A stretch of 63,935 nucleotides of DNA, the filler included, from Rhizaria sp. SCN 62-66 (lineage: Eukaryota), in the NCBI GenBank assembly GCA_001724265.1. It is 5 parts of 5 records of this genome, joined end to end, with 100 filler letters (N's around TTAATTAATTAA, not from the genome) between each part and the next. Parts side by side here need not be neighbours in the genome. Positions count along the whole stretch, not along the records: positions 11,894 to 23,110 come from MEDY01000681.1; 4 more parts are not named here. One strand, written 5' to 3'. Below are positions 1-63,935 of this stretch, piece by piece; position 1 is the stretch's first letter; every line of letters starts with the position of its first letter. The notes beneath the pieces were generated by a model. It had not been told where the DNA came from. It did not search any database and saw only the letters and a program-made list of their open reading frames with translations. Made by a program: the position numbers and the translations under genes.

Positions 1-1746
1 CGCGGCGGCGGCGTTGTTGGCCGACGCCGCCGCGGCCGCCGCAGCCGCCGCAACGGCCGCGGCGGCGGCAGCAGAGGCCGGCGCGGACGCGGGCCCGGTG
101 GGGTGCGCGAGGTGGGGCGCCATCGCGGCCGCGGCGACGGCGGCAGCCGCAGCGGCCGAGGCGGAGCCAGCGACTGGCGACGGGGAGGGCCCAGACGAGG
201 GCGAGTGGCCGCCGCCACCGCCGCCGCCGTTGCCGCCGTCCATCTCGTCGCCTTTCATCTGCGCGGCCGGGAGGTTCTGGAGCCGATGCGAGATGTCCTG
301 AAAGCGCTGCTCGTGGTTCATCGCGTCCTTGGGGTCCAGCAAGCCGACACCGTTCACACCCGCGGCGCCGGAGGGGAGCATGGCGACTGGGTACGCGCCG
401 GGCTGGCCGCCCCCCACGGCCGCGGCGGCGGCGGCGGCAGCGGCCGAGGATGTGCGCTGCTTGCCGGTCTTGACGAGCTCGGAGATCTCGAGTGCGAGCG
501 ATGGGAACGAGTCGAGCTGTGGACCCCCGTTGAGCGACTTCTGCGCCTTGCGGGCGATCGCGCAGAGGTTCTCGAAACGGCGGATCACGTCGTCGCGCGT
601 GCGGGATGTCACCGTGCCAGTCGTCTGGAAGAGGAAACAGAGCGCGCGGGCGCAAGAGAGGAGCACACAGAGAGATGAGGAGGAAGAGCCAAGAAGCAAG
701 GTTAGGTGAGGTAAAGCATTACGGAAAGCTTTGCAGAACGAGCAGAACGCGGCGGATCGCACTGATAATATTTGAAGAAGGGAGAGAATGAGTGAAAGAA
801 AAGGGACGTACGAGAAAACGGTTTGAGAACTCATCATAGGCATTCTGCCACGAGATGGCGTTGCGAGGGCATTGGTCCACGATGACCTGGAGCAGCACTG
901 TGGTTGACCGAGAGCACCAGAAGAAGTGAAGTAAATGAGAGTTTGTGCGATGAAACGATCATTGAGGGGGCAAAAAAAGAAATGACGTGAGATTAACGTG
1001 GTTAAGAATGCATAAAGAAAATATTTTCACACGTATAGCGACCAGGTGTGATATAAAACGATACGGGGAGGGGTGTGACTGGTCGTCTGTGGTGGAAGAA
1101 AGCGCGGGAACTCGAAATACAAGGCAGAACGATGTCAAAACGAAGCGGAATTCAAATATGAGGGGCGGAGCACGGTTTACCACATGTTGGTGCTCTATAA
1201 CGTACGCTGGGTTTCTTGCTGGTTCCAATTCTTGCGTCCGGTCTTACCGCCGACGCGGCGGACCTGGACCGCCGCCTGCTGAGGCTGGGTGTGGACCACC
1301 ATTTGGCCCGCGCCAACCTGCTGCTGCGGCACGACGGGGAGCTGCGGCACCATGTGCTGCGGCTGCTGCTGCTGCACGGGGCCCTGCAGCGCGGCCGGGT
1401 GCGTCGGCTGCGGCGGCTGGTGGTGCGCCGCCGCGGCCTGGGCGTGCTGCTGCAGCGACATGGGCTGCAACGGACCGGGAAGTCCAATGACAGGAGTAGG
1501 CAATCCGGGCGTATTCGCAGGACCCTGGCCCACGGCCACGGGGCCCATGACCATCTGCTGTTGCGTCTGAGGGTGCATCAACTGCATATGCAGCATGCTG
1601 TCGTGTGTCATCGGCGGAACGGCCTGGACCGAGCTCATCTGGGCGTCGTGGGGAAACACCAAAAAGGCGTTCTCATCCGCCCTTTTGTGAGTCGTGAACC
1701 CAGAATCAATTCGGGGTTTTTTGGTACCCTGACCCCCCGATGACAT
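1..1746 (-). CDS. Myb/SANT (trihelix-like) DNA-binding protein with Gln-rich N-terminus; 3 exons (~1746-1206, 897-812, 624-<1), 3' end outside window
   Basis: Splicing at GTACGT...CAG sites joins NWNQQETQ/LLLQVIVDQCPRNAISWQNAYDEFSNRFL/TTGTVTSRTRDDVIRRFENL in frame, a Trp-spaced three-helix Myb/SANT-like pattern. Start codon uncertain. Confidence 0.65.
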
Positions 1747-3234
1747 CAGGCTAATACATAAAAGCAACGAAAAAAGGGTGACTTTAAGTAAGTGCAAATT
1801 TTGAAGTGTCCTGATGAAAGTGCTTAGAGGGATGTAAGGGCTCGCTCCCCCCCTTATCTGGTCTAAGACCTTCGAGACCGCCCAGCCAGTCGCAGAGAGA
1901 AGCGAGACTCACTCAACGAAGTGACTGTGAGCAGCTAGTCCACGTTCCGAAAAATTCAGGGATGCGAATATTTAAAATGCCCGCAGAGAGATGTAAGCAG
2001 CTGCAAATAAGTGTTGAGTAGTTAATTTGACCTTTGGTCAGTTAATTGTATACAGTGGTAATACTCATTGCGCTTGCGAAAAACGGGAATGCCTTGTATC
2101 AAGGTCGTTTGACTTGATAGAGCGATCCCGGTCAACCCCTCTTGGCGCAGCTCTTACTAAGGAAATGTGCTTCTTGATATCGCTATATTGAGGAGTTTCG
2201 TAGGTGTCTTGTTTATATGGGCTGTTTAATGTATATATTTTGAATGTATGCACTGGTAGTTGTTTCATCCTGACTCTCCACGTGGCTTGGGAATGAGCAA
2301 ACTAGGCTCTTCGCTCTCTTGCAGTCACACTCTTTCCCTGTCTAAGGACTACTTAACGGAGGACTCTTTGTATCCAACCGTAGTTAATGATGTCTGCTCT
2401 ACCGAATAGCATATTAATGCTGTATCTTTTCCTCTTCAACGTCACGATGAACCTCTGACACGATGAAAGTCACCGCATTGTTATGCTATCGTGACTTGTT
2501 GGCCGTCATATACGGTTCTTATATGCGTATTCTAGGTCCAACGTGATCTTTGGAGCTGTGTCATGCTAAGCTGTAACACATACAGAGGCGACATGCCTCC
2601 AATCTTCTGTTTGTGCCAATCTTTGTTGTTGAGAAGAACTGACTCCATCTGTGGTCACCGCTTATAATCAATATCGGGCTTGTGTCTGAAAAATAAAAAC
2701 AGTTTGGTGTCGTTTATTAAAACATATCTTGCGTATTACCAAGAGTTCAGCTTTTTTTGCGTTTGTGACGGCCTAGATGTTCTTGGGTTTGTGCTTTGGA
2801 AGAGGCACTTCGCGTCTTCGTTGGACTCGGTGGGCCGAAAAAATCAGGGACGCTCACTAAGTTGCCCACGGTCACTCGTCTCCTTGGAGGACTGGGAACG
2901 ACTTCCAGGGGGTTTACACGGCCAGATAGCAGCTTTGGTGACACTTTATTTTTGTAGACATACTATTCGAAACCTATTTATTACATGCTCTGCTGGTGTT
3001 GCTCCTAGTCGTTTTGCCGCTGCTCTAGGACGACCGTGCTCTGCTCCTCTAGGCGGGGTGATGAAGGAGTTGTGGCTTTGCCTTCCCACTCGCTTTTCCG
3101 CCCAAGGCTCCGCCCAAACACTACATGCTATCTATATTACATAGGTTTTATTTGAATACCCCTTGCCATTATGCTCTTGTTCGCTCACGTATTTGTTTTC
3201 CCATCTTGCTGTGCCTTCTTCATTAGTGTTGGAG

Positions 3235-6200
3235 ATGGGCCGATTCTGGGCCATTATCCTTCTTTGCTTGGTAGCTCAAGCATTCGCAACGGGAGTTGCG
3301 GAGCGTACGTTCTCTTTCCCAGCTTTCCTTGTCCTTTTCTATCTCTCCGTTGATGTCACATCCGCCGCTGACGCGATCCTGATGCACTGTGCCCTGCCCT
3401 TGCCCTTCGTTCTCCTTCGCCCCTCTCTCACTTCATCCAACTCACCACTCCACTTGCCTTCTCTCCCTCGTCTCTGTCACCCGCCTTTGCTCTTGTCACC
3501 TCCTGTACTCCGCACGCGTCTCACTCTCTCTCCCCCGTCCGCAGCTGAGCGCCCGGCGGAGACCACGTCGGTCACGACGACGCCGTCCCCAGCGGCCGCC
3601 GTGCCCGCCGCCCCCACCACAGCTGCTCCTGCCGCTGCCGCCGCCGCCGCTGCGAGCATCCCGATCGCGGGCGGCGGCCAGTCCCTGGCGCCCGGCGCGA
3701 GCCCGATCGGCTGGCGCCGCGGCGACGTGTGCTACAAGTGGGAGCGTCTGCGCTCTACGGCCCGCGCCGTGCAGCCGCTCGCGCTCGACATGCAGTCCCG
3801 CGCCAACATCCACACCTGGACCTGGGCCGACACCACCTCCGCAGCAAACAGCTCGACCGCCAACAGCAACGCCAACGCGAACAAGGTTGAGTCGGAGTTT
3901 GTGTTCGCGTGGGGCGGATGCGCGCCAGCCCACGGCGCGACGCGCTCGCTCGAGCACTGCTCGCCTGCTCTCGCGCGCTTCCACCCCTACACGCAGACGT
4001 GGGCGCCCGTCGATCTGGTCGACGCCGCCGTGCCCGAGCTTCCCGCGGCCAACTTCCGCGCCGAGGCCGCCGCGGGCGCGTTCCACGCCGAGTCCAACAC
4101 CTACTACCTCTTCGGCGGTAAGCGCGTTCCCTCCGCGGCCGACATCGCCGCGTCGGAGCACGCACAGGCCGCGCTGTCCAACGTGCTGTCGGCCATCGTC
4201 CCGGCGCCCTCGGCTGCGTCCTCCGCGCGCTACGCCGTGAAGCCTGTGCCGACCCGCGGCGCAGTCCCGCCCGCGCTCTCTGGCGCGCGCCTCGCTCCGG
4301 CCGGCTCTCACGCGCTCGTGCTCTTCGGCGGCTTCGCCGTCGACGGCGGGCTCAACGACGACATCTACGTGCTGCCCCTGCGCGGGCCCGCGGCATTCGA
4401 GTGGCGCAAGCTCCCGCGCCCCGTGCCCGCCCCCGTGTCGGGCGTCGACATCGACTCGATGGCCGTCGTCACCCCGGCCGGCCGCGTCGGCCACGTCTTC
4501 ACCACGCTCCCCGCGCTGCCCGCGGACCGCGCCGACGCCGCCGACGCGGACGCCGCGGACCGCACGCACCGCTTCCTGCTCCACGGCGGCTCCGACGGCG
4601 TCGCAACGCTGTTCGACGCCTGGGAGCTTCTGCTTACCGGTGACGTCGCAGGCCACCTGGGTCCCGCCAAGCCCGCCGGCGACAGCGCCGCGCCGCTCGC
4701 CACGTGGCGCCGCCTGACGCTGGGCACCGCGCCGGGCGCCACGGCCCCTGCGGCGCGCGCGCACCACTCGATCGCCTTCACTTCTTTCGCAGAGTTCGGC
4801 CCGTTCCGCGCACTCGTCTTCGGCGGCTGCGACGCCGCGCGCGACGCCTGCTTCGACGACGTCGCACTGCTCGACACCATCAACTGGCGTTGGGAGGTGC
4901 TCCCGGCGTCCCTCGCCGCCTCGGCCTACCCGCCCAGCACCAACTCCGCCGCCGCATCGGCCGCGACGGTGATCGGCGATGAGGCGTCTCTGCGCGGCGC
5001 CGGCGCGCTCGCCGCCGCAGCCGTCCGCGCGGCGCAGCGCCGCTCTCCGTCGGCGCGCCGCGGCGTCGCTATGGTGCCGACGCACGGCGGCGAGAAGGTC
5101 CTCTTCCTGGGCGGCTGCGCGCTCGCCGACTGCGCGGGCCCTGCCGAGGGCGCCGGCGCCGTCTTCTCGCTTGACCTCGACGCGCTGTGCCCGGCCTCGT
5201 GCGTCGCCGGCAACGGCGTCTTCGTCGAGGAGGCCCAGGTCGCCGCGCGCCTCCAAGGCGCCCCCGCGCGTCGCGTCGCGCTCACCGTCGGCCACGGCGG
5301 CGCTGGAGCCTCCGGCGCCGCGGCCACCACGCAGGTCTTCGTCGACATGGCTGAAGAGGAGGCCGTAGGTGCGCACTGCGCGTGCGGCGCGATGGCTCAC
5401 GGCAAGTTTTGTCAGCAGCTGCTCGACTGCCCCGCCGGGTGCTCGGGCCACGGCGACTGCGTGGGGCCCGCGGGCAAGAAGTTCTGCCAGTGCCGCGAGG
5501 GCTTCTGGGGCGCCGACTGCGCGACGCCGCAGTGCCGCCGCAACTGCTCCGGCCGCGGTGTGTGCCGCGCGGGGCCCAATCCGCTGTATGCGACCCTCAC
5601 GCCCTTTTCCTTCGCGTCCATGCTCATGGGCTCCGAGACCGGGCTCGTGGTGCTGGCGCCCGGCGTCAACACCAGCGCAGTCACCGGCAACGCCGTCGGC
5701 AACGGCACGCTCGCGGGCGCCAACGGCACCGCGGCCAACGGCACGGCGGGCGCCAACGGTACGGCCGCTGTGGCGGCGTCTGGCTCCGGCACGACCCCGG
5801 CCGCGCTGCAGGTGCTGCTGGGCCTGTCTGACCAGGCCAAGGCGCGCGCCAAGGAGATCTGGTTCAAGTCGCAGTCGCACTGCGAATGCTCGCAGGGCTT
5901 CTTCGGCAAGGAGTGCGCGCTCACCAAGGACGCCGCGCTCGAGACCGTGGGCGTGACGTGCCCCAACGGCTGCTCGGGCCACGGCCTGTGCGACCCCGTG
6001 GCCGGTACCTGCCAGTGCCAGGCTGGCTTCTCCGGGCTCGCCTGTAACATCGAGTGCCCGTCCGACTGCTCGGGCCACGGCGTGTGCTCGCACGACGGCG
6101 TGTGCAAGTGTGAGCCCGGCTTCGTCGGCCCGGACTGCTCAGTGCGTGAGTGCCTCGTCGACTGCTCCGGCAACGGCGAGTGCGACGACATCTCTGGCCA

Positions 6201-9200
6201 GTGTAAGTGCACGCCGGGCTGGGGTGGCGTCTTCTGCCAGCTCCGCACCGCGTGCTCGGGCCACGGCAAGTTCGTCAACGGCAAATGCGTCTGCGACGCC
6301 GGCTACGGCAACGCCGAGTGCTCGCAGCAGGTCACCTGCGCTGGCGGCTGCTCTGACCGCGGCACGTGTGTCGCCGTCGAGCCGCTCAAGCAGGAGTCGC
6401 GTCTGCTCGCCAAGCCTGTCGCCGACGCGGCCTCGCTAGCGCTGCTCGAGGAGGACCCGTCGGCCGCGCTGGTCGAAGTCCCCGACGGGACGGGCGAGGA
6501 CGGGCGTGTGCTGACCAAGCTGCAGCCGCTGGCCGCCGTGGTGGACCCGTCGGTGCCGATCGCGGGCCAGTGCCAGTGCGCGCGCGGCTGGCGCGGCGCG
6601 CAGTGCGCCCAGCGTGCGTGCGCGCACAAGTGCCGCCATGGCGAGTGCGACGACCTGGGTCAGTGCAAGTGCTGGCCCGGCCACACGGGCGTCGACTGCT
6701 CCATCCCTGTGCCGTGCCCCAACAACTGCACGTCGTCGACGTCGGCCAATGCCGCGGGCGCCAAGCTCGCCCCGCACGGCGTGTGCCAGGTCTCGGGCGT
6801 CTGCCTCTGCAACAAGGGCTGGTCGGGCACTGACTGCGCCACGGCCGACTGCCCCAACGGCTGCTCCGGCAAGGGCTCCTGCGCCGACGGACACTGCTAC
6901 TGCGACAAGGGCTTTTCGGGGCTTGACTGCTCCGTCGCCTGCCCCAAGGGCTGCTCGGGTCACGGCGAGTGCGTCACGGGCGGCAAGTGCGCCTGTTTCC
7001 CGGGCTACGAGGGCGCCGACTGCACGCTGCTTTCGCAGTGCCCGCGCTCTCTGACGGGCGGCGAGTGCTCCGGCCGCGGCTTCTGCGACCGCGCGCGCAA
7101 GACGTGTCTCTGCGAGCCCGGCTTCACGGGCGCCGACTGCAGCAAAACGGAGGGCGAGTGCGACGCCGACACGTGCGGCCACCATGGCACGTGCCGCAAC
7201 GGACAGTGCTTCTGCGACCTGGGCTACTCCGGCAAGCGGTGCGAGGTCGCCAACCAGTGCGTCGACGCGTGCAACGCGCGCGGTTTCTGCCAGCACGGCC
7301 GCTGCCACTGCTACCCGGGTTACGAGGGCGACTCGTGCGAGACGCCCGTGGCCGATACCACGTGCCCCAGCGGGTGCAACAAGAACGGCTTCTGCATGCA
7401 CGGCCGCTGCTTCTGCCAGGAGGGCTTCACGGGCCCCGACTGCGCCACGCCCGCCGGCTTCTGCGCCAACAACACGTGCTCCGGCAACGGCGTGTGCCGC
7501 CATGGCAAGTGCCACTGTCAGCCGGGCGCGTCGGGCGTGCGCTGCGAGCTAGGCGGCTGCCGCAAGTGCGAGGCCGGCCGCGGCATCTGCATCCTCGGCC
7601 AGTGCCACTGCCTGCCCGGCTTCACGGGGCCCGACTGCGCACAGGAGCTCACATGTCCCAACTCGTGCTTCGGCAAGGGCGTCTGCATTCTCGGCGCCTG
7701 CGCCTGCTTGCCCGGCTACTCGGGCCACGACTGCTCCTCTGCGACGGGCGCCCAACCTGCGCCGACTCCGACCGCCGTCACGACGGGCCCCGCGCTCACG
7801 TGCCCCAACGGATGCAACGGCAAGGGCGTGTGCCGCGACGGCAAGTGCTACTGCGTTGGCGGCTTCGAGGGCCTCGACTGCGGCATCGAGCGCGAGGCCG
7901 CGTGCCCGATGAACTGCGGCGGCACCCCGCCGCTGTACAATCAGCGCGGCACGTGCCGCTACGGCAAGTGCTGGTGCAAGCCCGGGTTCGAGGGCGTGGC
8001 GTGCGAGCAGGAGCTCTTTTGCTCCGACAAGTGCACGCAGAACGGCGTCTGCCACTACGGCGAGTGCCACTGCTTGCCCGGCTTCACCGGCAAGGACTGC
8101 GACGTGGTGCAGATGATCAACTCGACCATCTCGGCCTGGGCCGCCCCCGCCGTCGCCGCGGGCGCCGCCATCGCCGTCTCGGACGCCACGGCTTCGGCTG
8201 TCGCCAAGACTACGGCGTCGCCTGTGTCGACGTTCCTTGACACGTCTACCACGGTGCGCCCCGCGCTCACCCCGGCCGCCGTCTTTGCGCTCCTCGCCAC
8301 GTCCACCACAAATACCTCCACCACCACGGCCCCTGCGCCTGCGACTGCTTCGGCCGCCCACGCGAACGCGAATGCGAACGCCACTGCGAGCAACGCCACG
8401 AGCAGCAACGGTGCGGTGCTGACGTCTCCGTCCGCGTCGCCCACCGCGTCGACGGCCAACGTGACGTCGTCGCCGCTGACGGCCGAGCTGGCCGTGAAGC
8501 CGCTCTTCAACAACACTGAAGTTGCAAGCCTCGTCGCTGCGCTCAACGCCTCGGCCTACTCGCCCACGCACGACTCTGAGCAGCCCATCGGGTACTCGGC
8601 GACGGGCTTCGCGCTGCCCGAGACGCTCTCGGCGCTGGTCAAGCCCTGCGGCGGCGAGTCGCACGGCTGCGGTCAGCACGGGCTGTGCGTCGAGACGGCC
8701 GGACAGATGCAGTGCGTGTGCGAGCCTGGCTACACGGGACCGGACTGCTCGCTCGTCACTGGCGGCCAGCTCTGGCACCGCTGCCCGCAGGCCTGCAACA
8801 AGCGCGGGCTGTGTCTTCTGGGCCGTTGCTACTGCGATCTGGGCTTTCAGGGTCCCTCGTGCGAGGAGAAGATCGACATCCCGTGCCCAAACAACTGCTC
8901 CGGCTACGGCCAGTGCTCGTTCGGCAAGTGCTTCTGCCAGCCCGGCTTCGCGGGTCCCGCCTGCGACAAGATCATCCCCTGCTCCAAGCTCTGCGGCGCG
9001 CACGGCATCTGCTTCAAGTCCCAGTGTGTGTGCGCCAAGGGCTACGCTGGTGAGTTCTGCCAGCTGCCCTCGGTGCGCCTCGGCGCCGGCCCGTCGCTAC
9101 CCGCCGCGCCTATCGGCGACGCCTTCAACGACACGTCGCTCTTCCACCACTTTCTCGAGACGGGCGCGCGCGCCGCGACCGATGACGAAGGCCTCGCCGT

Positions 9201-9879
9201 CCTCGTCGAAGCCGACGCCGACGCCGACGCTGACGGCACCGCCGCGGCCCACGCCGACGCCGACGCCGACGCCGAGACAGCTGCGCTGTCGCTGCTCGAG
9301 ACTGCGTCGACCGCGGCTGCCGTGCAGGCCGCGGCGTCGCTGGCGCGTCTCCCTGTGTCGATCACGGTCGCGCCCGACGAGGCGTCCTCGGCCGCCTGCA
9401 CGGACTCGTGCGGCGCACACGGCCGCTGCATCGCGGGCCGCTGCTTCTGCGAGGCCGGCTTCGCGGGCGCGGCGTGCTCGGTGCGCGTCGACGAGACGAG
9501 CGCGCCCGCACTGCTGCTGCACAACGCCTACAACACGGCACAGCTCTCGTCCACGGGCGCCGACGCGACCGTGGGCTTGGGAGCGAGCGTGGCCGCTCTG
9601 GCCGAGCGCTGGCGCCGCCGCGTGTCGGGTGCGCTGGGCGCCACGGCCACGCTCGTGCCTCTGGGCGCGGACTGGACGCTGTCACCGCTCACGCTCGCCG
9701 CCGCCGCGCTCGCTGCGGGCGCGCTGGTCAACTATCTCATGCAACGCCTCGCTGAGAGCAAGACGGCGCGCCTCGAGGCCGCCGCGCGCGACACGCACAT
9801 GATGCCGCTGCTGCGCCCCGCCACCTCCTCCGCTGCCGCCGCTGCTGCTGCTGCGGCTGCTGTGGCTGAGGGCAAGTAA
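3235..9879 (+). CDS. Large cell-surface protein: signal peptide, Kelch-like repeats, about 30 tenascin-type EGF repeats, C-terminal hydrophobic anchor
   Basis: MGRFWAIILLCLVAQAFA signal peptide; Kelch-like LFGG/LHGG/VFGG/FLGG motifs; many CPxxCSGHGxC...CxCxxGFxGxDC repeats; C-terminal LTLAAAALAAGALVNYLM. Probable in-frame 240-nt intron 3305-3544 (GTACGT...pyrimidine tract...CAG). Ends TAA. Confidence 0.85.
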   Translation: MGRFWAIILLCLVAQAFATGVAERTFSFPAFLVLFYLSVDVTSAADAILMHCALPLPFVLLRPSLTSSNSPLHLPSLPRLCHPPLLLSPPVLRTRLTLSPPSAAERPAETTSVTTTPSPAAAVPAAPTTAAPAAAAAAAASIPIAGGGQSLAPGASPIGWRRGDVCYKWERLRSTARAVQPLALDMQSRANIHTWTWADTTSAANSSTANSNANANKVESEFVFAWGGCAPAHGATRSLEHCSPALARFHPYTQTWAPVDLVDAAVPELPAANFRAEAAAGAFHAESNTYYLFGGKRVPSAADIAASEHAQAALSNVLSAIVPAPSAASSARYAVKPVPTRGAVPPALSGARLAPAGSHALVLFGGFAVDGGLNDDIYVLPLRGPAAFEWRKLPRPVPAPVSGVDIDSMAVVTPAGRVGHVFTTLPALPADRADAADADAADRTHRFLLHGGSDGVATLFDAWELLLTGDVAGHLGPAKPAGDSAAPLATWRRLTLGTAPGATAPAARAHHSIAFTSFAEFGPFRALVFGGCDAARDACFDDVALLDTINWRWEVLPASLAASAYPPSTNSAAASAATVIGDEASLRGAGALAAAAVRAAQRRSPSARRGVAMVPTHGGEKVLFLGGCALADCAGPAEGAGAVFSLDLDALCPASCVAGNGVFVEEAQVAARLQGAPARRVALTVGHGGAGASGAAATTQVFVDMAEEEAVGAHCACGAMAHGKFCQQLLDCPAGCSGHGDCVGPAGKKFCQCREGFWGADCATPQCRRNCSGRGVCRAGPNPLYATLTPFSFASMLMGSETGLVVLAPGVNTSAVTGNAVGNGTLAGANGTAANGTAGANGTAAVAASGSGTTPAALQVLLGLSDQAKARAKEIWFKSQSHCECSQGFFGKECALTKDAALETVGVTCPNGCSGHGLCDPVAGTCQCQAGFSGLACNIECPSDCSGHGVCSHDGVCKCEPGFVGPDCSVRECLVDCSGNGECDDISGQCKCTPGWGGVFCQLRTACSGHGKFVNGKCVCDAGYGNAECSQQVTCAGGCSDRGTCVAVEPLKQESRLLAKPVADAASLALLEEDPSAALVEVPDGTGEDGRVLTKLQPLAAVVDPSVPIAGQCQCARGWRGAQCAQRACAHKCRHGECDDLGQCKCWPGHTGVDCSIPVPCPNNCTSSTSANAAGAKLAPHGVCQVSGVCLCNKGWSGTDCATADCPNGCSGKGSCADGHCYCDKGFSGLDCSVACPKGCSGHGECVTGGKCACFPGYEGADCTLLSQCPRSLTGGECSGRGFCDRARKTCLCEPGFTGADCSKTEGECDADTCGHHGTCRNGQCFCDLGYSGKRCEVANQCVDACNARGFCQHGRCHCYPGYEGDSCETPVADTTCPSGCNKNGFCMHGRCFCQEGFTGPDCATPAGFCANNTCSGNGVCRHGKCHCQPGASGVRCELGGCRKCEAGRGICILGQCHCLPGFTGPDCAQELTCPNSCFGKGVCILGACACLPGYSGHDCSSATGAQPAPTPTAVTTGPALTCPNGCNGKGVCRDGKCYCVGGFEGLDCGIEREAACPMNCGGTPPLYNQRGTCRYGKCWCKPGFEGVACEQELFCSDKCTQNGVCHYGECHCLPGFTGKDCDVVQMINSTISAWAAPAVAAGAAIAVSDATASAVAKTTASPVSTFLDTSTTVRPALTPAAVFALLATSTTNTSTTTAPAPATASAAHANANANATASNATSSNGAVLTSPSASPTASTANVTSSPLTAELAVKPLFNNTEVASLVAALNASAYSPTHDSEQPIGYSATGFALPETLSALVKPCGGESHGCGQHGLCVETAGQMQCVCEPGYTGPDCSLVTGGQLWHRCPQACNKRGLCLLGRCYCDLGFQGPSCEEKIDIPCPNNCSGYGQCSFGKCFCQPGFAGPACDKIIPCSKLCGAHGICFKSQCVCAKGYAGEFCQLPSVRLGAGPSLPAAPIGDAFNDTSLFHHFLETGARAATDDEGLAVLVEADADADADGTAAAHADADADAETAALSLLETASTAAAVQAAASLARLPVSITVAPDEASSAACTDSCGAHGRCIAGRCFCEAGFAGAACSVRVDETSAPALLLHNAYNTAQLSSTGADATVGLGASVAALAERWRRRVSGALGATATLVPLGADWTLSPLTLAAAALAAGALVNYLMQRLAESKTARLEAAARDTHMMPLLRPATSSAAAAAAAAAAVAEGK

Positions 9880-11703
9880 AGCACGTGTTTGTGCTATGCT
9901 GTGCCAAGGCGAAGGCTGAGGCTGAGGTTGAGGCTAGTGTGTTAGGTTGGTTGGTCGGTTGAATTAGTCGTGGTGGATGTTGGGGGTGGTGTGTGAGAGA
10001 GTGTGTGTGTGTGTAGTGGGGATGATTTGCACTGGTGAGTGTGAGTCAGTCAGAACAGGAGTACCTAGTGAGTGAATGCTGAGAGGCAAGAGGAGGAGGA
10101 TGATAGAATTTATTAGTCTGTCTGGCTGCACTGCACCGCGAAGACACGGACGCTGTTGTTGCGGCCCTGCGACACTGGCACTGACTGCAGAAACAAGCGG
10201 ATCGCTGATAACTGTGTGACAGTGGAGTGAACGCGGATGGGTGTTGAGCAGTGTGCTGTGTGGTGGGTGGGTTGGAGCGAAGTTGGTGTCGAATAGTTTG
10301 ATGCAGTGATGCAATCGACACGTGTAGGGCATGGGTTGGAGGTTTATTTCGCACAAAGTTGTTTGAACAAAAACAAACATAACTGAAGCAGCAGAGCTAA
10401 CTTCACCCAATACCAAAAAACAAACAAACAAATATATGATATACAAAACAATTCTTTATTTCTTTACCGCGATATTTGTTTTTCCTTTCGGTTCTCACAG
10501 CAAAACCATATATTCGGCGTGCTACATTTTGTCACTTTTCTGTACTACAAGCACTGACCAACCATAATGTCGCATGGGCTGACGGGCAACGTGCCTGTTG
10601 ACTCCGCATCTGTTGTGCGCCCAACCCAGTATTGTAATATACTGCACCTCCACTGTGGTGTGATTTGCCAAGCACGATCAGCGTGATTCTGCAGCGCATT
10701 AGGAGGGGCGACTGTTTTAAGCGACACCGTCGTTGTGCCGTTAGGTGGCTACACAGGGATAAAAAAGGCAAATTAGGCGTGAAATTTGAGTTTAATGAAA
10801 TAACTACAGTGTTACAGTTGAGAAAATTTATGCTATTTACTCGTTAGTAAATTATATGGCACTTTTACCTGTATTATCGATCAATATTTGGTGTAGCAAG
10901 TTGGTGTTCTGGATTCTTGACCAGGTTGTTGAGCGCACTACCGAGCTTGCGTCAATGACATATATCCGCCAAATTTCATCACGTGGCAGAGAAAGGATAC
11001 TAAAACAAAATATTTTGACACCAAAAAGCTTTATAATGACCTATCATACGATATCTTTATTGCACAAACCCCAAAGATTCCCTTTACTCCACCGACTCAC
11101 TTCATCCAATCTTACTCGGTCTATTCTATGCATCACCTAGCTGAAACTACACGCCTAGTAATAGTGACATTTTTTTAGTTCATGTCAAATCCCACTCAGG
11201 AAAATCCAGGCATTCCCTGTTTCAGCACACCCATCGCCTAGTCAGCGTGGTTACGGCGCGTTCATACCTCCCACCACGAAGTCCCTTCCTGTCTTGACAA
11301 CTCTCACGGCACCGCTGCCAGCCCTGCGCCCGCGTCCACGCGTACACACTGGTCTGATGTTGCGCACATGCCATCTTTGGCGGGCAACTCGTCCCTTTTC
11401 GATGCGGTTCAACCCGCAACTGCGAGACCCACCGACTCTACAGTCTCCGCAGCCAGCGCAGTTTCGCCTCCACCCTTTGCTCCGCTTCACCTCTTTACAA
11501 GGACCGAGATCCCTCTTGCAGGACTCCAACACGTAAACCGCCCGCTCGGCGACCACAAGTCTGCCGCGCACGCGCATGCGGGTGTGAGCTTCCTGCCTCC
11601 TGGCAACCCTAGCAGTCACAACAACGGCGATTGCGACGGCTACAGCGTCGACGTTGGCGAGGACAGCCACGCGACGATGTTTGGCCATAATACTCGTCAT
11701 GAG

Positions 11704-11793
11704 TAGGGTTATTAGGGTTATTAGGGTTATTAGGGTTATTAGGGTTATTAGGGTTATTAGGGTTATTAGGGTTATTAGGGTTATTAGGGTTAT
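11704..11793 (+). repeat. Telomeric repeat (TTATTAGGG)n, 10 perfect units at contig end
   Basis: TAGGGTTAT x10 runs up to the contig end, with the G-rich strand 5'->3' towards the end as expected for a chromosome terminus. Confidence 0.9.
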
Positions 11794-11893
11794 NNNNNNN
11801 NNNNNNNNNNNNNNNNNNNNNNNNNNNNNNNNNNNNNTTAATTAATTAANNNNNNNNNNNNNNNNNNNNNNNNNNNNNNNNNNNNNNNNNNNN
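11794..11893. other. Artificial contig linker (N run + TTAATTAATTAA + N run)
   Basis: Identical 100-nt spacer with stops in all six frames occurs four times in the window. Confidence 0.98.
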
Positions 11894-11922
11894 TAGCGCG
11901 GACGCAAAACTCACTTGCGAGC

Positions 11923-14900
11923 ATGACTGGCGCCACCGATGCGCCAAGTATCACACGTCTCGGTCGGCTCCTAGCGTCACGGCCCGTCTGGCCTTTCTCA
12001 GGAGGCGTTGACCTCGATGACAGTGACCCAAAAGAGCAAGCGATCCATAATACGCTTGCCAACACACCCTGGGTTGCTGCACGTGCTGCGTTTGAGGCAG
12101 CGACCACCGATGCGACTGCTGGGTTAGTACCGCGTGAGGTCACGTGCGAAGCTGATGTGCCGCTTGCCGCCTTGCTCTCTGCATCTAACGGCGACGGCAT
12201 TGTTGCTCAACTTGGCACGGTTGAGCTGTGCGGCGTGCGTTTCACGTGCACTGTGCGCCTCGGCTGCGGTTGCGGGGCTTCTCCATTGCTTTTGTCTCAT
12301 CAGGCACAACTGGAATCGAGTGAAGATGGAGCCGTTACGGACGCTTCTATTGAAGGCAAACCGTCCAGTGCAAACGCAGACGCAGGTTCAAGTCTTACAT
12401 CATCCGCTACAGCTTTGCCTCTGTGCAAATGTGCGCTTGTCGGTGAGGTCACGGCGACTATTGTGTCAACGAGTCTTGCTGCAAGCTACGACGCCTGCAA
12501 AGCACGTGCTAGGGCCGTTACCAAGCTTATTGATAGTCGTGACAGCAATGGCACTGAAGATGGCATTAATAATGACAACAAAGCGAATGATACTGACAAG
12601 AGCATCACTGCGACCGCTGAGTTAGGTAACTGTAGCAACGTTGAGAGTGGCACTGATTGTGAGTTTGGTACTGTACGTGCAACTTTTACAGTGCTGCGCA
12701 ATAATGACGGCAAAAGCAGCGGAGGAGCTCAATCTGACGATAACAACACCGACAACTCTGGTCTTGTTGCTTCAATGCTGGTGACAGATATCATGAAGCG
12801 CACAGCTGCTGTTGTCCTTGCACAGTTGACAGACGCGCAGGCAGTAGTGACAGCGTTTATGGATGCAAAATGGTGTGTACGTGCTTCTGTGGCGTTTCCA
12901 GATGTTTTCCATGAAAAACGCGCGATGCATCTGCTGGAGGAAGTTGTTCCGGTGGACTGGATTTTGAGGACTGAAAGTGCTGCTGCAGAGGCAGCTGCAA
13001 AGGCTGTTGCAAAGGCTGCTGCAAAGGCTGCCGCCAATGCCGCTGCAAAAGCTGCAGCAAAGGCTGCTTTAAAAGCTGCTGCTGTAAAGGCTGCTGATGA
13101 CTTCGCCGAAAGGACAGCTTTAGAAGCGGCCTTAGAGGCGCCATGGAGGTCAGTTGTACAGTCTGGTAATTGGGAGGCTGCATTTGATTCACACATTACT
13201 TGCAGCCTAAATAAATGTGGGTACCCTGGTAAGTACATCCAGTCTGCCACTTATGGAGTCCCACCTCCTGCGGCACTTACGCTACTGCAAACAAGGGCTC
13301 GCGAGCGCATCCTGGTATATGCACTACAGGAGCTGGAGGAAGAGCACATGACTTCAGACATGGTTATGAAATTTGGTTTTTGTCATGAAAGCAACACAGG
13401 CAACGACAGGTATCGCATGGTGATTCGTCTTAACGATAAGCTTTTTCCTCACAACGCAGCAAACTTCCGCACTGCTGCTCAAAGTAAAGCATTGGGCAGC
13501 TACTTCCACCAACGTTTTATCCCTTCAGGCCTGTCTCCGGGCACGCGTCTGCCGTTTGTTACATTGCATAATCGAAATCACGGCGGCTGCTCCTGTGCCT
13601 AGTTATGCATCACACTTCCTGAGACCGACATTGTTTACGGTGAGTACACGGCGCCCGCTGCCAGTGAAAACGTGACATATCCAGTCGGCACAGTGCTGAT
13701 GTATCCTCGAGAAGTTGTGCCTTGTGAGAAAATTTATGCTCATGGGGTGCGGGATTTATTGTGGTTTATTGTGTTCAAGCCTTGCGCTGCCACTTTGCTT
13801 CGCGGCGCGGTGCCTGTCGGGCGTGTCATGTCGTGTGTGAAGTTGGTGAGCGGGGAGGCTGCGTCAACAAGCGATAATAGTCTGCAATCCTTTGACGCAA
13901 CTGTGTTGCAGTTCTTTAAGACATATGCCCGCGCGAAGCCAGATGAAACGTGCGCAAGTGACAAATCGTACATGCAGTTCGGTTCGTTCAGGCCTTGGGC
14001 TAATATTGCGAAATGGCAGACAATTGCACAGTCTGGTAATTGGGAGGCCGCATTTGATTCACACATTGCTTGCAGCCTAGAGGAATGTGGTTACCCTCGC
14101 CGACAGGCGGAAGTGGCGTCATATGAGTACATTCCGTCTCCCGCTTATATGAGGGAATATGGAGTCCCACCTCCTGCGGCACTCACGCTACTGCAAACAA
14201 AGGCTCGCGAGCGCATCCTGGCATATGGTCTGCAGACGATGAGGAAATATAACATGACTTATGATGTGGTAATGAAATTTGTTTTGTGCCATGAAAGCAA
14301 CACTGGCAAGGACATGTTAATCCGAATTCGTCTTGACGACAAGCAGTTCCTTCATAACGCCGCACACTTCCGCACTGCAGCTCAAAGTGAGGCGTTGGGC
14401 AGCTACTTCCACCAATGTTTCGTTCCTTCAGGCCAATCCCCGGGCACGCGTCTGCCGTTTGTCACACTGCATCACCGAGATCACGGCTCCTCCTGTGCCC
14501 AGTCACCCATCACACTTCCTGATACCGACATTGTTTACGGTGAGTACACGGCGCCCGCTGCCAGTGAAAACGTGACATATCCAGTCGGCACAGTACTAAT
14601 GTACCCTCGCGAAGTTGTGCCTCGGAAGAAAACGAGTGTTTGGGGGACGTGTGATTCGCCGTGGTTTATTGTGTTCAAGCCTTGCGCTGCCACTTTGCTT
14701 CGCGGCGCGGTGCCTGTCGGGCGTGTGATGTCGTGTGTGAGGGGGGAAACTGCGTCAACAAGCAATAAGAGTGCGCATCCCTTTGATGCAAACGTGTTGC
14801 AGTCCTTTGAAGCTAACGCCAGTCCACTGCCAGATCAACAATGCAAATCTAACGGATGGTACATGTTGTTCGATTCGTTTAGGCCTCATTCCTTACACTT

Positions 14901-15492
14901 TGAGATTTTCGTTAAGACTCTTGCCAACAAGACGATCACCCTTGTTGTTGATCACTCCGACACCATTGAGACTGTTAAGTAGAAGATCCAGGACGCGGAG
15001 GGCATTCCCCCGGACCAGCAGCGCCTTATCTTCCAGGGCAAGCAGCTCGATGATGGCCGCACTCTTGCCGACTACAGCGTTCGAAAAGAAGATACTCTGC
15101 ATTTTATCCTCCGCCTGCGTGGTTCAAGTTTACGGTATAAGAACAATGTCAATGACATTACTGAAGAGGAAATCGAGGCATTCGAGTCACTCACACCTAA
15201 ACGATACCGATACAATTATAACGGCCCTGATACAGGTCCATATTGGGGTTTTATCGCTGAAGAAGCTCACGAGAAATTCCCGGAGTTATGCATTTATAAT
15301 ACTGATGGACAACCAGAAGCCTTTTTCTATGACAGTACTAACGCTTTGCTTGCGGCAAGTAATAAGAAACTTCGTGGGCGAGTGTCTGATCTTGAAAGTA
15401 AGAACAAAGACCAGAGTTTACGAATGGTAGAACTTGAAGCGCGACTGGCTCGGCTTGAAGCTCTCTGTGCAAGCTTGCACGGTCTCAATTAA
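11923..15492 (+). CDS. Chimeric ~1189-aa protein if TAG=Gln: unknown N-terminus, AAK repeat, two cyclophilin-like repeats, ubiquitin (G76S), peptidase S74/ICA chaperone with coiled coil; possibly 5'-partial
   Basis: ORFs 11923-13602, 13672-14982 and 14983-15492 share one frame broken only by TAG 13600-13602 and TAG 14980-14982. Ends TAA, followed by AATAAA. The frame is open back to the contig start. Confidence 0.75.
12981..13095 (+). repeat. Imperfect coding minisatellite (GCTGCAAAG-like) encoding AAAK repeats
   Basis: [39 protein letters not shown]. Confidence 0.8.
13151..14890 (+). repeat. Intragenic tandem duplication, two copies of ~870-900 bp (~13151-14000 and ~14021-14890)
   Basis: 13624-13694 is identical to 14524-14594. 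[27 protein letters not shown] and [25 protein letters not shown] each occur twice. Confidence 0.95.
14899..15126 (+). other. Ubiquitin domain within the chimeric ORF, with TAG at residue 28 and Ser at residue 76
   Basis: [27 protein letters not shown][TAG][48 protein letters not shown] is colinear with ubiquitin; K48 and K63 retained. Confidence 0.95.
15124..15492 (+). other. Peptidase S74 / intramolecular chaperone auto-processing (ICA) domain plus trimeric coiled coil
   Basis: SSLRYKNNV (S-D-x-R-x-K-like Ser/Lys dyad), [23 protein letters not shown], then LEARLARLE. Confidence 0.85.
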
Positions 15493-16065
15493 CTATAAAT
15501 AAAGTGTATCCTCAGTACAGAGCTACCAATACAGATATTATTAGTTCCACCACCTGAGTGATTAGGCATAATGATACGTCCAACTGATGTATTATAACTA
15601 GTAAGCAAACGAGTTTGTAGTAGCAGCTGACCACGAATGACAATCCCCACATGAAACACTTAAGTTTTGACGATTAACTCCAGTTCCCGTTGATATTATT
15701 GCACGCTTACTAGAGACAACTGTAAGACCAGTTAAGTTATAAGTCGCACCAAGAATCATAAAATAGTTCGATTCAACATCTATCGTATTTTCAATGCGCT
15801 GCCCGATGTTATATCTTCAGTGTTGAAGATACCCATTGTTGTGGTGAATCGCTGAAAAGGCTTTTCGACAGGTAGTGCTGGTCGGGTAATATTTGAGCTT
15901 GCACCGAATAGATATTAATATTCGTGCAACACTGCTGCCTTGCTACGTTGTTTCTTAAGACTTGCTTTACGAGGCATATGTGAATATATTGTAGGCGCAA
16001 TCGATTATTTATATGATTATTCATTTATCCGCACTTAGAGGATGCGGCAGGCCGTAGTCGACTGC

Positions 16066-17259
16066 TCAGCACCAGCGCCGCGCTTCGACGCCGCAATCGA
16101 AAATCTTCCTGCAGTTGTCCCATGCGAGCTTGGGAAGCCCAGAGAGAACCTTATTGGCTCCCCGAAAGAGCGTACCGAAGATGCTGCCGCCAATCGTGTT
16201 ACTCGACGTGCGAATAACGTGACTGCCAACCACCATGAGAGCGGTGCGGTCCTCAGAGGAAAGCCCGAGTGCATCAGTTACGGACACAATGCCATTGGAT
16301 CGGAACTCTAGATACAAATCGGTCTCAACAGCAGCCCAAAACTAGTAGTCAGCAAATCTGCCTGTGTCGCCCAGGTGCTGAGCCTTGGCGGACACGTATA
16401 GCGGAAGATTCGAAATAGTTGAAATAATGTAATGGTCGCCAAGAATGAGATCGTTCTGGAGATTAAAGCAAACAACGTAACCCGCCTTCTTTGCAATAGA
16501 CCAAGGTAGAGAGTACCCATTGCTAGCATTCATCTCATACAGGCTGAATTCAGACATACTGTTATTTGCATCACGCCCACCAATATTGATCTTCACGTCA
16601 GACAGAGGAGCATATGTGGACGGAGAAGTGCAGATCTTACGCGCGGTCATTGCTGTGCCGTCAGTTGCACCAGAGTAATGAGTATTGCGAGCACAAACCG
16701 CAGCAACAAAGATGCGCTTAGGGACAGCCTGAAGAGTAATTGGGGTCGACTTTACGTCATGGCGCTTTGGCTCATTAGCACCCGCGGCTGCGGCTCTGAG
16801 ACGCTCCTTCTTTGACCAATGAATATGCTGCTTCATCGTATGAGCATGAGGGAATGGTAGCCCGGTTTTGGAGTCGGTCAGAGTCTTCGTAACATCATCG
16901 GCAGGCTTGATGTAGCGGACGTACATACCAGGCTCGCTCGCGAAAGTTACGTTGTCGCGGCATATCGGACCATAACCAATCGCGTACCCCGTTAGCGTTA
17001 GAAGGTAATTGAAAAGGCGATTCCACTGAGAGTTAAACGTAATGTTGACGCAAGGCTGGCGTAGGTTATCAATGCCTAGACCAGTGGCAGAGCTGGCAAA
17101 GACTGACCAAGGAAGAGCCATGTAACCGTCGATATCGTAAGTTACATCAAGATTGACTTCGGCAGCCGCCGCCACATCGGTAGTGTGAACTACCACTGAA
17201 GCGCAAGTGCCAAACTTCGAATGCGCGTCAGCAGGGCTGCCAAATGGAGATGCCATCAT
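16066..17259 (-). CDS. Virophage (Sputnik-type) major capsid protein homologue, N-terminally truncated; ~397 aa reading TAG 16344-16342 as Gln
   Basis: Motif order matches virophage MCP as I recall it: GIDNLRQPCVNITFNSQWNRLF, PGMYVRYIKP, ITLQAVPKRIFV, SLYEMNASNGYSLPWS, GYVVCFNLQNDLILGD. After the TAG, the in-frame ORF 16066-16317 gives TIGG|SIFGTLFRGANKVL (diglycine site plus amphipathic tail). Confidence 0.75.
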
Positions 17260-17290
17260 TGCGATGTTAACTTTTATTATAAGTCAAAAA

Positions 17291-17316
17291 TGAGAACAGT
17301 CAATTGACTGTTCTCA
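17291..17316. repeat. Perfect 26-bp palindrome
   Basis: TGAGAACAGTCAA/TTGACTGTTCTCA is its own reverse complement. Confidence 0.9.
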
Positions 17317-17620
17317 ATGTAAATACAACTTTTAGACGAAAAAAAATACCAGAAGTTTAAAACAACAACAAATTACAAATATAAATAACAAAGACATTGA
17401 TATATGCAGAATATGTCTTTCTTAAATGTTTAGTTATGAGCATATGTGACTCAGTTCTAGTTTTGCCCATGATAGCATGCAACCAGTGTAAGGTTAGAAA
17501 GATTACTAGTAGCAAAACTTAAGCTTGAATCAAAAAAGAGACGCTGTATTCATATTTTATTTATCATATAAGGTTTGTTACTCAGATTTTATCAATCAAT
17601 CCTCACAGGGTTGTTTTCTT

Positions 17621-20600
17621 TTACTGCAGTTGCGCGAGTGCGGCCATCTGCTCCGCAGCGTCACACGCCTTGCCGACGACGCGCTCGATGTGTTCGCGCT
17701 CCCACACGGGGACGTGGTTGCATGGCGAGTCCATGAGCACGCGCACCGTGGCACGCACTTCGCTCGTGCTCGCGCCGGCGTCGCTCATGAGCAGCCCGGC
17801 CTCGAGCAGCACAGGCAGCAGCCACTGGCTCATGACGCTGCCGGCGGCCTGCTCCTCGGCCGTCAGCGCGCAGTCGGCCGCGGTGACGATGGGCGTCGCT
17901 CTCATCGCGCTCGCGTGCGCCTCGTGCTGCGCGGCCAGGCGCGACATCACGGCGGCCTCGGAACGCTCCAGCTCCTTGTTGGTCGTCACGCCCGTCGCCA
18001 TGCGCGGCCGCGGCGCCGGCACGATCACCGTGCGCTGCTGGCGCCACAGCGCCTCGGCGGCGCGCACCTGCGGCTTGGACTGCACGGCCATGAGCACAGC
18101 CGCGCGGGCTGGGTCACGCAGCCCCCACTGGCGCACCTCCTCAGTGACCGCAAGCACCCACAGCGGCGGCTCGCGGAAGATAGGATGTTCGCGGAAGAGC
18201 TGCTGCTGCGCCAGCGTCTCGGACGGCACGTCGCTCCAGGAGGACGACATGGCCACCGACACGGGGTCGATGACGTACCGCGCCGCGGACCGCGCGACGA
18301 CGGCGGCGGCGGCGGACGCGGCCTCGGCTGCCGTCGCCGCCACGGCTTCGGCGTGTGCGCGCGCGAGGTTGCTCTCCTTCTCCTTGCGCAGGCGGTCGAG
18401 CCGCTCCGCTTCATCGCGCTCGCGGTCCTTGCGCCCGAAGAAGATGCCGCCGGACTTCTTCTTCGCCGGCTGCGCGCCCGCCGGCAGCGTCGGCGCCGCA
18501 ATGCCCACCGACGGCACGCCGGCAGCTGCCGCGACGGCGTTGGCCAGCGCGGCGGCCGCGGCGGCCGCGGCGGCAGTCGTGCCCGCGGGCGCGGCCGTGA
18601 CCAGCGCCGACGCCTTGACGGTGGCCAGGAAGGCTGCGGCGTCCTCCGAGATGACGCGGCGCACCGCGCGCGGCGGGTCGTAGCGGATCGCCGGGCGGAA
18701 CGTCACGAACTCCTGCGCCGCGGCCCGCAGCGCGATCGCCGCCGGCCAGTCGCGCGCGGCCAGCGCGTGGTCCAGCAGCACCAGCGACAGGTCCAGCAGG
18801 GACAGAAACGGCAGCGGCGCGAGGCGCAGCAGGCGCGGGACCTGCGGCTGCAGCAGGCCGGCCGACGGCTGCGGCGCGCTGCCGTTGCCGCTGCCGCCGC
18901 CGTTGCCGTTGGAGGACGCGTTGCTGACGCTGGGCTGTAGCGCATGGCCGGTGGCGTCGGTCGCGCCAGGCGCGGCGAGCGCCGCTGCCGCCGCGGCCGC
19001 GGCTGCAGCCTGCGACTGCTGGAAGAGCTCGAGGCACGGCGCGTGACAGCACGCGGGCGGCGTGGCGGTGGCAACCTGCGCGGCGGCGGCGCGCGCCCCG
19101 GCCAGCGCGCGCGCGGCGGCACGGTGCTGCGCCATGAGGTCGACGCGCGGCGCCACGGGGCCCAGCGGCGCAGTCTCGGCCGTGACGCCTGCGGCGAGGT
19201 CGGCCGACGAGTACACCACGTGCATGCGGTCGCTGTGCCGGTACCAGACGCCGCTGCTGCCGCTGCCGGCGCTCGAGACGGGCGTGGAGCCGCCCGACTG
19301 CGACTGGTGGCTCCACGCGCCGAAGCACAGGCTGAGCTCGGGCGACAGCGGCGGCGCGGCGCCCTGGCCGGCCCACGGCAGCGCGAACGCCCCGCCCGCA
19401 GCGGCTGCGGCGGCCGCGGCGCCGGCGAGCCCTGGGTAGGGCGCGGCGGGCGCGTAGGACGTCATGTACGCGTAGGGCGGCAGCGCGGCCGACTGCGACA
19501 CGGCGGCCGTGGGCGACAGGGTGGACCAGAGCGGCAGCAGCGTCGCCTCGGTCTCGCACGGCGCCAGCGCTCTCGCCAGGCCCGACGTTGAGTGCGCCGC
19601 GGCGTGCGCGGCTGCCGCGGCCGAGGACGTGGGGATAAAGGAAAAGCCGTACGGGCCCGGCAAGCGGTGCAGTCCGCCCACCGCGATCGAGTCCAGCAGC
19701 AGCGGCAGCGCACCGAAGCCAGCGCTCGCGCCCACGCCCGCGTTGGCGGCCGCAGCGGCGGCGGCGTTGGTGGTGGAGTAGGATAGAGCGTGCGACAGCG
19801 TGGTCGAGTGCCCGGCGCCGGCGGCTGAAAGGCCGCTGTGGCTGCGGCTCCAGACGTCGGCGCCGACGCCCGTGACGGTGCCGACCAGCGCGGGCGCCAT
19901 GAAGGCGTCGAGGCTGGGCCGCGTGTAGAGCGCCACGCCCGCGGTTGCCGCGGCAGCGGCGGCGCGCAGCACTGGCGGCAGGTGGCCCGTGCCCTGGCCC
20001 GCGAAGGCCGCGTCGGGCGGCGCCAGAAGCGGGAACGCGGAGGCCGCGGCCAGTGGCGCGGGCGAGAGCAGCGGCGGCGCCGCGGGCAGCCACGCCGGCA
20101 GCGAGCGTGCAAGGTGCGAGTGCGACAGCTTGACCACCTGCGTCGACGACGGCGGCAGCGGCGCCAGCGCGTACGCGCAGCCGGGCGTATGCGGCACACC
20201 GCTGTTGTTGTTAGCCTGCTGTCCCGAGAGCGCCTGCGCGAGGAAGGCGGGGCAGCCGAGCCAGCCCGCGGCGGGGTCAGGCCCCAGCGTGGCACAGTGC
20301 GCGCACGCGAAGCCGTGGTACTCCCAGTTCGCCACTGTGCCCGCCACGCCCACAGCGTCATCACCAGCGCCAGGGCCGGCGCCAGGGAATAGGGCGGGCA
20401 GCGGCAGGCAGCGCGCAGTGGAGGCCGCAAGCGACGCGGCGGCGGCGGCGCGCGCCTCGGCCGGGGCCGCGGGGTCAAACAGACAACCGTTCCACTTGCC
20501 ACCATAACCGCCGCCGCCGCTGTTGCTACCGCTGAGCAGCGCGGACGCGGTGACGGCACCATGCGCGGCGGCTGAGGTGGGCCGGCAGGGCGGGAAGCGC

Positions 20601-22795
20601 GGCGCGGCGGCGCGCGCGAGCGCGGCTTGCACAGCCTCCTCAGCCTGCCGCGCGACGCCCGCGATCGAGTGCGTGGCCAAGATGGGGTACGCGAACGGCA
20701 GGAACTGCGTGCTGGCCAGCGCCAGCGGCTGCAGCAGCACGTCCACGGCGCGCGCGCGCAGCGTGGGAGACGCAAAGGCGGCGCGTGCGAAGGCCATGTC
20801 GCTGTCTGACAGCGGGCGGTTGAGGAACACGCGCGAGACGAGCGCGTCGGCACGCTCCGTCTCTTCTTGCAGCTGGATCGCGCGGCGCTGCGCCTCGCGG
20901 GCCGCGTCGCGCTCGGCCACGGCTGCGCTGGGCGGCGCAGCAGCGGTCGCGGCTGCAGAGGCGGATGCGGCGGCGGCGGCGGGCGCGGGGGCGGGGGGCG
21001 CGGGCGCGGCGGCGGCGGCGACTGCAGCGGAGGCGGCGGCCGAGACCACGGGCCCCATGCCCGACGCCGCCGCGGCCGCGGAGATGGCGGCGGCGCGCTG
21101 CGCAAGCGTCATGGTGGCCGCAGAGCTGGGCGCGGCAGCCGTGAGTGAAAGCGGGCCGCCGCGCGGCGGGATCGGCGGCAGGCCGTTGCTGCCGCTGCCG
21201 TGCGCGCCGGCGGCGGCCGCGGCGCCCGCCGAGGCGAGCAGCGAGGGCGAGATGACGTCGCTGGCGACGAGCCCCAGCCCGGCGATGTGGCTGTGCGCGG
21301 GCCCGGCCTCGCTCTGCGAGTGCGAGCGCAAGCGCGTGGCGCTGGCGCTGCGGCTGGGCACCTGGCTGGGCGGCTGCGAGGGCGCGCGCGAGGACGCCGC
21401 ACTGGGCTGCACGCTGCCCGCCGCGCTCGGCTGCAGCGCGTCGCCGCCCGTTTGGCTTTGCGTGCGCGTGTGGCCCAGCGCCGGGCTGGAGCCCGAGGCG
21501 GTGGAGAGCGTCACGGACGCCATCAGGGACGCGGGTTGCGCGCACTCGAGGCAGAACGGGCACTCGCCCGCCGCGGCCGCAGCAGCGTCGCTCTCGTCGC
21601 TGTTGTCGTCGGAATCTGAGTCGGAGTGGGAGCCCGAGGCGGAGGAGAACGAGGCCGAGGCTCTGGACGAGCATTCCGAGGACGACGATGATGACGACGA
21701 CGGCGATGAGGACGATGACGCCGCGGCGGCGGCGCGGCGGCCGTTGCGGCGCGCCATGGCGACGAGCCCCGCCGACGAGGCCGCGGCGGCCGTGGCCGGC
21801 ACGCCCGCTGCCGAGAGCGCGATGCGCAGCGCAAGCGCGCGGCCGCGGTGGCGGCGGCGGCGGCGGTCGCGGCGGCGCGTGCGTGCGCTGAGCGCGTCGG
21901 ACCACTCCACGCCTGCGTCGCTGCAGTCGCCGCCGCATTTGGCAGCAGCAGCAGCAGCGGCGGCGGCAGCGGCAGCGGATGACGAGCCGGGGACGGCGGC
22001 GCCGGAGCGCGCGGTGAAGGGCGACACGGCCGGCGCGAGCGTCAGCGTGAGCGCGCGCGCCGGCGGGCTGCGCGGCCGGGCGCCGACCGCGCTGACACCC
22101 GGCTTGGCGCCGCGGCGGGCGCGCGCCTTGGCCTCGGCCTCGACGCGCGCGGCGTCAGAGCCGGCCGAGGAAGAGTCGCTCCAGTCCACGTCGCTGAGCG
22201 CGGCGTCGGACGACAGCGACGACTGCGAGTCGGCGTCGTCGCGGTGCGCGGGCGCCAGGCCCAGCCGCACGGCGAGCCCCGTCCACGCGCGCTCCTCGAC
22301 GCGACCCAGCCGCGCGTGCGTCGCCGCGTTAGTGTGCGCCGGGGGCCCGTTCACAACCAACGCGCCGACGCCGTTGCCGTTGCCGGCGCTGGTGTTAGAG
22401 CTGGCGTGCGCATGCGCGTGCGCGTTGGCGGCCGCGCAGCCGGGGCAGGGGTGCGTGATGGCGGCGACAAGCGCGACGTCCGCGGCGGCCACGGCGGCGT
22501 CTAACATCGACTCAGCCTGCGCGCGCACGCCGGACGCCGACGCCGTCGCCAGCGTCGCGGCCGCGGCAGCCGCGGCGGTCGTGCCCCCGCTCATGCCCCG
22601 GCGGCAGCCGCTGCTGTGCGGCGCGGCGCCGGAGGCGCGGCCAGACCTCTTGGCGCCCTTGCCGCTGGCGCGGCTGCCGGTGCTGCCGGTGCTACCGGTT
22701 GAGAAGCGAGCGCTGCGGCGGCCGCCGCGGCGGCGGCCCGTCTCGCTCGCGCTGCCCGCGCTGGCGTTGCTGAAGCTGCGGCGGCGGCCACTCTT

Positions 22796-22832
<37 letters not shown>

Positions 22833-23110
22833 GCGCTGTTGGCGTGGTTGTCGTTGTCGTCGCCAGATGCAGTGTCGTCGTCGTTGTCGTCGTCGCTGCT
22901 CTGGTAGCCGTCCTTGTCGCCGCCCGCGCCGCCGCTGCCGCCGACGCCGCCGTCATGCTGGCCGCCGCCGATAGGCTTGAGCGCACGGCCCTTGCCCTCG
23001 GCGTCGCCGTCGTCGTCGGCCTTAGGGACCTCGGCGCCCTCGGCGATGTTGCCGCTGCCCCCACTCGCGCGCGCGCCCGCACTCGCGCCAGCGGCCCCCG
23101 CGCGCCCGCC
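17621..23110 (-). CDS. Large Ala-rich protein, 5'-partial; C-terminal region possibly SBF2/DENN-associated
   Basis: The frame of ORF 17621-22594 stays open to the contig edge with host-like codon usage. LFREHPIFREPPLWVLAVTEEV resembles the HPxW...FWE motif of SBF2-type domains (weak). Ends TAA. Confidence 0.6.
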
Positions 23111-23210
23111 NNNNNNNNNNNNNNNNNNNNNNNNNNNNNNNNNNNNNNNNNNNNTTAATTAATTAANNNNNNNNNNNNNNNNNNNNNNNNNNNNNNNNNN
23201 NNNNNNNNNN
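23111..23210. other. Artificial contig linker
   Basis: Same N-TTAATTAATTAA-N spacer. Confidence 0.98.
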
Positions 23211-26200
23211 AATAAACCACGTAGTTTGATAACTTCTACGAAAGTGCGCCAAAGTCGCAAAAAAAGCGCGAAATCGCGTTTTTTAGTTGACGCTACATAG
23301 GGGTTATTATGACTATCGTGTTGTGAAATCACGTTTCGTGTCGATGTGTAATATGAGCTCCGGTCACCACGTCATGCTCCCCGCATCAACCTACGGCAGC
23401 GTAGTCACATTCCGCGGCGCAAACACGGCGCTACCGCTCAACAGATGCTGCTGCTGTTGTGCGCTTACTCGCCCTGTTCTCGCGTATTTGATTGCCATTC
23501 CTTTCGTTTCATGTTGTTTCATGTATGATGTTTAGATTTGTATCCCTTCCCTTTTCTTTATTCGTTTTTCGTGTTTCCCCTCATCGTTTATTGTCCTTTT
23601 GTCATGATTAGTATGTGTGCGTGCTTCACATATGTGTGTTTAGTGAAAATTCAAGATCGTCTTTTCTTTCTTACATCCAATATGTGTTAAAGTAATGCAT
23701 TTCATCTTACCCCATGTCGCGTGTGCGTGTGTGTGCGTAGGTTTAGTGTCGTAGTTTCTGTACTGCTGCTGTCGTTGTAGCCTGTCGTGAGTGGACTTCT
23801 TGTCTTGTTCCGACTCTGCTGCGACTGTACTGTATGTTATTAGGTGATACGTGCTTGATTTGTCTCTCTCTTTATCTGTCTTTGCTTGCTTCATTAATCG
23901 CTAAGCCGTCCCTTCTCTCATGTGCTGACGTTTCCTTTTGTTTCTCTCGGTCACTTCACTTAACGATGTTGTTGGTTGCCAGTCTTCGTGGTTTCTTCAT
24001 GCATCGTTTAGAGTATTGTGTCGTTTTGAACAACAGACTTGAAGCCTTTAGTCGAACGTACTAAGTGCGTCCCCTGCACGTGGTAACACGTGGGGTCACA
24101 ATCACTCGCGTAGTCGCGTAGACTTTATCATCGCAGCCCGTCTGTTCCGCTCACAGTCGCGTCGCCGCCCACTTTGCTAGGCGCATCATGTCGTCATCTG
24201 TTTATGTTTGCATGCAAAACAGGGCAGTCGCGCTACGCCGAGTTTCGTCGCGTTTTTTCGCCGTCTTCCCTCCTACCACGCGCACCGTGACCTGTCGCTC
24301 ATTGCGTGGTCGAGAACAAACGTGCGCGCGTGTGGGACTCTGTGTATTTGTATCTTCTCACTCCCGCCTTCTCTTTCACTCGCGCCTGCTCCGAGTTCAA
24401 TCGGGGTTGTGCATAAACAACGGCAACGACAACACCGTCCATTCGTGTTCTCGTCGGTCGTTGTGTCACTCTCCTGTCTCTGGCTGACAAGTTCAGTTGT
24501 TAGTAGGCTGACGTTTTAAAGGTTAAAACCGTGGCTGTTCGTGTTTCTTCTCTTTTTCATTTTTCTTTTGTTTATCGGTTGACAGCCCTCTTTTCTTGAA
24601 CTCTACCATCCTCGGCTATCTTGTCTCGCATTCACGCTCGCAACGTATGTTAAGCTAATCTGGAGCCTTGCGACCTTGTGTCAGACGTGTACTTTCTTCA
24701 CGCGTACACACAATGTCTATGTTACTCTGTTCTTTAGCATTGTTGTGTCCGTGTTTGCTGTGCACCTAAACCTGCCTTGTCGGAGCACGTTCTCGGTGTT
24801 GTCATGAGTGTACTTGCCACCCGCTGACTGCTGTTTCAGCTGTTCCGCGCCATGCCGGTCCCTTTGCTACTCACACCGGTGCGCGTCCGCTCTACAAGAG
24901 CGATGCGATGCCTGCCGTCTCTTCAGCTAGTATTGCAACCTTTTTTCGGGCAGCGCACTGCATGTGCCACGCACTCTCATCCTCTTGATATCTCAGTCTC
25001 ATTTTGACGATTGAGGGTCGAGGGGCGGAAATAATGCGTGTATGTGCAAGTACTGCCAGTTTAAAGGCGCCATTTCTAAGTGTGATCATAAGTGCTCGCT
25101 CGCCGAATTCCCCTGCTTAGGGGAGATATCATCCAATAACAACCCCATTTGCCGTCGTAACTCACCATTTGTAATATCCCTAACATTGTCTCACAGGAGT
25201 TTCACTCCTGTATGTTGACTCCGGAAGATGTAGCAGCACAGATGTATTAGACTCTAGGCACAAAACATCACAACAAGTATACTTTTAGTGATATTACGTG
25301 TCTGATGTTTGATGTGTATGTGTTTTCTACGAAGATTTTATTGATTTTATTGTTATAACGTGCAGTGCTGGTTGCATATACGCAGGACAGAACCGAAGCA
25401 CACAATGTGTCGCCTCGTAGTTTCTGAGCATACAGAGAAACAAAACAAATAAGTTGTAACTAGGCGTAATGTCGCACTGAAATTGGTCACATACTTTGCA
25501 TCTGTCTCTCGACGTGATTATCTTTTGTCTTTATATGTGTGCCGGTTTAATTCGTTGCTCTGTGCTTGTGGCGATTGGTGGGGGGTGACATTAGGAGGCC
25601 AGAATTGATCAAGCTGGATCTCACGAGGTTGATCGTCAAACATCGAGCATACAATGACCCGGATCCTAAAAAAGGGCGATGTTGTTGCTGTGTATAAAGT
25701 ACGTCTTCTATCTCCGACTTTCTCTCCCCAGTGAATCATCGTCAATTCTTGGTCATTCACAGAACTCACCCTTGCATCTTCTTCGTGCCCATCAAACCCA
25801 GTTAACACCATAGGGCACCGCGGAGTATCAACTGTTTATCTTCTTAGGTATCAGGAGGAATACTGTTGACATTCGCGAGATTGAAGAGGTTAAGGCTCCT
25901 ACTAGGGAAAGCTGGGAGAAAATTTACCTCCTCGAGGACAAGAAGCCGTACAAAAAGGTTCGTCGTTTATGCATTCGCACTGCTTGTAGCAATCTCACTA
26001 TGGATATTTCTTAATTGGCTCTATGAAAGTTGGACGTGTGCTTTATAACATGTTTTGCTTTATGTTTGCGATTCGTGATTGTTTGGACAGCTATGCTCAT
26101 TGTTTGCCACTATTCTTCTGTCTCTTCTTCGCTCGAGAAGAAGTCTAAGGTCGTAGCCCTTTGGCGTAAGAGTGACACACAAGCCTGTGATTGGACCACC

Positions 26201-26364
26201 GCATACTACGATGCAACCGTACGTTGGCTCTTTGTGTATTGCGCACTGCTGTTGTGCAACTGTTTGTTGTGTCCATGGTTACATTCGCACCAAGAACACG
26301 CATTTTTTTTCACTTACAATTCGTTCACCCGTGCATATGTCTCCTTGTGTTATTCCATCACCAG

Positions 26365-27168
26365 TTTATCGACGCGCTGCTGTACGAGAAGGACTACGCG
26401 TTCAGCGTGACGTACCCGTCCGAGTTACAGCGGCGCCCGCTGCCGCTCGAGGTCGACATCTGCGGCCGGCGCATGTGCTCCATCATGGTCCCAGTGTTGG
26501 CGCAACAGGTCCTCAAGGACACCTACGACCACCACGTCAAGACCAAGGCCGACGTCGCCGCCGCCGCGGCCGCCGCCAAGGCTGCTGCGGATGCCGCTGC
26601 GGGCGCCGGCGCCAGCTCCGCCGCAGCGGCGGGCGCCGGCGCGGCGGCTGGCGGCGCGGCCGACGAGGGCGGCGGCGCGGGCCCTGGCGCGGGCGCGGAC
26701 GCGGCGCCGTTCACTCCTCTCTACGCGATGCCCGACATGGCAGCCGTGGCGGCGGTGGCTCACGCGGTGGCACCCCCGGAACCGGCGCCGCCCACGACGG
26801 ACGTGACCGTGGGCGACCTGAGCCAGCTGGGCGCGCAGCCGCACTGGCCGCCGGTGGTGGTGCCTGTGCCCACGCTCGTCGGCATGCGCGTGCTGGGCGC
26901 CGTTGTTGACGCGCTGGGCCAGGGGCGCGAGAGCGAGGGCACCCAGGGCCATGGCCAGGGTTAGGGCCAGGGTTCATAGGGTCAGGGTCAGGGCCTCCCA
27001 GGCGAAGGCGGTCAGAGCCAAGGCCAAGGCGACACTATCCGGGACGCGGCCTCGCACGGCGGGGCGGAGACGGCTAAGCGTGCGCTGCTAAGTGGAGGCC
27101 AGCGTGATGGGGACGCAGCCAAGCCGGTTAAGAGGACGCGCCCTGCGCCATTCCTGGCGATCGTGTGA
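26365..27168 (+). CDS. Terminal exon of an unknown protein with a Gly-Gln repeat containing two TAG codons; upstream exons unresolved
   Basis: Acceptor-like ...CACCAG|TTTATCGAC starts GC-rich coding sequence that continues TQGHGQG[TAG]GQGS[TAG]GQGQGLPGEGGQSQGQG...KPVKRTRPAPFLAIV to TGA at 27166-27168. Confidence 0.7.
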
Positions 27169-27785
27169 ACATGGAAATCGTCAGCTCATTGCATTGCGGT
27201 TGTCACCGCTTCTTGAAATAACGGATTTATAGATGGCCATATTGTCGTAGGTCAAATTTCACGTCTGATAACCACACCTAACGATGCCTAGAGTTAATAA
27301 ACCGCAATCTTAGAAGCGTTAGTGAACATTTATCCTGTTGCTCCCCAATATTGCACGTCTGACCACATGCTATTCCGTCGTGGTCGGGCATTGGCGGAGT
27401 GGGCGCGTCCGCGCCTACAAACCAAATTAGGATTTTAGCGCGAGGTTGGTCGTAACACATCCTAGAACGCATGAATATAGCATTTATTGTGTGGTTACTA
27501 CGCTATATTCCTACCGCATTTTTAAGACATTTCATCAGTATGCTCATTTCTGTCATGATGTCGGCCGCACCTGTATTGATGCCTCTGGAGTATAATTTGT
27601 AGACATTTAGCTCCTCAGAGACTCTTATTGGCGTAATTTTGGCACAGAGAACAGTTTATTAGCACTCACAAACTGCTTCGCAAACCAGTTTATCTCTCTG
27701 GACTTCAGTTATCTTGACGCTGTCTCACTTTAGCCCATTTCCCAACCATTCATCTGTCAGCCTCTTTCGGCCCGCTTAAATCGCG

Positions 27786-28784
27786 ATGGCTTCTGCGGCA
27801 GCAATTATTTCTACCGCCAAGGCGGCTGCCGCCGGTACGGCGCCAGCCCATGTGAGCGGCTTTGCCTCCCTGGCCACGGTTGACTGGGCCGCGGACCTGC
27901 AGGTGCTACTGCGCACGTACTCGGAGTACTGGTACGTCACGCTCGGCTGCTGCGCGGGCTGGCTCGCCGTCCACTTCCTCTTCGCGCTTATCTTCTCCCG
28001 CACCAACGTCGTGGCCTCGATCGTCGGTCACCTGCGCGACGCCGACCTAGCCAAGGGTCGCACCGCCAAGCCCGACAAGAAGTACTTCTACCGCGCGCGC
28101 TACGACCTCTACTCCAAGGCCACCGCCTTCGTGCACGCCGTGCTGACGTCGTACTTCGCCATCCAGGCCTTCGCCTCCTTTAACCCCATTGACGATCTTG
28201 CCGTGCCGGTTATCTACACCAATGTGCCGTACTACAACATTATTACGCAGATCTCCGCTGGGTACTTCTTGTACGACTTCCTCATCGCCGTGTACGACTT
28301 CGACCTGCCCTACATCGCGCACGGCCTCTTCTCCGCCGTCATCTACGCCCACGCTGTGTACCCGTTCTGCGCGCAGATCGGCGTTATCTACCTCATCTAC
28401 GAGGTCTCGACCATCTTCGTCCACATCCGCTGGTTCCTCATCAACACCGGCCGCGCCAAGTCGCTCTTCTTCGACGTCTCGCAGTACGGCTTCATCGTCT
28501 GCTTCCTCCTCATCCGCATGGGTTTCGGCGTCTTCTACTCGTTTCTCTATTTCCAGCCCATGCTGTGGCAGCTCTTCCTGGCCATCCCTGTCGTCCCGCA
28601 CTCGCGCATCGCCGTCGCGCTTTTCGCGCTGTCTAACCTCACACTCAACGGGCTCAACATCATGTGGACCAAGATGATCATCGACACCGTGCGCCGCGCC
28701 GCGAAGGCCTCCAAGAAGGGCAAGGACGGCAAGGCCGCCGCGGTCAAGCAGGCCTCCACGGCCGCCGTCAAGAAGATCGACTAA
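27786..28784 (+). CDS. TLC (TRAM/LAG1/CLN8) domain membrane protein, TMEM56/TLCD4-like
   Basis: Multiple TM segments with AFVHA, SAGYFLYD, IAHG, YEVSTIFVHIRWFL, FLLIR and LNIMW motifs. Ends TAA. Confidence 0.9.
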   Translation: MASAAAIISTAKAAAAGTAPAHVSGFASLATVDWAADLQVLLRTYSEYWYVTLGCCAGWLAVHFLFALIFSRTNVVASIVGHLRDADLAKGRTAKPDKKYFYRARYDLYSKATAFVHAVLTSYFAIQAFASFNPIDDLAVPVIYTNVPYYNIITQISAGYFLYDFLIAVYDFDLPYIAHGLFSAVIYAHAVYPFCAQIGVIYLIYEVSTIFVHIRWFLINTGRAKSLFFDVSQYGFIVCFLLIRMGFGVFYSFLYFQPMLWQLFLAIPVVPHSRIAVALFALSNLTLNGLNIMWTKMIIDTVRRAAKASKKGKDGKAAAVKQASTAAVKKID

Positions 28785-29317
28785 AGAAAGAAAACATGGC
28801 CCGCCACGCGTATTACGGCGCAGCTCTACCGGCGTGTTTTATCTATTTTCGTGTTGGCGCTAGAGTCACGCCGTTCTCGCACTTTTCTTTTTTTCTTAAC
28901 AAACAATTTTCCGACTGATAACTTTAACAAAATATATGACCTCAAACTATAGTCGGCTTCGGCTTCTCCGATGCGTAACTGTTCTTTTTTGTCGTCATTT
29001 GCCGTGCGTGTACGACACGGCACTGCGAAACTGGAGCGCGGATCGACTTGTGCGTGAGTGCCTGCCTGACTGTGACTCTCTGACTTCACTCGCGACCCGC
29101 AGTCGGTCGTTCAGGTGGGCGGTTAATTCTACTGTGATCAGCGCTGACTCGCGTTGCAGTAATGCTCGAATACACAAACTTATTCTTAATAGTGCTCTCA
29201 TTATGCTCGCATTAAGAATTGGAGAAACAAATTCAAACGTGTCAAAAATGTATTAGTTAAACGTGTTCTATGTAGCACGAAATAAGCGTCAACGTACGTG
29301 TTATATGTTAGAGAAAT

Positions 29318-32300
29318 TTACTCGTCATCAGCACTCACGTCGCTGTAAAAGTCGTCCCCAAGCGTCGTCTCATCGTCGATAGCGCCGTCGCCAACCTCGC
29401 CATCATCGTCGTCACCATCGTTGTCGTTGTTCGTAACGGTGTCCCGGTGTAGTTTCTGCGCATGCCTGTCGCTGGTACTAGCAGCATCAGCCTCAACAGC
29501 AGTCGCCTGAGGGGAAACGGAGGGCAAGTGAGCCTCGGTGTCATCCATAGCCGCCTGAGCCCCATTAGCGGCATCATCTCCAGAGCTGACAACCTGATCG
29601 CCCTGAAGCTGCCCGCCACGAGCCCAACCGCCCGAAGCCAGTTTGCGCCTGCGCAGACCCGGACTCACGACATCATCCTGTTCCGAAACGTTGCTTGTGG
29701 CCGTCACAGAACGACTCAACGGTGACGCATTCGTTGTGACTGTGTGGCGAGATACACCGCGTTTGGCTTCTGAGGTCCCCATGCCATTAGGCATCGCTTC
29801 CAGTGGCCCGGGCTGATCGTCGTGATTCTCGTCATATTCATCCTCCTTCTTTTCGTCATCATCATCATCATCATCGTCATCGTGGTCGTCATCGTCGACA
29901 TCACGAGCATCGCGCCAGTTGCTATTTGTGTCAGCTTCACTCGCAGTGTGATCGTGATCGTTCTCGTAATCAGCTTCAGACCTGTTGGCATCATCGTCAT
30001 CAGAGTCAGCACCGCTTGCATCGGCTCTGACAGCACTCGCAGCGTGCAAAGCAATGTCCGCCAGAGCCACCGCCGCCTGCGAGGCCACACTCATGGACAC
30101 TGCCGCGCCATCGACCACAGCCGCGGGGGCGCTTTTGAGACGCGTGCCGGGAATATTGAGTCTGCGAACGGGCGCATCAGCTCCTGCGGGCTGCGCGGCG
30201 GCAGCGCGACGTGTCTTCCGGCGGCCGGCAGCGGACGAGGCTGGGCTGTTGGCGTAGGGGTCGCATGCCAGCAAGCTAGCTTCGTTGTGGGCGACGATTC
30301 CAGCCGCCTCAACAGCACGCCACAGTACGTCGCTTGGATGCAGTACAAGAGGCCCTTGAGCCGCAGCACTGTCAGGGTGCGGTGATTGCTGAGATGCAGA
30401 CAAGGCAGGCAAGTCAGCCGACAAAGCGAGTCGCAGGGTGTCCGTGACGCCTGGGATGTGGCTGAGTCCAGCGAGGCGAGACCAACCTTGTGCGTACGCA
30501 TCGTTGTCAGTTGCGGGCTGTTCGGTGTCAGTCATCAACGCAGATGCAACCGTTTTGGGGTCGGAAGTTGTAGGTAATCCCAGAAGTGAATCTGAGAGCA
30601 ATTTGGCAAAATGCACTAGATTATGGTTGGTGACTGACGCGGCCGCTGCACTGGACGAGCATGACAGTGACAAATCAGAACCAGACGCAAACAAGCGAAT
30701 AAGCGCACCCATAGAATTAGAAATGATCTTATTCACGGTATCCTGCGCAGCGTTTGTCAGCAGCGCAACGAAGTCTTCATTCGTACTTGTTGTTGTCTTC
30801 TTGATACTGTTGCTGATGGTGGAAGAACGTCGGTAAGCACTCTCATCAGAAAAGACATCACGCAGGGAGTTACGAAGTTGGGTGCGGAGCGAGTTAATGC
30901 ATGTTGCACGTTCGCAACATGTCGAAGAAGCTGATAGGGAGACAGGATCACTAACGACTGAGTCTAATGGAAAAGAAACGTACAACGACGTGACATTAAG
31001 AGATAGAAAGCGCACATCAATGTCACCTACGAGAAATTTCGAGGGTTGGAGACAAGTGCGGACGCAGTAAACTGCTGCAAAGTCGAGCGCCTCGCGCGGG
31101 GTTTTGTTTGCAGCAACCTTAGTATCGTCGATTGTAGTCAACATCTCAGAAACTACCTCAGGTACAGCCGTCACAGCATGCATCGCCACACACGCAGTGC
31201 AATGTCCGAGCGCGCGCTGGCAATCATCAGCAACTGAAAAGTGCGTGCGTGCTGACAGAAACGGTGGGGCGGAGCTCGGCATCGCGTGCGGCGGTGGAAG
31301 ACCAGGCGAGTGAGAAGGCTTGCCAGCACCAGGCCTTTGTTGGCCCGCATGAGCGTACAAAGCGCGATGCCACGAGGTGATTGTGTCTGGCAGCGGCACA
31401 GTTTTGTCTTGAGTGCCAGCAAGATCTGCAGCAATGGCAGCATCGTCACAAGATAAGAGCGAGGGAAAGTCGTGTTGACAGCGGCCAGAGCCTCGCAGCA
31501 ACGACGTTGCTGCGGCAATGAGTAGGCGCGCAGTGACCATAGCGGCTGGCAACACCGCGGGCGACACTGTGTCACTGCTGCGCGAGGAGGCACCAGGCAC
31601 TGCGGCGCACATCGCCTGGGCAGTGATAGGAAGCGCAAACGTGACACGGCTGTGTGCAGCTGCGAGCCGCTGCCTCAACGCAGGCGGGGGTGAATGAGCG
31701 CTGCTACTCGCCTGGGTGCTATCACCGATTTGCCACAGTGACGGGGGGTGAATGTGCGCAATGGCAACTTCTGCGGCGGCGGCAGCAGCCTGGGCGGCAG
31801 CGGCCTGAACCTTCCGAACGTCTTTCTCACCCGCGGACGCAGCAGCAACGGCTGCGGCCTGAGCGGCCTCAGTTGCAGCCGCAGCCGCAACGCTCCTGGC
31901 GGTAACGCCCGCGGTGTGCGTTTGCAGAGAAGCGACGTGTTTGGCGGTTGCGGTTGCGTCATGCGGCGCGGGGACGGAGGCGCGCCACCCCCAAAAGGGC
32001 GACACGTCAGGGCGACTTACTATAACTTCGTTGAGGCGGGGCGAACTTCCGTTGTCGGTGCTAACAGTGGGAAATGCGAAGTGAAAGCCGAGTAAAAAGA
32101 GAGTCTTCACATACATCATGGGGCTGATGGTGTGCTTCACAAACTGGGCCAGTGCGGCATGCGTCAGCCCGATGCTTGTGAAAGCTGCTGCAACTGTCTC
32201 GTTACCCTCCTCTGCGGCAGTCGCAGCCGCCATCAACATATTCACAGACGCCATCACTGCACCGAGTGACGATGCCGGTCTTGAGGATGCGCGCGCAACG

Positions 32301-34643
32301 GTGAGCGCTAACCATGCAGTCGCGCACTGCAACTGCACTGTGTCGCAGTCCAAACTGATGTCATCACTCAAGCGTGTCAAGTGAGCTGTAGCGTTCAGCA
32401 AAGCAAGCGGATTCCGTGGGTCTGCACATGAAATGAAATCCGTGGACGCCGCAGTTGCAGGGCGGGGTACTGATCCTGCTTCTGCAAGCGCTGCGGCGTC
32501 AGTGACCGCAATTAGTGCGGATGTTAACCCAGCGAGAGTCAGCGGCACAGTCGCACCCAATGACACAGGCGCAAACGCATCAGAATCAACAGCACTCGTT
32601 TTGTTCCAGTGCGTGACAGTAAAAAGCACCGCAGCGGCCGCGGTGGCGTGGCAGGGCATGCGCGCAGCAGCGAACGAGGACAGCCACGCACCAGCGCGCA
32701 TTGGCGGCGCTACGCCGGTCTGCGGCGGCGCCGCGACAAAAGGCGCGCCGACATCAAGGAGCCGTGTTGGCACAGGGTCGTGCGCGTCGAGAGAAACCGG
32801 CGGCAGTGCTGGGGCGACGGCCGCTACAGTGAAGACGCACTGTGCGCGCTTTACCGCAGCGTCCGTTGCCACGTCGACGCCGGGTCCGGCCTTGTTGGCA
32901 GCGCCATTGTAGCTGTCGCACGTCGAGTGCCACACCGCGGCGCCCAGCGCGGCGGCCAACGCGGCGTGTTGAGCCGCAAGCTCTGGGAACTCGGCTGCGG
33001 GCCGTTCAGGGCACCAGATAGCTGCTAAGAGAGACGCACCTTTGCTGAGAGCGGAGTCGTCGACTGGCAGAATCAGCCGTGCGTAGGCAGCCTGCCTCGC
33101 AGACTGGGTCGAAGCAGCGGGAACGTGGCCGTCCTCTTGAGCAAGCCGTGCATCTTTGTGTTGTAACGCAGGAGTGGTGAGCGTGGGCGCGCCTGTGTTG
33201 AGGTAGTCGAACTGTGCAACTGCGCGCAACGCGGCCCGGAGCGACTTGACTTCGGCGTGAGGGCCACTGCCCACGATGCTGCTGCCAAAGTTGCTCCCGT
33301 CGCCGTCACCATCGCCGTCGCCGTCGCTGCCAGCGGCCTCATCGTCAGAGCCGTTGTCCGCGTGTTCACTGACGTTCTCGGCCGCATCGCTGATGGCATT
33401 GCTGACGGCCGCCCGGTGCAGCCGCGACGCCAGCGCAACGATGCCGCCCAGGAACGAGCGCGGCCTCATCGCGCCGTGCTGCTGCTTCAAACCGTCGGCG
33501 GCGCTCGATTCAAAGCCGTCAAGCGACTGCATCTGCGCCTCCGCAGCGGCCGCGGCGGTTGCGACGTCCTTCATGAGCTGCAGCCGGAGCCCGCTGCTCA
33601 CCGTGGCGGCCCCTTTGCGGCCGTGCTGCGGCTGCCGGCCGGCGAGCACCGCAGGCGCGGACAGAGACAGGAGCCGCTGCCAGTGTGTCAAGGCGAGCTC
33701 GACTGGTGCAGAAGAAGTTGGCCGTTGACCAGCTTTCTTGTCGTCGAGTGCGGGATACGTAGCCCTGCACTGCGACACGACGCCACTCAGCTCAGCAGAC
33801 ATCGGCGGCAGCGCCACGTCAACCTCATACTCCCCATCGTAACGCGCGTATCCACGCGGGCCACGTCTCCAGCCGTCCCCCGCATCGCCCGCATCGCCGC
33901 GCTGCCCGCGCGCGCATTGCCCGCCGTCCTGGGTGGCGCACGGGGCGACGCTGCGATCCAGCGCCGCGAGCAGCGCGCCGTGCCCGTCGTGCGGCGCGGG
34001 CGCGGGGGTCCGCGGGCGCGCCGGCCAGCAGCGCGGGCGCCGCAGGCAGCAAGGCCCGGGCGCGCGCGCGCCACGCCTAGCACTGCGCGCGGGCCAGCGC
34101 CTGCGCTCGCGCAGCCGCGGCGGGCCCGAGGCCGGCCAGCGCCGCAGACGCAGACGCCGACAGCGACGACGACGACAGCGACGACGCAGATGAGAGCGCC
34201 TGGTAGCGCTCGACAGCGGGCGACGCGGAGATTGGTGTGGGGACTGACGAGGCAGAGGTGGAGGCGGAGGCGGCTGCGTGCGGGTAAGCCGGGGTGCGCG
34301 GAGGCGCGGAGGGGCCGTACGCGACGGCGCCGGCACGGCTCGGTGTGTGCGCAACAGTGTGCGGCGCAGCGGTGGGTGGAGCGAGCGGATATGTGGCTGT
34401 AGCCGACACCAAAACAACGTTGTCGTCGTCGCTGTCGGAGAGCTCGATTGCGCTCTCTGACGAGCTCAGTGGTACGCCGCCATGCGTGGCACCGGGCGGT
34501 GACGTGATAACTCGGCCAGGGGTGACGGTGGAAGCCGTACGAGTCCGGCCGGTCGGGCGTCCAGCGGCCGCGGATGATGGCGCGGCTGATAGCGGCGAGG
34601 TCGAGGGGCGAGGCCGCGATGACGCGGACTTGCGCTGGGACAT
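29318..34643 (-). CDS. Large protein of unknown function with acidic C-terminus; needs TAG=Gln at 34079-34077 and a 1-nt frameshift near 34004-34008
   Basis: MSQRKSASS... (ATG 34643) reads ARAQALARAQC[TAG]AWRARARALLPAAPALLAGAPAD. Removing one base of the G5 run joins it to PAPAPHDGH... of ORF 29318-34417. Ends TAA. Confidence 0.55.
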
Positions 34644-35232
34644 GCAGGGGTGTATAATCCGGCCGCAACCCACTATGGACAATGAAATGATGTCGTTGGA
34701 TGCGAGTTGGTGAGCATGAAGCAAAGTGACCACAAATCTTTTTTGGCGTCGACGAGTGGAGCGACAGGCTGAAGTGACCCGACAGTAAAAAGATACATAT
34801 GTACCGCAGAACTGCGTGAAACGGCGTGCTCGAAATCGAATTATAATTATCTGTAGTATTAATATTTGTGATCGAAACGCCATAGCTGCTGACGGATTAT
34901 TTGGTGCAGAAAACAATGTTAAACACCACAAACAACACCTCACCTAGCAATCTTTTATCCCGCACTTGACATTCGTGTATTATTCTGAACACTGGAACCC
35001 AATAGTAATACTATAGAGCATTGACGGTGGTTCCTACTAAACGACGTGCGTTTGAGTCGGAATCTTGTGTTCATTGGCACTCGTGAACCCTTCTTGGTCG
35101 CCTATCGGCCCTATGTTATCGTGTTCAACTGTCCGCAAGCCAGCCCACGCATCCCTTGCTTCAGCTTCGCGCAAGACCCTCGCTCTCTTAGCTTCTCAAA
35201 CGACCATTGGAATTTCGCACTTACGTCGTGCC

Positions 35233-38200
35233 ATGTCATTTACTGCCCCTCGTGGGCGCCTGGTGCGCATTTGCGCCGACTACCAAGTCGGCTTCGTCTC
35301 GGACATTGAGGGCGACCTCGACCACTTAGAGCGCTTCCTCGACATCTCGCACGTCGTCACACGCGTTCCTGCGACGCCCGCGCTCTACGGTGTCGGCGCC
35401 GTGCCGCTCAACACGTCTGCTGGAGTTAGCACAGCTACCCAATCTGCTGCCTTGCCGCAATCGCGCGCCGACGACCGTGACAACAGCGACGTCTCGCAAT
35501 CCCAGCCGCTCCCACAGCTACAATCGCGGTCGCCACAGTGCGAGTCTGAGCAGGCTGAGTCATGGGAAGCGTGCGCAGTGGCGACCGCGGTAGCGCGCGG
35601 GCGCTTGCAGCTGCAGGGCCGGTTCCCCGCGCCCGTCTACTACGGCGCCACGGCCGCCGCGGGCTCGCCGCTTCCGCCCTACCCGGTCCCCCTCACCACG
35701 CTGCCCTGGCCGCCTGCCTCCTGCAGCAGCAGCGCCGCCTCTGCAGACAGCAGTGGCGACGACAACGAGGTTGTTGCCGCGGAGGCTCTGGCCGAGGCGG
35801 CGTGGCCGTGGCTGCGCGCGTTCGTGTGCGACCCGTGCCCTATCGTCGCGCCCGTCCCCTGGGAGCTCGCCCTCGTCTCCAACTCGAGCTCCAGCCCCAA
35901 CCTCAGCTCCAGTGACTCCAGTGACCTGAGTGCGAGTACAAGAAACAGCAGCGGCGCGCCGCGGTCGTTCTTCGTGTTCGGCGGCGACGCGTTCGACAAG
36001 GGCGACGACGTGACGACGGCGTCAATCATCACCACGCTCAAGCGGCGCTTCCCGCGGCGCGTCGGGCTTATCCTGGGTAACCGCGACACAAACAAAATGA
36101 AGCTCGCGTCCGAGCTCGCGGCCGGCGAGGTTGGCGCAATCGACGTCATGCCCCTTCTCCACGCCCAGCAGCAGCAGCAGCAGCAGCAGCTCCAACACGG
36201 CTCGCACGGCCACCAGCACCAGCACCACTCGCCGCAACACGCCCACGGCGACAAGCATCACCACTCTACCAGCGGCGGCAGTGTGCCTGCTCCCCCGGTC
36301 CGCACCGACGGCGACGGTGGCCACGGCCACAGACATGGACACGGGCAGAGCCACGAGCAGGGCGCGATCCCGTCGCTGGCGGCACTGCACGCGGCGGTGA
36401 CCTCACGCGCGCTGCGGTCCTCGCTCAACAAGCGCACGGCGGGGCCCTTCTGGCTGCCGCTGGGGCATCCGCTGCGCGGGCCCGAGCCCGGCGAGTACTA
36501 TAAGACGCTCATCGCCGACAAGGGACTGCACGGCGCGCGCGAAGCGGCGGCCGGTGCTCACGGTCACTCTAGCGATGCCGGCCACGGTCATGGCCACGGC
36601 CAGAGCCACGCTGGCGCGGGCGGCGTCGCACTCGCGCCCGCTCTGTCTCTCCATGGCGGCGACAAGAGCACCGCGCACGACAATGCCGGCGCAGCGAGTG
36701 CGAGCGCGCTGGGCGCTGTGGCGGAGCGCGTGCTCGCGGACCTGGCCGCGGCCGACTGCGCGCCGTCCCCGGCCGACTGCGACCCGGCCGCGCTTCTGGC
36801 GGTGGGCTGCGCGGGCATCCCGCCGCTGCTTCCCGCGACGGCGCTCACGGCCACGCGGCTGGCCAAGCTGCGCTGGATGCTCGACCACACGATGGGCTGC
36901 GGCGCCGTGTTCGAAGACCGGCGCGACGAGCTCGCGCGCGGCTACGGGGCGCGCGCGCGCCAGTGTCTCCGCCTTCTGATCCAGAACCAGAGCTTCCGCA
37001 ACGGCGCCGGCGCTCGTGTCGAAGCAGTGGACGCGGAAGTGCGGCGGCAGCTGGCGGGGCGGATGGAGCAGTTCCTGCTCTCGCTTACTGCGGCCACGGC
37101 GGGCGCGAGAGGCGGCGCGCACCGGCCCGGCGCCAGCGCGGTGCACACGGCCTGCGGCGCCAACGCGGAGCCCGCGTGCGGTGCGCGCGCCGTGACCGCG
37201 CCCGCACCCGCGCTGTGCCAGTCGCAGCTCACTGTGCCCACGGGCGCGGTGCCCGACGCGCACGTGCTGCTGTCGTTTACGCGCGGCACGGGCGCGCCGT
37301 GGGGCTTTATGCGGCGCTACCTGCGCCACGCGCAGCCCACGGCCGTGGTTGGCGACTCGATCTTCACGCATGGCGGGCTCGACGCGGACATCATCGGCTT
37401 CGTGCCCGACCCGCGCGCGCACGCTGACCACCGCAGGCTGGCGCCGCTGTATCGCATGTCGGGCCACGCGCCCGCGCACGCGGGCACCGACTGCGGCGAG
37501 ACCGACGCCAGCGGCCGCCACATCTGCGAGGCGGAGGACGACGAGGACGACGACGCGTTCGTGGACCACGAGTGCAAGCGCGGGCTGAGGCCGCACAACC
37601 CCGACAAAGTCATCAGTCCCACGAACCCTGCCGCCGCGCCTGCACCTGCGACTACGGCACACGGCGCTGCCGCGGCGACTGCGGTCCCCAGCGCGGCGCC
37701 CGAGCTGGCGACCGTCGCGTCGACGGGCAAGCCCTTCAACGACCGCGCCCCCGGCGTGGACCTGAAGCTGAGCCGGCCCGTCGCCGAGTGGTCCGCCGCG
37801 ATCAACGTTATCGCGCGCGACGCGGTGGCGGCCTGGGAGGCGTGGCCGTGGTACCGCTCGCGCGGCGGGGCCCGGCAGGCGCGCGCGCTCGTCGGCGTGT
37901 GGCGGCACGACGTTGACGACGACGGACACGGCGAGCATGCCGGCCACACGCGCCACGGCGAGGGCAAGGCAGAGACGACGTCTATCCAGCACAGTGTGCA
38001 GCACGGTGTGCAGCGCGGCGCGGCGCTGCCGGTGCGTGGTGCTGTGCAGCCTCGTGGATGCTCCGGCACGAGTACCAGTGCAAATGCTGGGGTGAATCCG
38101 AGTAGCTACGGTGTGAATGTGCTGCGTGACCCTTACACGACCCCTTACACTGCGAATTACGCACTGACCCAGCTGAACCCCGCGCTCACCGTCGCATCGC

Positions 38201-40118
38201 CCCAGCCTGCTTTGATTGCACAAGAGACCGAGAGCGCGAGCCACAGCAGCAACGTCGCGCACGCCAGCGCGAGCGCGAGCGCGGGCGCTGGCGGCGCGCA
38301 GTACCCGACGGTGCAGTCGGTGCTGTCGCTAGTCCCCAGCCCGCGCCGGTCAGCCGAGGCGCTCTACGTGGCCGCGCTCGCCGCCACCGTGAGCAGCAGC
38401 AGCGGCGCCTACTCAGCCTCGAGCGCCGAGAGCGACGTCGTCGGGTCGAGCCGCGAGCTCGGCATCCTCTACCCCGCGACCGGGCCCAGTGCACTTTGGG
38501 ACTGCCCGCCCTCGCAGGCCGCAGCGGCGCGAAACAGCGCTGGACAGTCCGCCCTGGGCAATGTAACGCATGCGAGTGCTGCCGGTGCGCCGCCGCCGAT
38601 GTGGCTGACTCAGTCGCTGCACGCGAACCCGTCGCAGGCCCTGTTCGAGCCCGGACTGCCGTTTAGCACTGACGATGACACTGCTAGCTTAGGGGCTTGC
38701 AACAAGAGTAGAGCAACTGCAACAGTGTCCGCAGCAATGGCAGCCACCGAGGACTCGGAGCCCTCAACTGCAGCCGCGCGATATTACAGTATCCTCAACA
38801 ATAGCAACGCTAAAGGCAGCAAAAACAGCAGTAGCAGTGTGGCATCGAATGTTGTGTCGACTGCGAGTGCGTTTACTTCCGTCCTGCGGTCAGCCGCAGT
38901 CACCGCGGCCGCGGCCTCCGTCGCCGACACAGTGAGCGTACGCGGCGACAAGAGAGTCTTCTCGCCCCTCGTGGTGCCGCTAGCGCCGCGCGACGACCCC
39001 CTGTCGTTCGCACCCCTCAGCTCGTCGCCGGCCTTTCCCTACATGTACGCCCCGCCGTCCGCCGCGGCCGTGGCCGCCTCTCACGCGTACAGCCACGGCC
39101 ACGCGGCTCACGGCCACCGCGCGACGCCCGCGCAGTCGGCTGACGCCGCGACGCGGGCACTGTCGCCGTACCTGATGCTGCCCGCTGCGGGCGACGTGGG
39201 CGGCGCCGCGCTCGACGCAGCCGGCCTGCGCGCGGACCCCGCGTGGTGGCCGCTGCCGCACCCGCGCGTGTCGCTACCGCCGCTGGTTGCACAGCTGCCG
39301 CCGCGCCTGCGCGCCGCCGCGGTCACGGGCGAGCTCGCGCTCTGGGACATCGCGTCGCCCTACACCACCGCTGCCGATGCGGCCGCAGCCACCGCAGCAC
39401 CCCTGGGCCAGGGCCAGAGCGAACATATGGATGGCAGTGTGCGTGCGACCGCAACTGTGACTACAACTTCGCCTGCGAGCGAGAGTGCGTGTGACACGGC
39501 GAGCCACCGCGAGCAGGGCCCGTACCCGACATCGCTGGCGGTCGCGGTGCGCGCGAGCAACCGGTACCGAGTGCGCGCAGGCAACACACTCATGGGCTAC
39601 GGATACCGGCCCGCGGCGGGCGGGCGCACCGTGATCGTGCGCAACCACTTCAACAACAGCAGCAACCCCGTCTGGAAGGACGCCGCCACCGTCACGATCG
39701 CCCGGGCCGGCGGGGCGCGCAACGGCGGCAACGGCAGTCGCGCTGCCCGGAGCTGCGGTGCGACTGGCTCGACAACGCTGCTCCCGTCCGTGTACACCGG
39801 ACGCAGTGGCGACGCGGCGGGCTCTGGCGCCGGCGCGGTGCGGCCCGTGCGCGCGGGCGTGGGGCTCGTGCGCGTGCTCAGCGGCCACGTGCCGTGGGGC
39901 GACTCGCCCGCGCTGATGCGCCACACGCTGCGCATCGCACCGTCGCAGGCCGGCAAGGGCGGCGATGCAGACGCGAGTGGCGGCGCGGCCGTCGTCTCCG
40001 CGGGCGCGGCCGCCGCGAGCCTGTTCGAGGTCGTGATCTCCGACTCGAGCTACAGTTCCGGCCGCTGCACGCGCCGCCTCTCACCCGCGCTCGCTGCGGA
40101 AGCCGCCGCACTCATCTC

Positions 40119-40150
<32 letters not shown>

Positions 40151-41490
40151 GCGTCGCGTCGGTGGGCAGCACTGGCTCCATCAAGACCGCGGGCAGCGCG
40201 AGCCATGTGTACGCGACCGACTTCCCGGTTCGCAGGCACGCGTGGGAGGCCAAGAACAAGAACCGCGCTCGGCTGGCCCCGCCCGCGGCCGCCATCACGC
40301 ACAGCGGCGGCGGGGCTGCCCCCGGCGTGAGCGCTGTGTGCGACGAGGCCGGGACGGCGGTGGTGACCGTGCCCACGCCCGCCGCGCGCATCGCTGTGGC
40401 CGAGGTGCTGATTCGCGGCGGCACCGTGTTCGCAACGCTTCCCGCTCTCCACAACAGCAGCAACATCAACACAGACGGTGCTGCGAAGACTGCCGTCGCT
40501 GGCCCCGTGGCGGCGCTCGAGTTTACGGTCACGACCGTGCACGGCGTGCTGGCCGACGGCTCGCCGTACTCGTACCTGCTCGCGCCGAGCCTCCTCGCCG
40601 AGGCGCCCGCGGCCGTGCGCAGCGCTGCCGACACCTTCGCGCGCGTGCTCGCGCTCAGCAACAATGCGAATGATAGCAACAGCGACAACTCGGACATGAA
40701 CGCGAATGTCCGTGCAAGCGCGAGTTCGGAGCCTCTCGAGTGTTTCGACCGCCTGTTCGCGTCCGCGCTGCCCGCGGGCACGCGCGTGGCGGACGCGCTG
40801 CGTCTGCGCCGCGACTACCTGCTCGCCGCGCGCGCCGATCTGGCCAACGCGCTGGGCTGCGATGGGCTTGTCGGCCTTTGCGTCGGCGCCGATGCTAACG
40901 CCGCCACGGCCGCGGCTGCCGCCGAGAGCGCTGTGGACCCCAAGGCGGCCGCCGCGGCGGCTGCGGAGGCCGCGGCGGCGGGCGTGGCGGCCGCGGCCGC
41001 GGTACCCGGGCTGCCCGCGGGGTTCACGCTAGAGCCCGTGCCTGGCCGCGAGGGCCTCGCGGGCTACTGGGTCAAGGCTAAGGTTCCGCTCGCGCGCCTC
41101 GCCGCGGGCAGCGCCAGTGGCAGCGCCGGTGCGGCAGGGGCCGCGTCTGCGGGCGTGGACACAGGGCTGCCGCGGTGGGACGGCGACTTCGCGGCGCGTC
41201 TGCACGTGGCGCTCGCCAGCGACGCCGCGCTCGCGCAGCTCGCGGCCGCGCCCGGCGACAATGCGGCGGCGGCCGCGGCGGCCGCGGTGCCGGGCGCTGA
41301 GCTGTTCCGGTCCGCGTTCGAGGCGGGCCCGTGTGCGTACGTGCTGGCGCGCGCGCATGGCCACGTGCTTGACTACGTGTACCTGCGCAGGGACGAGCTC
41401 GCGCAGCGCGTTCGCAGCTGGGACACGCCCGAGGGCGTCGACGACGTTGAGTGCGACGGTGGGGTCAGGCTGCTGCAGGCGATGTTCTGA
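35233..41490 (+). CDS. Calcineurin-like metallophosphoesterase with very large low-complexity insertions
   Basis: Ordered motifs FVSDIEG, FGGDAFDKG, LGNRDTNK, FTHGG, SGHVPWG and SDSSYS. Start could be 35114 or 35233. Ends TGA. Confidence 0.8.
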
Positions 41491-41915
41491 GCATGGCAGC
41501 AAGCAAACCGGCTGGCAATGGATTAATAACGGGTGAAGCGTAATGTGAGCTTCTGCATTCCCAACTTGAATTTAATAATGTGAACAACTCAGCAGAGCAA
41601 TAAATCCCTCGTATCTACTGTATTGTATGTGCTTATATGTATTTATACTTGATTTTATGTTGTTAATACGTGAATGAATGTCCTGTGACTTGTTTTGTGG
41701 AAAAACGACTGTCATCCACCAGTGACCCTCCTCGAAAGAGGAGACGACGAAGGTTACGAAAGAACTGTCTGACTCTCGCTACAGTGACCGTCATCTGGTA
41801 CGTGGACACCAAAGCCGATAGCTAGTGAAGACTTTGCTTCTATAAGTGATTTAGTGGCAGCGCCAAAGATTGTCTATCACTGTGATATCCTGGCTCTAAG
41901 CCCAGCTACGACCCG

Positions 41916-43468
41916 ATGTCGTCGTCTGCTCTCTACTGCCACCATTGCTCGCGCCCCGTCGCTATTGACGGCTCGAAACCTCCGTCTGGTACGTTGTACT
42001 ATTTGTATTTATAGCTATATGTCAGTCTCCGGTGATATAATCTGCTTCACAATTGATTAACCGTCCTCAGTCTGACCTTCTCAACAACACCCCTCAACTG
42101 ACCACACCGATCCAACCTCTCCCACACCATCTTCCTGACGTTCTCTTTCGCCCAACTACGACACATTTGCCGCACACTTTTGCAGAACACGTTATCGATG
42201 ACGCGATTGCGTCTCTGACTTTCCCGAACACGGACGCTGGTGCGCGCGCCGAGCACGAGCCGACGCTGCACCGGCTCTACGCGCTGCGCGAAGCCTCGCT
42301 GGCGGCCGCCGCCGCGGCGGGCTCGCAGACGCCGCTGATGCCGCCGCCCGAGCAGCTGCAGGGCACGATCCTGGCGCTCTATGCGGCGGCGTCCGACCTG
42401 ACGCAGCTGCGGCAGCCGATCTGCCCGCGGTGCTGCGCCGAGGCCTCACGCAAGGCGCAGGCGCGTATCGGCGCGCTCACCGAGGAGCACGCGGCGCTGC
42501 ACAGACTGCTCACGCAGCTGCAGGCGCGCAGGGCCGCCGCCGAGGCCACCGCCGCGGAGGAGGAGGCGCGCCTTGCCGCCGCGGCTGCCGCGCTCGAGGC
42601 GCTCGCCGGCAGCCAGCAGAGCAACAACACAAACTCCACCTCTGCGGATGTGGGCGTGACAGTGAGCGCTGCCGAGGCCGAGGCCGCGGTGGCCGCCTCA
42701 GAGGCCGCGCTCGAGGCGGACGCGGCGGCCGCGCTGCTGGAGCGCGCCGCGCTGGCGGCCGAGTCGGCGGCGCTGGCGCAGGAGCTCACGGCGCTGACTG
42801 CGGCCGATAAGGCCGTGCTGCGCGGGCACCAGTCGCTGCAGACGCTCAAAGCGGACTTCGAGGAGGCGCTCTACGCGGCCGAGGAAGACAGCGAGAAGCT
42901 CGCGTACGACCTGACGCAGCTGATGTTGGCGTCACCGCTGCAGGACCTGTTCCCGATCGCCGTCGACGGGCACATCGCCGTCATCAGCTCCTTCCGGCTG
43001 GGCCGCCTACCCACGGTGCCCGTCGAGTGGGCCGAAGTCAACCAGGCGCTGGGCCAGGTCGCGCTCATGGTCGAGGTGCTGCGCAAGCTGACGGGCACCG
43101 CGCTGCCGGGCGGCATGAAGCTCGTGCCCAAGGGCCCGCAGTCGGGTATCGTGCGCGGCGCGGACCAGGTGCTGCTGCCGCTATGGCGCAGCGAGTCGGG
43201 GCTCGCCAACGCACTCTTCCGCGCCACGGGCTTCTCCGACGCACTCACCGCGCTGCTCGCCTGCGTGGGCGCGCTGGGGCAGCGCGCCGCGGCGGGCGAC
43301 GACACGCTCGCGCGCATGCTCTACCCAATCGACGCCGAGGCCGGGACCATCGGAGGCGTATCAGTGCGCTACCAGGGCTCGCAGCAAGAGGGCGAGTGGA
43401 CGCGCGCGCTCAAGTACCTCCTCATCAACTGCCAGGTCGCGCTCTCGGGCGCCAGGCCCGCGCAGTGA
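41916..43468 (+). CDS. ATG6: Beclin-1 / Atg6 / Vps30; 2 exons (41916-41988, 42186-43468)
   Basis: Exon 1 MSSSALYCHHCSRPV carries the N-terminal CxxC; GTACGT...GCAG intron joins in frame. Then PICPRC, coiled coil, and BARA motifs FRLGRLPTVPVEWAEVNQALGQ and EWTRALKYLLIN. Ends TGA. Confidence 0.92.
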
Positions 43469-44475
43469 ACAGTGCTTTGTATCGATGCACTGGTGAGCAC
43501 CGCGGGACAACCGCGAACTCGCGGTGACGCGTTCCACTGTGTGCGCTGTACCGCGTAAGTGAAAGCAACCCAATGAGATGGCGGTGGGTATAAGACTACA
43601 AAGGCTATTTTCCGGGCGTTCTCTTTCTATTTCCAACATACTGGTGTTCTGAGTTCAATTATAGAAGTGGAATAATTGGAAATGTTTATGTGACTCAGGT
43701 CGTGCTCACGGTCACTTGGGACGTCCAAGGACAGATATCAGGGAATAAATCATTGTATTTAGATCAAAATATAGCCATCTGCTATACCAGTATAAAACAG
43801 ACTAGTTCATACCAGAAACCAACATTATTATTTTGAACAGGTAAAACTGCGCTGCGCTTGCCACAGTAATAGGTTATGCTGACTGGGCTGCTCACGGTCA
43901 CCCGGATCGACCACGTCGGCTCTGTCGGGTGAAGAGTAAGGTGTGCGGAGCGGGATTCCAACGACGATATCTGCGAATGGACAGGGAGATTTGAATGAAA
44001 TTAATCATCATAGTATTTTGCACACTTGCGTTGCTATGGTGTCTCTTTTAGAATTTCACAAAATGATATGTATAGGTGTCTATTATTCAGTTGACTTTTA
44101 GGCGGGGTAGATGAGGTTGCGAAGTTCGACGTGACCTATTTTCACTCCCGTGACCTAACACAACCTGCGTTCAGACAATTGAAGAGGTTTTCGGAGACAA
44201 CATCTATTATAGCATGCTGTAGTCATCGAGATCAACCTATGCTCCTCTATATCACTTGCTGAGCGTCCCCTTTCTTGCGTCGACCATTGATTCTCCGTCC
44301 ATCTTACTCTCCTTCTCTCTTTGCCCGTATATCTTGATCCATAGCCTCAGTCTCTGTCCTCTACAGACCTGACAATCGTTTGTTTGTATAACCCCCTTTT
44401 CCATAGTCCGCAGTAAGACCTTGGCTCCCGCGTCCCGCTTTTCCGCCCGCCTCCCCCCGCGCATCGCCCCGCGCT

Positions 44476-45141
44476 ATGTCCGCTCCGCCGTCTTCCGGCG
44501 CCCCCGCCCTGCTCCCGGCGGGGTCAGCACCTTCTAACCCGCCCGCGGCCACCGCGCCCGCGGCCCCGACCGACTGGTACGCATTTCCGCCCGAGGGCGA
44601 CGATGACGCTGAGGACGACTTCGACCCCCTCGGCGCCTTCGACGCGCCCGCCGCAGGCGCCGCAGGCCCGGGCGCTGCCGACGACGACTTCGGCTTCGAT
44701 CCCCTCGACATGGGCTCCAGCCGGACCCCCGCCGCCGGCGCTGCCGCGGCCGCGGCGGGCGAGTCAGCCGAGGAGGCTGCCGCCAAGCGCCGCGCGCTGC
44801 TGCTGCAGCAGTCACACTTCGCCGACGACGCCTTCGAGGTCGTCTCCGCTCCCGCGCCCGCGCTGGCGCCCGCCGCGCCCGCGGCCACCGCCGCGCTCAC
44901 GCCCCCGGCTCCCGCAGCCGGGCTGCTCGAGGTTGTGCTCGCAGGCTCCACGTCCTCGGCCGCCGCCGCCGCCGCGGGCCCGCGCGCCGCCCCGCACCAC
45001 CACGGCCACGGCCACCACGGCCACGGCCACCACGGCCACGGCGGCCGCGGCCAGGGCGCGACGTTTGCGCGCTCCAAGCTCGCGCTGCCGAAGCCGCTCC
45101 CCAGCAGCATGTACGCGGCCGCCGCGACGCCCTCCGCGCTC
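44476..45141 (+). CDS. 5' part of an unknown Ala/Pro/His-rich protein, cut by contig end
   Basis: GC-rich ORF with host codon usage, DDFDPL-type acidic motifs and an HGH repeat. Confidence 0.6.
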
Positions 45142-45241
45142 NNNNNNNNNNNNNNNNNNNNNNNNNNNNNNNNNNNNNNNNNNNNTTAATTAATTAANNN
45201 NNNNNNNNNNNNNNNNNNNNNNNNNNNNNNNNNNNNNNNNN
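45142..45241. other. Artificial contig linker
   Basis: Same spacer. Confidence 0.98.
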
Positions 45242-45535
45242 CCCGTGAAAGAGGCGGTGCCCGTCAACCTCAGGTGCCGAAGCGTACTGGAGAAGGCGAA
45301 ATTCCCGACGATCAACATGACGGCGTCGACGTGCATGGACTTGGTGATGCTGCATGAGCTCATGGTCACCTGCAGGTGGACCGACGAGCAGGATCCCTAC
45401 TACGGTGCGCTTCTCGCGTACCTCGCGGAGGTCGGTCCCGCGACGGGGCACACGGCCAGCGCGGCGCTCGAAATCCTCAACACCGCCACTAAGCAGGTGC
45501 AGCAGCCTGCGAAGAAAGCGAGGACGACAAACTAA
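45242..45535 (+). CDS. 3' end of an unknown ORF (5'-partial)
   Basis: Open from the contig start to TAA, coding-like composition, basic C-terminus (PAKKARTTN). No family recognised. Confidence 0.4.
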   Translation, partial: PVKEAVPVNLRCRSVLEKAKFPTINMTASTCMDLVMLHELMVTCRWTDEQDPYYGALLAYLAEVGPATGHTASAALEILNTATKQVQQPAKKARTTN

Positions 45536-46108
45536 CAGCAAGAGATCAAAGAGGTATGCAATCCTCAAAGGGCAAGTAATTCGACGAAAGACAGGGAAGG
45601 CGGTAGCACCATGCAAGCGCTGAATGGGGAGTTGTTGCGCCACCTTGAGGAGACACGCGCCTTTAAAGTACAGATGTACCAAGCTAAATAATAGTGAAAC
45701 AGTTTACTTTTTATGAAATGGAGAATAAACCTATTGGAAATTTTGCCACCCGCTATTTAATTTTAAAACATAACTATACTTGATGAGTTTTCGGAAAAAC
45801 AGCGTTTGTTGTTGACTGGTTTTTGGATTCGTGGTGAGAGTGACCAGCGCGTGAGTGCCAACTGTCCGTCTTCTTCAAATCAAATGTTAGTTCGTTTCGT
45901 GTATGGTGACACCCGTTCAAGCTTAAAGGCAACAATGAGAGTATGCGACTTGTTTATAACTGTATTTTAAACTCTCACAGAAGTGTTTTCCTCTTTGTTT
46001 TTTCTAGTCCAGAGTCCGGTTGACTACTTCAGAACGGTTTTAAGGCAAGCTTTTACCTTTCCACACTATTTCTGAGCAGAAAGCTTGCTACCTTGTTTTG
46101 TACCCAAA

Positions 46109-49100
46109 ATGGGTTCAGACATCATCACGCAGGATGACTTTCTAGACACATTTTTACCCTTTGGCATTCCAACTGTTGCGACAGCGGTGCTCGCAGGCGT
46201 GTTCCTGTTCCTCTTGCGCGGCCAGCTCACCTACGTGGGACGATGGCTCGCCGTGGGCCCTGCTTCAGAGAAGAATGGGACTATTCTTGCCAGGTGGATT
46301 GCCGCAATGGGTTCTCTTGTTGTGCTAGTCACCGTTGCTCCCTTCGTTTTCCTCTATCTGTGGGCAGGCTTTTCCTTCTCGTCAGACACGACGCCATTAC
46401 TCTATGGGTTTGCCATTCTCTTTGTTGGCACTGCAATCTTCTCTGCGCTTATTGCACTGTCACTCTGGGCGAGCGCCGGATACCGGATGCCCCGCTCGAC
46501 GTCGCTGCTGCTCGCGCTCTCTGCCGCACTCCTGATTGCGTTCCAGCTCTCTTCGCTGTTTGCCGCATCCCCGCAGGCGCTCACGTTCCTGGGCGCATCG
46601 CTTGTTTGCCTTGCCGTCCAACTCCTCCCCACGGCGTACATGGTCTCGCTCGTCATTGACGGCCGCGTGCGTCCCGTTGCCGACTACGCGCTGATGGCGC
46701 TTACCGTGCCCACACTCGTGCAAATGCGCTGGGCCGCCGCCGTCGCGCCTCCGCCCGCGCAGGCCACCGCGCACCTCAGCAACAGCAACGCCGCCGCGGA
46801 CAATACCGCTGCCTCTGACAGCGCGTCGTCCGCTGCAACCGCGGTTGTTGCCGCGCCGGGCGAGGCGGTCCCTGCTGCCCCGTCGTCGACTGACCCCGCC
46901 GCCGTCGCTGCCGCGACTGTCTCTCCCTCTGCGCCGCCCGCGCGGTGGGTGTGGGGTGTGCACTTTGCGCTTTCGGCCGTGCTCTCGCTCGTGCTGCTGT
47001 GGTTGTATGCCGCGTACATCGAGAAGCTGCTGCCGCGCGCCGAGCCCGCGCGCCCCGCGGCGCTGGTTGCGGGCTACGCCACGGCCGCCGCGGTGACAGT
47101 GCTTGACGTCGCCGTGCTGCTGTGCGCACACGGCGGGCTCATCACGCGCGCCCCCGTCGGCGTGCTGGCGCTGGCGCTGTGCCGTCTGCTGCTTGTGGTG
47201 TTTGGCGACCGGTACTACTTTGTGGGACAAGCCTTTGCGTACCTACTCCTCGGCTGCGGTTTCGCGACCGCGCTCGTCGACTCGCTCTACCCGCCCACCA
47301 ACGCCGGCGACCTTGTCGTCGAGGCGCTCTCGGCCGACACGCACGGCCAGGCCGCGCGCCTGCTCGCCGCGGGCAGGACCGAGGGCCGGCGCACGTTGCC
47401 GCGTCCCGGCAGCGCCAGCGTTAGCGCGCGCAGGGCGGCGGGGTCCAAAGCCGCCGGCGCCGGCGCTGGTGTCGGCGGGGCTGCTGCAGCGGGCGAGGAC
47501 GAAGATGAAGACGCCGTGTTGCTCGGAACGGCCAGGACGCGCGCCCGCAAGGGCAGTCGGAGCAACAAGGCGCGCCACGCGCTGGACAACCAGGAAGAGG
47601 AGGAGAACGAGGACGCCGTCAAGATCACTCTCGCGCTGCCATCGCAGGGCAAGAAAACCGCCAACGCGCCCGCGCCCTCTACGATGGCTGCACCGCCCCC
47701 CCTGTCTGTGCTCGAGGAAGAGCAGATCAAGCAGCGCGATCTGTTTAAGGCTGTCTTTGCACCGCCCAAGGAGGCCGTCGCGGCTGAACCCGCTGCGCGG
47801 CAGGGCGCCGTGCTTTCCTGCCTCAACTGCTGCGTTTCGCGTGTGAGCTCTGGCGTGGCGACGCGGTTTGAGCTCGTCGCATTCGCGCTGCTGACTGTGG
47901 GCGCGATTGCCAGCACCATCTGCGCCGCCGTGCTCGACCTGCCGCGCATCGAGCTCGAGCGCTCGCACAGCCAGTACGTCGTCGGACTCGCCGCGCTGTT
48001 TATCACGCTGCTCTACACCACCGCGCTGGCGCTGCTGCGGTATTACGACAACTCAGAGCGCGCGCTGACTCTCCGCGTCGCACTGCTCGCACTGCTCTGG
48101 GTCGCGGGCGTCACTGGCGGTGGCGTCGCGTTTTACTACATCACCGACTCGGTCATTGTGCTTTCGCTCTGCTGCTTCATGCCATGGGTGCTGCTGCTTG
48201 CGCTCAGTCTGTACAACGCGTGGTGCGACAACGCCTTCCACTTCTTCGCGCCGGCCGTCACGCGCTCGCCGCCGTTCTGCGGACTGCGCGGCTTCCTGCG
48301 CTGCGGGTTCCCGCGCCGCGACTACGTCACGCTGGCCGCGCTCGCCGCGCTCGCGGGCCTCACCGTGGCGTGTGGCGGCGTCATCGCGGCCACGCAGACG
48401 CATCCGTGGAAGGGCTGGATTGTACCAGTGGTCGTCACGGCTGCGCTGGCCACGGTGTTTGCCATGCACCAGTGGTACTACCTCTGCGAGTTCACTGTGT
48501 CGATGGGCGCCGCGCTTGCCGCCGCCGCCGCCGTCATCATTGCCGGCCTTGTGCTCTGGTTTAAGACCTACGATGAGATGTGGCCCGCGTACCTAGCCCT
48601 CGCGTACGCCTTCTGCGTGCTCGTCTACCTGTCCCGGCTGCTGTATCTGCAGAACCAGCGCAAGTTCACGCCGTTCCTTGTCTTCCTGCTCGTGCTTACG
48701 TTCTTGTGCGCGCTGGCCGCGGCGGCCGTAGTGGTCGCGATCGCGACGCCCTGGCTTATCGGCGCCGCGCTTCTCCTCGCCGTCTGCCTCGCCGCGCTTG
48801 CGCCGATTCTCTACTACCACGCGTGGCGCCGCCTCTCCGCGCGCTACCCCGCGCTGTCCCCGTACCACCTCTACGTGCCGCTGGCCATCGTGCTGATCGC
48901 GTTCGCTGTCGCCGTGGGGCTCACTGATGGCAACGGGTTCGCAGCTTTCACCATTGCGTGGGGCGTGCTTTTCCTCGCCGCCGCCATTCACACCGCGCGC
49001 GTCGTCTTTTTCCCCGCGTCCTCGGAGCTCGGCAGCTACGCCCCGCGCGCGTTGCTGCCCGTGTTCACGCTGTCCACCCCAGTCTCGGGCTCAGCCGCGG

Positions 49101-52100
49101 CGTCGTCCAGCAACCCGATGGTGCGTGACAATGCGCGCGTGGCGGCGCCGCTGGCCGCACTCGCGATCCTCTACCTGTGGGGTGTGGTGGCGTCGTTCTT
49201 TATCGCGCCGCCTGCCGCGGGGCTCGCCGTGTGCTCGCTTGCGCTTGTGCTCTTCACGGCTTACCTCAGCGACGCCGCCGTTGCCACCGACGCCGAGTTT
49301 GCGCGCGCCGTGGCCTTCTTTGGTGGCGAGCGTGCCGAAGCCTTTGCCCGCCAGGTCGCAGACGCGCAGGTCGCTGCCATCCGCGCCCAGCTGCCGGTCG
49401 CTACCGCCCGTGCCGCCGCCTCGGCTGCCGCGCTGACCAACGGCGCCGAAGCCCCGTCAGAGATGGAGATTACGAGCACCCCCGGCTCCGGCTCCAGCAA
49501 CAGCTCTGGGGAGCACGATGTCGCGCCCACGGGACGTCTTGCACGTGCGATTGCGACCGCCACCGCGCTAGTTGCCGAGGAGCGCGCTTTGGCTGTGACT
49601 TCCGGCCGCTTGGCTTCGCTGCGTGGTGCAATGATGTCTCCTGCGCCCGGCACGCTGCCGCGCAGCGGTTTGCCCGCGTTTTTCGGCGTGGACTTGATGG
49701 CACCTGAGGACGCGACCGTGGCTCTGTCGCTGAAGCATGCTCTTGACGAGCGCGCCAATATCGTGGCCGCGCTGCCTTTCACCCCAGCTCTCGCGCTGTC
49801 CTGCGGCAGTGCCGGCACGGACAGCGGCGACATGGAGACGAAGAGGGGTAGCAGCAACGACGCCAAGATTGCCCCGACGCGCAACGTACAGAGCACGAAT
49901 GATGATGAGGCGTCGGAGGACAACTCTGACGACGCTGACGTCGAGCGCGTGCCTGACGCTGCGGCCGCGAGCGCTGCCAAGCCTAAGTTCGCCGCCAGTC
50001 AGGTGCAAGTGCGTCTGTGGGACGGCACGTGCACGCTGCGCGACGCCTACATGCTGCTGCACGCCGCGGACATCCGCGTGCGCGCGTTGTCGCTCGCGGC
50101 AACGGCGCTCACGGCGCACACGACGCTGCACATGCTTGCGGCGTACCGCTTCCAGCGCGACAAGCGCGACGCAGTGCTTGCGTCGCTGCTGCAGCAGTTG
50201 CTGCCGCACGCTGCGTCGCTCACGGCCGCCGACCTGGCCTCGCACTCGCGCAACGCGCGCTTTCAGGCGCGTCTGCAGACGCTGTTCGCCGAGTACCAGG
50301 CCGCGCAGGCCGAGCTTGCGGCTCTGGCTGCTGCCCGCGAGCGCGAGTCCGCCGAGGCTGAGGCCATGCGTGCGCGGGCGCTGTGGGAGGCTGAGAGGCT
50401 CAAGCGCCAGGCAGCCGAGGAGGCGATGCGCAAGCTTGCTGCTGAGGCAGAGGCGAAGCGGGCTCTCGCCGCTGCAGAGCGCCGGGCGCAGCTGGCCGCG
50501 CTGGCTGAGGCCGAGGAAGAGGGCTGGCGCGCGCAGCGGACTGCGGGCGAGGCGCGCGCGGCCGCGCAGGAGAAGGAGGACGCCGAGGCCTTCAAGCGCG
50601 AGGAAGTGCTGGAGAAGGACGTCGCCAAGCTGCGCGCGCAGGCGCAGGCGAAGACCATCGCGAACGACATGGCGGCCACCGGCGCTCTCATCACTGTTGA
50701 CAGCTTTGCTAGCGCCAAGGCAGAGGCCGCTGCGAACACGGCGACGTGCAAGGCTGCGGCTGACGCCGCCATTACCGCGGTCAAGGCCGCGCGCCAGAGT
50801 CTGCGCGAGCGCTCGTCTCAAGCGCAGGAGTCTGTACGCAAGGCTCGCGCCGGTGTCGTCGCTGCCGAGGCCGAGGCGGATGCTGCTGAGGCCGCGATCG
50901 TCGCTGCTGGCGTGGCGGAGAGCGAGAGCGACAAGGCGTCGCGCACCGGCGCTGTTGCCGCCGCCCGCGCCGACGCCGACGCCGCGGTCGCAAACGCGGT
51001 TGCCACGCTGGAGACCGAGCGTACCGCCGCTGTTGCCGAAGTCACCGGGGCGGCCAAGGAAGCGCGCCGCGCGCGTTTGGCTTTGATGCGCGCCGAGACG
51101 GCGGAGCGCGCTCTCGACGCTGCCATCGCGGGTGCGATTGCTGACGCTGCTGAAGCAAAGGCGGCGTCCGACCGGGCTGAGGCTGAGGCGAAACGTCTGC
51201 GCGATGAGGAAGCTGCTGCACAGGCTAAGGCCGCTACAGCTGCCGCTGCCGCTGCGGCCGAACGGGCTGAGGCGGAGGCCAGGCGCAAATGCGAGGAGGA
51301 AACTACCGCTGAGGCCACGGCCGCTGCCGCGGCTGCCGCCGCTGCCGCTGCTGCTGCGGCTGAACGGGCTGAGGCTGAGGCGAAACGTTTGCGCGAAGAG
51401 CAGGCAGCTGCGCAGGCTAAGGCCGCTGCTGCCGCTGCCGCCGCTGCTGTCGCTGCGCTTGAGAAGAGGCGCCGGGAAGAAGAGGAGGCTGCGAAGAAGG
51501 TTGCGGCCGCGCTGCGTGCGGCTGAGGAGAAGCTCAAGCGCGAGCAAGAGGCTGCGGCGCAGGCGCGCAAGGCTGCCGCCGAAGCCGAGGCGCGCCGCCT
51601 CGCGGAAGAGGCCGCGCGTGAACGTGCACGCGAAGAGCAGCGCCAGGCACTGCAGCGCAAGAAGGAGGCCGAGGAGGCTGCGCGTGCGAGCAAGATTGCA
51701 GCGGCCGCCGAGATTGCCAAGCGCGGCTGCACAGGCTCGGAGCCGCGCTGGCAAAAGGTCTTTTTGTGCACGACGTGCGGCAACAAGGTCTACTGCGAGT
51801 ACTGTTGCCTGCACCACCACAAGAGCCACTCGGTCTCCGCCGGCGAGCCGCAGGAAATGGGCTGCACAGGCGTTCCCGCCGCGCGGCCCGGCTCCGCGGG
51901 CGGCAGTGTTACCGAGACGAGTGACGGCGTGGACACGCTGTCACCGGCCGAGCGTCTGGCGTTCTCTGACCGCGTGTTCGCGATGCAGCGGCTGATTGAG
52001 ACGGACGCCGAGCTCGATGCCGCGCTGGCAGCTCTGCCGCAGGCCAAAGACGGCGTGCTGACGACGCTGGCGCGCCGCGGCAGCGCGTCGAAGCCGTGGG

Positions 52101-53941
52101 AGGACCCCGATTTTCCGGCGACGGACGCTTCACTCAAGATCGAGGGCAACGTTTCGAACGTCAAGTGGGAGCGCCTCAGTGTGATGGCTCCTGGCGCAGA
52201 CGTGTTCCGTGCTCCCATGGACCCGCGCGACATTCACCAAGGCTCGCTCGGTGACTGCTGGCTGCTTGCGGCCATCGGCACTCTTAACCGCTCCCCTCTC
52301 CGCCTGTTGAGCTCGATGATCACGCGTGTGCCCAACAAGGAGGGCTGCTACACGGTGCGTCTATTCCGCTTCGGTGAGCCGTTCTACGTCACCATTGACG
52401 ACCGCGTGCCGTCAAAGGCCGTTGGCAAGACGCGCAAGCCCATGTTCGTGGGTGCGGGCGCCGGTGAGCTCTACCCGGCCCTGATCGAGAAGGCGTACGC
52501 CAAGGCGATCGGCACCTACGGCGGCATCGAGGGCGGCTACGCGTCCGAAGGTCTGGCGAACCTGACTGGCGGCTTCAGCTCCTTCATCCAGCTCGCGTCG
52601 CGCGAGCAAGACGCCGCGTCTGGCGCACTGTTCCGCGAGATGCGCGAGCTGCTCGAGTCGGGCTCTCTGCTCGGACTCGGCTCGCAGTCCGGCAAAGACA
52701 CTGACGTCGTCGCCGGCATCGTACAAGGCCACGCCTACGGGCTAACGCGCGTGGAGGAAGTGACGCACCCGCGCACGCAGCAGCAGATCTACCTGTGCCA
52801 GGTGTTCAACCCGTGGGGCCAGACCGAGTGGGAGGGCGACTGGTCCGACAACTCCAAGCTGTGGACGCCCGCGCTGCGCCGCATGCTGGGCGCTGTGGAA
52901 GCCAACGACGGTACGTTTTGGATGGCGGGGAACGATCTCATCCGCTGCTTCCGTAACTTGTACATCTGCCGGCTCTTCAACCCGCGGCAGTGGCCGATTC
53001 ACGTGCGCCACAAGAGTACGTTCACCAGCACGTATGGCGTCCCCATCCTCAACGCGCTGCAGTACCGCATCACCTGCCCTGAGGACTGCAAGATCTACCT
53101 CTCCACGCGCGTGATGTGGGACCGCAACGAAGACCTCGAGGAGGCGTGCCACGTCTACTACGCTGTCGCGCCAGCAGTCGACACGGTGCCGCCGACCTCC
53201 GCACACACGGGGCCCGCCACAACCAAGTACCCGGCCGACGGGCGCATGACGCGGATGATGGTCAAGGGCACGACGCTGAGCAGCGAGACGTACAACTCGT
53301 GCGCCCAGTTTGGCTGCCCGTTTGAGGGCACACTGCCTGGCCTCGGAGAGGGCAGTGACAAGAGCTACGTCGTGCTTGTGCACGCGCATCAGTACAACGG
53401 CACGCCGTACCATTTCGACATGCTGCTGTCGTCCCCACGCGCTGTGGTGACGATGATGCCGACGTTCGACCCCACCGCGTACGCGTCCACAGCACGTTTT
53501 GCGCTGACGCTGGGCACGGCCGCCAACGCCGCCGCCGCGTACGCCAAGTGGACGCAGCCGGAGCTCGTCTTTACCAAGCCGTGCCGCGTCACGTTCTGCA
53601 TCTACTCTGAGGCGGGCGGGTCAGCGAGCGCCGACGGCAAGGAGCAGACGTCGCCGACCGCCGCGGTGGCGCTGCTGGCGTCCGACGGCAAACGCGTCAC
53701 CTCGCTCAACGAGACGTACTCGCGCCGTGCGGTGCACCGCGTGCTGGCGTGGGAGCGGCCGCTGGTGCGCACCTTTAGCATCGCCGGCGTGCCCGGTGAG
53801 CCGCTGCTGTTGGTGGCCGAGATGAAGGACTTTAACATGCCGGCCAAAGTGTCTGTGCTCATGGGCTGCGACCAGCGCGACGCCTTCACCGTCAAGGCTA
53901 TCGGCACAAACACTACGATCGCCGTCCCGACCAACAATTAA
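46109..53941 (+). CDS. DEK1-like large multi-pass transmembrane calpain: ~20+ TM helices, long coiled coil, Cys/His zinc finger, CysPc protease and C2-like tail
   Basis: WEDPDFPA, QGSLGDCWLLAA (catalytic Cys), IDDRVP, LIEKAYAK, GHAYG (His), NPWG (Asn), W.GDWSD, DGTFWM; extensive N-terminal hydrophobic helices. Ends TAA. Confidence 0.92.
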   Translation: MGSDIITQDDFLDTFLPFGIPTVATAVLAGVFLFLLRGQLTYVGRWLAVGPASEKNGTILARWIAAMGSLVVLVTVAPFVFLYLWAGFSFSSDTTPLLYGFAILFVGTAIFSALIALSLWASAGYRMPRSTSLLLALSAALLIAFQLSSLFAASPQALTFLGASLVCLAVQLLPTAYMVSLVIDGRVRPVADYALMALTVPTLVQMRWAAAVAPPPAQATAHLSNSNAAADNTAASDSASSAATAVVAAPGEAVPAAPSSTDPAAVAAATVSPSAPPARWVWGVHFALSAVLSLVLLWLYAAYIEKLLPRAEPARPAALVAGYATAAAVTVLDVAVLLCAHGGLITRAPVGVLALALCRLLLVVFGDRYYFVGQAFAYLLLGCGFATALVDSLYPPTNAGDLVVEALSADTHGQAARLLAAGRTEGRRTLPRPGSASVSARRAAGSKAAGAGAGVGGAAAAGEDEDEDAVLLGTARTRARKGSRSNKARHALDNQEEEENEDAVKITLALPSQGKKTANAPAPSTMAAPPPLSVLEEEQIKQRDLFKAVFAPPKEAVAAEPAARQGAVLSCLNCCVSRVSSGVATRFELVAFALLTVGAIASTICAAVLDLPRIELERSHSQYVVGLAALFITLLYTTALALLRYYDNSERALTLRVALLALLWVAGVTGGGVAFYYITDSVIVLSLCCFMPWVLLLALSLYNAWCDNAFHFFAPAVTRSPPFCGLRGFLRCGFPRRDYVTLAALAALAGLTVACGGVIAATQTHPWKGWIVPVVVTAALATVFAMHQWYYLCEFTVSMGAALAAAAAVIIAGLVLWFKTYDEMWPAYLALAYAFCVLVYLSRLLYLQNQRKFTPFLVFLLVLTFLCALAAAAVVVAIATPWLIGAALLLAVCLAALAPILYYHAWRRLSARYPALSPYHLYVPLAIVLIAFAVAVGLTDGNGFAAFTIAWGVLFLAAAIHTARVVFFPASSELGSYAPRALLPVFTLSTPVSGSAAASSSNPMVRDNARVAAPLAALAILYLWGVVASFFIAPPAAGLAVCSLALVLFTAYLSDAAVATDAEFARAVAFFGGERAEAFARQVADAQVAAIRAQLPVATARAAASAAALTNGAEAPSEMEITSTPGSGSSNSSGEHDVAPTGRLARAIATATALVAEERALAVTSGRLASLRGAMMSPAPGTLPRSGLPAFFGVDLMAPEDATVALSLKHALDERANIVAALPFTPALALSCGSAGTDSGDMETKRGSSNDAKIAPTRNVQSTNDDEASEDNSDDADVERVPDAAAASAAKPKFAASQVQVRLWDGTCTLRDAYMLLHAADIRVRALSLAATALTAHTTLHMLAAYRFQRDKRDAVLASLLQQLLPHAASLTAADLASHSRNARFQARLQTLFAEYQAAQAELAALAAARERESAEAEAMRARALWEAERLKRQAAEEAMRKLAAEAEAKRALAAAERRAQLAALAEAEEEGWRAQRTAGEARAAAQEKEDAEAFKREEVLEKDVAKLRAQAQAKTIANDMAATGALITVDSFASAKAEAAANTATCKAAADAAITAVKAARQSLRERSSQAQESVRKARAGVVAAEAEADAAEAAIVAAGVAESESDKASRTGAVAAARADADAAVANAVATLETERTAAVAEVTGAAKEARRARLALMRAETAERALDAAIAGAIADAAEAKAASDRAEAEAKRLRDEEAAAQAKAATAAAAAAAERAEAEARRKCEEETTAEATAAAAAAAAAAAAAAERAEAEAKRLREEQAAAQAKAAAAAAAAAVAALEKRRREEEEAAKKVAAALRAAEEKLKREQEAAAQARKAAAEAEARRLAEEAARERAREEQRQALQRKKEAEEAARASKIAAAAEIAKRGCTGSEPRWQKVFLCTTCGNKVYCEYCCLHHHKSHSVSAGEPQEMGCTGVPAARPGSAGGSVTETSDGVDTLSPAERLAFSDRVFAMQRLIETDAELDAALAALPQAKDGVLTTLARRGSASKPWEDPDFPATDASLKIEGNVSNVKWERLSVMAPGADVFRAPMDPRDIHQGSLGDCWLLAAIGTLNRSPLRLLSSMITRVPNKEGCYTVRLFRFGEPFYVTIDDRVPSKAVGKTRKPMFVGAGAGELYPALIEKAYAKAIGTYGGIEGGYASEGLANLTGGFSSFIQLASREQDAASGALFREMRELLESGSLLGLGSQSGKDTDVVAGIVQGHAYGLTRVEEVTHPRTQQQIYLCQVFNPWGQTEWEGDWSDNSKLWTPALRRMLGAVEANDGTFWMAGNDLIRCFRNLYICRLFNPRQWPIHVRHKSTFTSTYGVPILNALQYRITCPEDCKIYLSTRVMWDRNEDLEEACHVYYAVAPAVDTVPPTSAHTGPATTKYPADGRMTRMMVKGTTLSSETYNSCAQFGCPFEGTLPGLGEGSDKSYVVLVHAHQYNGTPYHFDMLLSSPRAVVTMMPTFDPTAYASTARFALTLGTAANAAAAYAKWTQPELVFTKPCRVTFCIYSEAGGSASADGKEQTSPTAAVALLASDGKRVTSLNETYSRRAVHRVLAWERPLVRTFSIAGVPGEPLLLVAEMKDFNMPAKVSVLMGCDQRDAFTVKAIGTNTTIAVPTNN

Positions 53942-54807
53942 CGTTGGTGTCTTTTGCACTTTAACAACGCCAACTAGTCAGTGTATATGTTGGTGTATGT
54001 GTTTCATGTCCACTGCTGCAACAGGCTTCACAGTTATGCATGCCCGGTCAAGATACGTGCACTTACCATAACACACACTATATCAACAAGAATCAACGAG
54101 ACTCTTTTACTCCACTTTCCTTTGTCAACAATTGTATTCCTGTTTATTCGTTAAAATTAAACAATGTAGTTTTTTTGTGACAATAACCATCTATCTTTTC
54201 TCCTTTATTAATCTGATCATTCCTCTGAGGAAATACAATTCATCGCCTTGACATGTTTGAGACCTACTCCCTCGATGACTATGTACTGAATCATGCGACG
54301 CTGTGATACTCATGACAATTGTGCGAGCGTGTTGTGTAAAAACAATTGACTGTGTATTAATAAATTTTGATTGAAAGCGTGAACAATTGAGGCGACACTC
54401 GTAAAAAACAAAAACACGAAGTAATAAATATCCTCTTCTCGCTCTCGCCTCCTTATTGTGGTGGGTTGACGAGAACGCACTCCCCGTCCTTGCCCCTTGT
54501 CCTTTTGCCAGCCGCTGTCTGTCTGACTGTCTCCGGCAGGCGCCGCCGCACCGCCGCGGTCCTCCAAACGGGAGGAAGCCGCACGCGCGAGCGGGACGCT
54601 GCCGCGCCCTGGTCCAGAGAGAGGATGTGGAGCAGCAGCATCTCTTTCAGTGTGCGTCACAGTGAAGCGCTGAGGTAGTCGTAGCGCTTCCACTGCTGTT
54701 GTGATCGCACAGTTGTAAAACAGAAGAGAGCTGTGTTACGCTGCGCGCTCTCTCTAGGTTCTTCACCCACTCAAGAACGACGGTGGCTTTGTCTTAACTC
54801 TGCGCAC

Positions 54808-55102
54808 TTACTTGGTCCAGGTGATCTTGCGGGTCTTGAGGACGGAGAAGCGGAGGCGCTTCCAGTAGCCGGCGGCGAGGAGGCCCATGAGGCACACGCC
54901 GAGGGTCTTGACGCCCATGCGCTTGCGGTCGTCCGTCTCAGGCTCCGACACCCAGCCGAGGAAGGCGGAGACGTCCTTGGCCATCTGGGAGACGGTCGCG
55001 GGGGTGCCGTCCTCGTACTCGATCTGGCCGTCAGAGAGCGGGGGCGCCATGCCCATGGTGCCGCCGGGGAAGTAGGGGTTGAAGTGGAGGCCCGCGCGGA
55101 CG
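54808..55102 (-). CDS. CYT1: Cytochrome c1 (complex III), C-terminal part, 5'-partial
   Basis: [59 protein letters not shown] followed by a TM helix. Ends TAA. Confidence 0.95.
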
Positions 55103-55202
55103 NNNNNNNNNNNNNNNNNNNNNNNNNNNNNNNNNNNNNNNNNNNNTTAATTAATTAANNNNNNNNNNNNNNNNNNNNNNNNNNNNNNNNNNNNNNNNNN
55201 NN
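55103..55202. other. Artificial contig linker
   Basis: Same spacer. Confidence 0.98.
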
Positions 55203-55819
55203 ATTAAAATGTTGTGCACGAACTCAAACACAATTTTACGACATACCTATCAAGATTTCGTCAATAACAGCAAACGGCCCAATTCGCGACCCCCGTGTGA
55301 GGTGGGAGCGATTGGCAACGGCTGCCACGGGCACGACGATGGATGCCGGAAAATGCGATTTTGTTGCCTTTGCTGCGCTCTAAGCGGTCGTCATACGAAT
55401 ATATTTTGACGATATACGATATAAGTCGCTGTAATTTACACGCCATTTGAATTTAATTTGTTGAAACGAGTAGTTAGCGCACGTGGTTTGAGCGCTTCGG
55501 GCGCACCTCCTCGGCACATTTTCCCCTTTCGCGCATCTTGCTCTTTCTTTACATCTCTCTCTTGTGACTTTAATCAAGAGAAAGCATTTGCAAGTTGTAC
55601 CCTTAGTTTTTTTCTACCATTCTCTTTTGTTATCTTTCTTATCTCTTCCATTTATCTTCTCCTTGACTCACTCTTGTGTTCTGCACCTCCCCCTTAAACG
55701 TCACACCACTTTCGGTTGTCTTTGCTACTGCGGCTGTCTCTCTACCACTGCTACGACTCACACACAACTTGTTGACCAACGCCTTTGTTGCCACGTTTGC
55801 TCTGATATAGCGTCCGGCT

Positions 55820-58800
55820 ATGAAACCGTCATCACTTGCGTTTCATCTGCCGGCCGTTGTCGCACCAGTAACTCCAACAGCTCTGACAGCACGTGGGCGA
55901 TTTCCCTCCTACATCTTTTTCCTCGCCTTCTTGCTCGTCACCGTTTGTGCGCCGTCTGTTCTTGCATCTTCACTCGCTTTTTCGAGCGCAACTGGTCTCT
56001 CTAGCAGCGCCATTTTCGCCTCTACTGCAGATGCAGCGCCTGTCGCAACGCAAGTGCAGTCACGTGGCCCTCTCTACTACCTCCGGACCTCTCTCGTAGC
56101 GCCCAGGGCTGACACCGACAGCGATGACGACACCGGGACGGACGTTGAAGAAGACGACGGCTTTCCCACGTGGATTATCGGCGTCATTCTCTCTTTCTCT
56201 GCCTGCTGTCTTTCCAACACGGGCGTCAACATGCAAAAGCTGGCGCACAACCGCAAGAAGCGTTTGCCGCACCACAACGTCGTCAAGGACCCGCGGTGGA
56301 TCATCGGCATGGCCAGCGTCATTGTCGGCTCCGTGCTCGACCTTGTCTCGTACGGTTTTGCGTCCATGTCTTTGCTCGCGCCGCTGGGTGCGACGACACT
56401 GATCGTGAACCTCTTCGTGGCGCCCTGCATGCTCGGCGAGCAGCTGACGCGGTATGATATCATCGTCACACTGATCATTCTCTCCGGCACCGTGCTCTCG
56501 GTTGCGTTTGGCAGCAAGGCTGACGCATCGTTCACGGCCGCTGAGCTGAAGCATCTGTACACGTACACTCTGTTCATCGTGTACATCTCAATCACGATCG
56601 CACTCGTTATCCCGGCCCTCGTCTTCCTGATTGTCATCTACAAGCGCTCTAAGAAGCCCACGAGCAACGCGTTTATGCCCAGCCGCCACGGCGATTCCCC
56701 CGTTGATTCGGCGTCAATGGGACCGGAGCCGTCTTCGACGCCGGTGATCAAGAAGACGTACATTGTCACCGACGGACAGCGCCGCATCGAAGCCTTCCTC
56801 TACCCCTGCATGGCCGGTGTCTGCGGTGCGCACAGCGTTCTCTTTGCCAAGTCTTCCACGGCCATGGTGCTCGAGTCGATTAGCTCCGGAGATAACCAGT
56901 TTGACCAACCGTTGCCGTACTTTTTCATCGTCTTCCTTGGTTTCCTGCTGGTGATGCAGATGAAGTTCCTCAACAACGGTCTCGCACGCGCCGACGCCCT
57001 GTACGTCGTGCCCATTTACCAGGTGTGCTGGGTCGTCATGAACGCCGTCGTCGGTATGACATATTTCCGCGATTTCGCCGAAATGACCACACTATCAGCC
57101 GTTATGTTCGCGATCGGTATCCTCATCACCAGTATCGGCGTCGGTCTTCTCTCGCGCCGTGAGTCAACCGCCGTGCCCGAGCTCGACCTCGTCACGCTCA
57201 CTGCACAGGACACCGAGAGCATTCTGCGCCGTCCCGAAGTTAAGCCGGGCGTGTGCATTGACCCCGAGACCGGTGTCGTGACCGTGGACCACACGTGCGA
57301 ACTCGAGGTGCGCGCGCTGCTCGTGCAGCAGCTCGAGGCGCGGCTTAACTTGACCGAATACGGGCAGATTGTTGCCGCCGAGGTCGCCAAGGCCGAGGCC
57401 AAGGCAGCAGCGGCGAAAGAGAAGCGCAAGCAGGCGCGGAAGCTCAAGAAGCAGCGCAAACAACAGCAAAGGGGTGCCGGCGCCGGTTCTAGCGCCACTG
57501 ACCACGAGTCGCCGGCGGCGAACGATGGGAGTCCGATCACTGACAAGGCGACTGCGAGGCGTGATAGCGCTGGCAATAACAGCGCTATAACGGGTGTCTT
57601 GAAGAGGTTTTCGTTTGGAGATGCTGGTGATGAGGACAATTTGGACAGCATCGCCCCAGGGTACGCACATATCTCGACTTTACATTCACTAGATGTAGAC
57701 ATATCACTAAATTAAATTAAAGTTCAATTACAATTTTAACTGCACTTATTTGTATGCTCTCATGTCTATACTTCACGAATGCTTAATCTTTTTGATTTCT
57801 TATGTTTCTCTTGTCTTGCAGTGAGGTTAAGGTCAACAAGGACAAGGACGGCGAAGCGATCGAAATGACGACTCTTGGCGCGTCTCGCAAGCTCGAGAAG
57901 CGCACCAGCGCGTCCTCTAAGCGTGGCTACAGCCAGCCCGACGACGACCACGAGACTGACGAGAACACCGACGGTGAAGACCCTGCGATGTTGCGCGGTG
58001 TGAGCGTCGTAACCACTGCTGTTTCTGCCGCGCAGGAGAAGGCGTTTGACTGGCCCAACCCCGGTTTCATCACGCTGCACTTGCTCCAAACGAACCACGC
58101 TCAGTACCGTAGCAGCGGCAGCAGCAGCAGTGCTCGCGCGACTGGTGATCACTTAAATGACTCGATGACCGCGCTCGTCCCCAACCCAGACATGGCGGGC
58201 GATTTCCTAACCTACGTCCGCGTCCTCCACTGCAACAAGACTGCCTGCTACGGCTGCTGCCTCGAGATCCTGCGCACGGCGCTGCTGGAGCGGCTGCAGG
58301 ACGACGCTGTCGACCGCTACCGCGCCGCGCAGCGTAAGTTGCGCCGCGTGCTAGGAAAGAGTCTGCCTGAGGACGAGGACGCCGAGGCGGCGGCGCTGGA
58401 GAAGGCGGCCGCGCGGGTACTTAGACTGTCTCAGGGGGAGGACGAGTACGCCGTGAGCGGGTACTTAGTCGGGGACAGCTCGGACCCTTACAAGGCGACT
58501 TCCTACAGCGACGACCTGGAGGGCGACGACTCCCTAGGAGGGCGCGTTGCGAGCTTGCCGAACATGAAGGCTCATCACAAGGGCGATGCTGCCGCTGCTG
58601 GCGCCGCGACTGACGATAACGCCATTGTGTTTGGCCGGCCCAAGCTGCAGAAGAGACACTCGATGTACGTCAAGGGCTCTGAAACCAAGACCGACAACGC
58701 TGCTGATGCCGCTGCTGGTGCTGCTGCTGCTGGTCGCAAGGACAGTACTGGCACTGCGAGTGGTGACGTGTCCGACGTGCTCTCCCCCGAGCCCGTTGCC

Positions 58801-60297
58801 GGCACCGGCGCGCTGGCGTCAGTCGCCCCTGTATTGGCGCTGCAGCAGCTTGAGAGCAGCAGCTTCGCCGCCAGCGATTCGACTCCCAGCCACCCTGGCC
58901 ACGTCGCTGCCGCCGCCACGGCCGCCCCCGCAGCTGCTACCGCTACCGCTCCCGCTGCTGGTGGCGGCGCGAGCAGTCAGCTGAGTGCCAGCGCCAGCTG
59001 CATCGCCCCTGGCTCCGCTGGCGCCGGCGGATTGGAGGTGCAGCAGCCGGTGATGGGCCGTGCCCGCACCAGTTCCGTCGTCGTCGGCATCGTCCCCATC
59101 CACAACTTCAGCAACGTGGCCATCGGAGTCAACGCCACCGCCGCCGCGACCGACGGCGCGGCGACCGGCCCCGTGATGTTCCACAGCGATACGTACCCCG
59201 ACGACGCTGCCGCCGCGGGCAACGCCAGCGCTCTCGCCGCCCGCGGGAGCAACAACAACAGCAAGAACGCCTCGCCCAACGTTTCCCCCGCGTTCTTGCC
59301 ACTCTCCGGCGGCGGCGCAGCAGGCGCGACTGGCGGGCTCAAGTTCACCGTTCCGCCGCTCTCCGTCCAGGGCCCCGGCGCGTCAGTCATGGCTAAGGCC
59401 GCGAGTCGGCTCGGACTGGGCATGGGCGGGCCCCTGTCCACGACCAACGCGTCCGCGCTTGCGGCTGCCGGCGCGAACGAGAACGCGACATCCTCTGTGG
59501 CGGTGGGCGTGATTGGCGGCGCAGGGACGAATCAGACGACCACTGCGGCGACGGCGACAACGCAGCAGCAGCTGCAGTTGCAGCAGCAGTTGCAGCAGTT
59601 GCAGCACCAGCAGCAGATGTCTCCGCTGACTGCGAGCCGTGCGCGTTCGTCGTCTTACGTAGTCGGCTTCCACGCTGCTGAGTTCTCGCTGTCGCCGTCG
59701 CCGAGTGTGAACACGCTTGCGCTCGCCACTGCGGGCAACGGCGTCAACCCGGTGGGCACGCTCAGTCTCAGCGGACTGGGACTCAACGGCAACAACAGCA
59801 ACAACAGCAATACCAACAACGGCCGTAGTATGGGCGTCGGCGTGCTTGGCAGTCCACGCGCCACCACTGTCGGAGCGTGGCTGGGCAGTAGTAACGGCGC
59901 GGGCGACGAAGACGACGAGGACTATATGGATAGCGATGAAGACGAAGATAACGAAGAGAGTCGGATGAATAATAACGGAGATGGTGATGATGTGAGCGGT
60001 GTGGCTGCCGCAACCGCGGCTGCGCCGACTCCTATTGTTGCTACTGCAACTGCGCCTACGACTGCGAGTGCAGATGCAGATGCAAATGCAGATGTGAGCG
60101 CGAGTGCAAGTCCTGTTAGCAACAGTCACAGCACAAAGTCAAAGAGTAAGACTCACAACAAGAAGCACCATAAGCACAACAACAATGACAGCGCCGACAA
60201 CAATAATGCTACGGCTGCAAATACAAGCGCTGCTAATGCCAAAAGGTTGCAACCAATGGTTGAGGAGGAGGAAGACCACAACGCTGACTTGGCTTAA
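55820..60297 (+). CDS. NIPA-family (DMT superfamily) Mg2+ transporter-like protein with long disordered tail; 2 exons (intron 57661-57821)
   Basis: GVNMQKLAH, RWIIGM, SYGFASMSLLAPLGA, VLFAKS, QMKFLNNGL and VVPIYQV motifs. The GTACGC...TTGCAG intron joins ORFs 55820-57715 and 57802-60297 in frame (APG/EVKVNK). Ends TAA. Confidence 0.88.
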
Positions 60298-61147
60298 GTC
60301 AAAATAGCTTGCAAGCATCGAAGTAAAAAACCTTAAAACAGCCAAGTGTCTACTCATGTGATTGAATCAAAGTAGAACTTGACCTGAATTGTTTTTTGTG
60401 CGTTTATTCGACAAGTTATTTCTTTCAGCTTTCTTGTTGGTTTTTGTTGTTAGGCATCACATCGCTTTTGTTCGATATGTTGCTTGTTCTTTCTTTAACT
60501 TCTTTGTACTTTATTCTGCTTTGGACTCTTACTTGATTAGTAGCGGTCTAAGTGCCGGTCATATTGACGTTCTCCATACTTTTATAGGCAAAACGCCATT
60601 CACTTACATCTTGCAAACTCTTTTAGTTTGTAAGCTTATTGATGTGACGGGCTGTGCTGTACAGATGCGTTTTATTTTATTTTATTTTGCGTCTTTTTAA
60701 AGTCATTTTCGTGATGAATTTTAAATTGAAATCAATGATTTCGTACATTTTTTATTTTGTTCGTCGTGTCTTCCCTGTGTGTGTTTTGTTCGCAGTTTTT
60801 ACTCCAATGACAGCATACCTTCAGTGCCAATGACAGTGATAACAGATTGATGATCAGACTCTAAATTCGCTTTTCACGGTGAAGCATAATTACATGTCTA
60901 GTTTTCACTTCCTTTTTTTTTTCATGTGACTATACTCGTTTCATCTGTGACCTATTAACATTATCTTGTTGAGGTTGATGGGGTCGACGAGGATTAACGA
61001 AGTATGGGCCTTACTAAAGGACATGAAAGGTTTGATAGTCCACAATTAATAAATTTTAGCCTTATAATATGAAAAACATGTTATTTCCTCTAATGGGTTT
61101 GAAGGACATCCAGTCGTGATCGCTTGCATTTTGCCCCTTGCCACCAG

Positions 61148-61468
61148 GCTCTCGACACTGCCGTCTCCCAGGGCCCCGCAGATATCGCCGTCGACGCCGA
61201 TCACCTCGAGTTCTACTCCTCCGGTCTCTACAGCCATGCTAACTGCACTGAGAACATATCGCACGCTGTCGTCCTCGTCGGCGCTGGTAAGCTGTCCGCT
61301 GATGACGCCGCTCGCAGCGCGAATATTTTTGCTGCCACCGCTGGTGAGCGTTACTGGTTAATTCGCAACTCCTGGGGCGTATATTGGGGAGAAGGCGGGT
61401 ACTTCCACATGCCGGTGAAGGGGAATCTATGCGGTTTGCACACCGCTGTCCATAACGCAGTTGTTTAA
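61148..61468 (+). CDS. Papain-family (C1A) cysteine protease, last exon or fragment only
   Basis: QGPADIAVDA, FYSSGLY, SHAVVLVG (catalytic His), YWLIRNSWGVYWGEGGYF (Asn) and NLCGL, preceded by an acceptor-like CCACCAG. No upstream CGSCW exon found. Confidence 0.85.
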   Translation, partial: ALDTAVSQGPADIAVDADHLEFYSSGLYSHANCTENISHAVVLVGAGKLSADDAARSANIFAATAGERYWLIRNSWGVYWGEGGYFHMPVKGNLCGLHTAVHNAVV

Positions 61469-63232
61469 GTTCGCCTCAGTACGCCTGGCCTCCGTAGCCA
61501 CCCCTTGTGATCCAGCTTATCAGTCGCCAGTTCGTACTACGTGAGCGCTAAAACGCGCACAGTAAGTGTTAAACTTTATCATTCTGTCTCTCTTCCATTT
61601 TGTTTCTCTGACGTGGTGGTGGAGTGCCTATGACGCAGTTGTGTGCGCGGCCTACAATGCTGATCTTTAAGCGCGCCACGTTCATTACCCCGTTGGTTTT
61701 TCCGCCATCTGAGCCGCTATTTACAATATGGCAGGATGTGCATTTTTGAGCAATACTCGTGTTATTTTTCTTGCTCATCGCTCGACTAAACTAGATTACG
61801 ATGGACTTCTTTAGTCGTGTAACACAATGTAGATGATAGTGCAAAACGTGACGAAATCACACTTGCTTCCTCAACATTTGATAAGTCACAAAAAATCTAC
61901 CCATTCGATCAAATATAACTTAAAAACTATATGTTGGCATCAATGACTCTCCTTACAGTAATAGTGTCTATTCTTAGACTAGGAAAAAATCAACCACCCC
62001 GAGGACCGAACGTCACTTGCTCTGACCTCAGAACGTGAGCGAAGACTGGTTAGCAAGCCTTGCGAGAAACTGAGGCGGACCCACAGTGAGCGCTCATTAG
62101 TCACAAGAAGACATGTAGTATCTGTCTGACAATCTCAGTTGCGTAGAGCACATGGCTGCGATGTTAATCACTAACGCAGTGGTTGAAGCAAGTAGCCTTC
62201 TTACCAAGACATGTGATTTAACAGCAGAGCTTTCAGATACGAGATAAAAATACAAAATACAACTTTTATTTGATATTAAACACATATCGTGAGAGTTGGC
62301 TTACTTCTATGGCCACTGTACTGATACGTTTTGCGGTTAAAAAGGTTTAGCAACATGTGTTCCGTGCGAGAACGAATACACGTCATGATTAAGAGAAAAA
62401 CAAAGCAAAGTTATGCGGAACGAAAAAATTTAATTAGCATCGCCGCATTTAATAATACTGTAAGGTATAAGCTTACTGATTTTCAGGCTTCGGTGTCGGT
62501 AGCAATTAGATGACACTTCAACCTGAAACAGATTACGTATTTTAATACGTAGATCTTTTGAAATAATATCAAATTTAACGAGAGGTTAACTCGTAAGTCG
62601 GATGAGGGAAGGCTCCTAACGATTTCTCTACGACTGCATCGTTACTATATTTCGATTGGCAACATGAACACAGGCGTTCAGCGAGAAACGACCAGAAGAA
62701 CCTTTCATGAAAGAGCATGTTTCACGCGGAGTGCGAGTACAGCTGATAAGACGGAACAAAAAAGAAAGAACAAAGTTGAAAAAAAAACGAACACATTTTG
62801 TTTGGACACAAACAACAAACAACAGACAAACGATTGATTCATACACAATAACATCATACACTCTAATCAAGATTCTACAATCAAAAAATGAGCTAATATA
62901 ACACACAGTGAAAACGAAGAATGAAAGAAGGCACAATTCTCGAAAAAGAACAAAACGCCGAAAGAACACAACAACCCAGACATGACATAACCAATGGTAA
63001 CATTGAGAAATGTGTTCTACATAGGTGTGACCACGGAAGAGTTTGATGACTTGTTGGAGATTCGTGTCCACTCTAATGGACGTATTTGTAAGATGGAAAC
63101 AAAACTTGAAATATAACAAACACGACAAGAAAATTTATCAATATTGGTCTTAATATCAGGTAATGTAGGTGTCAGCTAACAGAAGTAGTATCCAATCCGC
63201 TCAGGTCTGGTTACATTGACTGTTGTTAACTC

Positions 63233-63935
63233 TTACATGAGATTGCGTGCGCCGACGTCGAGGTTCACCACAAGCGCGGCATCATCACACTGCTCGCGTG
63301 CACGCTGTCGAGCCTCCGCACCGGCAATCGCTTCCTCAGCTGCAGTCGCAGCGTCAGCGTTGCCAAAGTCCTCAGCGTTGGCATCGTGACCACGCGCAGC
63401 CACCCTGAACTTGGTATCCTCAGTGGCCTGCGTGCTCACCTGATCGAACGTGCTGTTCCACGCTGGCATAGTGCCAGTCTCCATTGCCAGCAGACCGTCG
63501 TGCCCGCGCTCCGCAGCCGCAGAGCGGTTCAGAGCCAACTTGTCGGCGTGCTTGCGACGGGTGTCACTCAAGCGCTGCGCGTCGGTCTTGGCAGACAGCG
63601 CAGACGTGAGCCCATTGCCGTTGGCGTGGGCCTCGGCAATGGCGGCTTTGGTGGGGGCAAGGTTCTTACACTCAAGCGCGAGTTTCTTCTCGCGGAGCTC
63701 GTCTTGGCGCCACTTGCGCATGACCTGCGGAATGTCGTGGCCCAGGATGTAGGCCTCACGCAGACGCAGACGCAGCGGTGCCAGGTTCATCTCCTCGCGC
63801 TGCAGCACGACAAACGCGATGACAACGACAACAAAAAAGAAAATAACGAGCACGCAGATGAGCACGGTGGCAACAACCTTAGCCGAGTGCGAGAGTGTGT
63901 CGACAAACAGGAAGTTGGCCAGGAAGAAGATCATG
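63233..63935 (-). CDS. 3' end of an unknown membrane protein (5' part outside window)
   Basis: Open frame with hydrophobic segments (VVATVLICVLVIFFFVVVVIAFVVL) and a helical tail. Ends TAA. Confidence 0.65.
   Translation of the reverse strand, partial: MIFFLANFLFVDTLSHSAKVVATVLICVLVIFFFVVVVIAFVVLQREEMNLAPLRLRLREAYILGHDIPQVMRKWRQDELREKKLALECKNLAPTKAAIAEAHANGNGLTSALSAKTDAQRLSDTRRKHADKLALNRSAAAERGHDGLLAMETGTMPAWNSTFDQVSTQATEDTKFRVAARGHDANAEDFGNADAATAAEEAIAGAEARQRAREQCDDAALVVNLDVGARNLM

What the first reader, a model, noticed from the sequence alone, without database searches (positions are those of the whole stretch)
14899..15492. Ubiquitin fused in register to a viral-type autocleaving S74 chaperone, with ubiquitin residue 76 as the predicted catalytic Ser
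Seen: ...[11 protein letters not shown]...GFIAEE...coiled coil, with codon style changing from host-like GC-rich (ubiquitin) to AT-richer (S74) at the junction. Known: S74/ICA domains trimerise their passenger and self-cleave just before the Ser of S-D-x-R-x-K; ubiquitin conjugation needs a G75-G76 end. Inference: autoproteolysis would release a protein ending LRLRG, a non-conjugatable ubiquitin tail that keeps K48 and K63. It could act as a degron, DUB decoy or trimeric chain scaffold. I do not know this architecture from elsewhere; it may be a new host-virus chimeric gene.
Basis: partly seen in the sequence, partly recalled or inferred. Interest (0 to 1): 0.75.

Follow-up and report, generated by a model that had tools for sequence, protein, structure and literature searches.

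The report
Ubiquitin fused to self-cleaving viral fibre module
A dead, integrated copy of a small-virus fibre-type gene ends in a true ubiquitin domain joined, residue for residue, to a phage-style self-cleaving trimerisation module; this domain pairing turned up nowhere else in the searches run, but this copy is broken and its function is untested.

Summary
Window 14899-15123 encodes a ubiquitin (Pfam E 4e-26; 56 of 76 residues as in canonical ubiquitin). Residue 76 is the first, invariant Ser of a Peptidase_S74/ICA domain (15124-15288, 36.8 bits against a cut-off of 22). A long C-terminal helix follows.

The junction is not an assembly error. Contigs with no differences in runs X1-X3 bridge it, and so does a 92%-identical contig in run X4.

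The interpretation needs correcting in three ways.
- It is not a free ubiquitin gene. It is the 3' end of an ORF of at least 1189 codons, open to the contig start, in a virus-like stretch beside a capsid-like gene and a truncated fibre gene, next to a GC-rich host gene.
- This copy is dead. Its two in-frame TAGs derive from CAG, so TAG=Q recoding is unlikely.
- The ubiquitin is not host-like: GC3 is 0.63, against 0.54 for the upstream ORF and mostly 0.8-0.9 for host ORFs.

GC3 does drop to 0.37 exactly at the junction, which points to a recombinant origin. Self-cleavage is uncertain: the Ser/Lys pair is intact, but the conserved pre-site motif is missing and Gly at P1 occurs in 0 of 130 relatives. 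No other ubiquitin+S74 protein was found.

Verdict: a new variant of a known kind, of moderate interest.

The parts
11896..14898 (+). Upstream part of the same reading frame, open to the contig's 5' end at 11894. It holds an N-terminal region with an Ala/Lys-rich stretch, then two tandem modules of about 290 aa (about 13138-13995 and 14008-14886) that match no known family.
   Evidence: One frame of 1189 codons has only 2 internal stops; the other five frames have 33-99. Module 1 against module 2: dN/dS 0.58, dS 0.30, all indels in multiples of 3. Pfam finds nothing here. The single-sequence AlphaFold2 model of module 2 is unusable, pLDDT 34.
13600..13602 (+). In-frame TAG no. 1 (codon 560 of the long ORF).
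   Evidence: It aligns with CAG (Gln) at the same place in the paralogous module 2.
14899..15123 (+). Ubiquitin domain, residues 1-75. It has no start codon of its own (position 1 is Phe) and ends in LRLRG.
   Evidence: PF00240 E 4.3e-26. 56 of 76 positions identical to solved ubiquitin. Foldseek matches to ubiquitin structures.
14980..14982 (+). In-frame TAG no. 2 (ubiquitin codon 28), derived from CAG.
   Evidence: At 14980 the other copies read C. X1: depth 42.3 of 42.3 (4 contigs). X2: 289.2 of 304.3 (5 contigs). X3: 42.3 of 42.3 (4 contigs). X4: 172.2 of 172.2 (9 contigs).
15124..15288 (+). Peptidase_S74 / intramolecular chaperone autocleavage (ICA) core. It begins with Ser76 (predicted nucleophile), has Lys81 (predicted general base) and the G-F-I-A-E-E motif.
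   Evidence: PF13884 36.8 bits against a cut-off of 22, profile positions 1-56 of 58. S76, K81, G117 and E121 are invariant in 40 sequences. A family profile hits PDB 6f45, 8hqz, 8jov, 7dc3 and 3gud. The model has pLDDT above 90 here, and the best fold match is the MyRF ICA, 7dc3, E 1.6e-4.
15328..15492 (+). Long C-terminal helix (predicted coiled coil) and TAA stop (15490-15492). It carries a 7-residue (one heptad) insertion relative to the relative in L049.
   Evidence: Helix 144-196, blocks of pLDDT 95-98. blastn against L049 shows a 21-nt insertion in frame. The role of the helix in trimerisation is taken from PMC8326128.
15514..15774 (-). 5' fragment (codons 1-80) of a second fibre gene ('gene B'), tail-to-tail with the ubiquitin-S74 ORF. 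It is frameshifted by a 7-nt insertion and lacks its last 218 codons or so.
   Evidence: tblastn of P0005: residues 1-80 match at 81-83% on the minus strand. blastn against L049: 80% identity with the 7-nt insertion.
16066..17259 (-). Capsid-like gene (397 codons) with one in-frame TAG at 16342-16344.
   Evidence: Weak Pfam hit to virophage MCP_V20_C, E 0.002, 17.9 bits, below the cut-off of 27. ESM Atlas feature score 0.97 to viral clusters, some of whose members (10-18%) carry Capsid_NCLDV or Capsid_N.
17621..22594 (-). Flanking host ORF (1657 aa, GC 0.77, GC3 0.91) on the same contig.
   Evidence: X2 contig 17017-18570, with 0 differences, bridges the change in composition.

Best explanation
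The stretch is the 3' end of a long structural, probably fibre-type, gene. The gene belongs to a polinton-like-virus or virophage-like element integrated in a GC-rich eukaryote.

Domain order is: N-terminal region, two tandem 290-aa modules, ubiquitin(1-75), ICA (Peptidase_S74) core, long helix.

This particular copy is dead. Two CAG codons have become TAG, and its neighbours are also damaged: the capsid-like gene carries a TAG, and the second fibre gene is frameshifted and truncated. The fusion itself is inherited, because a copy about 8% diverged carries the same junction.

Inferred mechanism in an intact copy:
1. The C-terminal helix and ICA core assemble three chains into a trimer.
2. The Ser76/Lys81 pair then cuts the Gly75-Ser76 bond and the ICA leaves.
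3. The mature trimeric protein is left with ubiquitin(1-75), ending in LRLRG, as its C-terminal (distal) tip.

Such a tip could not be conjugated (recalled: activation needs Gly76). It would still present the I44/L8/H68 patch and K48/K63 to ubiquitin-binding proteins of the host or of a helper giant virus.

Shown: the domains, the register, the catalytic residues, the reality and heritability of the junction, the pseudogene state and the viral context. Inferred: trimerisation, cleavage, virion location and any role of the ubiquitin surface.

The GC3 drop exactly at the junction suggests that the ICA-helix cassette was recombined in from an L049-like lineage.
For: Domains and register.

ICA family: the profile matches solved ICA-bearing proteins, namely 6f45, 8hqz, 8jov, 7dc3 (MyRF) and 3gud. 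The model's ICA and helix have pLDDT above 90, and 7dc3 is the top fold hit. The Ser-Lys dyad and trimer-dependent cleavage come from passages of PMC8326128.

One long coding frame: 2 internal stops, against 33-99 in the other frames. Module dN/dS is 0.58 with only in-frame indels.

Viral context: the capsid-like neighbour. The gene B fragment is 80% identical at DNA level to a 44%-GC metagenome contig, L049, that carries two fibre-type ORFs. Coding GC3 is about 0.5 here, against 0.62-0.91 in host ORFs. An exact contig joins the element to the host ORF. Hundreds of contigs at 85-99% likeness show a multi-copy family.

Polinton-like viruses are reported to carry phage-like fibres with chaperone-of-endosialidase domains, and multi-domain proteins over 1000 aa (passages of PMC12220804).

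Junction real and inherited: exact contigs in X1-X3, plus X4 record 26 (508 bases, 41 mismatches, one 1-nt deletion and one 1-nt insertion 9 nt apart, so the frame is kept).

TAGs derived from CAG.
Against: - The pre-site segment conserved in relatives (G-Q-L-G-T-x-x before the Ser; P3 is Thr in 81 of 130, P2 is Val in 56 of 130) is absent here. P1 Gly is seen in 0 of 130 motif instances.
- In phage endosialidase an upstream stalk residue takes part in cleavage (PMC8326128). Cleavage next to a globular ubiquitin is therefore not assured.
- The closest S74 relative, P0160 (79% identical), is called as a stand-alone ORF starting two residues before the Ser, with no ubiquitin tail.
- Only one diverged copy (X4) is shown to share the junction, and its alignment stops at 14985. 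The first 28 ubiquitin codons are therefore not shown joined in that copy.
- No hallmark polinton-like-virus or virophage genes (packaging ATPase, protease, integrase, polymerase) lie on this contig, which ends at 11894.
- The capsid call rests on a sub-threshold Pfam hit and a language-model score.
- No RNA or protein evidence exists.
Confidence: 0.6

Rival explanations
1. The fusion is a by-product of rearrangement and was never a working gene. A break inside an L049-like fibre gene inverted or displaced its ICA-helix cassette, which landed by accident behind a ubiquitin-ending ORF. The arrangement was then copied passively as the element multiplied in the genome.
For: - GC3 falls from 0.55-0.63 to 0.37 exactly at the junction (p = 2e-4 to 7e-4). 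The cassette matches the composition of L049 gene B, 0.385.
- Only 20 nt after the stop lies the 5' 80 codons of an L049-like gene B in the opposite orientation, lacking precisely its own middle and ICA part.
- The conserved pre-site motif is missing and P1 Gly is unseen in relatives.
- The window copy carries stop codons.
Against: - The joint is in frame and exact at two domain boundaries: after ubiquitin G75, and at ICA profile position 1.
- The 122 codons after it are open, keep all invariant ICA residues, and carry a heptad-preserving 7-aa insertion.
- The S74 core is only 53% identical to the L049-type gene B, whereas the gene B fragment is 81-83% identical. The two pieces are therefore unlikely to be halves of one gene.
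- A copy about 8% diverged keeps the junction and the frame.
Confidence: 0.25
2. The gene is real, but the ICA does not cleave. It serves only as a C-terminal trimerisation domain, so ubiquitin stays internal, between the repeat modules and the ICA.
For: The conserved pre-site segment is absent and P1 Gly is seen in 0 of 130 relatives. In phage endosialidase, cleavage depends on the folded upstream stalk (PMC8326128).
Against: Ser76 and Lys81, needed only for cleavage, are both kept. MyRF cleaves independently of its upstream fold (PMC8326128). The exact register with ubiquitin's C-terminus is hard to explain if the bond is never cut.
Confidence: 0.1
3. The gene is intact because this organism or its virus reads TAG as Gln.
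For: All three internal stops in the virus-like ORFs are TAG. Of 8 host ORFs free of internal TAG, none ends in TAG: 6 end in TAA and 2 in TGA.
Against: - Eight host ORFs (9,990 codons) hold 274 CAG and 0 in-frame TAG.
- All other copies read CAG at 14980, and the paralogous module reads CAG at the first site. Both TAGs therefore look like private C-to-T changes.
- The neighbouring gene B also carries a frameshift and a truncation, which no recoding repairs.
Confidence: 0.03
4. The junction is an assembly chimera at about 15123.
For: The window is a chain of short contigs from a multi-copy family, a setting in which chimeras arise.
Against: Separately built contigs with 0 differences span 15033-15848 or further in X1, X2 and X3. 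A diverged contig in X4 spans 14985-15492. One of X1-X3 may be the window's own source, and X1 and X3 give nearly the same tables. X4 comes from another study.
Confidence: 0.02

Closest known systems
Phage and polinton-like-virus fibre or tailspike proteins with a C-terminal intramolecular chaperone (Peptidase_S74): endosialidase of phage K1F, T5 L-shaped fibre (8hqz), S16 long tail fibre (6f45), phi29 gp12 (3gud)
   Same: C-terminal position of the module. S-x-x-R-x-K with invariant Ser and Lys. G-x-I-A-E-E motif. Long terminal helix. A long multi-domain passenger. A capsid gene next door.
   Different: The residue run before the scissile bond is the flexible tail of a globular ubiquitin. In relatives it is a trimeric beta-helical stalk with the conserved G-Q-L-G-T motif. 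P1 is Gly, seen in 0 of 130 relatives.
MYRF / MrfA (eukaryotic membrane transcription factors with an ICA domain; PDB 7dc3)
   Same: An ICA is used outside a classic fibre to trimerise and release a passenger. It is the best fold match of the model. Cleavage does not depend on the upstream fold (PMC8326128).
   Different: MYRF keeps a beta-helical stalk before the site and a transmembrane segment after the ICA. Here there is no stalk, and the protein ends after the helix. Sequence identity in the fold match is 18%.
Natural ubiquitin fusion genes (polyubiquitin, ubiquitin-eL40, ubiquitin-eS31) and viral ubiquitin genes
   Same: A true ubiquitin is joined head-to-tail to a downstream polypeptide and is predicted to be separated from it at ubiquitin's own C-terminus.
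   Different: Those are cut after Gly76 by host deubiquitinases and yield conjugatable ubiquitin (recalled). Here Gly76 is replaced by the nucleophile of a self-cleaving domain, the cut would fall after Gly75, and ubiquitin sits at the end of a passenger of about 1000 aa.
Metagenome contig L049 and proteins P0005, P0006, P0160 and P0166 (unnamed fibre genes)
   Same: Closest relatives of the ICA-helix cassette (53-79% identity; the stretch [17 protein letters not shown] is identical) and of the truncated gene B (81-83%).
   Different: None carries ubiquitin. Their ICA is preceded by a Gly/Asn-rich fibre body ending in G-Q-I-G-T-V-A, or, in P0160, is called as a stand-alone ORF.

Membership tests
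Peptidase_S74 / ICA domain (PF13884) | Profile match above the curated cut-off | tested here: met
   36.8 bits against a cut-off of 22, E 5e-9, profile positions 1-56 of 58.
Peptidase_S74 / ICA domain (PF13884) | Ser-Lys catalytic pair in S-x-x-R-x-K (endoNF S911/K916, MyRF S587/K592) | tested here: met
   S76 and K81 are present and invariant in alignments of 5, 21 and 40 sequences. The roles of the residues come from PMC8326128.
Peptidase_S74 / ICA domain (PF13884) | ICA fold with a terminal helix that forms the trimeric coiled coil | tested here: met
   Monomer model: pLDDT above 90 over the ICA, helix 144-196. Top Foldseek hit is 7dc3, the MyRF ICA, E 1.6e-4, TM (target) 0.56. The family profile hits 5 solved ICA-bearing chains.
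Peptidase_S74 / ICA domain (PF13884) | Conserved pre-site stalk segment (G-Q-L-G-T-x-x) and a small or beta-branched P1 residue, as in relatives | tested here: not met
   The upstream run is I-L-R-L-R-G. Among 130 motif instances in 126 of 151 relatives, P1 is S 63, T 25, V 18, A 15, P 5, other 4 and G 0. This segment lies outside the Pfam model, so domain membership stands. What is weakened is the claim of cleavage.
Peptidase_S74 / ICA domain (PF13884) | Trimerisation and autoproteolysis | not testable with these tools
Ubiquitin (PF00240) | Profile match and ubiquitin-grade identity | tested here: met
   90.9 bits, E 4.3e-26. 56 of 76 positions identical to solved ubiquitin.
Ubiquitin (PF00240) | Recognition surface and chain lysines (L8, I44, H68, V70; K48, K63) | tested here: met
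   L8, I44, H68, K48 and K63 are kept; V70 is Ile; K33 is lost.
Ubiquitin (PF00240) | Gly75-Gly76 C-terminus needed for activation and conjugation | tested here: not met
   G75 is kept and G76 is Ser. It is a ubiquitin-fold domain of ubiquitin descent, not a conjugatable ubiquitin. The Gly76 requirement is recalled.
Ubiquitin (PF00240) | Open reading frame in this copy | tested here: not met
   TAG at codon 28. Other copies read CAG.
Integrated polinton-like virus / virophage-like element | Double jelly-roll major capsid protein | tested here: inconclusive
   MCP_V20_C E 0.002, 17.9 bits, below the cut-off of 27. ESM Atlas score 0.97 to viral clusters, a minority of whose members carry NCLDV capsid families. 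No relative in IMG/VR.
Integrated polinton-like virus / virophage-like element | Other hallmark genes (packaging ATPase, maturation protease, integrase or polymerase) | tested here: not met
   None lies on the 5.7 kb of virus-like sequence available. The contig ends at 11894, so the rest of the element is not in view.
Integrated polinton-like virus / virophage-like element | Physical linkage to host DNA and multi-copy spread | tested here: met
   An exact X2 contig, 17017-18570, joins it to the host ORF. Between 344 and 1251 contigs per run lie on the stretch at 85% likeness or more.

The most novel reading that the evidence does not exclude
Live relatives of this element make a trimeric virion fibre whose distal tip is ubiquitin. 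The tip would be produced without any deubiquitinase or E1, by a self-cleaving ICA whose nucleophile sits where Gly76 should be.

The exposed LRLRG-ended ubiquitin trimer would then engage ubiquitin receptors of the host (endocytic, ESCRT, autophagy or proteasome) or proteins of a helper giant virus during entry or assembly.

A bolder form: if Ser76 attacks the Gly75 carbonyl, as a recalled model of ICA chemistry has it (not seen in the passages read), the resulting ester could be resolved by a lysine instead of water. That would give enzyme-free covalent attachment of the fibre to a target.
Probability: 0.12. Interest if true: 0.85.

Novelty: new variant of a known kind. Interest (0 to 1): 0.55.

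Why it matters
ICA modules are known as folding and release devices for trimeric beta-helical fibres, and once, in MYRF, for a transcription factor. Ubiquitin is known to be freed from fusions only by deubiquitinases.

A natural gene that puts the two in exact register would be new in two ways if it works:
- a way of exposing a ubiquitin C-terminus that does not depend on host enzymes;
- the first virus surface protein tipped with ubiquitin.

It would also give a ready-made, testable self-cleaving ubiquitin fusion.

If it turns out to be a dead recombinant, it still shows that ICA cassettes are swapped between small eukaryotic viruses with a breakpoint exactly at the scissile bond.

Tried and rejected
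**Own genome and earlier findings**
- Own-genome search: no genome is held.

**RNA evidence**
- No RNA holder is listed among the sequencing runs, so nothing can be said about expression.

**Trimer prediction**
I did not resend a shortened version, so trimerisation with a ubiquitin passenger stays unmodelled.

**Tandem modules**
- I suspected a cyclophilin-like motif by eye. Pfam at E up to 1 gives nothing. The ESM Atlas gives no usable hit. The single-sequence AlphaFold2 model has pLDDT 34. The idea is dropped.

**Search for a second ubiquitin+S74 protein (all negative)**
- Word-index searches of the 5.8-billion-cluster set, using the junction region, found no such protein. The three ranges were 108-345 aa (2 hits), 346-2000 aa (4 hits) and 30-107 aa (60 hits). 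Of the 59 short hits not already examined, 0 has an S74 motif after RLRG.
- Exhaustive HMMER search with S74 plus helix: 1813 hits at E up to 1e-3. Of these I could see only the best 150. None of the 151 proteins tested matched the window's ubiquitin; the best E was 0.5.
- IMG/VR: 48 S74 loci. tblastn with the window's ubiquitin over all 121 loci gave a best E of 1.3.
- A degenerate DNA pattern for T-L-H-x-x-L-R-L-R-G-S-x-x-R-x-K gave 0 matches in IMG/VR and 1 out-of-frame chance match in prokaryote genomes.
- Phage records: 3 matches, all starting at residue 76.
- IMG/VR holds no relatives of P0005, P0004 or P0160.

**Literature**
- 'Peptidase_S74' with 'ubiquitin': 0 papers.
- Two broader searches listed nothing on such a fusion.
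- Supplements were closed. The supplementary domain tables of PMC12220804 could hold such an architecture, and I could not see them.

**Other**
- phmmer of the single sequence against PDB found no ICA. A profile did.
- The other four contigs chained in the window show no further virus-like ORFs.


Full report
**What is in the sequence**

Translating 14899-15492 on the plus strand gives 197 codons with one internal TAG.

Pfam places a ubiquitin domain at residues 3-74 (E 4.3e-26, 90.9 bits). A Peptidase_S74 domain follows at residues 76-130, matching profile positions 1-56 of 58 (E 5e-9, 36.8 bits, cut-off 22).

Against solved ubiquitin, 56 of 76 positions are identical. K6, K11, K27, K29, K48, K63, L8, I44, H68, R72, R74 and G75 are kept. 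K33 is lost, V70 is Ile and G76 is Ser.

That Ser is the first residue of the S74 profile. Together with K81 it is invariant in alignments of 5, 21 and 40 relatives.

A profile of the relatives finds five solved ICA-bearing chains: 6f45, 8hqz, 8jov, 7dc3 and 3gud.

An AlphaFold2 model built on 40 sequences has pLDDT above 90 over the S74 core and over a helix spanning residues 144-196. Confidence is lower in the ubiquitin half, for which the alignment held no homologues. Its best fold match is the MyRF ICA domain, followed by ubiquitins.

**The window and the contig**

The window is five contigs chained by spacers of N44-TTAATTAATTAA-N44. The finding lies on the contig 11894-23110.

Putative host ORFs on all five contigs are long and GC-rich. 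Ten of them have GC3 0.62-0.91. Two match known families: a teneurin-type EGF protein and a calpain.

On the finding's contig, 11894-17260 codes at GC3 of about 0.5. The host ORF 17621-22594 follows after an AT-rich gap.

**The gene is much longer than the flagged stretch**

Ubiquitin has no start codon. The same frame is open upstream to the contig edge: 1189 codons with two internal stops, both TAG. The other five frames have 33-99 stops.

Upstream of ubiquitin lie two tandem modules of about 290 aa with no known family. Between them dN/dS is 0.58 and dS is 0.30, and all indels are in frame.

Cleavage at the S74 Ser would therefore free a large protein that ends in ubiquitin(1-75), not a free ubiquitin.

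**Viral context**

Downstream on the minus strand lies a 397-codon ORF with one TAG. It gives a sub-threshold hit to the virophage capsid family MCP_V20_C (E 0.002). Its ESM Atlas scores are 0.97 to viral clusters, a minority of whose members carry NCLDV capsid families.

Between that ORF and the ubiquitin-S74 stop, also on the minus strand, are the first 80 codons of a second fibre gene, here called gene B. They are 81-83% identical to protein P0005 and 80% identical in DNA to the 44%-GC metagenome contig L049. A 7-nt insertion breaks the frame, and the remaining 218 codons or so are missing.

Polinton-like viruses are reported to carry phage-like fibre proteins. These include chaperone-of-endosialidase domains and multi-domain proteins over 1000 aa. 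The word ubiquitin does not occur in that paper's main text (passages of PMC12220804).

I read the stretch as part of an integrated, decaying polinton-like-virus or virophage-like element. No other hallmark gene is in view, because the contig ends.

**Is the junction real, and is it inherited?**

Four public runs hold the stretch. I laid them on 11894-19000.
- X1, X2 and X3 each have a contig with no differences running from 15033 to 15848 or beyond. These bridge the ubiquitin/S74 junction with 91 bases on the left. They also bridge the tail-to-tail break after the stop codon.
- X2 has an exact contig, 17017-18570, that bridges the element into the host ORF.

Two cautions apply. One of these runs may be the window's own source, and X1 and X3 give nearly the same tables.

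X4 comes from another study. It has a 2015-base contig that matches 14985-15492 with 41 mismatches, one 1-nt deletion and one 1-nt insertion nine bases apart. This is a copy about 8% diverged, with the same junction and the frame kept. Its match stops at 14985 and at the stop codon, so the first 28 ubiquitin codons and the flanks are not shown to be shared.

Each run lays 344-1251 contigs on the stretch at 85-99% likeness, so the family is multi-copy.

**The TAG codons**

At 14980 every other copy reads C, which gives CAG (Gln). The figures are 4 contigs in X1, 5 in X2 (depth 289.2 of 304.3), 4 in X3 and 9 in X4.

The first TAG (13600-13602) aligns with CAG in the paralogous module.

Eight host ORFs without internal TAG total 9,990 codons. 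They hold 274 CAG and end in TAA (6) or TGA (2).

The absence of TAG as a host stop is odd, but eight ORFs are too few to weigh. Together with the frameshift and truncation of gene B, the simplest reading is that this copy is a pseudogene with private C-to-T changes, not a recoded gene.

**Composition and origin**

GC3 values are as follows.

| Segment | GC3 |
|---|---|
| Tandem modules | 0.54 |
| Ubiquitin | 0.63 |
| Capsid-like gene | 0.53 |
| S74 plus helix | 0.37 |
| L049 gene B | 0.385 |

Ubiquitin against S74 gives p = 7e-4. Modules plus ubiquitin against S74 gives p = 2e-4.

The composition break is therefore real and sits at the junction. It separates a viral ORF of moderate GC, ubiquitin included, from an L049-like cassette. 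It does not separate host from virus.

With 74% identity to canonical ubiquitin, a recent host capture is unlikely.

The cassette's helix shares an identical 17-residue stretch with L049's gene B and carries an extra heptad. Its core is only 53% identical to that gene. It is 79% identical to P0160, a 111-aa ORF called as a stand-alone S74 that begins two residues before the Ser.

The ICA cassettes of this virus group thus look exchangeable. Here the exchange point is the scissile bond itself.

**Would it cleave?**

*For:* The Ser/Lys pair and the other invariant residues are intact. The terminal helix is the element reported to drive trimerisation. MyRF cleaves independently of its upstream fold (PMC8326128).

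*Against:* I found 130 motif instances in 126 of 151 relatives. In these the Ser is preceded by a conserved G-Q-L-G-T-x-x run: P3 is Thr in 81 and P2 is Val in 56. P1 is S, T, V, A or P in 126 of the 130, and never Gly. Here the run is I-L-R-L-R-G. In phage endosialidase an upstream stalk residue takes part in catalysis.

I put cleavage at somewhat better than even for an intact copy.

**Is the architecture known?**

I found no second case.
- None of the 151 proteins tested matches the window's ubiquitin. These comprise the best 150 of 1813 S74 hits from an exhaustive search.
- Three word-index searches around the junction found none.
- None was found in 121 viral and metagenome loci.
- A junction pattern scan of IMG/VR and prokaryote genomes found none; the single hit was a chance match.
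- Phage records held none.
- 'Peptidase_S74' with 'ubiquitin' returned 0 papers, and two broader listings showed nothing.

These searches do not cover eukaryote or giant-virus protein sets systematically. I could not query InterPro architectures, and supplements were closed.

**Verdict**

- The thing itself is the tail of a dead copy of a viral fibre-type gene in which ubiquitin is the immediate passenger of a self-cleaving ICA. This is a new variant of a known kind.
- Its heritability in a diverged copy argues for a once-working gene (about 0.6).
- The recombinant composition, the missing pre-site motif and the wreckage next door keep a never-functional rearrangement in play (about 0.25).

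Noticed in passing
window 11794-11893, 23111-23210, 45142-45241, 55103-55202: Four spacers of 44 N + TTAATTAATTAA + 44 N. The window is five separate contigs chained with six-frame stop linkers, so neighbours across a spacer are not physically linked.
   Followed up: yes
window 11704-11793: Ten perfect copies of a 9-bp unit (TAGGGTTAT) run to the end of the first contig. This looks like a telomere repeat with an unusual unit.
   Followed up: partly
window, host ORFs 17621-22594, 27786-28784, 29318-34417, 35065-41490, 42053-43468, 46085-53941, 57802-60297, 63233-63934: None of the 8 long GC-rich ORFs ends in TAG (6 end in TAA, 2 in TGA), although GC3 reaches 0.91. They hold 274 CAG and 0 in-frame TAG. 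Eight ORFs are too few to conclude anything, but stop-codon use in this organism deserves a genome-wide look.
   Followed up: partly
window 13138-13995 and 14008-14886: Two tandem modules of about 290 aa (dN/dS 0.58) with no Pfam, Atlas or fold assignment. Contigs in the runs show joints between modules, for example 14739 to 13860 in X2, which suggests that module number varies between copies.
   Followed up: partly
P0160 (111 aa; 3 contigs) and P0007: The closest relative of the S74 cassette (79% identical) is called as a stand-alone ORF that begins Met-Ser just before the catalytic Ser. It is either a free-standing ICA or another broken copy. Its contigs could not be fetched.
   Followed up: partly
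L049 1-3857; P0166: A 44%-GC metagenome contig carries a 686-aa repeat-rich fibre ORF, then the 298-aa S74 fibre gene, then a third ORF. In P0166 (579 aa) the first two are one continuous ORF, so the two fibre genes are fused or split in different variants.
   Followed up: partly
window 16342-16344 (minus strand): The capsid-like ORF also carries a single in-frame TAG. Whether other copies read CAG there was not visible in the truncated table.
   Followed up: no
window 3301-9876 (+) and 46085-53938 (+): Host ORFs: a 2192-aa protein with many teneurin/tenascin-type EGF repeats, and a 2618-aa protein with a calpain protease domain. Both are uninterrupted ORFs at about 70% GC.
   Followed up: no

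Follow-up and report, generated by a model that had tools for sequence, protein, structure and literature searches.

The systems closest to the locus analysed here are the virophages and the remains that they have left in protist genomes. The major capsid protein (MCP) of mavirus is cleaved at four sites, one of them after residue 516, and three of the four cuts fall after GG (PMC6048507). MCP genes of endogenous virophages and polinton-like viruses are very common in protist assemblies, where they are often lone and stop-ridden; thousands of endogenous virophage fragments are known in protists, and many of the stop codons seen in the endogenous viruses of these organisms are assembly artefacts (PMC10120064). 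The elements of Streblomastix strix follow the code of their host, in which both TAA and TAG specify Gln (PMC10120064). Nuclear codes in which UAG is read as Gln and UAA is kept as stop have been described in Iotanema spirale (PMC5304391) and in the phyllopharyngean ciliates Hartmannula sinica and Trochilia petrani (PMC11687900), and TAG=Gln, as 'code 15', is known in crAss-like phages (PMC9523058). The nearest precedent among virophages is the ochre-suppressor tRNA of one virophage clade (PMC6905037). No report of a TAG-recoded virophage was found in full-text searches of the literature, and a paper on wastewater giant viruses contains none of five terms related to the genetic code; in both cases, supplements might list codes or tRNAs.

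The window, that is, the whole stretch of 63,935 nucleotides from the assembly of Rhizaria sp. SCN 62-66 that was analysed, carries on its minus strand, between 17259 and 16066, a frame that translates into 397 residues followed by a terminal TGA and, as the initial annotation had it, is interrupted by a single TAG (Table 1). The two alternative frames of the same stretch contain 12 and 24 TAA or TGA codons, so that the open frame does not owe its existence to chance and is a real coding frame. All the capsid motifs that had been recognised in the translation are indeed there, in the order originally given. Judged by its sequence, the frame is a fragment of a virophage MCP gene of the double-jelly-roll, Sputnik V20 type, and the locus as a whole is very probably what remains, in non-functional form, of such a gene after its insertion into a protist nuclear genome.

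The family assignment becomes evident through the relatives of the fragment rather than through the fragment itself. On its own, the window protein yields a match to the Pfam family MCP_V20_C (PF22031) with E 0.0021, at 18 bits compared to a curated cut-off of 27; as a single query, it produced three weak matches in PHROGs (E of at least 0.039) and none in the PDB, and its AlphaFold model, built from eight sequences, is poor (pLDDT 43.2). However, a search of 5.8 billion proteins recovered, besides the window's own record, seven metagenomic relatives that are 51-75% identical to the frame over 70-98% of its length, five of the seven being full-length proteins of 569-619 aa, and an exhaustive search of 1.84 billion representative proteins gave 19 proteins at E<=0.001. 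Among 20 relatives that were scanned, 17 match MCP_V20_C at E<=0.01 and eight reach the curated cut-off, and two pass the cut-off for the first jelly-roll domain, Sputnik_MCP_1st (PF21915); in Pfam, P0015 and P0022 matched unrelated families only and P0016 matched none. A profile constructed from 15 relatives, with P0015, P0022 and the short entries left out, retrieves Sputnik V20 (3j26) from the PDB with E 1.9e-37 over V20 residues 28-486, followed by the mavirus MCP (6g45, E 8e-17; 6g43, E 1.2e-10), and the next matches fall to E ~0.4. The AlphaFold model of P0002, the closest full-length relative, which comes from a contig of 10.6 kb (pLDDT 72.6, pTM 0.74 for the model), points the same way: the best match of this model in a Foldseek search is 3j26_A (E 5.7e-27, TM 0.74 by target, 16% identity), and mavirus MCP (TM 0.63-0.64) and then the capsid proteins of PBCV-1, iridovirus and Faustovirus come next. 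Thus, the double jelly-roll fold is predicted for the relative P0002, whereas for the fragment no usable model was obtained, and the Sputnik-type assignment proposed in the initial annotation is borne out by both the profile and the model.

Residues 180-562 of P0002 match 17268-16096 at 74% identity (tblastn), and the other relatives match at 51-66%. This main body sets in late in the first jelly-roll domain, takes in the second one and extends into the start of the C-terminal domain, where the IGG|S motif lies. The ATG at 17259 corresponds to an internal Met that is also found in P0002 and is not the native start. Given that homology begins at residue ~180 of the relatives and that the first domain occupies residues 48-283 in P0009, the window copy is missing most of Sputnik_MCP_1st and counts as a fragment rather than as a complete member of the family. 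The C-terminal diglycine to which attention had been drawn is present as well: IGG|S aligns to the region of the GG|X maturation site of mavirus, the mavirus C-terminal domain being aligned to the profile of the relatives at E 7e-10 with IGGS placed on MGGS, and by this analogy it is a candidate site of protease maturation. The GC content at third codon positions of the relic (0.53) matches that of its free relatives (0.52-0.57), compared to 0.62-0.90 in the host genes.

Before the surroundings of the relic can be interpreted, the composition of the window has to be taken into account. The window consists of five contigs placed end to end and joined by four artificial N44-TTAATTAATTAA-N44 spacers: eight runs of 44 N occur as four pairs, and within each pair lies the same 12-mer, TTAATTAATTAA, at 11838, 23155, 45186 and 55147, where none would be expected by chance. 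The pairing of the N runs around TTAATTAATTAA identifies the spacers as artificial and hence the window as five joined contigs. The capsid relic and the host gene at 17621 both lie within a single contig of 11.2 kb, 11894-23110. A single low-GC island extending over 9880-17620, which was considered, is rejected, because the spacer at 11794-11893 puts 9880-11793 on another contig. That contig, 1-11793, terminates in ten perfect copies of TAGGGTTAT.

Table 1. Coordinates of the capsid relic, its flanks and the contigs of the window
Feature	Position	Strand	Remarks
Contigs	1-11793; 11894-23110; 23211-45141; 45242-55102; 55203-63935		Limits set by spacer positions
Artificial spacer	11794..11893	.	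N44-TTAATTAATTAA-N44; left limit of the contig with the relic
Neighbour gene	11894..15492	+	50% GC; 5' end cut by contig start; ends TAA
MCP 3' flank still resembling metagenomic relative	15973..16034	-	Similarity extends ~60 nt beyond the stop of the MCP
Native C-terminal tail (...SKRGAGAEQSTTACRIL) and native TAA (16037-16035)	16035..16094	-	Other frame than MCP body
MCP relic, main body	16096..17268	-	~ residues 180-562 of full-length relatives
Sole in-frame TAG	16344-16342	-	Codon 306, context ADY*FW; relatives E or D, L001 GAC
In-frame TGA closing the frame upstream	17286-17284	-	Homology to relatives ends at ~17268
AT-rich spacer	17287..17620	.	28% GC over 17300-17599; between relic and host gene stop
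Host-type gene	17621..22594	-	1657 aa, 76% GC, Ala-rich, ends TAA, no Pfam family

The stop of the host gene lies ~350 nt from the truncated 5' end of the relic, and the AT-rich spacer between the two contains a perfect 24-nt palindrome (17293-17316). On the other side, the relic and the neighbour gene converge with their 3' ends. This neighbour belongs to a B-box/coiled-coil family and carries the C-terminal domain of ~290 aa in duplicate, the second copy being followed by ubiquitin (E 1.6e-25) and Peptidase_S74 (E 6e-8) domains; it contains two in-frame TAGs, at 13600-13602 and 14980-14982. The protein P0029, identical to the neighbour, adds 116 N-terminal residues that include a coiled coil and part of a B-box zinc finger, the latter with a sub-threshold match (E 1.4e-4). 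The paralogues, which are 740-877 aa long and 67-79% identical, reside on contigs of up to 144 kb, and the family was found in none of 131 candidate stretches in IMG/VR.

Nothing else in the window looks like a virophage. Further copies and the penton, packaging ATPase and cysteine protease genes that might have accompanied the MCP were looked for: the window holds no second MCP copy, and none of the 59 six-frame ORFs of its low-GC stretches matches the penton, ATPase, protease, integrase or polymerase families. The one family match among these 59 ORFs is a fragment of the papain family, on another contig. An inverted-repeat search returned only pairs of GC-rich low-complexity sequence and no terminal inverted repeats. 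The relic is solitary, with neither the companion core genes nor the terminal repeats of an intact endogenous virophage.

The copy is damaged at both ends. Alignment of the relatives to the window sets in at their residues 180-192, out of 607-619, so about 180-190 N-terminal residues, most of the first jelly-roll domain, are missing. Hence the truncation announced in the initial annotation is real, and so is the in-frame TGA that had been noticed shortly upstream, but the estimate of 140-150 lost residues was too low. Near the 3' end, adjoining 16095-16099, a deletion of ~80 nt (78-83 nt in comparison with the metagenomic locus L001), which is not a multiple of three, takes out ~27 codons of the C-terminal domain; in the blastn alignment, the window skips positions 1676-1753 of L001, and the second VGG|S motif of the relatives falls within the deleted stretch. 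Because the deletion, located after ...KIFD, shifts the frame, the last nine codons of the open frame lie outside the native one. The native end is nevertheless still in place in a different frame: residues 596-614 of P0003 match 16094-16038 in frame -1 (tblastn), which accounts for the native last 19-20 residues, and 15973-16099 aligns to positions 1881-1754 of L001 with 81% identity (blastn).

Point changes complete the picture. Among the 201 alignment columns that are invariant in all seven relatives, the relic differs in 34 (16.9%); when the same test is applied to each relative, it reveals 0-8 changes at 126-175 columns (0-4.6%). The private changes of the relic include four of the R>C kind, and many of the others are of the C>T or G>A type; they are spread over the whole frame, with three of the 34 located in the frameshifted tail. 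Such an excess at invariant sites suggests that purifying selection was lost and the copy ceased to function. The alternatives of a relic and a domesticated fragment, between which the initial annotation had left the choice, can thus be told apart: the truncated relic stands, and domestication is unlikely in view of the 34 of 201 invariant sites changed, against 0-8 in any relative. With its 397 codons free of TAA and TGA and its single TAG, the frame is somewhat tidy for an old pseudogene.

The following history would accommodate these findings. An MCP gene of a virophage would have entered the nuclear genome of a protist that is rich in GC and poor in introns and whose DNA turns up in metagenomes of wastewater and bioreactors. 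In the living virus, an MCP of ~610 aa would fold as a double jelly-roll and form trimeric capsomers, and, by analogy with mavirus, the virophage cysteine protease would trim it after C-terminal GG motifs. After integration, deletion would have removed the rest of the virophage together with the first ~180-190 MCP codons and left ~1.3 kb; the ~80-nt deletion at the 3' end would have shifted the frame, and the replacement of invariant residues at a high rate would have turned what was left into a pseudogene. We infer that the relic drifts, makes no capsid and is dead whichever way its TAG arose.

Could the locus be a product of the assembly, with a free virophage mis-joined to a host contig or with a false consensus of near-identical copies creating the TAG or the deletion? 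Such a concern is natural for a sequence that is found in metagenomes and presented in a window of contigs joined by spacers, the more so as stops in protist endogenous viruses are often artefacts of this kind (PMC10120064). The stretch 15600-18400 is found mainly in three metagenome runs from two studies of wastewater and bioreactor material (shares 0.66-0.71). Contigs listed that are 92-94% similar to parts of the relic and its flank (15813-16048 and 16436-16752) have a far higher word depth, at 400 in run X2 and 60-84 in run X4, than the window-identical contigs listed for X2 (22-35), so that these samples may contain a close relative that is abundant or present in many copies. Among the contigs listed, there is no window-identical cover of 16049-16728 or of 14933-15032, and for the former stretch this means that the TAG and the deletion junction go without confirmation by a second assembly. 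In a related strain, the sequence to the left of 17280 may differ, as is hinted by a 789-nt contig listed for X4 that matches 17280-17781 from its position 291 on, its first 290 letters being off the window.

The join itself is another matter. Among the contigs listed for X2 in Logan, which is a separate assembly, one of 1554 nt is identical to the window over 17017-18570 and comprises 243 nt of the relic, the spacer and 950 nt of the host gene, and for X1 two window-identical contigs are listed, 17017-17624 and 17629-18570. The word depths of the window-identical contigs listed for X2 are alike on the two sides, 22-30 on the side of the island and 23-35 on that of the host. X2 may be the source sample of the window, so the bridging contig is supportive rather than independent proof. 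The linkage to the host gene at 17621 that the initial annotation had presumed is therefore upheld, within the contig 11894-23110 and by the X2 contig that bridges 17017-18570. Furthermore, the scatter of the 34 private changes along the entire frame speaks for a single diverged copy and against a mosaic. All things considered, an assembly artefact appears very improbable. As for transcription, no RNA run is listed among those that contain the relic stretch; one run labelled RNA-Seq but marked 'probably DNA' (X5) covers mainly the ubiquitin stretch of the neighbour.

So how did the TAG come about? According to the initial annotation, the frame is continuous in the code of the host, with UAG read as Gln, in which case it could be a possibly expressed or domesticated gene derived from a capsid gene. 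Virophages rely on host translation, the relatives of the relic use in-frame TAG, the two low-GC genes of the contig are interrupted by TAG alone, and TAG terminates none of the nine host-type genes (TAA seven, TGA two), all of which would fit a host of this kind, although nine stops are too small a sample to tell from an ordinary preference for TAA. These nine genes, which come from the five contigs of the window and not from the whole genome, encode an EGF-rich protein, a TLC-domain protein, a Beclin homologue, a calpain-domain protein, a NIPA transporter and four proteins without a family, and over their 12,627 codons there is not one in-frame TAG, beside 336 CAG and 58 CAA, whereas in the codon-biased MCP genes of the relatives TAG is used at roughly one third of the count of CAA. 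The Beclin homologue gives no more than a loose pointer to the affinity of the host, towards clusters in which Oomycota are the most frequent taxon; a protein search yielded, apart from the window's own protein, one NCBI protein of 59% identity, and a thraustochytrid affinity finds no backing in these results. A tRNA scan detected no tRNA gene within the 64-kb window. Moreover, the read-through product would be devoid of ~60% of the first jelly-roll domain, would carry a frameshifted tail and would be changed at 16.9% of its invariant sites, and at the site of the TAG the relatives have E or D instead of Gln. Nothing in the window thus indicates that UAG is read as Gln by the host, the claim finds no support here, and we regard this explanation as very unlikely indeed.

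A different version of the recoding idea, in which the TAG would be a legacy of a virophage lineage with UAG as a sense codon for Gln and UAA as its stop, deserves to be taken more seriously. The genomic context of the relatives is limited to five short metagenome loci (L001-L005), given that none of 94 candidate stretches in IMG/VR and none of 58 in a collection of prokaryote genomes contained a relative. In L002, with an MCP at 63% identity, the gene upstream of the MCP is an ORF (2-1885) of 628 codons that includes seven TAGs and ends in TAA, with no in-frame TAA or TGA compared to 28 and 61 in the other frames; the corresponding upstream gene of L004 contains two TAGs and likewise ends in TAA, and the two share a conserved C-terminal tail (...FKFLKNK...KVKMTIYRK) downstream of their TAGs. 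The MCP gene of L003 has one TAG in an otherwise intact frame of 583 codons, and that of L005 (283 codons) has one at a position where the 97%-identical P0004 has Q and every other sequence has TGG. In total, in-frame TAG occurs in two of the four readable metagenomic MCP genes and in both upstream genes, and TAA is the terminator of all four MCP genes whose end is readable. These TAGs, together with the TAA ends, suggest that the virophage lineage may be amber-recoded, and on the evidence of their codons the relatives themselves probably translate TAG, with Gln as the simplest reading. Of the two origins that the initial annotation had offered for the TAG, viral adaptation to a code and drift, the former therefore receives indirect backing.

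The same reading encounters difficulties when it comes to the relic itself. The E or D that the relatives have at this site is not Q; TAG is rare in readable MCP genes, with one in 1,792 codons in L001, L003 and L004 taken together and one more in L005; and the tRNA scan found no suppressor tRNA in L001-L005, as in the window. With so many private changes, often of the C>T type, about one nonsense codon would be expected in any case, by our estimate, and CAG>TAG is the commonest nonsense route. The in-frame stops of the two low-GC genes in the window, three out of three being TAG, could be taken to favour inheritance; however, given a decay rich in C>T changes and the large excess of CAG over CAA, TAG would make up about half of the nonsense codons newly formed, so that, on this estimate, three out of three is not unusual. 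The two TAGs of the neighbour gene can be counted in favour of a Gln codon as well: the one at 14980 reads CAG in all covering contigs listed (4, 3, 5 and 3 in four runs), and the one at 13600 faces CAG in the second repeat of the gene and K in the paralogues. On balance, the TAG of the relic is somewhat more probably one more lesion acquired after integration, and a sense codon inherited from a TAG-decoding virophage lineage is a credible alternative of less than even likelihood.

Taken alone, the relic is an ordinary fossil, one more endogenous virophage fragment, which tells us of an encounter of this protist, or of its ancestors, with a Sputnik-type virophage and hence probably with a giant virus, too. 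The giant virus in the host lineage is thus probable from the general biology of virophages; the window itself offers no trace of one. A bolder proposal is that the relic is a trace of an amber-recoded Sputnik-type clade, in which UAG would probably be Gln and UAA the stop, and that its own TAG and the two of the neighbour are sense codons that were inherited or tolerated. Although we consider this unlikely, it would have notable corollaries. Either the GC-rich protist would decode UAG yet keep its own genes almost free of it, or a suppressor tRNA would come from a helper giant virus, as recoded bacteriophages provide one, and the virophage would be translated only in co-infection. If the recoding of the relatives is real, they would represent the first TAG-only recoded virophage clade found in the literature searched and would provide a handle on the translator, which might be either a host that uses a variant code or a helper virus that brings a suppressor tRNA. 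The more useful lead is accordingly in the in-frame TAGs of the relatives and not in the relic.

Compared to the known systems, the relatives of the relic share both family and fold with Sputnik V20 (PDB 3J26; PF21915 and PF22031), from which the window copy differs in that its first ~180-190 residues and a portion of its tail are lost and in its residence in a cellular genome, as opposed to the virion genome that carries the V20 gene. The mavirus MCP (PDB 6G43-6G45), with the same fold as that predicted for P0002 (TM 0.64), is more distant than Sputnik V20; unlike in mavirus, there is no protease gene here, and the part of the tail with the second VGG|S of the relatives is deleted. Like the endogenous virophages of protists (PMC10120064), the relic is a lone MCP gene with a stop codon in a nuclear genome; unlike them, it has non-virophage DNA on either side of it in the same contig. 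In contrast to the elements of Streblomastix strix, any recoding in the present case would involve TAG only, with TAA as stop, and the nine host-type genes of the window are free of sense TAG. The pattern of UAG=Gln with UAA as stop, which the metagenomic relatives appear to have in common with known codes, is represented among the known cases by cells or bacteriophages.

Metagenomic loci L002-L005, with relatives of the relic, the truncated virophage major capsid protein (MCP) gene of the window, carry genes that are interrupted by TAG codons, with no in-frame TAA or TGA before a TAA end (see the table), and the sequence downstream of these in-frame TAGs is conserved. Judging from the sequences, these relatives look like a Sputnik-type virophage clade with recoding of TAG only. 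The nine GC-rich, host-type genes of the window are terminated by TAA in seven cases and by TGA in two, although their GC content is 58-76%; across the 12,627 codons of these genes, TAG is absent both as a stop and as a sense codon.

The perfect palindrome in the AT-rich spacer lies at most 30 nt from the point where virophage-gene homology ends, and the match of a contig of metagenome run X4, which comes from a related strain, begins at 17280. Contigs of X4 and of a second run, X2, that cover 15813-16048 and 16436-16752 are 92-94% similar to the relic and its 3' flank. With a word depth of 400 in X2 and 60-84 in X4, these contigs are far deeper than the window-identical contigs in X2 (22-35). 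In these samples, a close relative seems to be abundant or present in multiple copies.

Given the four artificial spacers, the window is five distinct contigs placed end to end, and therefore no feature is to be read across the spacer positions. The extreme end of the first contig (11704-11793) consists of ten perfect tandem copies of TAGGGTTAT, preceded by a low-GC stretch. By its 9-nt unit with TTAGGG-like letters, this array looks telomere-like; no repeat of this type was seen at the other contig ends of the window. In the last contig, the solitary Peptidase_C1 fragment, embedded in a 44%-GC stretch, is probably a further gene relic.

Features of the window and of metagenomic loci L002-L005
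Feature	Location	Strand	Details
In-frame TAG, n=7	L002 (gene upstream of MCP) 2-1888		no in-frame TAA/TGA; TAA end
In-frame TAG, n=2	L004 (gene upstream of MCP) 1-1140		no in-frame TAA/TGA; TAA end
In-frame TAG, n=1	L003 3-1754		no in-frame TAA/TGA; TAA end
In-frame TAG, n=1	L005 1-849		no in-frame TAA/TGA; TAA end
Multi-copy-family gene	window 11894-15492	+	50% GC; B-box-like zinc finger, coiled coil, conserved ~290-aa C-terminal domain
Perfect 24-nt palindrome	window 17293-17316		GAGAACAGTCAA/TTGACTGTTCTC; in AT-rich spacer
Papain-family cysteine protease fragment	window 61103-61465	+	Peptidase_C1, E 5e-21, profile positions 124-217 of 220
Artificial spacers, n=4	window 11794-11893, 23111-23210, 45142-45241, 55103-55202		each 44 N + TTAATTAATTAA + 44 N

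The multi-copy-family gene that neighbours the relic itself contains two in-frame TAGs. Its C-terminal domain is present twice in the window copy, and the duplicated domain is fused in frame to ubiquitin and Peptidase_S74, a self-cleaving chaperone domain. As predicted from sequence, the domain layout of this gene is TRIM-like.
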